Part shown: piece by piece, positions 1 to 64,000 of the stretch
How the letters are laid out: every line of letters starts with the position of its first letter
Position numbering within the stretch: position 1 is the first letter of the stretch
Assembly: GCF_006345805.1 (NCBI RefSeq)
Contig: NW_021835463.1
Span: forward strand, 8,917 to 72,916
Source: Octopus sinensis
Lineage: Eukaryota
DNA: 64,000 nt
Direction: 5' to 3'
Notes under the pieces: generated by a model
Databases searched by the model: none
What the model was told of the DNA's origin: nothing
The model's input: only the letters and a program-made list of their open reading frames with translations
Made by a program: the position numbers and the translations under genes

Positions 1-7
1 ATATATT

Positions 8-161
8 CGACAGGCTTCTTTCAGTTTCTGTCTATCAAATCCACTCACAAGGCTTTGGTCGGCCCGAGGCTATAGTAGAAGACACTTGCCATGCAGTGGG
101 ACTGAACCCAGAACCATGTGGTTGGTAAGCAAGCTACTTACCACACAGCCACTCCTGCACC
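8..161 (-). mobile_element. tRNA-derived SINE (Octopus-type), intronic
   Basis: Reverse complement begins GGTGCAGGAGTGGCTGTGTGGTAAGTAGCTTGCTTACC...GGGTTCAGTCCC (A-box-like and B-box-like). Same family as 2383-2534, 10617-10778, 16405-16525, ~28035-28198 and ~36452-36607. Confidence 0.8.
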
Positions 162-1748
162 TAATGTTGACTTTTATTTATGTTGGACAGTATAATATTT
201 ACTTTTTCTGTATAAATTTACTAAAACCATTAAATGGTTAACTACTTTTGAAATCTGACGTTCATGCTGGTAATCATGGTCCAGGCCATATTTTACATAT
301 TTTACTCGGTTGCGTAAAGTGTCATTCAAACTGATGTTTATTGGTAATTAAACTTAATTTGCAATACCTGTGTGTATTTATCAGCTTTGTTTTTGTTGGT
401 AATTCTTATCAACAACTTTTCCTGTGATTGTGGTTTGAGAAGACATACAGCAGTACGCTAAAGATCAGACATAATCTCTTGTGGGCAAGAAATGTAAAAT
501 AAAGTTTATTATAAATAACGCAAACCCTTTGTAATTTAATAGCTTTCAATGTGATACTGTTAAACAGAAATTATTTTTATTTAATGAAAATGTAATAAAA
601 TCTCATCATAAGTAAATGAAATTATGCTAAATGCAACTAAATTGTAAACCTTTTTCTCCTGGCTATATCGGCAATTCTGAAAACTTTTGGGTGCGAATTT
701 TACATGAGTAGAAGCTTTTTTAACAAATTTTATCCTGAAAATCACCTGCGTAAGTTACACAGGTTTGCAAATTCCATGGGTTTTTACGGTAATATAAAAC
801 TTAATCAGAAAATCTCACTGAAGTTCAATATCAGTTTCAAATTGTAGCACAAGGTCAGCAATTCCAGGGGAGGGGGCTAACTTGATTAAATCAATCCTAG
901 TACTCAACTGGTACTCATTTTATTGATGGAAGGCAAAGTTGACCTCAGAACCTGACGATGAATGAAATGCAGCTAAGAATTTTGCCTGACTTGGTAACAA
1001 TTCTGTACCAGTTCACTATCAATAAGCAGGTAGTGATAGCTAATGTTCCAAAGTTCATTGATAACAAGAAAACTTGTTTTTGATATTTTTCTTTATAGTT
1101 CAAAATCCAAATTAAAACACTCTAAACCACATTGCTTATAAGCAAACAACTAATTGTTAATGATCTTTTTCATATTTTCTCTTATGGTCACCTTGTAGCT
1201 GGAGAGTTTGCTTTGGCACTCCTTCACTACTTTCCTTTTATCTCCTCTACTATTCCCATCCACCTCCCTATATAACAGAGGTTAGCCATCTATCTCCTTT
1301 ATAGCAAGATGCCTGTGCTTGTCCCTCAATCCCCTCTCAAATACGCCCCATTTAGCAGTGTGAGTTTTTTTTCCTTTTCCTCTCCTTGTTCTTCTGTCTT
1401 GCAAGTTACTTGGTACATTCACACACACAAAAAGCACTCAACACACTCTGTAAAGTGGTTGGTGTTAGGAAGGGCATCAAACTGTAAAAACTGCCAAAAG
1501 CTGACATTGGAGCCCATTGTAGCCTTGTGGCTCACCAGATCCAGTCAAATTGCCCAACTCATGTCAGCATAGAAAGTGGATGTTAAATGACGAGGATGAT
1601 GATTATATCTATATGTATATGTATATGTGTCTGCTTCTTTACTCTAGAACATTAAAAATGTTCACTGCAAAATTTCTCTGTATTCACTTAACATTTCTTG
1701 AACTTCACCTCAATGTGTGTGTGTGTGTGTGTGTAAAACACCACACCA

Positions 1749-1918
1749 ATAGAATGTAGAAGGCAATCACTGTGCAGCGGAATCTTGTTTGGGAAAAATT
1801 TTCCTTCAATAGATTTTGTGTGTAAAACACCACACACACACACACACACAAAATCTATTGAAGGAAAATTTTTCCCAAACAAGATTCCGCTGCACAGTGA
1901 TTGCCTTCTACATTCTAT
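1749..1918. repeat. Perfect 75-bp inverted repeat with a 20-nt loop (intronic hairpin)
   Basis: 1749-1823 ATAGAATGTAGAAGGCAATCACTGTGCAGCGG...AGATTTTGTGTGT is the exact reverse complement of 1844-1918. Confidence 0.95.
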
Positions 1919-2024
1919 CAGAAATATATTAAAAAACTAAACTGTACACATCTTAAATATGTGACGGCTGCTGCTTCATGTGTTTGTACTAAAATATACA
2001 GATTTTGCATTTTTTACTTTTCAG

Positions 2025-2141
2025 GGGAGTTACATCTTGTTTCCTTAGCTCCTCTTACTAATATAGCCACTGCAATTACCTTAGATCCAGATTTTGGTTC
2101 AAAGCTCAAGAGTTGCTATATAATGGGCGGAAATTATAAAG
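2025..2141 (+). CDS. Internal exon of an inosine/uridine-preferring nucleoside hydrolase (IU-NH family); upstream exons lie outside the window
   Basis: Pyrimidine-rich acceptor tttttactttTCAG|G at 2024/2025 and donor AAAG|gtaatc at 2141/2142. Encodes (G)ELHLVSLAPLTNIATAITLDPDFGSKLKSCYIMGGNYK, with the NH motifs PLTNIA and IMGG. Ends in phase 1, matching the next exon. Confidence 0.9.
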
Positions 2142-2382
2142 GTAATCTTTCATTTGTTTTCAATCTTACTTTCATATTTTTCTTTTCTTTTTTTATTTAC
2201 CTTATTTTAATTCACCTTAATTCTGTATTTTATATTCATTTTGTTATCTTTTATCTTTTACTTGTTTCAGTCATTAGATTGTGGCCATCCTGGAACACCA
2301 CCTTGAAGAATTTTGGTTGAATGAATCATATTTTTTTAAAGTCTGGTACTTATTCTGTTGATTCTCAAGCAGTGATGGGGAA

Positions 2383-2534
2383 CAGTTTCCATCTACCAAA
2401 TCTACTCACAAGGCTTTAGACAGCTTGAGGTTATAGTCCAAGGTGCCATGTAGTGGGAATGAACTTGAAACCATGTGGTTGGAAACCTTGTGGTTGGGAA
2501 ACAAGCTTCTTACCACACAGTCACACCTGTGCCT
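2383..2534 (-). mobile_element. Degenerate tRNA-SINE copy
   Basis: cagtttccatctaccaaatctactcacaaggcttt...accatgtggttgg...cttaccacacagtcacacctgtgcc aligns by eye to the copy at 8-161. Confidence 0.7.
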
Positions 2535-3409
2535 AAACGTTATGTTCAATTTTTCTGCCTCAAAAAAGCACTGATAAAACATGCATATGATTAAAAGTGT
2601 CTTGTGACCATCACTTTTGTTTCCCAGACACTGGGCACCCAAGACCAATGTGTCCCTTTCAAAACAATAAGGTCTGATTTGAAAACAACTTGGCTGCTAT
2701 TTCTAGAAAGCTGATTCCCTCAGATGGCCTATGACATGTAGGGATTTCTTCATTTGATTGTGACATGTTGGTATTTTAAGTAGGGTGAAGTATATGCATC
2801 AATTTCATTACAGGAATATTAGAAAAACCATGTTATAACATCAGTTGTAATTATGTGTAGAGTTCACACACAGAATTGTTGAATCATGGATCAGTTCTTA
2901 CGTCACAACACTGCATCCTTCAAATATATCTTGCTTCCTGAAATTCACCAACACAGTTCCTGATGTGCATCCTTTCCTCTTTATCGTCCTTTTACTGTTC
3001 ACTACATGTGTCTATGTACTATGCATGCGATTTTGGCTGTCATAGCTCTTTTTCTTGACTTAGACATTTCTTTCTGTTCCTTCTTTTACTATTTTCCTGA
3101 TGAGTTGTGCATCTGAGCACTGTATAGCATATGCTCATTATTGCTATTATTATAATTATGTATCAAGACAACACCTTTCTCAACTGCACACACAACACTT
3201 CTTTGTGCTTTGTAATTATACTCACATAATTATTTCAACGATATCCAAATATAAGAAAACCTTCCCACTCAAGATATATTGTGAAAATGGATGTGGAATA
3301 ACCAAACCATTTTGCAGGCTATAAATCTAAAATGAAAACTCTACAAAGTGACTAAAAGCTATGAAGTGACTTAAACAGACGTTTTTTTCTTCTGTCATAT
3401 ATATTCCAG

Positions 3410-3546
3410 GAGTTGGCAACATATCAAGAAGTGCTGAGTTCAACTTTTACAATGACCCGGAAGCAGCAAGCATTGTTCTTAAGAAACTTTCTTGTCCAAT
3501 AACACTGATAACATGGGAACTATGCGAAGATTTAAAGCAACCTTCA
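3410..3546 (+). CDS. Internal exon of the nucleoside hydrolase (not in the ORF track)
   Basis: Acceptor ttccAG at 3408-3409 and donor TCA|gtaagt at 3546/3547. Manual translation gives [46 protein letters not shown], with the hallmark GN..AEFN...DPEAA motif. Phase 1 in, phase 0 out. Confidence 0.92.
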
Positions 3547-3829
3547 GTAAGTATCAGAAATTCAGGAATCAAATAATGGAAACGGATCTGTTGGTGCGGT
3601 TGTCAATTAGCTTCAGTTCTACTGCAGGGCATCTCAGGCAAAAACCTTCCACCACAGACTTCAGATGACCAATACTTTGTCCTTGTAAGTAGACGATGAG
3701 TGAATTTCTCAACCATGCAGCCATACCAGATTCATTCCTAAAGGATCCAACTCAGACCATTCCTATGAAGTCTATACCTCTACCACCCTTAGACACACTT
3801 AGAAAAAAAAAAAATAATTTCAGCATATA

Positions 3830-4655
3830 CAAGGTCTGATGAGCAAGTATCCAGACTGTTGCCATAGTAATGAAGCTAAAGCATGCAGAGTGAAGCTGCA
3901 TGGCAAAGATTGACCTTGAATTCTGCTGTGCATATGAGCACTGAGTTTTGATGTTCTCACTCACTTCTGCTGCTTACAGCAGTGCTTGGAAGGAAGGTAT
4001 GTAGCGTGTGTTCGTCACATTGACCATGACAAAGAAAATTGACATGGCAATACCTGCTCAGAGGTCTACACAAAGTTGTAGAAAGCGTATGAGTTGCACA
4101 CAAGTGTACAAGTGGTTCAGACGTTTCCAAGATGGCTGAAAAAATGTTGATATTGATGAATGCTCTGGGAGACCTGCAACCAGCAGAACTGAGAAAAATG
4201 TTGCAGATGTGTGTGTCGCTGTGAGGGGAAATTGTCAAATCACCATCCGTGAGTTATCAGAGGATGTGCAGATTATTTATGGTTCATTTCAGTCCATTAT
4301 CAATGAAGATTTGAGTATGAGACGTGTGTCTGCCAAGTTTGTGCTACAACTACTTTCAGCTGACCAAAAAGACATTTGGGTTTTAGTTGCACAAGATCTC
4401 CTTGATTCTGCTGAGAATGATGAAAACTTTTTGAAAACTTTTGGCAAAATTTGATGCAGATTCTCTGCTTAACTTTCACATCCTACACACCTTCCTTCCA
4501 AGCACTGCTGTAAACAATGGAAGTCATCGAGAATGTTAAAATTTGGTGCACATGCACTGCAGAGTTCAAGGTTAATCTGTACCAAGCGGCTTCACTCTGT
4601 GTGCTTTAGCTTTGTTACTATGGCAACAGTCCAGATACTTTTTGATCAGATCATG
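3830..4655 (+). mobile_element. Internally deleted mariner-type DNA transposon with long TIRs, in the NH intron
   Basis: TA|CAAGGTCTGATGAGCAAGTATCCAGACTGTTGCCATAGTAA... at the left and ...TTACTATGGCAACAGTCCAGATACTTTTTGATCAGATCATG|TA at the right give ~175-bp imperfect TIRs with TA target-site duplications. The core encodes a mariner HTH remnant (VYKWFRRFQDG*...SGRP...ITIRELSE...MRRVSAKFV). No DDD domain. Confidence 0.88.
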
Positions 4656-4966
4656 TATAGAATATACTCCTTATGTCTGTTGATAGCTGACAAAACACTA
4701 CATCCTTTAAATATTCCATACTTCCCAAAATTCACCAACACTACTCCTGACATGCCCATATACCCTTACCTTTTTATGGCTTTTTTACTGTTTACTTCTC
4801 CGTCTCATGTTTTATCCTGTGTGCTTTCCCTGTATTTCTCACTTCCATTGCTGTTTTTCTTTCTTTTTGCTTATGACTACTTTCTCTCCCCTCTTTTACC
4901 CTTTTTTACAACCGCTTTGTACAAAAATCTCATTTCTATTATCGTATTTGAATTTTCTTTTTATAG

Positions 4967-5293
4967 TCTTTTTTTGAAAAGCTGCTAATTCATCCTGGCA
5001 AGAAAACTGCTCTTATGCAAAAAGTCTTCAAAAATGCAATGAAACAGGCAGAGGCACGCCAACGTTATGCAGTAATGTGTGATGAACTAGCTATGGCAGC
5101 TATCGTGAACGATCAGTGTGTGTTAGACAGTGTGGAACTTTATGCAGAAGTAGAACTGAATGGATCTAAAACAAGAGGTCAAATGGTACCAGATTGGACA
5201 AACATAACAGGCAAGCCAAGTAATGTTCAGATTGTGACAAAAATGGATCTGAACATTGTGGTAGACATCTTGAAGAAATGTTATGATTTTTAA
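4967..5293 (+). CDS. Nucleoside hydrolase terminal exon, copy A (108 aa + TAA)
   Basis: Acceptor ttttctttttatAG at 4965-4966, phase 0, in frame with ORF 5015..5293: SFFEKLLIHPGKKTALMQKVF...MCDELAMAA...VELNGSKTRGQMVPDW...CYDF*. VE..G..TRG.V.DW is the NH C-terminal motif. Confidence 0.88.
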   Translation, partial: SFFEKLLIHPGKKTALMQKVFKNAMKQAEARQRYAVMCDELAMAAIVNDQCVLDSVELYAEVELNGSKTRGQMVPDWTNITGKPSNVQIVTKMDLNIVVDILKKCYDF

Positions 5294-5767
5294 ACCACAA
5301 ACACTATACATGCATGCATACCCTTCTGATGTTACGTGACGATTATATACAATGACATTGTCATACAAATGGTCTCTTACATTTCCAGTTTTCTGGGAAA
5401 ACATGAATCTCATTGTTCTGATGCAAGCATGGAAGAGTGAACTTTATGATGATGATGATGTTGATACATTGAAACAAGTGTGTGTGTGTGTGTGCATATG
5501 TTCCTTATGCATTCTAAAACCGAGTTGCCAATTTTGATGTATGGGGTATCAAAAGATTCAGTACTATTTCCACTACCAACTAAACTTTATGTTCATTGAC
5601 ATATTTCCATTACAAAAACTTAAAATTATAATCTTTTCCATAACTCAAATATCGGAAATATTTTATACAACGACGATGACGTCACATTTTCTATATGAGT
5701 GTCTACCTTAAAAGGCATCCATCATTACGACACACACCTCCATTCACTCACTCTATCTCTCTCTCTT

Positions 5768-5798
<31 letters not shown>

Positions 5799-7289
5799 AA
5801 TCCATTTCATATACATGTACATACATCTTTCACCTCATTTCCTCCACTCTCTGCTCTCTCTCTCCCCTTTTCACTTTCGCTTTTCTTTCAATTTCTGCTC
5901 TCTTCAAGCTTAAAGAAATTAATTTTTACAGAATGACCAAGTGAAACACAGAATGAGAAAAAGATAGAGACACAAGAGAAAGAAACAGAGACAGGAAACA
6001 AGTTTCTATAGAAGTTGAAAGATGGGTGAAAGGGAGATGCTGGTGTTTCATACCCTATGTATGTTCTATTGTTGTAAGTGAAAGAAAGCCAGCACAAAAT
6101 TGATACTGTATGTTCTATAGGTGAAGGTGAAAGAAAGCGACACAAAGAGAGGGGGAAAGCAGGAGAAAAGGAGTAGCCAAACCCCCAGAAATGAGGTCAT
6201 GTCGTACAATTTTAAGGTCATTTTCACTTTCGTCCTATGTTTCCCACATGCATAGAATTTGGCATTATCTTTGTCTTTCAATTTCTCATTAAAATGTACG
6301 GAGACCTTCTGCTGTTAACATATTACAACTACACTACTTTTTCTTCCTTTAGAATTACAAAAGGTATGCAAAAGTAACTTCCTTTGGCACACAGTTAAAG
6401 TTCTGTATGAATTATGTTATTTTTTGCTGTGCAATAAATTACAGCTCAAATTCTATGGAAATTACCTTTTCCTATTCTATCATTCCTGTTTGTGATGTGC
6501 ATATTCCAAAACCTGATTTTCCATTTAAACATACAAGCAGGTTATCTCAGAAATCCTGTCCTTTACCTGTTGTTTCTAGCATGTCTGAGATGACATTTGC
6601 ATACCCCCACCCCCACCACCATTTACTTATTTCTTTCTTCAATTTACCTACATTTCTGTTTTCCATACAGGAGATTTCAATTTCGCCTGAAAGCAGGTAG
6701 CTGATGGGTGACCGAGGTAGGGGAAGGGGCATTTAATATTTCTTTCAGAAAAATTAAATTTTCAAAAACAAATTATATTTCCCACATTCGTAATCTCTGT
6801 ATTTTATCACTTGCATAAAAAAACAAAATTCGAAAAACAGTTCAAAATTAGGAAATTTCGATGGGGAGGGGGGAAATTATAATTTTGAAAACATGATTTC
6901 TGGCCAAAATCATATTAACCCCTTTTTACTCCATGAAACAATACATAGTTTGTGATCCTTCTTGAGAACACAAATCACTTTCATGCAAATTGTAACCCTC
7001 CCCGCCCCCACTTCACTTCTGGACAAACAATAACTTCCATTAAGCCAGTAATCCACTCCACTATATATCAACTAACAGAATGCATTATGCTTATCAAGAC
7101 AGAGTAAAGCCAGATCATTCACAGTTTACCGCTTCTTCTCATAAATAGCAGCATACAAATTGACATATTAATTTTTGCATATCTTTTCATTTGTTACTAA
7201 AAAATCAAATTATACAATGCACAACTTCAAATTGCTATGTCTTCCATTTTATATGTTCCTTAATTGTTCACTCTTTTCAGCCATGCTGC

Positions 7290-8870
7290 CAAAATGAAGA
7301 CATTCTCATTTATCTCCTCAAACAAGGGCCACAAAGAAAACTGCCTCTATTTGTGCTCAGGAAAACTCACTTCAGCGATGCCCAAATATGTAATATTTCA
7401 AAACGATCACTGACGGCAGAGATTTTGCTCTAAATTACACTTATTGACTGGGATGAATGCATAATGGCACACCATGATGCACTAGAAGCCCTAGATAAGC
7501 CGCTAAGGGATATTAGAAACAATACTGCCATTATAGGGGTGGGGGGCTTAACTGTTGTTCTTGCAGGGGATTTCAAATATTACCAGTCATACTACAGGGT
7601 ACACGAGCTGATGGCATCCATGTGTGTCTGAAGTTTTCACCTCTGTGGAGGTTTGTTTGTCAGCTTTCATTAAGCAGCAATATGTGAGCTCACCTCTACA
7701 ATGACCCCTTAGCTGAGGAATTCTTTCATCAACATAGACAAATTTGAATTGGTGCCTTACCATTGAATAACATCTTGCAACAGCATGTGCTGCAATATGG
7801 GCACATGGTGTCTACATTGGCTGAGCTTAAAGAAAATGTATTTCTCACATTGCAACACAACTTCAAAAACATAGCATGGTTCACAAATAGAGCTATTTTA
7901 ACACCTTGAAATGAAAGCATTGATAAAATAATCCATGAACTCCCCCACATTCTACCTGGAGATGCTTCAACGTTTGTTTCCATTGATACTACCATAAATG
8001 AACATGCCACTGTTGAGCATCCAGTTGAATTTCTCTCTCTCTACAACCCACAGGACTGCCACTGCATTAGTTGTTCCTAAAGAAAGGTGCACCTATCATG
8101 CTCTTGAGGAATTTCGATCCACCACAACTATGCAATGGTACAAGATTGACTGTATCTCCAATGACAAGTCATGTCCTACAAGCAACCATTATTGCTGGCT
8201 GTCATCGAGAAGAGATTGCATACATTCCATGCATGCTCCTCATTCCTTCAAATGTGCCATTTCAGTTCAAGTGCCTCCAGTTCCTGGCGCGATTATGCTT
8301 CGCTATGACAATCAACAAAGCCCAGGATCAAACTTTAAAAATTATGGGTCTCAATTTACAACTACCCTGCTTTTCTCATGGACAACTATATGTCACATGC
8401 TCACAAGTTAGCAGTGCAGATGACTTGTTCATTTATTCTCTCAATACTTGGCTTATGCAAAACATAGTTTACCCAGAAGCATTTCACTTAACACATGTTG
8501 AAGTGTGCTGTCTGCCCAAACATTAGAGATGATGCTTTTCACAATGAAGCAGCTTTCTTTCCATGTACCTTACTTTCTGCAATGCAGATACCTATACATC
8601 CTCATACGTCATCCAATTCTTTAAATCCGTAAGTGTAAGTCATTTTGAGGGCAATATTAGGATTTCATTCTAATTTAAGCTGCCATTCTACATGTTTTTG
8701 GTGTCAACAATTTCAGCATTGTTCTTCACAAAATGACCGAAAAACAAGTTTATAAAGAAGAGTTGTTTGTTTCACATTCCTTGAGTGCTGATTCTGCCCA
8801 TAAGAAAGAAACAAATAATACAATGTGGCTGTAAGTCATAACATCCAGGCAACACCGGGATGCATTGCTA

Positions 8871-8871
<1 letters not shown>
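7290..8871 (+). mobile_element. Decayed Helitron (PIF1-like helicase remnant and 3' terminus)
   Basis: Frameshifted helicase motifs: DECIMAH..ALEALD..LRDI, VVLAGDF (~7450-7575), LKKGAPIMLLRN...LCNGTRL, FAMTINKAQ.QT...FSHGQLYV (8071-8526). 3' end CCAGGCAACACCGGG hairpin then CTAG|T at 8868-8872. The 5' boundary is not resolved. Confidence 0.85.
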
Positions 8872-8910
<39 letters not shown>

Positions 8911-9256
8911 ATGAAAATCATTTTAGCATTTATGACTTATGAAAAAATTTCTATACACTCAGAATTATGAAAGCTGTCAGGACACTACACAAGCCTCAAA
9001 GATTCCATGCTTCCCAAAATTCACCAACACTACTCCTGACATACCCATATACCCTTTCTTTTTATGGCTTTTTTACTGTTTATTTTTCAGGCTTTTTGTG
9101 TTGTATCTTGTGTGCAAACCATGTATTTGTTACTTTCTTTGCTGTCTTTGACTCATGGCTGCCCTCAGTCCTCTCTTTTACTCTTTCTTGACCGCTTGTA
9201 GTGCACTTCATGCAAAGAAGCTCATTTCTGTTATCTCTTTCGAATTTTTTTTTCAG

Positions 9257-9580
9257 TCTTTTCTTAAGAATCAGCTATCACTTCCTGGCAAGAAAGCTGC
9301 CTTTATGCAAAAAATCTACAAAAGTACAATGGAACGGATAGACAAAGACCAAAGCTATATATTGTGTGATGAACTAACTGTGGCTGCTATCATGAACGAT
9401 CAGTGTGTGTTAGACAGTGTGGAACTTTATGCGGAAGTAGAACTAGATGGATCTATAACAAGAGGTCAAATGGTACCAGACTGGAGAAACAGAATGGGCA
9501 AAGCAAGCAATGTTCGGATTGTGACAAAAATGGATATGAACATTGTAGTAGACATCTTGAAGAAATGTTATGATTTTTGA
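9257..9580 (+). CDS. Nucleoside hydrolase terminal exon, copy B (107 aa + TGA); probable alternative last exon
   Basis: Acceptor tttttttttcAG at 9255-9256, phase 0, uninterrupted: SFLKNQLSLPGKKAAFMQKIY...LCDELTVAA...VELDGSITRGQMVPDW...CYDF*. Paralogous to 4967-5293, including flanking intron and 3'UTR. Confidence 0.8.
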   Translation, partial: SFLKNQLSLPGKKAAFMQKIYKSTMERIDKDQSYILCDELTVAAIMNDQCVLDSVELYAEVELDGSITRGQMVPDWRNRMGKASNVRIVTKMDMNIVVDILKKCYDF

Positions 9581-9867
9581 ATCACAGACATTATACGTGT
9601 GTGTGTAACCTTCTCCTGATGACACATGACAGTTGTAAATAGCATTGTCATACAGGTGGTGTCTTTCATTTCCAGTCTTCTGTGAAAACATGTCTGATCA
9701 TGGAGAAATTATTACCTTGCTCGGAGACAGGTGAGAGTTAAGCATTTGAAAGGCATCCAGCCATAGAAACTTTGTCTCAATGAATCCCATTGAACTCATG
9801 GAAGCATGGAGAAGCAGACATTATAATGATGATGATACATTGAAACAAGTGTGTGTGTTTGTGTGGG

Positions 9868-9873
9868 AATAAA
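9868..9873 (+). terminator. Candidate polyadenylation signal (AATAAA) for terminal exon B
   Basis: AATAAA about 290 nt after the stop codon, just past the end of the duplicated 3'UTR. Chance occurrence is plausible in AT-rich DNA. Confidence 0.4.
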
Positions 9874-10616
9874 ATGGAAAATGTTAAAAGATTTGGTCTG
9901 AAATTTTATTTAATTTTTATTTTAAAATATATTGGAGAATTCATATTGGTGGCCAAGGCTCTTAAAAGCCCAGTCCTCCATATATGTATCTAGGGTAGGT
10001 AGGTAATGTAAAAATGTAAAATTCATTTCCAGAAGCAGCATTGGAAGCACTGTCAAATTAAATATTTTGCAAGATTTTAAAGAAACCAGGGTTTCATCTC
10101 TTCCCGTGGATTTAATTTCTAGAGGAATGGATTCTGTCAATTTGATATTCTCTAGTTACAGAGCATGAGGGTCTCCAGAAACTAGGTGATGACGTTCAAT
10201 CTAGCAATGATTAAGTCCACCAACAAATAATTACTTTTGATTTATGCTCCAAGATATTCCAGCCATGGCTGTCCCATTTTTAATTCAGGCACAATTTTTG
10301 TTGGCCTGTATTGTTTAATGTGTTGTTCTTGTTTTGTAAATTGTAAGATGTGATGAGATGGAGATTTGACAGCTACTTCTAGCAGGTCATGCAACCACAC
10401 TGCAACACTGGAGTTCTCATCTCTGAATGTAGAGGAAATTGGTGAAGCAAGTAAAGGATTAGATGAATCATTCAAGAAACAGCGGTCCAAATCTAATAAT
10501 GGTTTTACATTTTGAGAGAAAATCTAAAATGGAAACCCACAGATTACTGAAGCATTGTGTTCCTTAAAATCTTGTCATAATGTGGAATTCCATAATGCAT
10601 CATTTCAACAGCTAAG

Positions 10617-10778
10617 ACACAGGAGTGGTTGTGTGATAAGTAGCTTGCTTACCAACCACATGGTTCCAGGTTCAGCCCCACTGGGTGGCACCTTGGGCAA
10701 GTGTCTTCTACTATAACCTCGGGCCGACCAAAGCCTTGTAAGTGGATTTGGTAGACAGAAACTGAAAGAAGCTCGTCA
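10617..10778 (+). mobile_element. tRNA-SINE copy abutting the 3' end of a LINE
   Basis: ggagtggttgtgtgataagtagcttgcttaccaaccacatggttccaggttcagcccc...gaaactgaaagaagctcgtc; same family as 8-161, opposite orientation. Confidence 0.82.
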
Positions 10779-13300
10779 GGAGTTACAACTCGTCAGGATC
10801 CAGTTAGCTCAAGACATCATCAGGAGGAACCACGTCCGGTTTCGGCCCCTACTCCTCTACCGTTTTGACGTGGCGGTCCCCCCCCCACTTTCGGAGGTGT
10901 CTTCAGCTCTGGTGTTGGGTGCATGTCTTCTTTCTTCTTCTTTCTTCTGTTCCCTGGCCTCTTCAATGTATCGTCAGCGAGTGTCAGCCAGTGACTGACT
11001 GTCTTGTCAAATTTCTCCCTTTAAATACCTGCCACATAGGCTCCTGCAGGCAGCCCCAGCAAGTTGTCACGTGACACTGTCTCACCTTAACTGACTAGTG
11101 AAGGCGGGTAGTTTTAGCCTGCTCTTTTTCTAAACGACCGTCACCTGTCAGTCAGCGAAGCTGATTCAGTCAGCTTGTCTCACCTAATGATATTATTTCC
11201 CGTCGGCGTGTTTATGACTTTCAAGCCATTTTCGGTCTTCCCGCTTAAGCCATATATAGAAGCTGGCTTTTTCAACCGCCTCCTGTACTCTCCTTATTAG
11301 TTTATGCAGCTCGGGGCTAGAAAAAACAAATCTTCTTTTGAAAAGCGTTGTCATTTTCTTTTCAATGAAGCCTCTAGCCCCCACTGATAATATTCGACAT
11401 TCCATCCCTGTTCTCTGCATTCTTCGATTAGCTTTTCATACCTCTTCTCCTTTCGTTCCTCTGCATTGCCGATGTTCTCTTCCCAAGGTACTGTCAGTTC
11501 TAGTAAAATTCCCATTTTCCGGTCTCTGTTCCATTGAACTAAATCCGGTCTTTTTGTTGTTTTTATTAGTGGAAATACTACTTGTCTTTCCAAGTCTGTG
11601 GCCACCTCCCAGTATCCCTTCCATCTTTCGTCTATCTCGTATACTTTACTTGTAGGCCTGGTTTTATAACCTTTTCCCTCCTTGTGGAAGTATACTTTCC
11701 TGCGCTTTTCTACTTTTGGGTACTCTCCCTTATTGTACCTCTCAATCTTCTCCTTGAGTGCTGCGCTTATGACACCGAGGACTTGATTATGCCGCCATGT
11801 ATATCTTTCAAGTGCTAGTCTGCAACCTGACAGAACATGTCTAACCATTGCTTTCTCTCCGCATCTACACTCATCGGTTTTGTTTATGTTCCACCGGACT
11901 AAGTTCGCTGGTGAGGGTAGAACGTCGAAGGTAGACTTGATCAGGAAGGATGTCCTTGCTTGTTCCCAAGCCCAAAGTTCCTTCCATGATATTCTGCGGT
12001 TGATCACATATTCCTCCCATCTCAGGCACTGTCCCTGTTGACTGCATTGCACCAAATGTACATTTCGCCTTTCTTCTTCCTCCTTTCTCACTTCGTATAC
12101 CACTGCCTCTTTCATCTCTTTTACACTGCTCTTGCAAAATGGCTTGAAATTTTGTGACCCTAGGCCGGTTCTAGCTTCTTGTGTCACTCCGACTATCTGC
12201 GTGCTTTAGTTTTCCGATCGCCCTGTTTACTGCCTCTTCCGCCTTCCATTTCCTCCCTGTTCGTACCTTTGGTGGATTTTCCCGGATGCTCTGATCTTTT
12301 GAATACCTTAGCATCATTACTGCCCTTGCCTTTCCTGCCTTATATTCTTTGGTGATTGATGTTATTAGTAGTTGCAGCATGGGTTTTCCATATAGTGCAG
12401 TTGTATTCAGTGGTTTCGGCAGACCAGGCCATTTTCTGATAAACACACTGCATCATTGCTCCATCCTTTCTACTCTACTCGAGGCTATTTTGTACATTTG
12501 CAATGGCCACATTATTCTTGGGTACAGCCCAAATTGCAGTATTCAACATTTGAATTTTCCCGGCAGCGTTGTTCTGTCAATTGCCTTTAATCCTTGTTCC
12601 ACTAACTCGTGTGTTTCTTTCCCTTGCTACTTATCATTTAATAAATCTCTATACCATCTGCCGAGACTCTTTACTGGTTGTTCTTTCACCGTTGGCATGT
12701 CTTCACTTCCTATCCTGAATTTCACTTCTTCTTGCCTTCCTTTCACGAAAGCCACACTTCGAGATTTTTTGGCTTTGAATTTCATCCTTGCCCATCCTAT
12801 CAGTTCGTCCAACTGCTCTAATGTTCCCTCTGCTGCTTCTCTACTTTCTGATAATATAGTTACGCCGTCCATAAAAGCCCTTAATGGTGTCTTTGTAACA
12901 GCTTTCTCACAGTTTGTAGATCTGAGTAGCATTTTCATGACTAGCACTAATAAGATGACTGATATGGTGCATCCGACTGCAATACTTATTTCAAGCTGTT
13001 GCCACTCCGTTGTGAACTTTCCTGCTGTAAATCTCATCTTCAGGTTGTCGTAGTACAACATGAGCATTCGTTGAACATCTTTGGAATCCAAACGAAGTCC
13101 ATCGCTGTTTTTATTATTGTGTGCAGAACAGATCCATAAGCATTGGCAAGATCTAGCCAAACAATAAATAGGTTTTTCTTCATTGTTTTTGCACAGGTGA
13201 TGGCTTCCCAGATGGAAAATGCGTGTTCTATGCACCCAGGGATTCCTGCTTTTTGAATCGCTTCATTAACGTATCTGTTATGCTGTACGAATCTTATGAT
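10779..13300 (-). mobile_element. 5'-truncated, frameshifted non-LTR retrotransposon with a restriction-like endonuclease (HERO-like)
   Basis: RT motifs GCTISVILL, RAFMDGVT and MKFKAKKSRS (12627-13235). C-terminal CRC...HVLSGC, RHNQV, RPDLV, LLELTVPWEE and RKEKRY (11351-12187) form the CCHC + RHD + PD-(D/E)xK layout of RLE elements. 3'UTR at ~10779-11190. Confidence 0.88.
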
Positions 13301-14946
13301 TCATCTAGCAAATGATAGGAATGAGGGTGACAGCATCTCTTCTGTTGCCCTCATCACATTCGGTCAAAAGTGGAATCATAAACGCTTAGCATTCTAGTCC
13401 ACCAAAAAGCCAGACCGTTTTGATTATCCTGCCACGTTATTTTCGACGGACCAGAACCGTTTTAGCGATCTCATTTTCAACCCCATCTCCTCCGATCATA
13501 TTTTGGTGGTTTTCTGCCCCAAACTGGCAAACCTCAGCACAGAAAGACAGCCAATTTACAGAGGTTTTACAGCAGAATCCGAGATTTTCCTCGATTAATC
13601 TGTGCTGAAGAAGTGATTTATGAAAATCAAAATCTTCCAAGGCGGAACATGGGTGTTTTCCAGAAAGGAGTTCTTCAATAAAGATTCAGAATATCCACAA
13701 TCCCTTCTGGATTGGCGACGTCGTCGTACCATCCTACGGCAACACTACAAGTTCGTTTCCTTGTGCAAAATACATGGAAAATTATATGTCGGACAATTGT
13801 GGGTTAACGGCAGGACACCGTGTTCCATGAAAAACGTAATGGTAGTATTATTTTTACCGTGGAAACGGAGAACTCCTTCATAAAGAGTGATATTGCAACA
13901 GTTGCATAGAGCTAGGATGTTAGAGAAAAATTAGGATTTTGTGTATCTGTGCGCGCACATGTGTAAATAGAAGAGAAGAGAGAAATAGAGTGAGTGAAGG
14001 TGATGATGGATGCCTTTTAAGGTACACACTCATTTTGAAAATGTGACAGCATGGTCGTCGCATAAAATGTTTACGATAGATAACTTATGGAAAAGATTAT
14101 TTTAAATTTTTGTAATTCAAATATGTCCTGTCAATGAAAATAAAGTTGGCGTAGTTAATAGTGGAAATAGTACTGAATCTTTTGCTACCCCATACGTGAA
14201 AACTGATCCACACACCCCTCCCTACTCAGCAATAGAGGGTGCGTGAGCGCAACAATCTCTACAACTCAAAGAAAATGAACGGCTTAAACAAATGGAACAG
14301 CATGTTTTACATAAGGGTTGTGTAGGTCGGTCTTGTTTTTTCGCTTTAAAGGTAAACGATTCTCATAGAAGCAAACACGATATTGAATAATTCGGTACTA
14401 CTTAAGAAGAGTGGTCCCTCTCCTTCTCTCTCTCCAGCTCCCTCCCCTCCTCTCTCTCTAGCTCCAACTCAACCTCTCACTCTCTCCAGCTCTCTCAGCA
14501 GACGACATTGAAGCGTTACTTCTGAACGGCTGAAAATTTCTTCGCTCCAATTAATAAAGGTAATTTTTTGCAGCTTATACATCCAGAAATCAATATATAG
14601 AGTAATTTTAGCAGGTATGTAAAACATTGTTTTCATAAACTTTGACTTGTTTCACACAAACATTAAAAAGGTTTATTTTTTTCTCCAGACATCGTTACCA
14701 CTAACTTTTATAACTTCAGCATTCGTTTATCACCAATTGTCATCTCGGAAAAAAAAATTTTTTCCACAAATTTCTTTATAATAGTCATGTATGCCGTTTG
14801 AAAGGTGTCTGTTTAAACTTTTATTGAAAAAAAACTGCATTTTCCCAAAAGTTACGAGAGAAAAGCTCGGATCTTCTGAATTTTACGAGGTCTTCTGGTC
14901 GCCCTCTTGCAAGAAATTTTCTCCACAAATTTCTTTATAATCGTCA

Positions 14947-15845
14947 TGCTTTTCAATCTTTTTGCTGGAGCCGAACCCCAAGGAAACATTCCACTGGCTT
15001 GAGGAACCCCTGTGCAATAATCTAATTGTCTTATGCAAAAAAAACAGCATTTAATTAATGAAATGAAAATACTCATGTTCAGATTTATTTACAATTAAAT
15101 CACAAACTAAAAAAATTGTCATGTACATATGCAATTTTATTCTTGCATCTACGTTATTATTAAAACGTGTATTAAAAAACTTTAGTTTTAATAGGTTACA
15201 TTTATTCTCATCAAAAACTCAACGAGAAACTTGAGCCTGGTGTTTCTTGCACAACTCTTTAAGATTGGGTCGTGTTTCTGATAGATACACACAAAGTTCA
15301 TCTTCCACAGACCGCAATTGTGCTTGATGGTTGTCAGGACTAAAAATCCAAATTCACAGGAGTAGGAGTTGAAAACTGCACAAGAAGTCGCAGCGCTTTC
15401 TGGGCGATTGCAGGATACTCCTTTTCAACCAGCAACCAAAATGCATCCAGGTGAAGCTCAGAATGTTCTGTCATTTAAAACACTGGCAAGTTCTTCTTCT
15501 GTTAATGTGAACTGTTCTTCAAATGGCTCAAATTCCACAAATAGGTTTCTAATCCAGTCATACTGGTCAACAGATATCCATGGAAAATATTTGTCAAGAT
15601 TTGTTAACAAAGTGTGTAAATGGTTCAAAATCAGTAGCGCAGCTTCTTGACAATTCCTTTTAAAAACACTTGGAAACATTTCCAAATTTCCTGCAGCTAT
15701 GCGTTTCTTCCATATTGTCAGTTTCTTCTGAAAAGCATTTATTTTGTCAGTAGAAGACAAGATATTTTCGTTCCTGCCCTGCATGCCATTGTTCAAGAGG
15801 CTTACCTCATGAAATATATCGGCAAGATATACTAACTTGGAACCC
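14947..15845 (-). mobile_element. hAT (Buster/ZBED5/SCAND3-like) transposase 3' remnant with terminal sequence
   Basis: YLADIF..., LNNGMQGRNENI...INAFQKKLTIWK...NLEMFP...WIRNLF (15458-15840), dimerisation-domain remnants ending ...RPNLKELCKKHQAQVSR, and a terminal tract gcttttcaatctttttgctggagccgaaccc resembling Buster-type ends. Confidence 0.78.
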
Positions 15846-16325
15846 TATTTTCCTTAAAGATACGAGGGAAACGCTCGGATCTTGTGAATTTCCAGAAATC
15901 ATCTCACCACCTTTTTTGGAAAAGACTGTCGCCATAAACTTCTAGGAAATCTGAATGTATGTCAAAAGGAATATATTTCAATTATATTTCATAGAATAAA
16001 AAAACCCATTTTCCTTAAAGATACAACGAAAACGCTCGGATCTTGTGAATTTCCAGAAATCATCTCCCCATAAACTTCTAGGTAATATGAATGTATGCCA
16101 AAAGAAATGCATTTCTATTAAATTTCATTGAATAAAAACCCCATTTTCCTTAAAGATACGACGGAAACGCTCGGATCTTGTGGATTTATAAAAATCATCT
16201 CCCCACTCTTTTTGGAAAAACTGTCCCCATAAAATTCTAGGTAATCTGAATGTATGCCAAAAGAAAAGCATTCCCATTAAATTTCATTGAAGAAAACCCC
16301 AACGTTTCTTAAAGATACGACAGAA
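15845..16325. repeat. Tandem repeat, ~135-160 bp unit, about 3.5 copies
   Basis: TTTCCTTAAAGATACG..GAAACGCTCGGATCTTGTG recurs at ~15848, 16008 and 16143, and partially at 16305. Related motifs occur at 14745-14945. Confidence 0.85.
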
Positions 16326-16618
16326 ATAGTCTTTTTATGTCGAATAGTTTAATGGCGAAGATGTAAACACACCAACGCAGGTGAGGGATAAACACGCACA
16401 CATACGACAGGCTTCTATTAGTTTGTTTACCAATCCACTCACAAAGCTTTGGTTGGCCCAAGTAAATAGTTGAAGACATTAGCCCAAGGTGCCATGTGGT
16501 TGGGAAGCAAACTACTTACTACATATTTAATATGACTTATTCCATTTATTACTTAATTTATGTATGCATTTTCTTCCGTTTAGCGTAATTAGTAAAAAAA
16601 GTTCGAGTGTATAAACAG

Positions 16619-16716
16619 GGCGAAGGTGTAGAATATGCACACCATTCGTTTTCGGGTTAGGGTTAGAGTTAGGATTATGCCGAAGACAGGTGGTGTGTGT
16701 ATTCTTTACCTCCGCC
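16619..16716. repeat. Small inverted-repeat element enclosing a short telomere-like tract
   Basis: GGCGAAGGTGTAGAATATGCACACCA (16619-16644) pairs imperfectly with TGGTGTGTGTATTCTTTACCTCCGCC (16691-16716). The core is GGGTTAGGGTTAGAGTTAGG. Confidence 0.7.
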
Positions 16717-17419
16717 ATTTTTTAAAATTACACTCAAGCAAAAGTATAATTTATGAATATTTTTTCTATTCGAAAGTCCTCTCCCCATTCCGCCCGAAAA
16801 GATTTTCCCCACAAAATTCTTCATAATCGTAATCTATGCCATTTGAAAGGTATTGATTCCGTAACTCCTTAAAAGGTTTTAAAAAAAGAAAGAAATTAAT
16901 GAAAATGTTCAATTTTTTTTCTTCTAATAATATTACGAACTGTTAAGTCTAGTCCCTATCCCAGCATGCCTCTCTCTCTATCGTCTGCTTTTTTTTACAT
17001 TTGTACAAGACACGAGTCGACATGCTTCAGGTAAGTAATTTCTTAAAGCAGAGAGTAAAAAAAAAGTGTGAGAATGACTATTTGTTGTTTAAATTATTCA
17101 TTAATAAAGACTCACAAATGTTTTATTGTTCAATGTATATATTATTGTATATTATATTTATTGTTCAATGTATATATAACTGTATATTAATATTTACTCT
17201 AGATTAAGTCGTCCAAATTTGAAATAGCTACAATATTGACATAATCAACAAAGGATTTGTAGAAACTTGAGCCAGCCTTTTATATTGTATTTACTTTTTA
17301 GTAAATATGAATGATAGATTCGTTTTGTATAGCATTATGAAGTTATAAGAAAATTTAACATATGTTAGTGATTAATCTGGTTAAACTAAAGCGTTAAACC
17401 CGGTCAAAAAAAAAAAAAA

Positions 17420-17725
17420 ATGTGTAACATGTGTAAAACAACTTGCTCTAAACGAATATGACAAAAAAAAATGCACACTCGCGAAAGTGGGGTGGGTAAG
17501 AGGCCTCGGAAAATTCACATCGGGAATTTCCGAAAGCGTCTGACACGAGCACAAAAACAAAAATAGTGTAATAGGTGTAAAACAACTTGCTCTAAACGAA
17601 TATGATGAAAATAATGCGCGCTCGCGAAAGTGGGGTGGGAGAGAGGCCTCGGAAATTTCACATCTTCAGTCCATGGCCTTTAAAAAAAATAGTGTAATTG
17701 GTGTAAAACTACTTGTTCTAAACGA
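17420..17725. repeat. Tandem repeat, ~130-145 bp unit, about 2.3 copies
   Basis: GTGTAAAACAACTTGCTCTAAACGAATATG...CGCGAAAGTGGGGTGGG..AGAGGCCTCGGAAA at ~17432 and ~17575, partial at 17701. Confidence 0.85.
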
Positions 17726-18718
17726 TTATCAAGAACACACACTCACACATGAATCATAAACTCCGTATTTTTGTACGTGATTCGCCAAAAAAAAAAGAAG
17801 AAAATAAACTGTAAATGTATATCATCTATTTTACAACCGTGCAAATACGGAACTATAATGGCTGAAAATTGGTGTCTGACTTTTCGCAAAGCATTGTGGG
17901 ATTGTCGTCTGTATGATATCAATGGCGCGAGATTCAGTTTTTTATTGAAATTTTTATTGAATATTGGTCCTGCAGAGTGAAAGAAGTAAGTAAGAAATTA
18001 TTATTAGACTGGAGAATGATACTCCACATCCCCATTAAGGACTTTTCGTTTTCAATGTACTCGAGTGTTGTTGTTTCTGTTATTGTTGTGATGTGTGGTT
18101 GCATGTTCGAAATGTAATTAGATAAGTTTTCAACAGACATTCTAACTGATTTGTCAGTCGAGAAGCATACAATCTCTCTATTTTTTAATTTGTTATGGCC
18201 TTTCTTAATTTTGGTGTCAAGATCACGGGTCTTATTTTGTGTTCGTTTTTGTTTATGCCTTGGGTGTGTAATTAGAGAAAGCTGACAGGAGTTTGGATTT
18301 AGTAAGGGTAAACTTTGCTGTACTGGAACGAAAACAATTGCAGCATGGAAGGTGTTTATAAGCCATTTAAGAAACACACAAAAACCGTTAGATTCACTTT
18401 AATATTAAATTTAATTTGTCAAAATATTTTCGTTGTTTTGAGACTGCGACTTCACTGACAAAATTCCGTGCTGCATCTGAGAAAGTAACAGTTAGTTCAT
18501 GATATATATGTACGTACGTATGTATGTATGTATTTATGTATGTATATGTGTGCATGTATGTATGTACTTATATACTTACGTATGTGAGTATTTAGGAGAA
18601 ATAGACGTGTCTGTGTATGTACTTGCGAACGTATGTTTATGTAATATGTGTCAGTTCAATTTGTATACTTGATTGTTACCTTGCCACTCGCTATGCAAGT
18701 ACATCACTTTCTCTCTCT

Positions 18719-18815
<97 letters not shown>

Positions 18816-20589
18816 AGCAGATTGTAACATAGATAAATATATAGACAGAAATAGATAGTCAGAAGAAGAATAGACATACCAACTACCAAACACCAAGAAA
18901 GATAGACTGTTTGATAGCTCGATAGATATATAGATAAATAGATAGATGCTTATGTTTTTTATTGCTACGCATCACTCATTTTGTCCATTTTATGTTTCTC
19001 ACCTGTACTGCCCTTTGTAAAGAATTAGCAAACTGAGCTGTTTTGCAATAAAGGCTTGAATGGATTGAGAGCCATATGATAAACTGGTGAAGGAAGCATG
19101 GATTTAAACTCTGCCTTATTAATTGCTTATTGGTGAAATAGCATAAAAAAATTGTTTATGGTTAAGATTTCTTAATTAATATCAGTTTCTATATTAGTGT
19201 ATGCATCTTTAGTGAAATGATGATGAACTCTCTTACAATATGACTATGTGAATTGCTGAAATTATGGTATATTGTAAATTTCACGAATATTTGAATGACA
19301 GGAAAGCTATCCTGTTTCCTAACATGCAGATTTATTTTTCCCAAGTCATTTGATTAATTGGTCATGTTTGTAAAACAGGGGAATGCCTCAAATTTTAGAG
19401 GAAGTGGTTAATTGATTAAATTGATCTTATTACTTGACTTGCACTTTTTTTATCAACCATGAAAGGAAGAGAAACAAAGTTAGCCTCAACAGGATTTGAA
19501 ACTAGAATATAAAGAGCTGGTAGAAATATTGGAAGGTATTTTGCCAACACTCTAACAATTGTGCCTCTCCACCATCTTAAGTTTAATAGAATAAAATCTG
19601 TGAATGAATTTTGATGAATTTCTTGTGTAGTTTTAATGAAAGTTGGTCTCACATTGCTTGCATTTATATCTTTCCTGAGACATGTAAAAGTTTTCATTTG
19701 TATAATACTTGGCTGCTTGTCACTTCAAATAAAGAGTAGTGAACTGATATTAAAGCCAAAATTTTCCTTTCGCTACTATTAGGATGTTTTTCATTTTTAC
19801 TTTCAGGGTTAAAAAATGAATGATTACACTTATTGGTTTACATGCAAACTTTTGTTTATTTTATATCCTTCTATATGTTGGATATGCAAATTTCACAAAG
19901 CGGGGATAGACACAACTGTCTTCACACAACCTACTTCAGATTACTCCACTAAACACAATACTCTAATAAATAGAAACTCTGAACAATGTCAACAACTTCC
20001 ATGAACTCCCAATGACTCTCTTTGTCTCAACCAATATGCTAATTTTTTTATAAGAGTTTTGCTAGTCCATTCTTCCAATCCCATAGGGGTGCCAATGACT
20101 CTCACCACAACAGTTTATACATGTATATTTTACCAAAACAAGTATCCCATGCGAAGCTTCACCTGTATGTAAGTACATAACTTTTTTGTTAATTTAAGTT
20201 TCTGTAGTTAACCATAGCTGTTTGTAAATTGAACACCTGTTTCTCTGTGTATATTGAACAATTTCCATAAGATATATATGTTTGTTTCCCAATGCCATGG
20301 TTTAGGGTCTAGTTCTACTGTGTGGCATTTTGGGCAAGAGTCTTCGACTATAGGTAGAGATCAACAAATGCATTTTTAGTGAAAGTGGTTGATGGGAACT
20401 CTATGAAGCTTATTGCATGTGTGTGTATACACCATATCAATTATGTGATGCATGTTATAGGTAACTGTTGACAAAAAGTGCAAAATACTCATTGAAAAAT
20501 CAAAATAATTTAGAGTAATGTCAAGAAGGGATGTAGAATGGATAGTGGAAGGTGTCCCACAGTATTGCAGCCTAGGCCTATGTGTCATC

Positions 20590-21075
20590 TTGCTACTGCA
20601 AGAGAGTACAGACCATTGAATGTTTGTGAAATATTGGCAGCTAAGATTATGAACTCTTTGGATTTACTGATTACCTTGATGTCAGTGAGATTGCCATTGT
20701 CAAACAAGAGATTTGTTACCTTAGTAAGTGTCTACCCTCCAACCATGTGTTCCTCTGAAGAGAAAAAAAGACTAATATTTTATCTTTCATGAAAAAAGCT
20801 TCTACGCAGTGTTCTTTCTGCTATATAAAATCTTCATACTTGGTGATTTGAATGAAAGCATTTGCAGAGATAAAAAAATTTGGGATATAATTGGGAAACA
20901 TGAAGCCAGAAAATGCAATAGTAATGGCTTGTTTAGTACTGCAAGTGTGTTCGATTTTTGCATATACTGGGTGACTGTCAATCTCCTAGTGTGGAGCATG
21001 CTGTATTTGAGCACCAAATATGTGGGAGTATTTATGTGATCAAGATGAAAGGCAATTAGGTCTCTCATTAATTTC
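20590..21075 (+). mobile_element. Decayed AP-endonuclease fragment of an RTE-type LINE
   Basis: LMSVRLPLSNKRFVTLVSVYPPT...EEKK..FY followed, after a frameshift, by IFILGDLNES...IIGKHEARKCNSNG. Confidence 0.75.
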
Positions 21076-21429
21076 TGTTTGGTGAGTTGGCCCTGAGGAA
21101 AAATCTAGGCAACAAATTGAAATTAAGGCATGAATGCATTAGAGACACTTAGAGGATCTAGATCAAATTAGAGAAAGTGAAAACATCACTAAGTTTTTGA
21201 TGGAAAAAATTGTTTCATGTTGGAATGAGTGAATTTGAATGAATCTCAATAAAATCTTAGTGTGCATGAAAAGCTTGAGAGAGATTTTTGAAAAGGTCTT
21301 AATGTTAATGTTTCCATTGTGTTTTGCTTCAAAAACTATGTAGACATGACAGAATTAAATAGACATCCTTATAATTGTTAAAATTTATTTAAATTATTAA
21401 TTATTATAATGTGAATATCTAATATTTAG

Positions 21430-22400
21430 TAGACAGGCTCCTTGCATTTTTGAATGCAAGGACCCTAGCAGGCATGCTACTGATCTGATGAATATTCTCT
21501 TCATGATTTTCTTGCCAAGTTTCTTCTTGCAGTAATATCAAAAGATCTGGCTTTAAGGATGCTTTCTTTTCTTTTTAGGAAGTATCCCATCCATCATGCC
21601 TCAGAGGTGTTCAGTAGGGTTCATATCTGGTGATTGGCTTAGCTATGGAAGCTTTTTAATGCCATTCTCTTCCAACCAATCCTGGGTCTTTTAGTTGTGC
21701 AAGAAAGCCCTATCTTCCATAAATAGTGTTATTTAATCATTTTACCCCTGGAGGTTATAGGAAGAAGATTTTTCTATAATATGGACACATTTATCTGAGT
21801 TTATGTATCCCTCACATTCCACCATTTCTGATTGACTATTGCTCCAAACTGCTCTCCAGACCATCACATGTTTCATTGTTGGCTGCAATATATTCACGTG
21901 AAAATATTGGTGACTGATTCTCCAGACCCACATTCGACCAGTGTCAGAAAATACAGCAAATCTGGATTCATCAGAGAATTTGACAGTGTCCCAAAGTGCT
22001 AGTGACCTCTCTACCATTTCACTTGTCCAATCTTTTCTCCATTTGATATTGGCTGGTCGAAGCAGTGTCTTCTTTCTTGCTGCTCTGCCATAATAGCCAA
22101 TTTTGCAGAGATAACTGACAGCTATTCTGGGACTGACATCAACTTATTCTGCTATATTGGAGGCCTTGCAATGAGGATTATCTTACACACTTCTCTTAAG
22201 AAAGCAAAGTGTTCTGTCAGAGGGCCTTAGTCTACCTGGGTAAGGTGATATGGACTACTTTCCCGTTTAGTGAATTGAAAAATTACTCTATTTACTGTAG
22301 AAAGTGGAATCACAATGTTTTCTGTGGTTTTAGGCTAAGTCAGCCTTGAAATAGGCGCAGCATATGGCCTCTTTGTAAATTGGACATTTTTAAGGCTTCT
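21430..22400 (-). mobile_element. Decayed Tc1-type transposase
   Basis: WDTVKFSDESRF...VWR...PTMKH.VMVW (21742-22017), then FMED...WLEENGIKKLP*LSQSPDMNPTEHL: the Tc1 DDE motifs, with stop codons. Confidence 0.85.
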
Positions 22401-24127
22401 TTTGTACATGGCATGATTAAACAGTTACATATAGAACCTGAAACATATAAATGTCAATTAATAAAAAAAATATAAACCTCTTCAAGTTATAATAACAATG
22501 TGTTAATGGGTATCTATTTACTTTTGTGTTTGTGTACAAATGTATCATTTGTTACAACTGCACTTTGAAAGAAAAAGAAAACCTTTAGTAGAAAATTAGC
22601 ATTAGCTACGACAACGTTACCCAACTATTAAATCTTATATTTTTCAAACTCATGCTAGGATGGAAAAATGAACGTAGGTATGAGACTTATTTTTACACAT
22701 GTATTGATGCATAAAACATGAAATTATGTTGTCTACATACTTAAATACTTGCAATTAATTCATTGTAAGAACATAGAATTTTGACAGGTTTTCTTGAGTT
22801 GTTGCTCATCTACAATAATCTGATAAATTTGAGGTTATTGTTGGTTGCATAAGATTGTCATTGAATTTTCTCTCGACAGAAATATCTAATCATTTTATCC
22901 ATACTAGCATGGGTTGTGTGTGTCATGTTGATATCTGTTTCAGTTTAATTCCCTCTGCAATAGTTTCTTTTTTTTTGTGTTTATGCAATATGGTACTCTC
23001 ATAAAATACAGTTGTCTCTTGCCTTACACAGTATTCTGTTTCTTAGTTCACTTTTGCACAATTTTGCTCATTTTCCTCTATTTGTTTCTTTTTGTTTTTA
23101 CAAATATAGAAGTAGTACTTGCTTCAGTTTCTCATTATATTTTGTTAAATATTTTTGAATTTGAAATATTAAAATTGATTTCACTGGAAATGAAAATTCA
23201 ATGTATAAAATTAACTTTAAACTAGATGTTCAGCATCAAATGCAAAAGTTTTACAAAAAGAATTGTCCTCATCATCATCATCATCATTTAATGTCCATTT
23301 CTATGCTGGCTTGGGTTGGACAGTTTCATCAGGGCTGTAAGCTGAGGGTCTGCAGCAGACTCCAGTCTTGATTTGTCATTGTTTCTATGGCTGGATGCCC
23401 TTCTTAACATCAAGCACTCCATGAGTGTTGTGGGCAGGGGTTGTGAAAAAATTAATTGATGGGAAATTAATTACAATATATTGTCTTCTAAGGCACGGCA
23501 TGTCATGAAAGGTGTCAGTCATTAGTCATTGCCTTTATAAGTTCCAACAGTCAAAGATCATGCATTACCACCTTGTCCAATGCCTTCTTATGTCTACTTC
23601 TTCTGCCATGTAGCATAGTTGTCTGCACAGGTATAATAAATCTGGCTTTCACTCTGAAGGAGAGACCCTTAGTTACTAAACAGAGGAAGGAGCTCTCTGA
23701 ATTTGCTCAGCCTATTTTTATTCTTGCAGCCTCACTCTTGGTTCATCCACCTCTGCTACTGACTTTGTTGCTCAACAATCTTTATCGTACTCCTCTGGTA
23801 TTTGATGAAGCCCATTTTCTGTACACTTTTAGTGTTTACTGTACATGTGCACCTTCCACATGCAAAAAATATTTTCCCAGTTTACCTTCCTCTGATATTG
23901 CTACACCTATTATGTGTTATACAGAGTACATCTACCTACCTGTTTCCTTCATATTGAGGATGGCCATGTACCTGAAGGGCTTTACGATTTATCTGTTTTC
24001 CTACTTACTAAGACTTTGGGTTAGGGTTGGGTAGGTTAATTCTGTGACCTTTCAATTCTAGACCTTGCTTCCGTACGCACAATTTGTTCTCTAGTTCTGG
24101 TAGTGATTTAGCTATAAGAAGAAGCTC

Positions 24128-26085
24128 ATTAGTAAATAAGTGTGAAAACTCTTTGCTTTCACAAACACTTTATGTACACTGATTGAAGCAATGAAAAAGA
24201 AGGTCTCGGTATACATGAAACGTGAAGGAAAATATTTGGATAATGAAACTAATAATGTATGGCTAATTGAATGTAATGTAATAAATGATAATATATGAGT
24301 GTTCAGTTGTCATCCTCTATGCCCTCCCCAATTCCTTTGAGAGAAGCAAAGAAGACTAATAATATGTATTAAATGATTAACGAAAATAATAATTAGTGCA
24401 AGAGACCCTTAATCAATATTGACGGTGTGACGATCAAGGAGCAACGTGTCAGTTGTGCATCAGGCTTTTGTGTCAGTCTTTGCGAGTCTGGCAGAGCGAC
24501 AAACAGGACAATTGCTGGATGGAGGATAAACTGCATCAGGCAAGGGTCACTTTTGGAAAGCAGGGGTTTCAAGGGGTGTTGGGGTATGACCACTTGTGGT
24601 AAAGGTGGGGTAAGTTGGCGTGGCTCTGTGGGTAGGCGGTGGTGAGATGCTTTTCTGGTCATGGTAATTTGGAATCGGGAAGTGGGCATTGGTGTTGCAG
24701 CTGCATGAGGTGCTGTTAAAGTCGGTTGAGAAGGTAGTCTCATCACTGGTGTTGGCGTAGGGAACGCATGTGGTCCAGACACCATGAGCAGTGGGCCATG
24801 GGGAAGAAGCAGTAGATACTTCCAGAGGAATTTTGTTGCACAGTGTGACTTGGCCTGATCCATCCACTCTCAACATGTACAGATCGAAATGACGTACATC
24901 TAAATGGCACCAGTTTTCCCCCCATTTGTAGGATTGGGTCAAACTTGGCTCTGGATTAGGACATAGTTCGAAAGAAGTGAGCATGTGTGTTTTGACAACC
25001 GTTCAGTAGCACTCATGTTGTGTTTACGCAGGTCTTCTTTTCAATAAGTCATAGTTTCATGCCATGTGGAATGTAGCTTGTACTTGCCGGGATGGATGGG
25101 AATAAAGTATTGTATAGGGCTGCCAAAGATGCACATGGCTGGGGACAAGTGTGTGTCCCAGTCAGGTGTATTTCTTTATTGTAGCATTGTGCACTGGAAA
25201 CTGTCAGTGTTAAGGAAGCCATTGGTGTCAGTGTTGTCTGTAACGAGGCCCTTTATTGTCTCAATACCGACTTTGCGCTTGGCGCGGCAGTTGTCATGGG
25301 GAAAATGCAATGGCGGTGATTCTCCCCAATTGTGGAAGAAGGTACAATGTCAGCTCATAGCTGATAGGGCAGTGTTAAGTGCCTGTGCGCCATTCGATGC
25401 TCCTTTAAGATGGTTTTCCAGACCTGTTAGGACATACCACCATTGTCTGTCACCAATTGACAGATGTACCAATGGGAATAGGCTTGATAACTCCAAGTGG
25501 AACATTCCGGTCGAGACCTGCTTTTACTTCCTCTTGCCAATGAACCAGGACTGGTATGGGCGTATGGTGGGCGACTGGTTTAGCATTAAGCGGATCGGTT
25601 GGTCAGACATCTTGGAGAATTGCCGATGGTTGCAGACGTTGAATGTGCTGGAGCTGTAGTATTGTAGCAGCTACTTCCTCAGGCGACAACGTTTTTCCTC
25701 AGTGGCTGGGAATGGTAGTGTAGTTGGAGGAGGGGGTTGTATTTGTTGTAGGTGGCAGGTGCATACATTCTGTGTCATTGTTGCAGATGATCGATGAGGC
25801 TTGTCAGTACTCTCTCCCATGGATTGTTTACAGGCCAACTCATGGCACAATCAGGTGCAGGACAGGGTACGTTGGTCATACTGACTCGCTTTTGTCATAA
25901 ATAAGTCTGACAACTGTTTGCTTTCACCAATATTTTATGCAGTCTGAAGCAATGAGTAAAGGGTCTTCAGTATACCTGAAATGTGAAGGGAAAGATGATG
26001 GATAATAAAATGAATAATATATGGCGAATTGAATGTAATGTAATAAATTGTAATATATGTGTGTTTAGTTGTAATCCTGTAATCA
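24128..26085 (-). mobile_element. Internally deleted Gypsy LTR retrotransposon with both LTRs
   Basis: Diverged ~190-bp direct repeats at ~24128-24320 and ~25893-26085. Polypurine tract AAGGAATTGGGGAGGG on the minus strand at 24322-24337. Minus-strand remnants PVAHHTPIPVLVHWQEEVKAGLDRNVPLGVIKPIPIGTSVNW* (RT start) and [15 protein letters not shown]...RNTPDWDTHLSPAMCIFG (integrase C-terminus). Confidence 0.85.
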
Positions 26086-27205
26086 GCATAGAGGAGTTGC
26101 TAGGGTCTGCCTGTTTTATATTTATCTGTTATTACCTGAATGATTATGATACCAACAAAAGTCAAGTACATAGGTTTATACTTGGTTAGGTACTTCTCCT
26201 GGGGTTTCTTACCAGAAATATATCATGACTGGTGTTTCTTCCTGATACAAAACCAAATTGCATCTCATCTAGATTAAGTCTTTTCCTAATAAGTTGGGCT
26301 ATGATCCTCTCCGTGATTTTCATCATCTGAAGAAATTAGTGCCAGTGCAAGCACTTTATTTTTAAAGCACACATCAGGCATATGTTAACATATTAGCAAT
26401 GAGAAAGCGCTCTAATCGATGTCTACCTATATACATACATATATGCAGGGTAGCCATGTACTTTCTCTACAGCGACACACCTCTGCCTGTCTCTCTATCA
26501 TACTACAGGTTAGGATGAAGCCACTCTCTCACTACTAGCAGTCCACTCATCCTTGAAATTTACTTTTTAATTTTACTAGTGTCAGTGTTACCAAAACTTT
26601 TCTCAGACATAGAAACCATGTGAAAACAGACATTAGATGTACGTGTAGTAATTCATCTCAGATAGTGTGAAATAGTCCAACCCATGACAACATGAAAAAC
26701 GAATGTTAAATGATGATGACACACATACACGTTAATTGTATTTCTTATATTAATTTCAATAATTAATTTGTTTCTATTATAAATAAAAACAATTGATTTC
26801 GCATCAGAATGATTAGTTTGATGACTTGTGGAAGCAATGTACTGTGTAAATGTAAGGACAACTGTATTTATTAAACAAGTGTATATCATGATTCGACACA
26901 GATAAAACTTGACTTTCAAATGTTGGTTGATATTTTGCTTGTTGTTTGCATATCATGCCTTGTATTATAGATCCCAAATGGCCAAAGGTAAGTGGTCTTT
27001 CTTATTTTGGTGTGGGTTTACTGTTAGGATTGGTTTTCAGAGTTTAGTCTATATTAGGGTCAGCTTGAGGATTTGTGAAGGGTTTTTAGAGAGAATAGTC
27101 AAGTAAGAGATCAAAGTTTGAACTAGAGGTTGGGATTTGGGGTGATGAGGAGAGTAGAGATTGAACAGGTTTATTTATAGTGTTGATGACTGTTTTATAT
27201 CGGGT

Positions 27206-27670
27206 TTAGCATTGAAAAGCAGGGATGGGGGCTGGGTGCTTGGATAAGATGCGGATGTCAGGTTGATCCAAGTTATCTCCATGGTGGTCTTTGGCATGTT
27301 GGTAGAGTATAGAAGACTGTTTTCTGTCGTCAAGTTGTCTTAAATGTTCATTTATCCGTTCCGCAATGCTCTTAGACGTCTCTTCTATGTACATCATGTT
27401 CATGTCCTTACAAGCACCTTCTATGCATCTTATATTGTAAACTACATTTCGAGTTCTACAGTTAATACCAGGGCTAATTCTACATGCCATGCAGTTATCA
27501 ATTGTGCATATGGTATTCTTAAACGGGCATGTCCTTCATAATTGTGACCTGACGGAGTTCCTTGGCTTTTCAACAATTTTAATGTTGAGTTTGGTCTCTT
27601 TCAGAGCTTTTCTAAATCTACGGGCTAGTTCTCCATGGGCTCTGGCCTCTACTAATATCACTCCTTGAAT
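27206..27670 (-). mobile_element. Penelope-like element fragment (GIY-YIG endonuclease region)
   Basis: CRTRNVVYNIRC...C...MYIEETSKSIAERINEH...SSILYQHAKDHH is the degenerate VVY/YIG-ET..R..EH..H signature of the Penelope endonuclease. Confidence 0.82.
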
Positions 27671-27949
27671 TTTTACTGGTGAGTGTGTATTTAATAATAA
27701 GGCACTAAAAGAGAAAGACTATCCCCAGACACAACAGAATATACACTGTTTTCGCTAATTACTCTTTCACTCACTTTTGCTACTTTCAGTTATTTGACTG
27801 CGGCCATGTTGGAGCACCGCCTTCAGTCAAAGAAATAGAGCCCAGGACCTATTCTCTTTTGCCGAACCGTTCAGTTACGGGTGCGTGAAAACAGCAGCAT
27901 CGTTTGTCAAGCACTGTTCGATGGATAAAGAGGCATACAAACGTATATG

Positions 27950-27982
<33 letters not shown>

Positions 27983-28203
27983 ATATATATATATGTATGT
28001 ATGTATATATATATATATATATGTATACACACACGATGGGCTTCATTTAGTTTCCGTCTACGAAATCTATTCACAAGGCTTTGGTCACCCCGAGGCTATA
28101 GTTGAAGACACTTGTCCAAGGTTCCACGCAGTGGGACTGAACCCAGAACACAGTGTGGTTCGTAAGCAAGCTACTTATCACAAAGCCGCTCCTACGCCTA
28201 GCA

Positions 28204-28238
<35 letters not shown>

Positions 28239-29075
28239 CTATTTATAAAACTGAAATGCGAAAAGTTTGTTTGTTTGTTTGTCTGGAACGGTTTAAAGAC
28301 CACTACATCCCGTCGGATTGACTCCAAAATTTACCGTTCGTGATCAATCATTCTCACAGAAATGCGTGCACAAACAGACACAGAATGTCATGGTTTAAAG
28401 GTCAACATGTTTAAAACATAAATAGCTACGAGTTTGTGTATATGCATGTATCTATGTGCATGAGTGCGGACGTGTTTTCAGAATGTCTCAGTTTTAAAGT
28501 CAACATATTTAAAACATAAATAGGTACGAGATTGCGTCTTTGCATGTATCTATATTCGTGGGTGTGGACGTGTGAGTGTTTGTGCGTGTGTGAGCACAGT
28601 CCACCTATACCCAAGCTGGTTGCATCGTCTCATAAGAAACAGCCGTGAAAGTTCCGGACCACATTAATGAACGCATTTGCATACAAACAATTAGGGTTCG
28701 ACTTGAACTTGTCCGGTTAACAAACAGTAGTGTCTGAATGGGAATTAGCTTGCTTACCTAACAAATGTTTCCGAGTTCAGTCCCACTGGGTGGCATGTTG
28801 GGCAAATGTCTTCTACTATAGTCTCGGGACGACCAAAGCCTTGTGAGTGGATTTGGGAGACGGAAACTAAAAAAAGACTGTCGTATGTATATGTATATAT
28901 ATATATATGTAGCAGTAAGAGTGGCTATGTAGCTTGCTTTCCAAACACGGTGTTTCTGGTTCAGTCCAACTGCGTGGCCCCATGGGCAAGTGTCTTCCAA
29001 TATAGCCTCAGACAGACCAACGTTTCTGAGTAGATTTTGTACACCGAAACAGAAAGTAGCCCGTGGTATATAGAT

Positions 29076-29132
<57 letters not shown>

Positions 29133-29199
29133 GGAGTAAACACATAAATGTGAAACAAGGTGGAAAAAAGAGTACTGAATTTCTGCTGCTTAAAATAAA

Positions 29200-29270
<71 letters not shown>

Positions 29271-30160
29271 CATAGGTATATATTGATAGATATATGTATA
29301 TACATATAGATATTTAAACATATATGGGATGGCCATAATGGGACATCCGACTCACTAGAGAGAGCAGTTATCTTGCTCATTATAATTTATTAAAAGTAAT
29401 ATATTATATGTAAGGAAAGTAACTCTGGAAGATGTTATCTAGTTATCTCCCTTCCAAGAGTTAATTTCCCTTCATATTTTTTATTGTTAAATTATAATAT
29501 TCAAGAGAAGTAACTGTAGAAGATACTTTGTAGTTATCTCCCTTAAGTATGTAGTTATCGTAATATACACTTTGTCGCTCTTAGACTATTTCAGTTATTT
29601 CACTGTGACCATGGTGGAGCACCGCCTTTAGTGAAGCAAATCAACCCCAGGAATTATTCTTTGTATGCCTATTACTTAATGCATAGGTCTCTTTTGCAGA
29701 ACCGAAAAGTTACGGGGACGTAATGTTCGATATACTGATTTAGTAGGTATTTATTTATTGTAAGAACTTCAATTATCATAAATTATGGGCTAGGAAAAAT
29801 ACTAGAAACTTTTTTGATATACCTATTGGGGCTCCTTGTGTGTGTGGGACTGTTTTTATTTATGTGAGTGTGGGTATTTTAATTTCAGTGTTTGTGTGTG
29901 AGAGTGTTTTTATTTCTGCATGCGCGAGTGTGTGAGCGACTGAGTGTTTCTATTTGTTTGTGTGTGTGCGACACTTACAACTACAACAAACACTTTGACC
30001 ATTTGTAAGATACCCACATTTGAGATCACTAAATACTAAATCAAAATAAGTTTAATTTATTGCACATTTATATATATACACGCACACACACATGTATGTG
30101 TTTGTGTATTTATATGTCGTATATATATATATATGTATATATATATATTTTATATATATT

Positions 30161-30192
<32 letters not shown>

Positions 30193-30417
30193 ATATATAT
30201 ATAATTTATATATATTTATATATATTTATATATATATATATATATACACACATACAGATATACGTGAATATACCAACACGCGTATATGTAGTATCTAAAA
30301 CAAAAAGAAACTGTAAGGGATGGAATGGGGTTCTTTCCGTTTTATTAAGAAAACTTGCATCTGTATGTGTGATAGTACGTGCGTGCGTGCATTCTCGTGT
30401 GCCCTTCGAGTGCAAAC

Positions 30418-30452
<35 letters not shown>

Positions 30453-31311
30453 TTAAATATATGTACGACGAGATTCTGTCAGTTTTGTTCCACTAAATCC
30501 CATCACAAGGATTAGCTAGGCCCTGGGCTACAATAGTAGACAATTGCAGAAGATGACAGGCAGTCGGAATGAACCCGAAACCATGTGGTTCGTAAGCAAA
30601 CTACTTACAACATAGCCATTCATACGTCGATATTCATGTATACGACGGCTATTTCAGTTTCCCTCTACAAACTCCACTCAGAAAACATTGGTCGGCCCTA
30701 GGCTATAGTCGAATACACTTGCCAAAGGTGCAACGCTGTTGGTTTGAACTCAGCACATTGCGGTTCGTGAGCAATCATTCTCGCTGAAATGCGAGCACAA
30801 ACAGACACAGAATGTCACGGTTTAAAGGTCAACATGTTTAAAACATAAATAGCTACGAGTTTGCGTATATGGATGTATCTTTGTGCCTGGGTGCGGACGT
30901 GTGTTTCCAGAATGTCTCAGTTTTAAGGTCAACATATTTAAAACATAAATAGGTACGAGATTGCGTCTTTGCATGTATCTATATTCGTGGGTGTGGACGT
31001 GTGAGAGTTTGTGCGTGTGTGAGCACAGTCCACCTATACCCAAGCTGGTTGCATTGTCTCATAAGAACCAGCCATGAAAGTTCCGGACCACATTAATGAA
31101 CTCATTTGCATACAAACAATTAATTCTCGCCTTGAACTTGTCCGGTTACCAAACAGTAGTGTCTGAATGGGAATTAGCTTGCTTACCTAACAAATGTTTC
31201 CGTGTTCAGTCCCACTGGGTGGCATGTTGGGCAAATGTCTTCTACTATAGTCTCGGGACGATCAAAGCCTTGTGAGTGGATTTGGGAGACGGAAACTAAA
31301 GAAGACTGTCG

Positions 31312-31365
<54 letters not shown>

Positions 31366-31529
31366 GCAGTAAGAGTGGCTATGTAGCTTGCTTTCCAAAC
31401 ACGGTGTTTCTGGTTCTGTCCAACTATGTGGTCCCATGGGCAAGTGTCTTCCAATATAGCCTCGGACAGACCAACGTTTCTGAGTAGATTTGGTACACTG
31501 AAACAGAAAGTAGCCCGTGGTATATAGAT

Positions 31530-31579
<50 letters not shown>

Positions 31580-33963
31580 CATATATATATCTATATATAT
31601 ATATTGCCATGTCTGAATATATATTCGAAAGTTACTTCCTCTTGCTCATTATAATTTATTAAAAGTAATATAATTGTATGTAAGGAAAGTAACTCTGGAA
31701 GATGTTATGTAGTTATCTCCCTTCCGCGAGTTAATCTCCCTTCATATTTTTTTTATTGTTAAATTATAATATTCAAGGGAAGTAACTGTAGAAGATACTT
31801 TGTAGTTATCTCCCTTAGACTGTTTTTCAGTTATTTCACTGTGACCATTGTGGAGCACTGCCTTTAGTGAAGCAAATCAACCCCAGGAATTATTCTTTGT
31901 ATGCCTATTACTTAATGTATAGGTCTCTTTTGCAGAACCGATAAGTTACGGGGACGTAATGTTCGATATACTGATTTAGTAGGTATTTATTCATTGTAAG
32001 AATTTCAATTATCATAAATTATGGGCTAGGAAAAATACTAGAAACTTTTTGATATACCTATTGGGGCTCCTTGTGTGTGTGGGACTGTTTTTATTTATGT
32101 GAGTGTGGGTATTTTCATTTCAGTGTTTGTGTGTGAGAGTGTTTTTATTTCTGTGTGCGCGAGTGTGTGAGCGACTGAGTGTTTCTATTTGTTTGTGTGT
32201 GTGCGACACTTACAACTACAACAAACACTTTGACCATTTGTAAGATATCCACTTTTGAGATCACTAAATACTAAATCAAAATAAGTTCAATTTATTGCAC
32301 CTTTAGTGGCTTCAGATGTTGCTCATATTTTTCCCATGTGTCGTCAATGTATTAATTTCACAAGTGGATGACAGAAATTCTAATATAGGCGTGGAGGGAG
32401 TTGATATTCTAACTGCGAGTGCAAAGCACCCAATGCCCCTCTACATTCTGAATAAATTGTATGTTTGTGCTAGTTACGGTTAGGGTTTTATGTGTGAGTG
32501 TGTAACTGCGTTTTCATTTCTGTGTGTGGGTGCTTATGTTTGTGTGTGTGTTTGTGCGTATGTTAGTGTGTGAGAGTTTGGATGTGTTACCGTATTTTCC
32601 ATTTGTATTTGTGTGTGTCTGTGTTTGTGCATGTGTAGGTATGTAACTGTTTTCATTTCTGTGTTTGTCCGCGTGTTTGAGTGTGTGAATATGTATCTGT
32701 ATTTTTATTTGTGTGTTTGTCTTTGTGTGTATGTGAGTGTTTTTGTGAGAATTTTTTTTTCAGTGTTTGTGTGCGTGGGACTTTTTATATGTGTGTGTGT
32801 TGCTATTTTCATTTAAGTGTCTGTGTTTGTGTGAATGTTTTTATTTCTGTGTGTACGTGTGTGTGAGCGACTGTGTTTTATTCGTTTGTTTGTGCGACAA
32901 TTACAGCTACAACAAACACTACTGTACCCCAAGGCCGACCTAATCCTTGTGATTGGATTTAGTGGAAGGAAACTGATAAAATACCATCGTATATATGTTT
33001 AAATGTGTGCGTGTGTGTGTGTGCGCGTTTGTTCGCACTCGAAGGGCACAACTTATTGAAAACAAAATAGCTTTGCATGTATCTATGTGCATGAGTGCGG
33101 AAGTGTGGGTATTTGTTCGTGTGTGAGCACAGTCCACACATACCCAAGGTTGTCGCATCGGCTGTGACCCAACCGCGAAAGTCTGTTTTACCCAGACATA
33201 CACATACAGATATACGTGTATATACCCACGCACGTATATGTAGTGTCTAAAACAAAAAAGAAGCTAAGGGATGGAATGTGAGTTCTTTCCGTTTTATTAA
33301 GAAAACTTGCATCTACATGTGTGATAGTACGTGAATGCATTCTCGTGTGCCCTTCGAGTGTCATTATTACTTTATTACAGATATTACAACATGAAACGTA
33401 TTATATGACGTTAGGGAAGTAACTCTAGGAGATATTTTCTGCTATCTCCCTAGTGAACATGGACTTTTCTCGTTATTTACTCTTTTACTCTCATTTGTTT
33501 CAGTCATTTGACTGTGGCCATGTTGGAGCACGACCTTTAGTCGAGCATACCGACCCCAGGACTTATTCATTGTAGGCCTAGTGCTTATTCTATCAGTCTC
33601 TTTCGCTGAACCTCTAAGTTATGGGGACGTAAACAGACTAATATCCGTTGTGTAGCAATGTTTGGGAACAAAGACACACACGCACACATAAACATATATA
33701 TGACTGGAGTTTTCCAGTTTCCTTCCACCAAATCCAATCACAAGGCTTTGGTCGGCTCGGGGCTATAGTAGATTTTTCAAACGATGCTGGGTGTTTTTCG
33801 CCCTGTATTTCAGCGGCTCGGCAGAAAAGAATAAGTTAGAATAAATACTAGGCTTAGAAAGAATAAGTGCTGCTGACGATGTGCTCGAAGAAGATAGATT
33901 GGTATATATATATATATATATATATATTTATAAAGATATATCAGATATATATAAACTTAGATA

Positions 33964-35530
33964 TGTTTCGACCAAAGATTGGTCCAGGACATGTCTAACT
34001 TAATAGCACCACCTGATAGGATTATTCGAATCCTGTTTAAGTCAAGTTTTGTTCAAGTAGTGAGTTCTTGTTGGGTGAGTTGTATCCAGTTTTGTTCAAG
34101 TAGTGAGTTCTTGTTGGGTGAGTTGTATCCAGTTTTGTTCAAGTAGCGAGTTCTTGTTGGGTGACTTGTATCCAATTATGGGTGGCTTATCTGGTATTCT
34201 TTGAAGGAATCTATCCAGACTCTGTTTAAAGTTGATGGGATCCTTTTCCTCTTTGATCTCTCTCGGGACAATGTTAATAGGGCAGGGCCTGTTGAGGAAA
34301 AGAAATTATGTTGCAGTGTACATGTATGTTGTGATCTTGAATTGGGCAGGGGACGTATAGCCCGTGGTCCAAGTCTTGGATGAACCTTGAAGCTAATGTT
34401 TAGGTCGTTTGGGCATAGTTGGCGGTATATTTTCCACATCGTACAAATGATGTACCGCTCACGCTGGAGGGAGTAAAGTTTCAAGGCTTTAAGGCAATCC
34501 CAATAATCGAGAGCAGCCATGCCTTCAATTCGTTTAGTGAGTGCCCTCTGGGGTGACTCAATTCTGGAGATGTTTAGTCTTGTTTGAGGAGACCACAGTG
34601 GGCAGCAGTATTCAAGGTGTGGCCGTACAAAGGAGGAAAAAAGTGGTATGATGACACCTTGTTCTCTGGACCGGAAAGTTCTTAAGATCCAGGAACTCAT
34701 CCTACGAGCTATATCGACCTTCTTGTTGATGTGTGCACTCCAACTGTGATGGTCATCAACAATTACACCCAGTTCTCTGATATTGTTAGAGTCTGTGAGC
34801 GGTTCCCCTGAAGGAAGAGAGTATGGCTGTTTTAGTGAGGAGTTTCTTCCAAAATGCATCAGCTCAAATTTTCCCTCGTTTAGTTGTATTTTGTTTCTGT
34901 TTGCCCATTGACTCACAGCATATAGATCAGACTGGAGTTGAGTTCGGTCTGCTTCTCATTGACGATTTACTGGAGCTTGGTGTCATCAGCAAATATTTTC
35001 ACTTTGCAGTAATGTACGACACTGGAAAGGTCGTTTATGTAGATTATGAAGAGTAGCGGACCCAAGACAGTCCCCTGGGGGTCACCGCTGGTGGTGACTT
35101 TTGCTGGGCTTGAGTGGACTCCATCAACTACAACATGTGTTGTATTCGCCAGGAAATACTTGATCCAGTGTAGAACTTCAATGTGGTGTAAGAGCTGTGT
35201 TAGACAGTCCCTGCCACAGCGAAAGCCATGCTGTTTTGCATTTAGGAGTTTGTGGGTCTCAGGCAGGAAGTCAGCCATCCTTGATCTTAACACTCTTTCA
35301 AACACTTTGATGATGTGGGAGGTGAGTGAGATTGGGCGATAGTTGAGTGCGAGGGATCTGTTTCCCTGTTTGAAAACCGGGATGACTGACTGGGATAGAA
35401 ACTGTTTTGGTATATACCTGCATGTAACGAATTTCTCCAGAGGTTGGTCAGTGGGACTGCAAGTTGGTGTTTACATTCCTTCAGGAGACTAACGGGGAAT
35501 CCTATCAGGGCCTAACAGAGTAGAGTAGTA
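33964..35530 (-). mobile_element. 5'-truncated CR1-group LINE (RT C-terminal half and 3' end), frameshifted, with an internal deletion
   Basis: NYRPISLTSHIIKVFERV, QHGFRCGRDCLTQLL, SGDPQGTVLGPLLFIIYINDL, KIFADDTKL and RPHLEYCCPLWSP motifs (ORFs 34967-35305 and 34176-34916). Confidence 0.88.
34045..34174. repeat. 3 x 43-bp tandem repeat at the LINE C-terminus
   Basis: AGTTTTGTTCAAGTAGTGAGTTCTTGTTGGGTGAGTTGTATCC starts at 34045, 34088 and 34131. Confidence 0.92.
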
Positions 35531-36707
35531 TTTGACCTCATTTATTGCTGCTACGATGTCAGTGGGAGTGAAGGTTGTCTGCAATTTTGTGTTGGGAGTC
35601 AACTTCGTTCGCTTCTCTTACGTCAATATCAGTGGGAACACTAAAGACAGCAGTATTGTTTTTGCAATATATATATATATAGAGAGAAACATGTATATAC
35701 ATATAGATATTTATATATATGTATATGTGTGTATGTTTCGGTGTCCCCAAAACCGCTTGACAACCAATGCCGGTGTTTTTTACACTCCATTAACTTATCC
35801 GTTCGGGAAAAGAAGACCAACAGAATAAATACTAGACTGACGTAGATAAAAGTCCTAGTGTCGATTTGCTCTAGAAAAGGCCGTGCTCTAGCAGTGGCAC
35901 AGTGAAATGACTAAACAAGGAAAAGAGTAAAAGTGTATGCGGTACATCTGAACATTATATTGTAGAGTTAATTAGCTTCCATAATACATTTTGATAATAG
36001 TCATGTATTTAAATGTAAGGGAGGTAACTTTTGAAGATTTTTAAAGTTATCCCCCTTTGTAGAGTTACCCCCATTGAACTTTACAATTTAATAATACATA
36101 ATAGTTATTTAATTAGATGTAAGGGAGGTGACTCTGAAAGATTTTTTAGTTATCTCCCTTTCTAGAGTTACTCCCCTTCTATATTATTATTAACTTATAA
36201 CGTGAAGGTAAGTAACTATACGAAGGAAGATAACTCTAAAATCTTCCCGAGTTCCCTTATATCTAATTAAATTACTTTTACTCTTATACTTGTTTCAGTC
36301 ATTTGACTGCGGCCATGCTGGAGCACCACCTTTTAGTACTTATTCTATCGGTCTCTTTTTGTCGAACCGCTAAGTGACGGGGACCTAAATACACCAGCAT
36401 CGGTTGTCAAGCGATGCTAGGGGGACAAACACACACACATACATATACATACGACAGGCTTCCTTCAGTTTCCGTCTACCAAATCCACTAACAAGGCATT
36501 GGTCGGCCCGGGGCTATAGCAGGAGACACTTGCCCAAGATGCCACGCAATTGGACTGAACCCGGAACTATGTGGTTGGTTAGCAAGCTACTTACCACTGC
36601 TGCGCCTATTATCTATTAAATTATATATTCTAGGGAAGTGACTCTAGAAAGGGAAATAGGTACAAGATTTTCCACAGTTACTTCCCTTACATGTAATTAC
36701 ATTACGA

Positions 36708-36768
36708 TTGGGGTTGGGTTGGGTTGGGTTAGGGTTAGTTTCAGGGTCGGGGTTAGGGTTGGGGTTAG
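36708..36768 (+). repeat. Interstitial degenerate telomeric tract (TTGGG/TTAGGG/TCAGGG)
   Basis: TTGGGGTTGGGTTGGGTTGGGTTAGGGTTAGTTTCAGGGTCGGGGTTAGGGTTGGGGTTAG; same strand and same variant units as the start of the terminal array. Confidence 0.85.
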
Positions 36769-38268
36769 CCTCGTTCACACATCATGCGTCCATGGAAACA
36801 AGCCTCGTTCACACATCATGCGTCCATACAAACAAGCCTCGTTCACTCGTCATGCGTCCACACAAACAAGCCTCGGTTACCCATCATGCGTCCATACAAA
36901 CAAGCCTCGTTCACACATCATGCGTCCATACATACACGCCTCGTTCACACATCATGCGTCCACACAAACAAGCCTCGTTCACCCGTCATGCGTCCATACA
37001 AACAAGCCTCGTTCACCCGTCATGCGTCTATACAAACAAGCCTCGTTCACCCGTCATGCGTCCATACAAACAAACCTCGTTCACCCGTCATGCGTCCATA
37101 CAAACAAGCCTCGTTCACCCGTCATGCGTCCATACAAACAAGCCTCGTTCACCCGTCATGCGTCCATACAAACAAGCCTCGTTCACCTCGTCATGCGTCC
37201 ATACAAACAAGCCTCGTTCACCCGTCATGCGTCCATACAAACAAGCCTCGTTCACCCGTCATGCGTCCATACAAACAATCCTCGTTCACCCGTCATGCGT
37301 CCATACAAACAATCCTCGTTCACCCGTCATGCGTCCATACAAACAAGTCTCGTTCACCCGTCATGCGTCCATACAAACAAGCCTCGTTCACACGTCATGC
37401 GTCTATACAAACGAGCCTCGTTCACACATGCGTCCATACAAACAAGCCTCGTTAACACATGCGTCCATACAAACAAGCCTCGTTCACCCGTCATGCGTCC
37501 ATACAAACAAGCCTCGTTCACCCGTCATGCGTCCATACAAACAAGCCTCGTTCACCCGTCATGCGTCCATACAAACAAGCCTTGTTCACCCGTCATGCGT
37601 CCATTCAAACAAGCCTCGTTCACACGTCATGCGTCCATACAAACAAGCCTCGTTTACACGTCATGCGTCCATACAAAAAAGCCTCGTTCACACATCATGC
37701 TTCCATACAAAAAAGCCTCGTTCACACATCATGCTTCCATACAAACAAGCCTCGTTCACACATCATGCGTCTATACAAACAAGCCTCGTTCACCCGTCAT
37801 GCGTCTATACAAACAAGCCTCGTTCACCCGTCATGCGTCTATACAAACAAGCCTCGTTCACACATGCGTCTATACAAACAAGCCTCGTTCACCCGTCATG
37901 CGTCCATACAAACAATCCTCGTTCACCCGTCATGCGTCCATAGAAACAATCCTCGTTCACCCGTAATGCGTCCATACAAACAAGCCTCGTTCACCCGTCA
38001 TGTGTCTATACAAACAAGCTCGTTCACATGCGTCAATACAAACAGCCTCGTTCACACATCATGCGTCCATACAAACAAGCCTCGTTTCACACATCATTCG
38101 TCCATACAAATATCTTCGTTCACATCATGCGTCCATACAAACAAGCCTCGTTCACATCATTCGTCCATACAAACAAGCTTCGTTCACACATCATTCGTCC
38201 ATACAAACAAGCTTCGTTCACAAATCATGCGTTCATACACAAGCTCGTTCACACATGCGTCCATACAT
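36768..38268. repeat. 34-bp minisatellite, about 44 copies
   Basis: Consensus GCCTCGTTCACCCGTCATGCGTCCATACAAACAA; period confirmed (GCC at 37108 and 37142). Copies degrade with small deletions after ~38000. Confidence 0.96.
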
Positions 38269-38280
38269 AGATTTTATACA

Positions 38281-38413
38281 TTCAGGGGCTTTTATTCAGG
38301 GACAGGTAATCAGGGGCAGTAATCATGGGATGGTAATTCAGGGGCAGGTACTTAAGGGGATGTAATTGAGGAGCGTACTTCAGGGGCATGTAATCACATG
38401 TAATTCAGGGTTA
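38281..38413 (+). repeat. Short degenerate patch of the 15-bp satellite
   Basis: ttcaggggct...gacaggtaatcaggggcag...ggtaattcaggggcaggtac...caggggcatgtaat; same monomer as 43456-58348. Confidence 0.85.
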
Positions 38414-38639
38414 GTGCGTGTTGTAAATATTTTTCATTCTATTTGTGTGTGTTGTTTGTTGTGCATGTGTAGTATGTAACTGTTCATTTCTGTGTTTCAC
38501 CGCGTGTTTGAGTGTGATTGTATCTGTATTTTATTTGTGTGTTGTGTTGTGTATATGTACAGTGTCATGTGTGTCTGAGTAGTTTTATTCGTTTGTTTCG
38601 ATCTATATACATAGTCATATATATTTACCTATATCACAA

Positions 38640-39736
38640 TAATCTTCGTTCTAATATTAATAAGATTGAGAAATAGATCTAATTAATAGTATATCTATTC
38701 TACACCAAGTGGCCTAGTGCTCCGAGACCTGGATTATATAATATTTATAATATATTTAATTATTTTTACCACATAAATAAAGAGAGTGGTCATATATGGC
38801 TCACTTAGCACCAGTTAATCCAAAAGTTTCAACACAAATACAGGTTCCATGAAAGTCGGTATTTGTTTTCCGTGAAAATTTGGCGCGCTGTTAGTTGGGG
38901 CATTTGAATTATAACGTCGGATGTAATCAATTGAACCACACGCGTATTTATCGTTATGGTCAAACTGGCGTGTGATTGGTGGATTTCATCCAGATAGTTT
39001 GGCTGAGGGCTACAAGTGGAGTTTTTTGTAAGTATATTACATTTATATTAATAGCGAACAATGTCCCAAATATCTGTATTTTTTTATTTTTTATTTGCCC
39101 TGTCCGTGGAGCTAACACATCGTACCGACTTTCATGGGAAACATGTATTTGTGGTTGAAATTTTGGATTAATGGTGCTAGAGTGAGCCATATAGTGACCA
39201 CTCTCTTATATTTATTTTGTAAAAATATTATAATATATTATAAAATATTTAATCCAGGTTTCTCGGAGCACTAGGCACTTGGTGTAGAATAGATATACTA
39301 TTAAATTAGTATCTAATTCTCTCACCCTTATTAATTAATTATAATTATGCTGCATTTATTTCTAAATGCTGTATTTGTTTTCCGTGAAAATTTGGCGCGC
39401 TGTTAGTTGGGGCATTTGAATTATAACGTCGGATGTATCATTGAACCACACGCGTATTTATCGTTATGGTAAAATCTGGCGTGTGATTGAGTGGATTTTC
39501 ATCAGATATTTTGGCTGAGGAGCTACAAGTGGATTTTTTTGTAAGTAATATTACATTTAATTCATTAATAGCGAAACATTGTCCCAAAATAATCTGTATT
39601 TTTGTTATTTTTTATTTGCCCTGTCCGTGTGAGCTAACAATCGTACCGACTTTCATGGGAAACATGTATTTTTGTGGTTGAAACCTTTTGGATTACTGGT
39701 GCTAGAGTGAGCCATATAGTGACCACTCTCTTATTT

Positions 39737-39740
<4 letters not shown>
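38640..39740. repeat. Foldback plus tandem duplication (A'-B-A-B-A partial)
   Basis: ~38650-38861 is an imperfect reverse complement of ~39123-39335. ~38861-39207 is directly repeated at ~39373-39732. Confidence 0.85.
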
Positions 39741-39768
<28 letters not shown>

Positions 39769-39782
39769 GTTTAGGAGATATG

Positions 39783-39818
<36 letters not shown>

Positions 39819-40619
39819 TGGATGGCCATAATGGGACATCCGACTCACTAGAGAGAGCAGTTAAACTCCAAAAAATCGTAAAAGTGTGTCATATCTGAAT
39901 AATATAATTGAGAGTTACTCCCCTCGCATATTATAATTTAACGAAAGTAATTAAATTACATTTACGGAAAGTAACTCTGGAAGATGTTATCTAGTTATCT
40001 CCCTTCCGAGAGTTAATTTCCTAAAATAATTTTATTATTGTTAAAATATATATTCAAGGGAAGTAACTGTTAGAAGATACTGTGTAGTTATCTCCCTTAA
40101 GTATGTAGTTATCGTAATATACACTTTGTCGCTCTTAGACTCTTTCAGTTAATTCACTGTGACCATGGTGGAGCACCGCCTTTAGTGAAGCAAATCAACC
40201 ACAGGAATTATTATTTGTAAGCCTATTACTTAATGTATAGGTCTCTTTTGCAGAACCGATAAGTTACTGCGTTTTCATTTCTGTGTGTGTTTGTGCGTAT
40301 GTGAGTGTGTGAGAGTTTGGATGTGTAATTGTGTCTTTTTCGTTGCTATATGTGTGTGTGTGTTTTTGCGTGTGTAGGTATGTAACTGTTTTCATTTCAG
40401 TGTTTGTGTGTGTGTGTGAATGATTTTATTTCTGTGTGTAAGTGTGTGTGAGCCTCTTTGTGTTTTTATTCGTTTGTGTGTGTGCGACAATTACAGCTAC
40501 AACAAACACTTTAAGCATCTCTAAGATACCCACATTTGTATATCCCTAATTTCTAAATGAAAAGAAGTTCAATTTATTGCACCTTTAGCGACTTCAGATT
40601 TGCGAGTGTTAAGCACCCC

Positions 40620-40885
40620 GTATATACATACCTTGATCGGCCATAATTGGCCTCATTCGGAGATCTCTCGGGTGTGGAATATTTATGACTATAGAAGTTA
40701 ACTTGTTACAGGTTTTGTTTTTGGCTCAACTTTTGTAGATTTTGGAAGTCCATAGATGTTACTGGCTTTGCAGTCAAATCTAGTCAAGCAATTTGTCTCC
40801 TTGTTTGTTAAACCGTGTTGGAACTGGTGGATAAGAGTAGACAGTTTGGTCATTATCTTCGATTGACTGTAGTTGTTGATGCTTT
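40620..40885 (-). mobile_element. Penelope-like RT N-terminal fragment (copy 1)
   Basis: Manual minus-strand translation: KIMTKLSTLIHQFQHGLTNKETNCLTRFDCKASNIYGLPKIYKS*...PRDLRMRPIMA, matching the YGLPKIHK...RPI motif of Penelope RTs. Confidence 0.75.
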
Positions 40886-41015
40886 TAACCGATACAGGTG
40901 TGTTTTACTCCCTGTATTTTAGCGGTTCGGCAAAAGAGAACAAGTTAGAATAAATACTAGGCTTACAAAGAATATGTGCTGCGGACGATGTGCTCGATTA
41001 AAGGCGGCGCTCCAG

Positions 41016-41049
<34 letters not shown>

Positions 41050-43212
41050 CACATACAGATATACGTATATATACCCACACACGCATATATATATAATCTA
41101 AAACAAAAATGAAACTTGATTATGTCCGAAGAGTAGTACTAGATAACATTATTACTTTATATATTTGTGGGGTGTAGTGAAATGTAAATGATTAGCTGGT
41201 CAATATTTATTTGACGTGTGGGTGTTTGTGCGTGTGTGAGGACAGTCCACCCATACCCAAGATTGTTGCGTTGTCTTATGGGACCAGCCGCGAAAGTTCC
41301 AGACCCCATTAATGAACTCATTTGCATATCAACAATTAGGGCTCACATTGAAGTTGTCCGGTTAACAACAGTAGTGTCTGAATGGGAATTAGCTTGCTTA
41401 CCTAACAATTACTTCCGAGTTCAGTCCCACTGAGTGGCACGTTAGGCAAATGTCTTCTACTAGCATATAGGCTCGAGGCGATAACTGTCTCGAGTCTATA
41501 TGATATTACTTTTCCAAATCCACCACTCTCGCGTGGTTTTCTCAGCAGTAAATATAAACTAGATAGATATTTATATATATGTTTCTGTGTCCCCAAAACC
41601 GCTTGACAACTGATGCTGGTCTTTTTACACCCCAGTAACTTCGGGAAAAGACGACCATAAATAATATTCTAGGCTGTCATAGAGTAAGTCCTAGTGTCGA
41701 TTTGCTCTAGAAAAGCGTTAAAGGGTGTGTGTCACGTCTGAATTATATATTCTAGAGCTATTTCTCTCGCATATTATAATTTAATAAAAGTAAAATAATT
41801 ATATGTAAGGAAAGTAACTCTGGAAGATGTTATCTAGTTATCTCCCTTCCGAGAGTTAATATCCTAAAATATTTTATTATTGTTAAAATATAATATTCAA
41901 GGGAAGTAACTGTAGAAGATACTCTGTAGTTATCTCCCTTAAGTATGTAGTTATCTCCCTTAAGTATGTAGTTATCGTAATATACACTTTGTCGCTCTTA
42001 TACTCTTTCAGTTATTTCACTGTGACCATGGTGGAGCACCGCCTTTAGTCAAGCAAATCAACCCCAGCAATTATTCTTTGTATGCCTATTACTTAATGTA
42101 TAGGTCTCTTTTGCAGAACCGATAAGTTACGGGGACGTAATGTTCGATGTACTGATTTAGTAGGTATTTATTTATTGTAAGAACTTCAATTATCATAAAT
42201 TATGGGCTAGGAAAAATACTAGAAACTTTTTTGATAGACCTATTGGGGCTCCTTGTGTGTGAGGGAGTGTGTTTATTTATGTGAATGTGGGTATTTTCAT
42301 TTCAGTGTTTGTGTGTGTGAGAGATAGTTTTTATTTCTGTGTGCGCGAGTGTGTGAGCGACTGAGTGTTTCTATTTGTTTGTGTGTGTGCGACATTTACA
42401 AAATACAACAAGCACTTTGACCATTTCTAAGATACCCACATTTGAGATCACTAACCACTAAATCAAAATAAGTTCAATTTATTGCACCTTTAGTGACTTG
42501 AGATGTTGCTCATATTTTTCCCATGTGTCGACAATGTATTAATTTCACAAGTGGATAAAAGAAATTCTCATACTGGCGTGGAGGGGGCTGATATTCTAAC
42601 TGCGAGTGGAAAGCACCCAATGCCCCTTTACATTCTGAATAAATTGTATGTTTGTGCTAGTTAGGGTTAGGGTTTATGTGTGAGTGTGTAACTGTGTTTT
42701 CATTTCTGTGTGTGGTGCTTATGTTTGTGTGTATGTGTGTTTGTGCGTATGTTAATGTGTTAGAGTTGGATGTGTTACCGTATTTTCCATTTGTATTTGT
42801 GTGTCTGTGTTTGTGCATGTGTAGGTATGTAACTTTTCATTTCTGTGTTTGTCCGCGTGTTTGAGTGTGTGAATATGTATCTGTATTTTTATTTTTTGTG
42901 CGTATGTGAGTGTTTTTGTGAGAATTTTTTTTTCAGTGTTTGTGTGCGTGGGACTTTTTATATGTGTGTGTGTTGCTATTTTCATTTCAGTGTCTGTGTT
43001 TGTGTGAATGTTTTTATTTTTGTGTGTACGTGTGTGTGAGCGACTGTGTTTTTATTCGTTTGTTTGTGCGACGATTACAGCTACAGCAGACACTTTAAGC
43101 ATCTCCAAGATACCCACATTTGCAGATCCCTAAGTTCTAAATGAAAAGAAGTTCAATTTATTGCACCTTTAGCGACTTCAGATTTGCGAGTGTTAAGCAC
43201 CCAATGCCTCCC

Positions 43213-43455
43213 GTATCTACATACCTGGATTGGCCATAATTGGCCTCATTCGGATATCTCTCGGGTGTGGAATATTTATAACTATAGAAGTTAACTTGTT
43301 ACAGGTTTTGTTTATGGCTTACCTTTTGTAGATTTTGGGAAGTTCATAGATGTTACTGGCTTTGCAGTGAAATCTAGTCAAGCAATTTGTCTCCTTTTTT
43401 GTTAAATCGTGTTGGAACTGGTGGATAAAAGTAGACAGTTTGGTCATTACCTTGC
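43213..43455 (-). mobile_element. Penelope-like RT fragment (copy 2), joined directly to the 15-bp satellite
   Basis: ORF 43319-43528 reads from the satellite into MTKLSTFIHQFQHDLTKKETNCLTRFHCKASNIYELPKIYKR; paralogous to 40620-40885. Confidence 0.75.
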
Positions 43456-46400
43456 AATTCAGGGGCACGTAATTCAGATGCATGTAATTTAGGGGCAGGT
43501 ACTTCAGGTGAAGGTAATTTAGGGGCATTTAATTCATGGGCAGGTAATTGAGGGGCATGTAATTTAGGGCCAGGTAGTTCAGGTGCAGGTTATTCAGGGA
43601 CTCAGGGGTAGATACTTCAGGGGCATGTAATTCTGGGGCAGGTAATTCAGGGGCATGTAATTCAGTTGCATGTAATTCATGGGCAGGTAATTCAGGGGTA
43701 TGTAATTCAGGAGCATGTTATTCAGGGGCATGTCATTCAGGGAAGGTAATTCAGGTGCAGGTAATTCAGGGTTAGGTAATTCAGCGGCATGTAATTGAGG
43801 TGCAGGTAATTCAGGGGTAGGTAATTCAGGGCCATGTAATTCGTGGGTGGGTAATTCAGAGGAATGTAATTCAGGGGCATGTAATTCAGGGGAAGGTTCC
43901 AGGGGCAGGTAATTCAGGGGTAATTCAGGGGCAGGTAATCCAGGGGCATGTAATTCAGATACAAGGTAATTCAGGGCATGTCATTCACGGGCAGGTAATT
44001 CAGGGGCTGGTAATTTAGGGATAGATAATTCAGAGGCATGTCATTCAGGGGCAGGTCATTCAGGGTCATGTAATTTAGGGGCAGGTAGTTCATGGCCATT
44101 TAATTCATGGGCAGGTAATTGGGGGGCAGGTAATTCATGGGCAGGTAATTGAGGGGCATGTCATTCAGGGGCAGGTAATTTAGGGGCAGGTAATTCAGGT
44201 GTATGTAATTCAGGTGCAGGTTATTCAGGGACTCAGGGTTAGATAATTCAGGGGCATGTAATTCAGGTGTATGTAATTCAGGGGCATGTAAATCAGTTGC
44301 ATGTAATTCAGGGGCATGTAATTCAGGTGTATGTTATTCAGGGGCAGGTTATTCAGGTATAGGTTATTCAGGGGCAGGTAATCCAGGGGTAACTAATTAA
44401 GGGGCAGGTCATTCAGGGGCATGTAATTTAGGGGCAGGTAATTCACGGGCAGGTAATTCACGGGCATGTAATTCAGGTGTATGTAATTTATGGGAAGGTT
44501 ATTCAGGGGTATGTAATTCAGGGGCATGTCATTGAGGGGCAGGTAATTCATGTGCGGGTAATTGAGGGGAAGGTAATCCAGGTGCAGGTGATTTAGAGTA
44601 ATGTCATTCATTGGCAGGTAATTCAGGGGCAGGTAATACAGAGCAATGTAATTTAGGGGAAGGTAATCCAGGGGGAGGTAATTTATAGGAATGTCATTCA
44701 TGGGCAGGTAATTCAGGGGCATGTAATTGAGGTGCAGGTAATTGAGGGGCTCGTAATCCAGGTGTATGTAATTCAGGGGCATGTAATTCGTGGGTGGGTA
44801 ATTCAGAGGAATGTAATCCAGGGGCAGGTAATTCAGGCGTAATTCAGGGACAGGTAATTTAGAGGAATGTCATTCATGGGCAGGTAATCCAGGGGCATGT
44901 AATTCAGGGGCAGGTAATCGAGGTGCATGTCATTCACGGGCAGGTAATTTAGGGATAGATAATTCAGAGGCATGAAATTCAGGGGCAGGTCATTCAGGTG
45001 CATGTAATTAAGAGGCAGGTAATTCAGGTGCTTGTAATTCAAGGGCACGTAATTCAGATGCATGTAATTTAGGGGCAGGTACTTCAGGGGAAGGTAATTT
45101 AGGGGCATTTAATTCATGGGCAGGTAATTCACGGGCAGGTAATTCAGGGGCATGTAATTCTGGGGCATTTAATTCAGGTGCATGTAATTCATGGGCATGT
45201 AATTCAGGGGCAGGTAATTCAGGGTTAGGTAATTCAGCGGCATGTAATTGAGGTGCAGGTAATTGAGGGGCATGTAATTCAGGTGTCTGTAATTCAGGTG
45301 TATGTAATTCAGGGGTAGGTAATTCAGGCGCATATAATTCAGTGGCATGTAATTCGTGGGTGGGTAATTCAGAGGAATGTAATTCAGGGGCATGTAATTC
45401 AGGGGAAGGTAATCCAGGGGCAGGTAATTCAGGGGTTATTCAGGGCCAGGTAACTTAGAGGAATGTCATTCATCTGCAGGTAATTTAGGGGCAGGTAATC
45501 CAGGGGCATGTAATTCAGATGAAAGGTAATTCAGGGGCATGTCATTCACGGGCAGGTAATTCAGGGGCTGGTAATTTAGGGATAGATAATTCAGAGGCAT
45601 GTCATTCAGGGGCAGGTCATTCAGGGTCATGTAATTTAGGGGCAGGTACTTCAGGGGCATTTAATTCATGGGCAGGTAATTCATGGGCAGGTAATTGAGG
45701 GGCAGGTAATTCAGGTGTATGTAATTCAGGTGCAGGTTATTCAGGGACTCAGGGGTAGATAATTCAGGGGTGTAATTCAGGTGTATGTAATTCAGGGGCA
45801 TGTAAATCAGTTGCATGTAATTCAGGGGCATGTAATTCAGGTGCATGTAATTCATGGGCAGGTAATTCAGGGGTATGCAATTCAGGGGCATGTCATTCAG
45901 GGAAGGTAATTCAGGGGCATGTAATTCAGGTGTATGTAATTCAGGGGCATGTCATTCACGGGTGGGTAATTTAGGGATAGGTAATTCAGGGGCACATCAT
46001 TCAGAGTCAGATCATTCATGTGCATGTAATTAAGAGTCATGTAATTTAGGGGCAGGTAATTCAGGGGTAATTCAGGGACAGGTAATTTAGAGGAATGTCA
46101 TTCATGGGCAGGTAATTCAGGGGCTTGTAATTCTGGGTTAGGTAATCCAGGGGCATGTAATTCAGGGGCAGGTAATCTAGGTGCAGGTAATTCAGGGTTA
46201 TGTCAATCACGGGCAGGTAATTTAGGGATAGATAATTCAGGGGCAGGTCATTTAGGTGCATGTAATTGAGGGGCAGGTAATTGAAGGCCATGTAATTCAG
46301 GGGCAGTTAAATCAGGGGCATGTAATTCTGGGGAAGTTAATTCAGGTGTATGTTATTCAGGGGCAGGTTATTCAGGGGCAGTTAATCCAGGGGTATATCA

Positions 46401-49400
46401 TTCACTGGCAGGTAATTCCGGGCAGGTAATTTAGGGATAGATAATTCGGGCATATCATTCAGGGTCAGATCATTCATGTGCATGTAATTAAGAGGCATGT
46501 AATTGAGGGGCAGGTAATTCAGGTGTTTGTAATTCAGGGGCAGGTAATTCAGATGCATGTAATTTAGAGGCAGGTAATTCAGGGGTATGTAATTCAGGGG
46601 CAGGTAATTCAGGGGCAGGTAATTCAGAGGCAGGTAATTTAGAGGTATGTCATTCATTGGCAGATAATTCAGGGACATGTAATTAAGGGGCATGTATTTT
46701 AGGGGCAGGTAATTCACGGGCATGTAATTCAGGTGTATGTATTTTAGGGGCAGGTAATTCACGGGCATGTAATTCATGGGTAGGTAATTGAGGGGCAGGT
46801 AATTCACGGGCATGTAATTCAGGGACTCAGGGGCAGATAATTCAGGGGCATGTAATTCAGGAGCTGATAATTCAGGTGTATGTAATTCAGGGGCATTTAA
46901 TTCAGGTGCACTTCATTCAGGGGCAGGTAATTCAGGGGCATGTAATTCATGGGCGGGTAATTGAGGGGAAGGTAATCCAGGGGCAGGTGATTTAGAGGAA
47001 TGTCATTCATTGGCAGGTAATTCAGGGGCAGGTAATTCAGAGGAAGGTAATTCAGGGGTAATTTAAGGACAGGTAATTTATAGGAATGTCATTCATGGGC
47101 AGGTAATTCAGGAGCTTGTAATTCAGGGGCAGGTAATTCAGGGGCATGTAATTCAGATGAAATGTAATTCAGGGGCAGGTATCTAGGTGCAGGTATTTCA
47201 GGGGTATGTCATTCACGGGCAGGTAATCTAGGTGGAGGTATTTCAGGGGTATGTCATTCACGGGCAGGTAATTCAGGGGCAGATAATTTAGGGATAGATA
47301 ATTCAGAGATATGTCATTCAGGGACAGGTCATTCAGGTGCATGTAATTAAGAGACATGTAATTGAGGGGCAGGTAATTCAGGGTCATGTAATTCAGGTGT
47401 TTTAATTCAGGGGCAGGTAATTCAGATGCATGTAATTTAGTTGCAGGTAATTCAGGGGCCGGTACTTCAGGGTTAAGTAATTAAGGGGCATGTCATTCAG
47501 AGCAAGGTAATTCAGACGCAGGTAATTGAGGGGCATGTAATTCAGGTGCAGGTAATTCAGGGGCATGTAATTAAGGGGCATGTAATTCAGCGGCATGTAA
47601 TTGAGGAGCAGGTAATTGAGGGGAATGTAATTCAGGGGAAGGTAATTCAGGGGCATGTAATTCAAGGGCATGTAATTCGTGGGTGGGTAATTCAGAGCAA
47701 TGTATTTCAGGGGCATGTAATTCAGGTGCAGGTAATTCAGGTGCATGTAACTCAGGGGCAATAATTGAGGTGCAGATAATTGAGGGCAGATAATTGAGGG
47801 GCATGTAATTTAGGTGTATGTAATTCAGGGGTAGGTTATTCAGGGGCATGTAATTTAGGGGCATGTAATTCGTGGGTGGGTAATTCAGAGCAATATATTT
47901 CAGGGGAAGGTAATCCAGGGGCAGGTAATTCAGGGGTAATTCAGGGACAGGTAATTCAGAGGAATGTCATTCATGGGCAGGTAATTTAGGGGCAGGTAAT
48001 CGAGGGGCATGTAATTCAGGGGCATGTAATTCAGATGAAAGGTGATTCAGGGGCATGTAATTCAGGGCAGGTAATCTAGGTGCAGGTAATTCAGAGGCAT
48101 GTCATTCACGGGTAGGTAATTCAGGGGCCGGTAATTTAGGGATAGATAATTCAGAGGCATGTCATTCAGGGCAGGTCATTGAGGTGCATGTAAATAAGAG
48201 GCAGGTAATTCAGAGCCATGTATTTCAGGTGTTTGTAATTCAGGGGCAGGTAATTCAGATGCATGTAATTTAGGGGCAGGTACTTCAGGGGTATGTAATT
48301 CAGGGGCAGGTAATTGAGGGGAAGTTAATTCAGGTGTATGTTATTCAGGGGCAGGTAATTCATGGCCAGGTAATTCAGGGGCATGTAATTTTGGGGCAGG
48401 AAATTCACGGGCAGGTAATTCACGGGCATGTAATTCAGGGGCAGGTAATTCAGGTGCAGGTTATTCAGGGACTCAGGGGTAGATAATTCAGGGGCATGTA
48501 ATTCAGGGTCAGGTAATTCAGGTGTATGTAATTCAGGGGCAGGTAATTCAGGGGCAGGTTAATCCGGGGCATGTAATTTGGGGGCAAGTAATTTAGGGGC
48601 AGGTAATTCATGGGCGGGTAATTGATGCGAAGGTAATCCAGGGGCAGGTGATTTAGAGGAATGTCATTCATTGGCAGGTAATTCAGGGGCACTTAATTTA
48701 GAGTGTAATTCAGGGGAAGGTAATCCAGGGGCAGGTAATTCAGGGGTAATTCAGGGAAAGGTAATTTATAGGAATGTCATTCATGGGCAGGTGATTGAGG
48801 GGCATGTCATTCAGGGAAGGTAATTCAGGGGCCCATAATTTAGGGGCAGGTAATTCAAAGGCACGTAATTCAGGTGTATGTAATTCAGGGGCAGGTAATT
48901 CAATTGCAGGTTATTCAGGGACATGTGACTCAGGGGCAGGTAATTCAGGTGTATGTAATTCAGGTGCATGTAATTCATGGGCAGGTAATTCAGGGGCATG
49001 TAATTCAGGGGAAGGTAATTTAGGGGCAGGAACTTCAGGGGCAGATTATTGAGTGTCAGGTTATTCAGGTATAGGTTATTCAGGACAGGTAATCCAGGGG
49101 TATGTAATTAAGGGGCAGGTCATTCAGGGGCACGTAATTCATGGGATAAAATTCAGGGGATGGTAATTCAGGGGGAGGTAATTCAGGGGCACGTAATTCA
49201 GGGGCATGTTATTCAGGTGCAGGTAATTGAGGGGCATTTAATTAAGGGGCATGTAATTCTGGGTTAGGTAATCCAGGGGCATGTAATTCTGGGTTAGGTA
49301 ATCCAGGGGCATGTAATTGAGGGGCATGTAATTCAGGGGTAGGTAATTCAGGGGCATGTAATTAATGGGTGGGTAATTCAGGGGAAGGTAATTCAGGGAC

Positions 49401-52400
49401 AGGTAATTTAGAGGAATGTCATTCATGGGCAGGTAATTCAGGGGCATGTAATTCTGGGTTAGGTAATCCAGGGACATGTAATTCTGGGTCAGGTAATCCA
49501 GGGGCATGTAATTCAGGAGCATGTAATTCAGGGGCAGGTAATCTAGGTGCAGGTATTTCAGGGGCATGTCATTCTCGGGAAGGTAATTCATGGGCAGGTA
49601 ATTTAGGGATAGATAATTCAGGGTCAGGTCATACAGGTGCATGTAATTAAGAGCCATGTGATTGAGGGGCAGATAATTCAGGGCCATGTAATTCAGGGGC
49701 AGGCAATTCAGATGCATGTAATTTAGGGGCAGGTAATTCAGGGGCATGTAATTCAGGTGTATCTTATTCTGGTGTATGTTATTCAGGGGCATGTAATTCA
49801 GGGGCATGACATTCACGGGCAGGTAATTCCGGGGCAGGTAATTTAGGGATAGATAATTGAGGGGCATATCATTCAGGGTCAGGTCATTCATGTGCATGTA
49901 ATTAAGAGGCATTTAATTGAGGGGCATCTAATTCAGTTGTTTGTAATTCAGGGGCAGGTAATTCAGATGCATGTAATTTAGGGGAAGGTAATTCAGGGGT
50001 ATGTAATTCAGGGGCAGGTAATTTAGAGGAATGTCATTCATTGGCAGATAATTCCGGGACATGTAATTCAGGGGCATGTAATTCAGGGAAAGGTAATTCA
50101 GGGGCAGGTAATTCAGGGGTATGTAATTCAGGGGTAGGTAATTCAGGGGCATGTAATTGAGGTGCATGTATGTAATTCAGGGGTAGGTAATTCAGGGGCA
50201 TGTAATTCAGGGGCATGTAATTCAGGGGCATGTAATTCGTGGGTGGGTAATTCAGGGGAAGGTAATTCAGGGGCATGTCATTCAGGGGCATGTAATTCTG
50301 GGTCAGGTAATCCAGGGGCAGGTAATTCAGGGGCATGTAATTCAGATGAAAGGTAATTCAGGGGCATGTCATTCACGGGCAGGCAATTCAGGGGCTGGTA
50401 ATTTAGGGATAGATAATTCAGAGGCATGTCATTCAGGGGCAGGTCATTCAGGGTCATGTAATTTAGGGGCAGGTACTTCAGGGGCAGGTAATTCAGGGGC
50501 AGGTAATCTAGGTGCAGGTATTTCAGGGGCATGTCATTCCGGGGCAGGTAATTCAGGGGCATGTAATTTAGGGGCAGGTAATTCAGGTGTATGTAATTCA
50601 GGTGCAGGTTATTCAGGGACTCAGGGGTAGATAATTCAGGGGCATGTAATTCAGGTGTATGTAAATCAGGGGCATTTAAATCAGTTGCATGCAATTCAGG
50701 GGCATGTCATTCAGGGGCATGTCATTCTGGGAAGGTAATTCAGGGGCAGGTAATTCAGGGCTAGGTAATCCAGGGGCAGGTAATTCAGGGGCATGTAATT
50801 GAGGGGCATGTAATTCAGGTGTATGTAATTCAGGTGTATGTTATTCAGGGGCAGGTTATTCAGGTATAGGTTATTCAGGGGCAGGTAATCCAGATCTAAC
50901 TAATTAAGGGGCATGTCATTCAGGGGCATGTAATTTAGGGGCAGGTAATTCACGGGCATGTAATTCAGGTGTATGTAATTTATGGGAAGGTAATTCAGGG
51001 GTATGTAATTCAGGGGCATGTCATTGAGGGGCAGGTAAATCGGGCATGTAATTCATGTGCGGGTAATTGAGGGGAAGGTAATCCAGGTGCAGGTGATTTA
51101 GAGTAATGTCATTCATTGGCAGGTAATTCAGGGGCAGGTAATACAGAGCAATGTAATTTAGGGGCAGGTAATCCAGGGGCATGTAATTCAGATGAAAGGT
51201 AATTCATGGGCATGTCATTCACGGGCAGTTAATTCAGGGGCTGGTAATTTAGGGATTGATAATTCAGAGGCATGTCATTCAGGGGCAGGTCATTCAGGGT
51301 CATGTAATTTAGGGGCAGGTAATTCAGGGGCATTTAGTTCATGGGCCGCTAATTGGGGGGCAGGTAATTCATGGGCAGGTAATTGAGGGGCATGTCATTC
51401 AGGGGCAGGTAATTCAGGGGCATGTTATTTAGGGGCAGGTAATTCAGGTGTATGTTATTCAGGTGCAGGTTATTCAGGGACTCAGGGGTAGATAATTCAG
51501 GGGCATGTAATTCAGGTGCATGTAATTCATGGGCAGGTAATTCAGGGGTATGCAATTCAGGGGCATGTCATTCAGGGGCATTTCATTCTGGGAAGGTAAT
51601 TCAGGGGCAGGTAATTCAGGGCTAGGTAATCCAGGGGCAGGTAATTCAGGGGCATGTAATTGAGGGGCATGTAATTCAGGGGTAGGTTATTCAGGGGCAG
51701 GTAATCCAGGGCTAACTAATTAAGGGGCATGTCATTCAGGGGCATGTAATTTAGGGGCAGGTAATTCACGGGCAGGTAATTCACGTGCATGTAATTCAGG
51801 TGTATGTAATTTATGGGAAGGTAATTCAGGGGTATGTAATTCAGGGGCATGTCATTGAGGGGCAGGTAAATCGGGCATGTAATTCATGTGCGGGTAATTG
51901 AGGGGAAGGTAATCCAGGTGCAGGTGATTTAGAGTAATGTCATTCATTGGCAGGTAATTCAGGGGCAGGTAATACAGAGCAATGTAATTTAGGGGCAGGT
52001 AATCCAGGGGCATGTAATTCAGATGAAAGGTAATTCATGGGCATGTCATTCACGGGCAGTTAATTCTGGGGCTGGTAATTTAGGGATAGATAATTCAGAG
52101 GCATGTCATTCAGGGGCAGGTCATTCAGGGTCATGTAATTTAGGGGCAGGTACTTCAGGGGCAGGTAATTCAGGGGCATTTAGTTCATGGGCCGGTAATT
52201 GGGGGGCAGGTAATTCATGGGCAGGTAATTGAGGGGCATGTCATTCAGGGGCAGGTAATTCAGGGGCATGTAATTTAGGGGCAGGTAATTCAGGTGTATG
52301 TTATTCAGGTGCAGGTTATTCAGGGACTCAGGGGTAGATAATTCAGGGGCATGTAATTCAGGTGTATGTAATTCAGGGGCATGTAAATCAGTTGCATGTA

Positions 52401-55400
52401 ATTCAGGGGCATGTAATTCAGGTGCATGTAATTCATGGGCAGGTAATTCAGGGGTATGCAATTCAGGGGCATGTCATTCAGGGGCATGTCATTCAGGGAA
52501 GGTAATTCAGGGCTAGGTAATCCAGGGGCAGGTAATTGAGGGGCATGTAATTGAGGGGCATGTAATTCAGGTGTATGTAATTCAGGTGTATGTTATTCAG
52601 GGGCAGGTCATTCAGGGGCAGGTAATCCAGGGGTAACTAATTAAGGGGCAGGTCATTCAGGGGCATGTAATTTAGGGGCAGGTAATTCACGGGCATGTAA
52701 TTCAGGTGTATGTAATTTATGGGAAGGTAATTCAGGTGTATGTAATTTATGGGAAGGTAATTCAGGGGTATGTAATTCAGGGGCATGTCATTGAGGGGCA
52801 GGTAAATCGGGCATGTAATTCATGTGCGGGTAATTGAGGGGAAGGTAATCCAGGTGCAGGTGATTTAGAGTAATGTCATTCTTTGGCAGGTAATTCAGGG
52901 GCAGGTAATACAGAGCAATGTAATTTAGGGGAAGGTAATCCAGGGGGAGGTAATTTATAGGAATGTCATTCATGGGCAGGTAATTCAGGGTCTTGTAATT
53001 CAGGGGCATGTAATTGAGGTGCAGGTAATTGAGGGGCTTGTAATCCAGGTGTATGTAATTCAGGGGCATGTAATTCGTGGGTGGGTAATTCAGAGGAATG
53101 TAATTCGGGGGAAGGTAATCCAGGGGCAGGTAATTCAGGCGTAATTCAGGGAAAGGTAATTTAGAGGAATGTCATTCATGGGCAGGTAATCCAGGGGCAT
53201 GTAATTCAGGTGCATGTAATTCAGGGGCATGTCATTCACGGGCAGGTAATTCAGGGGCTGGTAATTTAGGGATAGATAATTCAGAGGCATGTCATTCAGG
53301 GGCAGGTCATTCAGGTACATGTAATTAAGAGGCAGGTAATTCAGGGCCATGTAATTCAGGTGCTTGTAATTCAGGGGCACGTAATTCAGATGCATGTAAT
53401 TTAGGGGCAGGTACTTCAGGGGAAGGTAATTTAGAGGCATTTAATTCATGGGCAGGTAATTTAGAGGCATTTAATTCATGGGCAGGTAATTGAGGGCCAT
53501 GTATTTTAGGGCCAGGTAGTTCACGGGCAGGTAATTGAGGGGCATGTCATTCAGGGGCAGGTAATTCAGGTGCAGGTTATTCAGGGACTCAGGGGTAGAT
53601 AATTCAGGGGCATGTAATTCAGGGTCAGGTAATTCAGGTGTATGTAACTCAGGGACAGGTAATTCAGGGGCATGTAATTCATGGGCAGGTTATTCAGGGG
53701 CATGTAATTTAGGGGCAAGTAATTTAGGGGCAGGTAATTTAGAGGAATATTGGCAGATAATTCAAGGACATGTAATTAAGGGGCATGTAATTCATGGGCA
53801 GGTAATTTAGGGGCATGTAATTCATGGGCGGGTAATTGAGGCGAAGGTAATCCAGGGGCAGGTAGTTCAGGTGCAGGTGATTTAGAGGAATGTCATTCAT
53901 TGGCAGGTAATTCAGGGGCAGGTAATTCAGGGGCAGGTAATTCAGGGGTAATTCAGGGAAAGGTAATTTAGAGGAATGTCATTCATGGGCAGGTGATTGA
54001 GGGGCAGGTAATTCAGTGGCAGGTAATTCACGGGCAGGTAATTCAGGGGTAATTCAGGGACAGGTAATTTATAGGTATGTCATTCATGGGCAGGTGATTG
54101 AGGGGCATGTCATTCAGGGACAGGTAATTCAGGGGCCCATAATTTAGGGGCAGGTAATTCAAAGGCATGTAATTCAGGTGTATGTAATTCAGGGGCAGGA
54201 AATTCAGATGCAGGTTATTCAGGGACATGTGACTCAGGGGTAGGTAATTCAGGGGCAGGTAATTCAGGTGTATGTAATTCAGGGGCATGTAATTCAGGTG
54301 CATGTAATTCATGGGCAGGTAATTCAGGGGCATGTAATTCAGGGAAGGTAATCCAGGGGTATGTAATTAAGGGGCAGGTCATTCAGGGGCATGTCATTCA
54401 GGGGCAGGTAATTCATGGGCATGAAATTCAGGGGATGGTAATTCAGGGGCACGTAATTCAGGGGCATGTTATTCAGGGGCATGTAATTAAGGGGCATGTA
54501 ATTCAGGTGCATGTAATTCTGGGTTAGGTAATCCAGGTGCATGTAATTCTGGGTTAGGTAATCCAGGGGCATGTAATTGAGGGGTAGTTAATTCAGGGGT
54601 AGGTAATTCAGGGGCATGTAATTCAGGGGCATGTAATTCATGGGCGGGTAATTCAGAGGAATGTAATTCAGGGGAAGGTAATTCAGGGACAGGTAGTTTA
54701 GAGGAATGTCATTCAGGGGCAGGTAATTCAGGGGCATGTAATTTAGGGGCAGGTAATTCAGGTGTATCTTATTCTGGTGTATGTTATTCAGGGGCAGGTC
54801 ATTCAGGGGCAGGTAATTCAGGGGCATGTATTCAGGTGTATGTAATTCAGGGGCATGTAAATCAGTTGCATGTAATTCAGGGGCATGTAATTCAGGGGCA
54901 GGTAATTCAGGGGTATGCAATTCAGGGGCATGTCATTCAGGGGCATGTCATTCAGGGAAGGTAATTCAGGGGTAGGTAATTCAGGGGCAGGTAATTGAGG
55001 GGCATGTAATTGAGGGCCATGTAATTAAGGGGCATGTAATTCAGGTGCATGTAATTCAGGGGCAGGTAATTCAGGGGCAGGTAATCCAGGGGTAACTAAT
55101 TAAGGGGCAGGTCATTCAGGGGCATGTAATTTAGGGGCAGGTAATTCACGGGCATGTAATTCAGGTGTATGTAATTTATGGGAAGGTAATTCAGGTGTAT
55201 GTAATTTATGGGAAGGTAATTCAGGGGTATGTAATTCAGGGGCATGTCATTGAGGGGCAGGTAAATCGGGCATGTAATTCATGTGCGGGTAATTGAGGGG
55301 AAGGTAATCCAGGTGCAGGTGATTTAGAGTAATGTCATTCTTTGGCAGGTAATTCAGGGGCAGGTAATACAGAGCAATGTAATTTAGGGGAAGGTAATCC

Positions 55401-58348
55401 AGGGGGAGGTAATTTATAGGAATGTCATTCATGGGCAGGTAATTCAGGGTCTTGTAATTCAGGGGCATGTAATTGAGGTGCAGGTAATTGAGGGGCTTGT
55501 AATCCAGGTGTATGTAATTCAGGGGCATGTAATTCGTGGGTGGGTAATTCAGAGGAATGTAATTCGGGGGAAGGTAATCCAGGGGCAGGTAATTCAGGCG
55601 TAATTCAGGGAAAGGTAATTTAGAGGAATGTCATTCATGGGCAGGTAATCCAGGGGCATGTAATTCAGGTGCATGTAATTCAGGGGCATGTCATTCACGG
55701 GCAGGTAATTCAGGGGCTGGTAATTTAGGGATAGATAATTCAGAGGCATGTCATTCAGGGGCAGGTCATTCAGGTACATGTAATTAAGAGGCAGGTAATT
55801 CAGGGCCATGTAATTCAGGTGCTTGTAATTCAGGGGCACGTAATTCAGATGCATGTAATTTAGGGGCAGGTACTTCAGGGGAAGGTAATTTAGAGGCATT
55901 TAATTCATGGGCAGGTAATTTAGAGGCATTTAATTCATGGGCAGGTAATTGAGGGGCATGTATTTTAGGGCCAGGTAGTTCACGGGCAGGTAATTGAGGG
56001 GCATGTCATTCAGGGGCAGGTAATTCAGGTGCAGGTTATTCAGGGACTCAGGGGTAGATAATTCAGGGGCATGTAATTCAGGGTCAGGTAATTCAGGTGT
56101 ATGTAACTCAGGGACAGGTAATTCAGGGGCATGTAATTCATGGGCAGGTTATTCAGGGGCATGTAATTTAGGGGCAAGTAATTTAGGGGCAGGTAATTTA
56201 GAGGAATATTGGCAGATAATTCAAGGACATGTAATTCATGGGCAGGTAATTTAGGGGCATGTAATTCATGGGCGGGTAATTGAGGCGAAGGTAATCCAGG
56301 GGCAGGTAATTCAGGTGCAGGTTATTCAGGGGCATGTCATTCACGGGCAGGTAATTCAGGGGCAGGTAATTTAGAGTGTAATTCAGGGGAAGGTAATTCA
56401 GGGGTAATTCAGGGACAGGTAATTTAGAGGATGTCATTCATGGCAGGTAATTCAGGGGCAGGTAATTCACGGGCAGGTAATTCACGGGCAGGTAATTCAG
56501 GGGTAATTCAGGGACAGGTAATTTATAGGTATGTCATTCATGGGCAGGTGATTGAGGGGCATGTCATTCAGGGACAGGTAATTCAGGGGCCCATAATTTA
56601 GGGGCAGGTAATTCAAAGGCATGTAATTCAGGTGTATGTAATTCAGGGGCAGGAAATTCAGATGCAGGTTATTCAGGGACATGTGACTCAGGGGTAGGTA
56701 ATTCAGGGGCAGGTAATTCAGGTGTATGTAATTCAGGGGCATGTATTCAGGGGCATGTAATTCATGGGCAGGTAATTCAGGGGCATGTAATTCAGGGAAG
56801 GTAATCCAGGGGTATGTAATTAAGGGGCAGGTCATTCAGGGGCATGTCATTCAGGGGCAGGTAATTCATGGGCATGAAATTCAGGGGATGGTAATTCAGG
56901 GGCACGTAATTCAGGGGCATGTTATTCAGGGGCATGTAATTAAGGGGCATGTAATTCAGGTGCATGTAATTCTGGGTTAGGTAATCCAGGTGCATGTAAT
57001 TCTGGGTTAGGTAATCCAGGGGCATGTAATTGAGGGGTAGTTAATTCAGGGGTAGGTAATTCAGGGGCATGTAATTCAGGGGCATGTAATTCATGGGTGG
57101 GTAATTCAGAGGAATGTAATTCAGGGGAAGGTAATTCAGGGACAGGTAATTTAGAGGAATGTCATTCATGGGCAGGTAATTCAGGGGCATGTAATTCTGG
57201 GTTAAGTAATCCAGGGGCATGTAATTCAGGGGCAAGTAATCTAGGTGCATGTAATTCAGGGGCATGTCATTCACGGGCAGGTAATTCATGGGCAGGTAAT
57301 TTAGGGATAGATAATTCAGGGTCAGGTCATACAGGTGCATGTAATTAAGAGGCATGTAATTGAGGGGCAGATAATTCAGGGCCATGTAATTTAGGGGCAG
57401 GTAATTCAGGGGTATGTAATTTTGGGGCAGGTAATTCAGGTGTATCTTATTCTGGTGTATGTTATTCAGGGGCATGTAATTCAGGGGCAGTTTATCCAGG
57501 GGCATGACATTCACGGGCAGGTAATTCCGGGGCAGGTAATTTAGGGATAGATAATTGAGGGGCATATCATTCAGGGTCAGGTCATTCATGTGCATGTAAT
57601 TAAGAGGCATGTAATTAAGGGGCATGTATTTCAGGGGCATCTAATTCAGGTGTTTGTAATCCAGGGGCAGGTAATTCAGATGCATGTAATTTAGGGGAAG
57701 GTAATTCAGGGGTATGTAATTCAGGGGCAGGTAATTTAGAGGAATGTCATTCATTGGCAGATAATTCCGGGACATGTAATTCAGGGGCATGTAATTCAGG
57801 GAAAGGTAATTGAGGGGCAGGTAATTCAGGTGCATGTAATTCAGGGACATGTAACTCAGGGGCAGGTAATTCAAGGGCAGGTAATACAGGGGCATGTAAT
57901 TAAGGGGCAGGAAATTCAGGGCCATGTAATTCAGGGCCATGTAATTAAGGAGCAGGTAATTGAGGGGCAGTTAATTCAGGGGCATGAAATTCAGGGGCAT
58001 GAAATTCAGGGGCATGAAATTCAGGGGCATGTAATTCGGGCATGTAATTCAGGGGCGGGTAATTCAGTGGTAATGTAATCCAGGGGCAGGTAATGCAGCG
58101 GTTGGTAATTTAGAGGAATGTCATTCAGGGACATGTAATTCAGGGACATGTAATTCAGGGACATGTAATTCAGGGGAAGGTAATTGACGGGCAGGTAATT
58201 CAGGTGCATATAATTCAGGGACATGTAACTCAGGTACAGGTAATTCAAGGGCAGGTAATACAGGGTCATGTAATTCAGGGCCATGTAATTGAGGGCCATG
58301 TAATTAAGGGGCAGGACATTCAGGTACATGTAATTCAGGGCCACGTAG
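43456..58348 (+). repeat. ~14.9-kb G-rich 15-bp satellite (roughly 1000 monomers) with higher-order repeats
   Basis: Monomer consensus AATTCAGGGGCA(G/T)GT. Identical translated blocks recur 2459 bp apart (52788/55247, 53135/55594) and near-identical ones ~830-850 bp apart (50346/51192/52023). Confidence 0.97.
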
Positions 58349-58972
58349 TTACCTCCCTTAAGTAGTTATCTCCCTTAAGTATGTAGTTATCGTAATATAC
58401 GCTTTGTCGCTCTTAGACTCTTTCCGTTATTTCACTGCGACCATGGTGGAGCACCGCCTTTAGTGAAGCAAATCAAGCCCAGGAATTATTCTTTGTATGC
58501 CTATTACTTAATGTATAGGTCTCTTTTGCAGAACCGATAAGTTACGGGGACGTAATGTTCGATATACTTATTTAGTAGTTATTTATTTATTGTAAGAATT
58601 TCAATTATCATAAATTATGGGCTAGGAAAAATACTAGAAACTTTTTTGATAGACCTATTGGGGCTCCTTGTGTGTGTGGGACTGTTTTTATTTATGTGAG
58701 TGTGGGTATTTTCATTTCAGTGTTTGTGTGTGAGAGTGTTTTTATTTCTGTGTGCGCGAGTGTGTGAGCGACTGAGTGTTTCTATTTGTTTGTGTGTACG
58801 TCACTTACAACTACAACAAACACTTTGACCATTTGTAAGATACCCACATTTGTGATCACTAAATACTAAATCAAAATAAGTCAATTTATTGCACCTTCAT
58901 ATATACACACACACACACACACACACATACACATGTATGTGTTTGTGTATTTATATGTCGTACATAGCGTCG

Positions 58973-59056
<84 letters not shown>

Positions 59057-60222
59057 ATAAATATATACATACAGATATACGTGAATATACCAACACACGT
59101 ATATGTAGTATCTAAAACAAAAAAGAAACTGTAAGGGATGGAATGGGAGTTCATTCCGTTTTATTAAGAAAACTTGCATCTGTATGTGTGATAGTACGTG
59201 CGTGCATTCTCGTGTGCCCTTCGAGTGCGAACATACACAGACACACACAAACACACGCACGCACACACGCACACACACGCACACACACTCACACACACAC
59301 ACACACGCACATGCACACACACACACACACACGCACACACACACACAGACACACACACACACATTTAAACATATATACGACGAGATTCTATCAATTTCCT
59401 TCCACTAAATCCCATCACAAGGATTAGCTAGGCCCTGGGCTACAATAGTAACAATTGCAGAAGATGACAGGCAGTGGGAATGAACCCGAAACCATGTGGT
59501 TCGTAAGCAAACTACTTACAACAGCCATTCCTACGTCGATATTCATATATACGACGGCTTCTTTCAGTTTCCCTCTACAAACTCCACTCAGAATACATTG
59601 GTTGGCCCTAGGCTATAGTCGAATACACTTGCCGAAGGTGCAACGCTGTTGGTTTGAACTCGGCACATTGCGGTTCGTGAGCAATCATTCTCACAGAAAT
59701 GCGCGCACAAACAGACACAGAATGTCGCGGTTGAAAGGTCAACATGTTTAAAACATAAATACCTACGAGTTTGCGTATATGCATGTATCTATGTGCCTGG
59801 GTGCGGACGTGTGTTTCCAGAATGTCTCAGTTTTAAGGTCAACATATTTGAAACATAAATAGGTACGAGATGGCGTCTTTGCATATATCTATATTCGTGG
59901 GTGCGGACGTGTGAGTGTTTCTGCGTGTGTGAGCACAGTCCACCTATACCCAAGCTGGTTGCATTGTCTCATAAGAACCAGCCGTGAAAGTTCCGGACCC
60001 CATTAATGAACTCATTTGCATACAAACAATTAGGTCCCGCCTTGAACTTCTCCGGTTAACAAACAGTAGTGTCTGAATGGGAATTAGCTTGCTTACCTAA
60101 CAAATGTTTTCGAGTTCAGTCACACTGGGTGGCATGTTGGGCAAATGTCTTCTACTATAGTCTCGGGCCGACCAAAGCCTTGTGAGTGGATTTGGGAGAC
60201 GGAAACTAAAAGAAGACTGTCG

Positions 60223-60273
<51 letters not shown>

Positions 60274-60419
60274 GTAAGAGTGGCTACGTAGCTTGCTTTC
60301 CAAACACGGTGTTTCTGGTTCTGTCCAACTACGTGGCCCCAATATAGCCTCGGACAGACCAACGTTTCTGAGTAGATTTGGTACACCGAAACAGAAAGTA
60401 GCCCGTGGTATATAGATAG

Positions 60420-60471
<52 letters not shown>

Positions 60472-63030
60472 GAGAGAGAGAGAGAGAGAGACAGGTATAT
60501 ATTGACAGATATATGTATATATGTATAGATATTTCAACATATATTGGATGGCCATAATGGGACATCCGACTCACTAGAGAGAGCAGTTAAACTTCAAAAA
60601 ATCGTAAAATCTATGTCATGTCTGAATAATATATTCGAAAGTTACTTCCTCTTGCTCATTATAATTTATTAAAAGTAATATAATTATATGTAAGGAAAGT
60701 AACTCTGGAAGATGTTATCTAGTTATCTCCCTTCCGAGAGTTAATTTCCCCGCATATTTTTTTATTGTTAAATTATAATGTTCAAGGGAAGTAACTGTTG
60801 AAGATACTTTGTAGTTATCTCCCTTAAGTATGTAGTTATCGTAATATACGCTCTGTCGCTCTTAGACTCTTTCAGTTAGTTCACTGTGACCATGGTGGAT
60901 CACCGCCTTTAGTGAAGCAAATCAACCCCAGGAATTATTCTTTGTATGCCTATTACTTAATGTATAGGTCTCTTTTGCTGAACCGATTAGTTACGGGGAC
61001 GTAATGTTCGATATACTGATTTAGTAGGTATTTATTTATCGTTAGAATTTCAATTATCATAAATTATGGGCTAGGAAAAATACTAGAAACTTTTTTGATA
61101 GACCTATTGGGGCTCCTTGTGTGTGTGGGACTTTTTATTTATATGAGTGTCGGTATTTTCATTTCAGTGTTTGTGTGTGTGTGAGTGTTTTTATTTCTGT
61201 GTGCACGAGTGTGTGAGCGACTGAGTGTTTCTATTTGTGTGTGTGCGACACTTACAACTACAACAAACACATTGACCATTTGTAAGATACCCACATTTGA
61301 GATCACTAACTACTAATACAAATAAGTTCAATTTATTGCACCTTTAGTGGCTTCAGATGTTGCTCATATTTTTCCCATGTGTCGTCAATGTATTAATTTC
61401 ACAAGTGGATGACAGAAATTCTAATTCTGGCGTGGAGGGAGCTGATATTCTAACTGCGAGTGCAAAGCACCCAATGCCCCTCTACATTCTGAATAAATTG
61501 TATGTTTATGCTAGTTAGGGTTTTATGTGTGAATGTGTAACTGCGTTTTCATTTCTGTGTGGGTGCGTATGTTTGTGTGTGACTATTTTCATTTCTATTT
61601 GTGTGTGTGCATGTGTAGGTATGTAACTGTTTTCATTTCAGTGTTTGTGTTTGTGTGAATGTTTTTATTTCTGTGTATACGTGTGTGAGCGTCTGTTTGT
61701 ATGCGACAATTACAGCTAGAACAAACACTTTAAGCATCTCTAAGATACCGACATTTGCAGATCCCTAAGTTCTAAATGAAAAGAAGTTCAATTGCACCTT
61801 TAGTGACTCCAGATTTGCGAGTGTTAAGCACCCCGTATCTACATACCTGGATCGGTCTGCTTCTTCATTGACGATTTGCTGGAGCTTGGTGTCATCAGCA
61901 AATATGTTCACTTTGCAGTAATGTACGACACTGGAAAGGTCGTTTATGTAGATTATGAAGAGTAGCGGACAGACCCCTGAGGGACACCGCTGGTGACTTT
62001 TGCTTGGCTTGAGTGGACTCCATCAACTACAACATGTGTTGTATTCGCCAGGAAATACTTGATCCAGTGTAGAACTTTTCCACGGATTCCAACATTTGCC
62101 AATTTTGAGAGTAGGATATTATGGTCTACCCTGTCGAACGCTTTACTGAAGTCAAGATATATGACATCAGAGTTCGAACCTGTTCCCAAGGCTTTGAGTA
62201 CATCTTCAATGTGGTGTAAGAGCCGTGTTAGACAGTCCCTACCACAGCGAAAGCCATGCTGATTTGCATATAGGAGTTTGTGGGTCTCCAGGAAGTCAGC
62301 CATCCTTGATCTTAACACCCTTTCAAACACTTTTATGATGTGGGAGGTGAGTGAGATTGGGCGATAGTTGAGTGCGAGGGATCTGTTTCCCTGTTTGAAA
62401 ACCGGGATGACTGACTGGGATAGAAACTGTTTTGGTATATAACCTGCATGTAACGAATTTCTCCAGAGGTTGGTCAGTGGGACTGCAAGTTGGTGTTTAC
62501 ATTCCTTCAGGAGACTAACGGGGAATCTATCAGGGCCTACAGCAGAGTAGTATTTGACCTCATTTATTGCTGCTACGATGTCAGAGGGAGTGAAGGTTAT
62601 GTCTGCAATTTTGTGTTGGGAGTCAACTTCGTTCGCTTCTCTTACGTCAATATCAGTGGGAACACTAAAGACAGCAGTATTGTTTCTGCAATATATATAT
62701 AGAGAGAAACATGTATATACATATAGATATTTATATATATGTATATATGTGTGTGTTTCGATGTCCCCAAAACCGTTTCACAAGCGATGTCGGTGAATTT
62801 TACACTCCATTAACCTATCCGTTCGGGAAAAGAAGACCAACAGAATAAATACTAGACTGACGTAGATAAAAGTCCTAGTGTCGATTTGCTCTAGAAAAGG
62901 CTGTGCTCCAGCATGGGCACATTGAAATGACTAAACAAGGAAAGGACTAAAAGTGTTACGTCTGAACATTATATTGTAGAGTTAATTAGCTTCCATGACA
63001 CATTTTGATAATAGTCGTTATTTAAATAAA
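58349..63030. repeat. Distal subtelomeric mosaic block, paralogous to ~29530-36010
   Basis: Colinear matches: 58365-59680 with 29530-30770; 59680-61720 with 30770-32915; 61853-63030 with 34945-36010. Confidence 0.9.
61853..62560 (-). mobile_element. CR1-group LINE RT fragment (second copy)
   Basis: ORF 61953-62330: QHGFRCGRDCLTRLL...DVIYLDFSKAFDRVDHNILL.KL...SGVPQGSV. It retains the YLDFSKAFD segment that is deleted in the 35-kb copy. Confidence 0.88.
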
Positions 63031-63765
63031 TGTAAGGGAGGTAACTTTTGAAGATTTTCTTATATATCTCTAGGAGATTTACTCCCCTAGAATATTTCAA
63101 TTTAATAATAGATAATAGTAATTCAATTAGATGTAAGGGAGGTAACTCTGGAAGATCTTTTAGTTATCTCCCTTTCTAGAGTTACTCCCCTTGAAAATTT
63201 CAATTTAACAATACATTCTAGAGTTACTCCCCTTGAAAATTTCAATTTAACAATACATAATAGTAATTTAATTAGATATAAGGGAGGTAACTTTGGAAGA
63301 TTTTTTAGTTATCTTTCTTTGTAGAGAACTAAAAAATCTTCCAGAGTTACCTCCCTTACATCTAATGAAATTAATATGTATTATTAAATTGAAATGTTCA
63401 AGGGGAGTAACTCTTGAAAGGGAGATAACTAAAAAAAAAATCTTTCAGAGTTACCTCCCTTACATCTAATTAAATTACTATTGTGTTATTAGATTGAAGT
63501 ATTCAAGGGGAGTAAATCTTCCTTCCTAGAGTTACTCCTCTTGAATACATCAATTTAATAACAAATAATAGTAATTGAATTAAATGTAAGGGAGGTAACC
63601 CTGGAAGAGTTTTTTTAGTTATCTCCCTTTCTAGAGTTACTTCCCTTGAACATTTCAATTTAATAATACATAATAGTAATTTAATTAGATGAAAGGGAGG
63701 TAACCCTGGAAGAGTTTTTTTAGTTATCTCCCTTTCTAGAGTTACTCCCCTCGCATATTATTAAA
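63030..63765. repeat. Telomere-adjacent array of ~100-bp quasi-palindromic units in direct and inverted orientation
   Basis: AAGGGAGGTAACTCTGGAAGA..TTTAGTTATCTCCCTTTCTAGAGTTACTCCCCT is repeated; ~63326-63520 is inverted relative to the flanking units. Confidence 0.85.
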
Positions 63766-64000
63766 TTAGGGTTAAGGGTTTGGGTTGGGGTTGGGTTAGG
63801 GTTAGGGTTGGGTTAGGGTTGGGTTAGGGTTAGGTTAGGGTTAGGGTAGGGTTAGGGTTGGGTTAGGGTTAGGGTTGGTTAGGGTTAGGGTTAGGGTTAG
63901 GGTTAGGGTTGGGTTAGGGTTAGGGTTAGGGTTAGGGTTAGGGTTAGGGTTAGGGTTAGGGTTGGGGTTGGGGTTGGGGTTAGGGTTAGGGTTAGGGTTA
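63766..64000 (+). repeat. Telomeric (TTAGGG)n array with TTGGG/TTGGGG variants; probable chromosome end
   Basis: Continuous TTAGGG-type units to the last base, with the G-rich strand running 5'->3' toward the window end. Whether the contig ends shortly beyond cannot be seen. Confidence 0.92.

What the first reader, a model, noticed from the sequence alone, without database searches (positions are those of the whole stretch)
34945..36768. Fossil chromosome end: an internal copy of the terminal architecture 27 kb inside the real telomere
Seen: the order LINE RT, spacer, AAGGGAGGTAACT/AGTTATCTCCCTT units, degenerate TTGGG/TTAGGG tract occurs at 34945-36768 (with an extra SINE segment) and again at 61853-64000. 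Both telomeric tracts begin about 15-20 bp after an AGTTACT(T/C)CCCT motif and start with TTGGG-type variants. Inference: 36708-36768 is a former telomere base, later extended by satellites and re-copied subtelomere and re-capped at the equivalent motif. This would be an iterative end-extension system layered on telomerase.
Basis: partly seen in the sequence, partly recalled or inferred. Interest (0 to 1): 0.75.

Follow-up and report, generated by a model that had tools for sequence, protein, structure and literature searches.

The report
Buried old telomere in subtelomeric duplicon
A 61-base telomere-like stretch 27 kb inside the end of this sequence is real and is likely an old chromosome end that was buried once under satellite DNA and then copied to many other ends, a pattern known from humans, yeast and worms.

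Summary
The repeated order is real and not a mis-join. The internal tract is likely a telomere relic: the same junction occurs 24 times in the genome (control 0) and at one locus runs into telomere repeats up to the contig end. The local story fails. The same tract-satellite joint occurs at 18 fetched places, so burial happened once and spread by duplication. The terminal cassette is a separate paralogue (96% identical, keeps 120 bp that the inner copy lost). Its tract starts at a non-homologous site, and only 2 of 11 tract-start classes carry the motif. The end tract (235 bp) is not proven terminal. This is a new member of a known kind: subterminal duplicons bounded by internal telomere tracts. 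Found while following the family: at two other places a 1.1-kb non-telomeric unit repeats 14 times between 0.4-2.3 kb telomere tracts that share variant patterns. This resembles ALT templates (TALT), in a genome with a TERT-like exon. So recombination-based end extension likely operates here, but not through this motif.

The parts
26700..27760 (-). Retroelement-like fragment at the inner edge of the block shared by many family loci (Penelope-like by recall)
   Evidence: Present at 94-99% in C15, C16, C26, C11705, C24end, C12761 and others; GIY-YIG hit only E 0.078, below the cut-off
27761..33959 (+). Proximal mosaic of subtelomeric modules (SINE pieces, single hairpin units, TG-rich repeats)
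   Evidence: Self-BLAST and module maps
33960..35640 (-). Broken LINE fragment of cassette A; lacks a 120-bp piece that other family members keep
   Evidence: RVT_1 E 1.1e-12; stops in translation; maps
35641..36275 (+). TA repeat, spacer, forward hairpin units and a degenerate inverted unit
36276..36606 (+). SINE insertion specific to the 7 A-type copies
   Evidence: Absent from the unit arrays of C16, C8862 and C26; thousands of dispersed candidates
36607..36707 (+). Last, inverted hairpin unit ending in junction J1
   Evidence: 24 exact pattern hits, control 0
36708..36768 (+). 61-bp degenerate telomere tract (relic), G-rich strand towards the end
36769..38267 (+). 34-bp satellite, about 45 copies, joined to the tract through a shared AG
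   Evidence: same joint at 18 places
38294..43455 (+). Short 15-bp satellite, locally inverted AT-rich piece, further subtelomeric modules
43456..58340 (+). 15-bp G-skewed satellite, about 1000 copies
58345..61852 (+). Distal subtelomeric modules; the same satellite-to-module joint occurs in C9573, C8862, C6 and C6344
61853..63029 (-). Cassette B: LINE piece with the 120-bp segment, left part deleted at a TCGG microhomology, then spacer
63030..63765 (+). Expanded hairpin array with an inversion centred near 63523; junction J2 at its end
   Evidence: 63528-63729 is 87% identical to the reverse of 63323-63519
63766..64000 (+). 235-bp telomere tract running to the contig end; probably, not provably, the present telomere
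   Evidence: the C24 copy ends in a 305-bp tract at a gap

Best explanation
The 61-bp tract is likely the remnant of a real telomere that was once cut short, likely joined a single time to a 34-bp satellite, and then copied with its flanks to many chromosome ends as part of a subtelomeric duplicon. Shown: the junction (J1) is a family feature; the tract-satellite joint is shared; the outer cassette is a separately derived paralogue with its own junction; the whole nested block also exists on other contigs. Inferred order: (1) an ancestral end carried LINE fragment, spacer, hairpins and J1 next to the telomere; (2) the telomere eroded or broke to at least about 160 bp and was repaired by microhomology-mediated joining or break-induced copying onto satellite DNA; (3) a 15-bp satellite and another subtelomeric block with a second cassette were added further out; (4) that cassette suffered a deletion and a fold-back and was capped with new telomere repeats at a different site, presumably by telomerase; (5) terminal exchange spread the block to several ends while the relic shrank to 57-164 bp. 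No sequence-specific system is needed.
For: J1 has 24 exact hits, control 0. Of 25 J1 copies printed, 16 lead to the 34-bp satellite, 5 to a captured inverted piece, 2 back into a hairpin unit, 1 to the CTC unit, and 1 runs 185 bp to a contig end. A J1-like junction in C12761 leads to about 5 kb of mostly telomeric DNA up to the contig end. 18 tract-satellite joints share the same point; 17 of 18 carry a TCAGGG/TCGGGG variant by pattern and the 18th a related one. The joints show 2-4 bp microhomology, as in human short-telomere fusions (PMC2847243). A is closer to cassettes at other loci (97.0-97.1%) than to B (96.3%). The TASf module at 59380 is 2.4% from C8862 and 4.5% from the window's inner copy. 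C24 carries A and B without a gap and matches from window 17843 (10 mismatches in 8850); C21, C29 and C9573 share from 19676. Contigs from 4 studies and 3 organism labels cross the tract-satellite joint.
Against: In the tree B is sister to the A clade, though unstarred (85/86), and A-type copies are B's nearest neighbours (96.2-96.5% against 96.0% for the next). Two distal modules are also nearest to A-type inner copies. An old duplication within this end, before A's deletion, is therefore not excluded. No A-type copy with a long telomere at J1 was found. The run contigs reach only 25-28 letters into the satellite, under the tool's 31-letter bar, and raw reads did not cover the joint. Some copies may be alleles or redundant contigs, so 18 places is not 18 loci. 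In C6 and C6344 the block runs on into ordinary DNA, so not all copies sit at ends. The mechanism of each joint is inferred from sequence alone.
Confidence: 0.72

Rival explanations
1. One reading: this end was extended in place by a repeating, motif-guided system that re-copies the subtelomere and re-caps it at the equivalent AGTTACT(T/C)CCCT site.
For: Both tracts start 14-20 bp after a similar motif. B is weakly sister to the A clade. C10394 shows true small-scale nesting: three J1 copies with about 80-bp tracts in tandem, then a terminal tract. C26 and C11705 are nested too. Several tract starts fall in the hairpin array.
Against: The two sites are not homologous. 9 of 11 start classes lack the motif. 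23% of B's array lies within 30 bp behind such a motif anyway. B keeps 120 bp that A lost. The joints are inherited, not renewed. Loci were found through the array, which biases starts towards it.
Confidence: 0.1
2. The tract was never terminal: telomere repeats were put in at an internal break or arose by repeat slippage between the cassette and the satellite.
For: The tract is short and only 2 of its units are perfect TTAGGG. Some family copies lie in ordinary DNA.
Against: The same J1 leads to four different distal partners and once to a contig-terminal array. In the window the G-rich strand points to the end. Its TTGGGG/TCAGGG variants are those reported for proximal telomere regions (PMC2323237).
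Confidence: 0.1
3. The cassette with its tract is a mobile element that carries telomere repeats.
For: It holds a LINE fragment and inverted repeats and has at least 29 copies.
Against: The LINE is broken. Homology runs on for kilobases of mosaic modules with no fixed end. The exact hairpin pattern has 25 hits, most in fetched family loci. Target-site duplications were not searched for systematically.
Confidence: 0.04
4. Assembly mis-join of two different ends.
For: Repetitive region; no long read was available to me; raw short reads gave no cover.
Against: Seven contigs hold the A joint and flanks at 98-100%. C24 spans A to B without a gap. C9573 reaches the B-type deletion. Independent runs cross the joint.
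Confidence: 0.03

Closest known systems
Human subterminal duplicons with internal (TTAGGG)n-like tracts (Ambrosini 2007, PMC2323237; passages read)
   Same: Internal copies of telomere-adjacent sequence next to degenerate tracts at duplicon boundaries, pointing to the telomere, with TCAGGG/TTGGGG variants, 90-96% identity, and occasional head-to-head tracts.
   Different: Here large 34-, 15- and about 59-bp satellites lie distal to the relics, and the relic is shorter than most human islands (150-200 bp).
C. elegans CB4856 chromosome VR new subtelomere and TALT (Kim 2019, PMC6581047; Seo 2015, PMC4595603; passages read)
   Same: A short old telomere followed by extra DNA and a new telomere, in a telomerase-positive wild strain, inherited from one event. 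The C2/C11827 arrays match the TALT layout.
   Different: In the window the added DNA is satellite plus subtelomeric modules, not tandem TALT. The TALT-like arrays are at other loci and have 14 copies against 5.
Yeast Y' elements with interstitial telomeric sequences (PMC13177704; passages read)
   Same: Tandem subtelomeric blocks separated by 20-500 bp tracts and exchanged among ends.
   Different: No coding capacity and no uniform element here; the block is a mosaic.
Pyricularia telomere relics and tandem subtelomeric repeats bounded by interstitial telomeres (Rahnama 2021, PMC8381367; passages read)
   Same: Internalised former telomeres, and iterative re-copying by a compromised end (compare C10394).
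   Different: No telomere-targeting retrotransposon was found here.
Ape subterminal satellite caps with duplicated spacers (PMC12758386; search listing only)
   Same: Satellite arrays interleaved with duplicated blocks at many ends.
   Different: Unrelated sequences; not compared in detail.

Membership tests
Subterminal duplicon with internal telomere tract | Sequence occurs both next to a terminal array and at internal subtelomeric sites | tested here: met
   J1 at the contig-terminal tract of C10394, J1-like in C12761; internal in 24 of 25 printed copies. Contig ends stand in for chromosome ends.
Subterminal duplicon with internal telomere tract | Degenerate tract at a duplicon boundary, G-strand towards the end | tested here: met
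   Window, C24, C21, C26; the head-to-head copies are exceptions
Subterminal duplicon with internal telomere tract | Multi-copy, more than 90% identical, more than 1 kb | tested here: met
   29 cores of 1.0-1.4 kb, 91.7-100% identical to the window's two copies
Subterminal duplicon with internal telomere tract | Physical location at chromosome ends | tested here: inconclusive
   Many copies lie near scaffold ends, gaps or on unplaced contigs; C6, C6344 and C16 copies do not. Needs FISH or a complete assembly.
Motif-directed telomerase healing site | Independent tract starts share the motif | tested here: not met
   2 of 11 hand-picked start classes; the two window sites are not homologous
Telomere-targeting retrotransposon (MoTeR/TRAS type) | Intact or 5'-truncated element inserted within telomere repeats | tested here: not met
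   The LINE is broken and lies about 1 kb inside the tract, with no telomere repeats on its inner side
TALT-type ALT template (arrays at C2, C11827, C3688; outside the window) | Genomic block flanked by telomere repeats, in tandem within telomeric DNA | tested here: met
   14 copies each in C2 and C11827, separated by 0.4-2.3 kb tracts
TALT-type ALT template (arrays at C2, C11827, C3688; outside the window) | Copied to unrelated ends | tested here: met
   The arrays follow unique DNA in C2, the 15-bp satellite in C11827 and other DNA in C3688
TALT-type ALT template (arrays at C2, C11827, C3688; outside the window) | Internal donor flanked by same-direction telomere-like tracts | tested here: inconclusive
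   A longer form lies between opposed tracts at 6 loci; no single-copy donor for the whole unit was found among the 40 scored candidates
TALT-type ALT template (arrays at C2, C11827, C3688; outside the window) | Maintains ends without telomerase | not testable with these tools
   A TERT-like exon is present; activity unknown

The most novel reading that the evidence does not exclude
This animal (an octopus, by recalled SINE sequences) extends its chromosome ends in the germ line by recurring ALT-like recombination beside telomerase. Short telomeres capture satellites, subtelomeric blocks or a 1.1-kb template, and that template is amplified with its telomere tracts into 30-40 kb TALT-like arrays at several ends. 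The window's nested end would be one frozen round of this process.
Probability: 0.35. Interest if true: 0.75.

Novelty: new member of a known kind. Interest (0 to 1): 0.5.

Why it matters
The nested end itself is ordinary subtelomere biology, though my searches found no description of it for cephalopods. The family gives a datable record of repeated telomere loss and repair: one junction with four different distal partners. The TALT-like arrays matter more. Such arrays are known from telomerase mutants and from wild C. elegans isolates. If long reads confirm them as terminal in a wild mollusc with TERT, natural germ-line ALT becomes testable outside the model organisms.

Tried and rejected
Raw reads from three 2026 runs covered only the SINE, or nothing, so they gave no test of a short allele. 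A pattern from loose contig ends, which hinted that the outer half of the tract comes from another satellite-linked tract, had 0 matches in the genome; a composite origin of the tract stays unsupported. The Telomerase_RBD family search found nothing, but its control did not ring either. A second candidate TERT exon had no PDB match. A Pfam scan of one 31-aa frame of the EGF-like exon gave nothing, so that label is recalled. My first tract finder missed short degenerate tracts, including the window's own, so junction patterns were used instead. The first variant-sharing test split some repeats in two and inflated the counts; it was redone. The A-type copies dropped out of the LINE distance list for B through a coverage filter, so that list is not used to place B. 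Simple recent fold-back as the source of B's last units was rejected because the arms are only 87% alike.

Full report
Setting. The window is G000:C11934:8917-72916 and ends at the contig end. I take the animal to be an octopus from recalled SINE sequences; no call names it. Left of about 17 kb lie nucleoside-hydrolase exons and transposon debris. From about 27 kb on, the window is a mosaic of repeated modules and two satellites: 34 bp x 45 at 36767-38267 and 15 bp x 1000 at 43456-58340.

Observation. The two cassettes (A inner, B outer) align at 92% with gaps and 96.3% over 1019 gap-free columns. The LINE piece hits RVT_1. The inner tract is 61 bp and the outer 235 bp; GGGTTRGGGTT occurs 32 times against 0.22 expected. 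The tracts begin 20 and 14 bp behind look-alike motifs. But B's last 100 bp align to 36088-36189 of A. A's tract follows an inverted unit and B's a forward unit, so the sites are not homologous. In B's array 23% of positions lie within 30 bp behind such a motif.

Not a mis-join. Seven places hold 35950-36710 at 98-100% and all continue into the same tract and satellite. C24 runs from A to B without a gap, over 23.5 kb against 27.0 kb here, and ends in a 305-bp tract at a gap. Contigs of four public runs from four studies (organism labels A, A, D, E) cross the tract-satellite joint, one with no difference over 36709-36793. They reach only 25-28 letters into the satellite, short of the tool's 31-letter bar. 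Raw reads gave no cover.

A family, buried once. The junction before the tract (J1) has 24 exact hits and 0 for the control. Of 25 J1 copies printed from fetched loci, 16 lead to the 34-bp satellite, 5 to a captured inverted piece, 2 back into a hairpin unit, 1 to another unit (CTC), and 1 runs 185 bp to a contig end. A J1-like junction in C12761 leads to about 5 kb of mostly telomeric DNA at the contig end. All 18 tract-satellite joints (19 rows, one without a tract dropped) use the same point, with tracts of 57-164 bp; 17 of 18 share a TCAGGG/TCGGGG variant. I infer that J1 was a real telomere junction, buried at least four separate times, and that the satellite burial happened once. The joints carry 2-4 bp of microhomology, as reported for fusions of short human telomeres (PMC2847243, passages).

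B is not a re-copy of A. The 7 A-type cores form a clade (99/97) marked by a 120-bp deletion and a SINE insertion. B keeps the 120 bp and has its own deletion at a TCGG microhomology. A is closer to cassettes on C10227, C26 and C8730 (97.0-97.1%) than to B. Against my reading, B sits as sister to the A clade (85/86, unstarred), with 2 shared derived columns against 7 A-only and 24 B-only. The satellite-to-module joint at 58345 is shared with C9573, C8862, C6 and C6344. The distal modules are a mosaic: two are nearest C8862, C6 or C6344 (2.4%) and two are nearest A-type inner copies (2.4-4.1%). The block was then passed on whole: C24 matches from 17843, and C21, C29 and C9573 from 19676. C9079 is probably the allele.

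No guiding motif. Of 11 hand-defined classes of tract start, only the window's two have the motif within 30 bp. The others start in the 15-bp satellite, the spacer, another module or unique DNA. One of the nine (C12761) may be a J1 that lost the motif. Several starts fall in the hairpin array, which may be fragile, but the loci were found through that array.

What supports iteration. C10394 holds three J1-plus-80-bp-tract units in tandem before its terminal tract, and C26 holds the block twice. On C2 and C11827 a unit of about 1.1 kb repeats 14 times each with nearly fixed ends, separated by 0.4-2.3 kb tracts; C3688 has two copies. The tracts share variant-rich runs far beyond shuffles: 157 against a mean of 21 (maximum 44) and 176 against 23 (maximum 49). 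The control telomeres C12761 and C10460 gave 0 and 2. So the tracts were likely copied from DNA along with the unit. A longer form of the unit lies head-to-head against a J1 cassette at six loci, which ties it to this family. A TERT_C hit over the cut-off matches solved TERT chains (E 0.003); whether the gene is intact was not shown. The arrays rest on the assembly alone.

Comparison. Human subterminal duplicons show the same layout (PMC2323237, passages), as do yeast Y' arrays (PMC13177704, passages) and Pyricularia relics (PMC8381367, passages). Wild C. elegans CB4856 has a short old telomere, five TALT copies, a duplicated block and a new telomere (PMC6581047, PMC4595603, passages). For bioRxiv 2022.09.04.506531 and 2023.01.23.525193 I saw abstract and outline only, and for PMC12758386 the listing. 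Five searches listed no paper whose title or abstract start describes cephalopod subtelomeres or TALT in molluscs. I opened none of those hits, the library lacks most subscription journals, and no supplements were read.

Verdict. The feature is real, likely a telomere relic in a shared subtelomeric duplicon (0.72), and a new member of a known kind. The motif-guided local system is unlikely (0.10). Interest 0.5, carried largely by the TALT-like arrays, which deserve their own study.

Noticed in passing
G000:C2:206267505-206306435; G000:C11827:4900-36717; G000:C3688:2180-11000 (L155-L166): TALT-like arrays: a roughly 1.1-kb unit (G-rich CTC part plus about 845 bp with an EGF-like exon by recall and a SINE) repeated 14, 14 and 2 times between telomere tracts that share variant patterns.
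   Followed up: partly
G000:C10227:17731-19400; C8730:46582-48046; C15:67885239-67886816; C16:7382606-7385227; C8:74513823-74515448; C1735:9755-11192: Head-to-head telomere tracts with a captured piece of about 1.3 kb between them, like a fusion relic, duplicated to six loci; part of the piece also occurs without telomere repeats at C8:74094407, C11894 and C1327.
   Followed up: partly
G000:C10394:1-1400 (L102): Miniature nested end: three J1 units with about 80-bp tracts, each rejoined to a hairpin unit through TTAG, then a terminal tract.
   Followed up: yes
window 43456-58340: A common 15-bp satellite monomer (CATGTAATTCAGGG, 48 exact copies) nearly matches the subtelomere-telomere junction of C12761, so the satellite may have arisen from such a junction; untested.
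   Followed up: no
G000:C11705:33680-41928; C752 after 10290; C21:1-9600; C9986:19650-27959: A third, roughly 59-bp satellite caps several family ends, once directly behind a 320-bp telomere tract.
   Followed up: no
G000:C1:75755000-75775200; C7:51923400-51929700; C6:66527000-66532800: Telomere-like arrays of 6-20 kb ending at gaps, only about 45-70% perfect TTAGGG; the C1 array has strong higher-order repeats.
   Followed up: partly
G000:C28:8918299-8918481 (L187): TERT C-terminal exon candidate; gene not assembled.
   Followed up: partly
window 1904-2320, 4970-5293, 9152-9580: Nucleoside hydrolase exons (PF01156) with a duplicated last exon (4681-5405 ~ 8968-9692, 78%).
   Followed up: no
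window 38656-39764: AT-rich segment with a local inverted and direct duplication, missing from the C9986 and C21 copies.
   Followed up: no
G000:C19:37939835-37940300: A-type tract and satellite with the whole LINE cassette deleted up to J1.
   Followed up: partly
G000:C10394:5482-9931: 34-bp satellite in alternating inverted blocks of about 200-400 bp.
   Followed up: no
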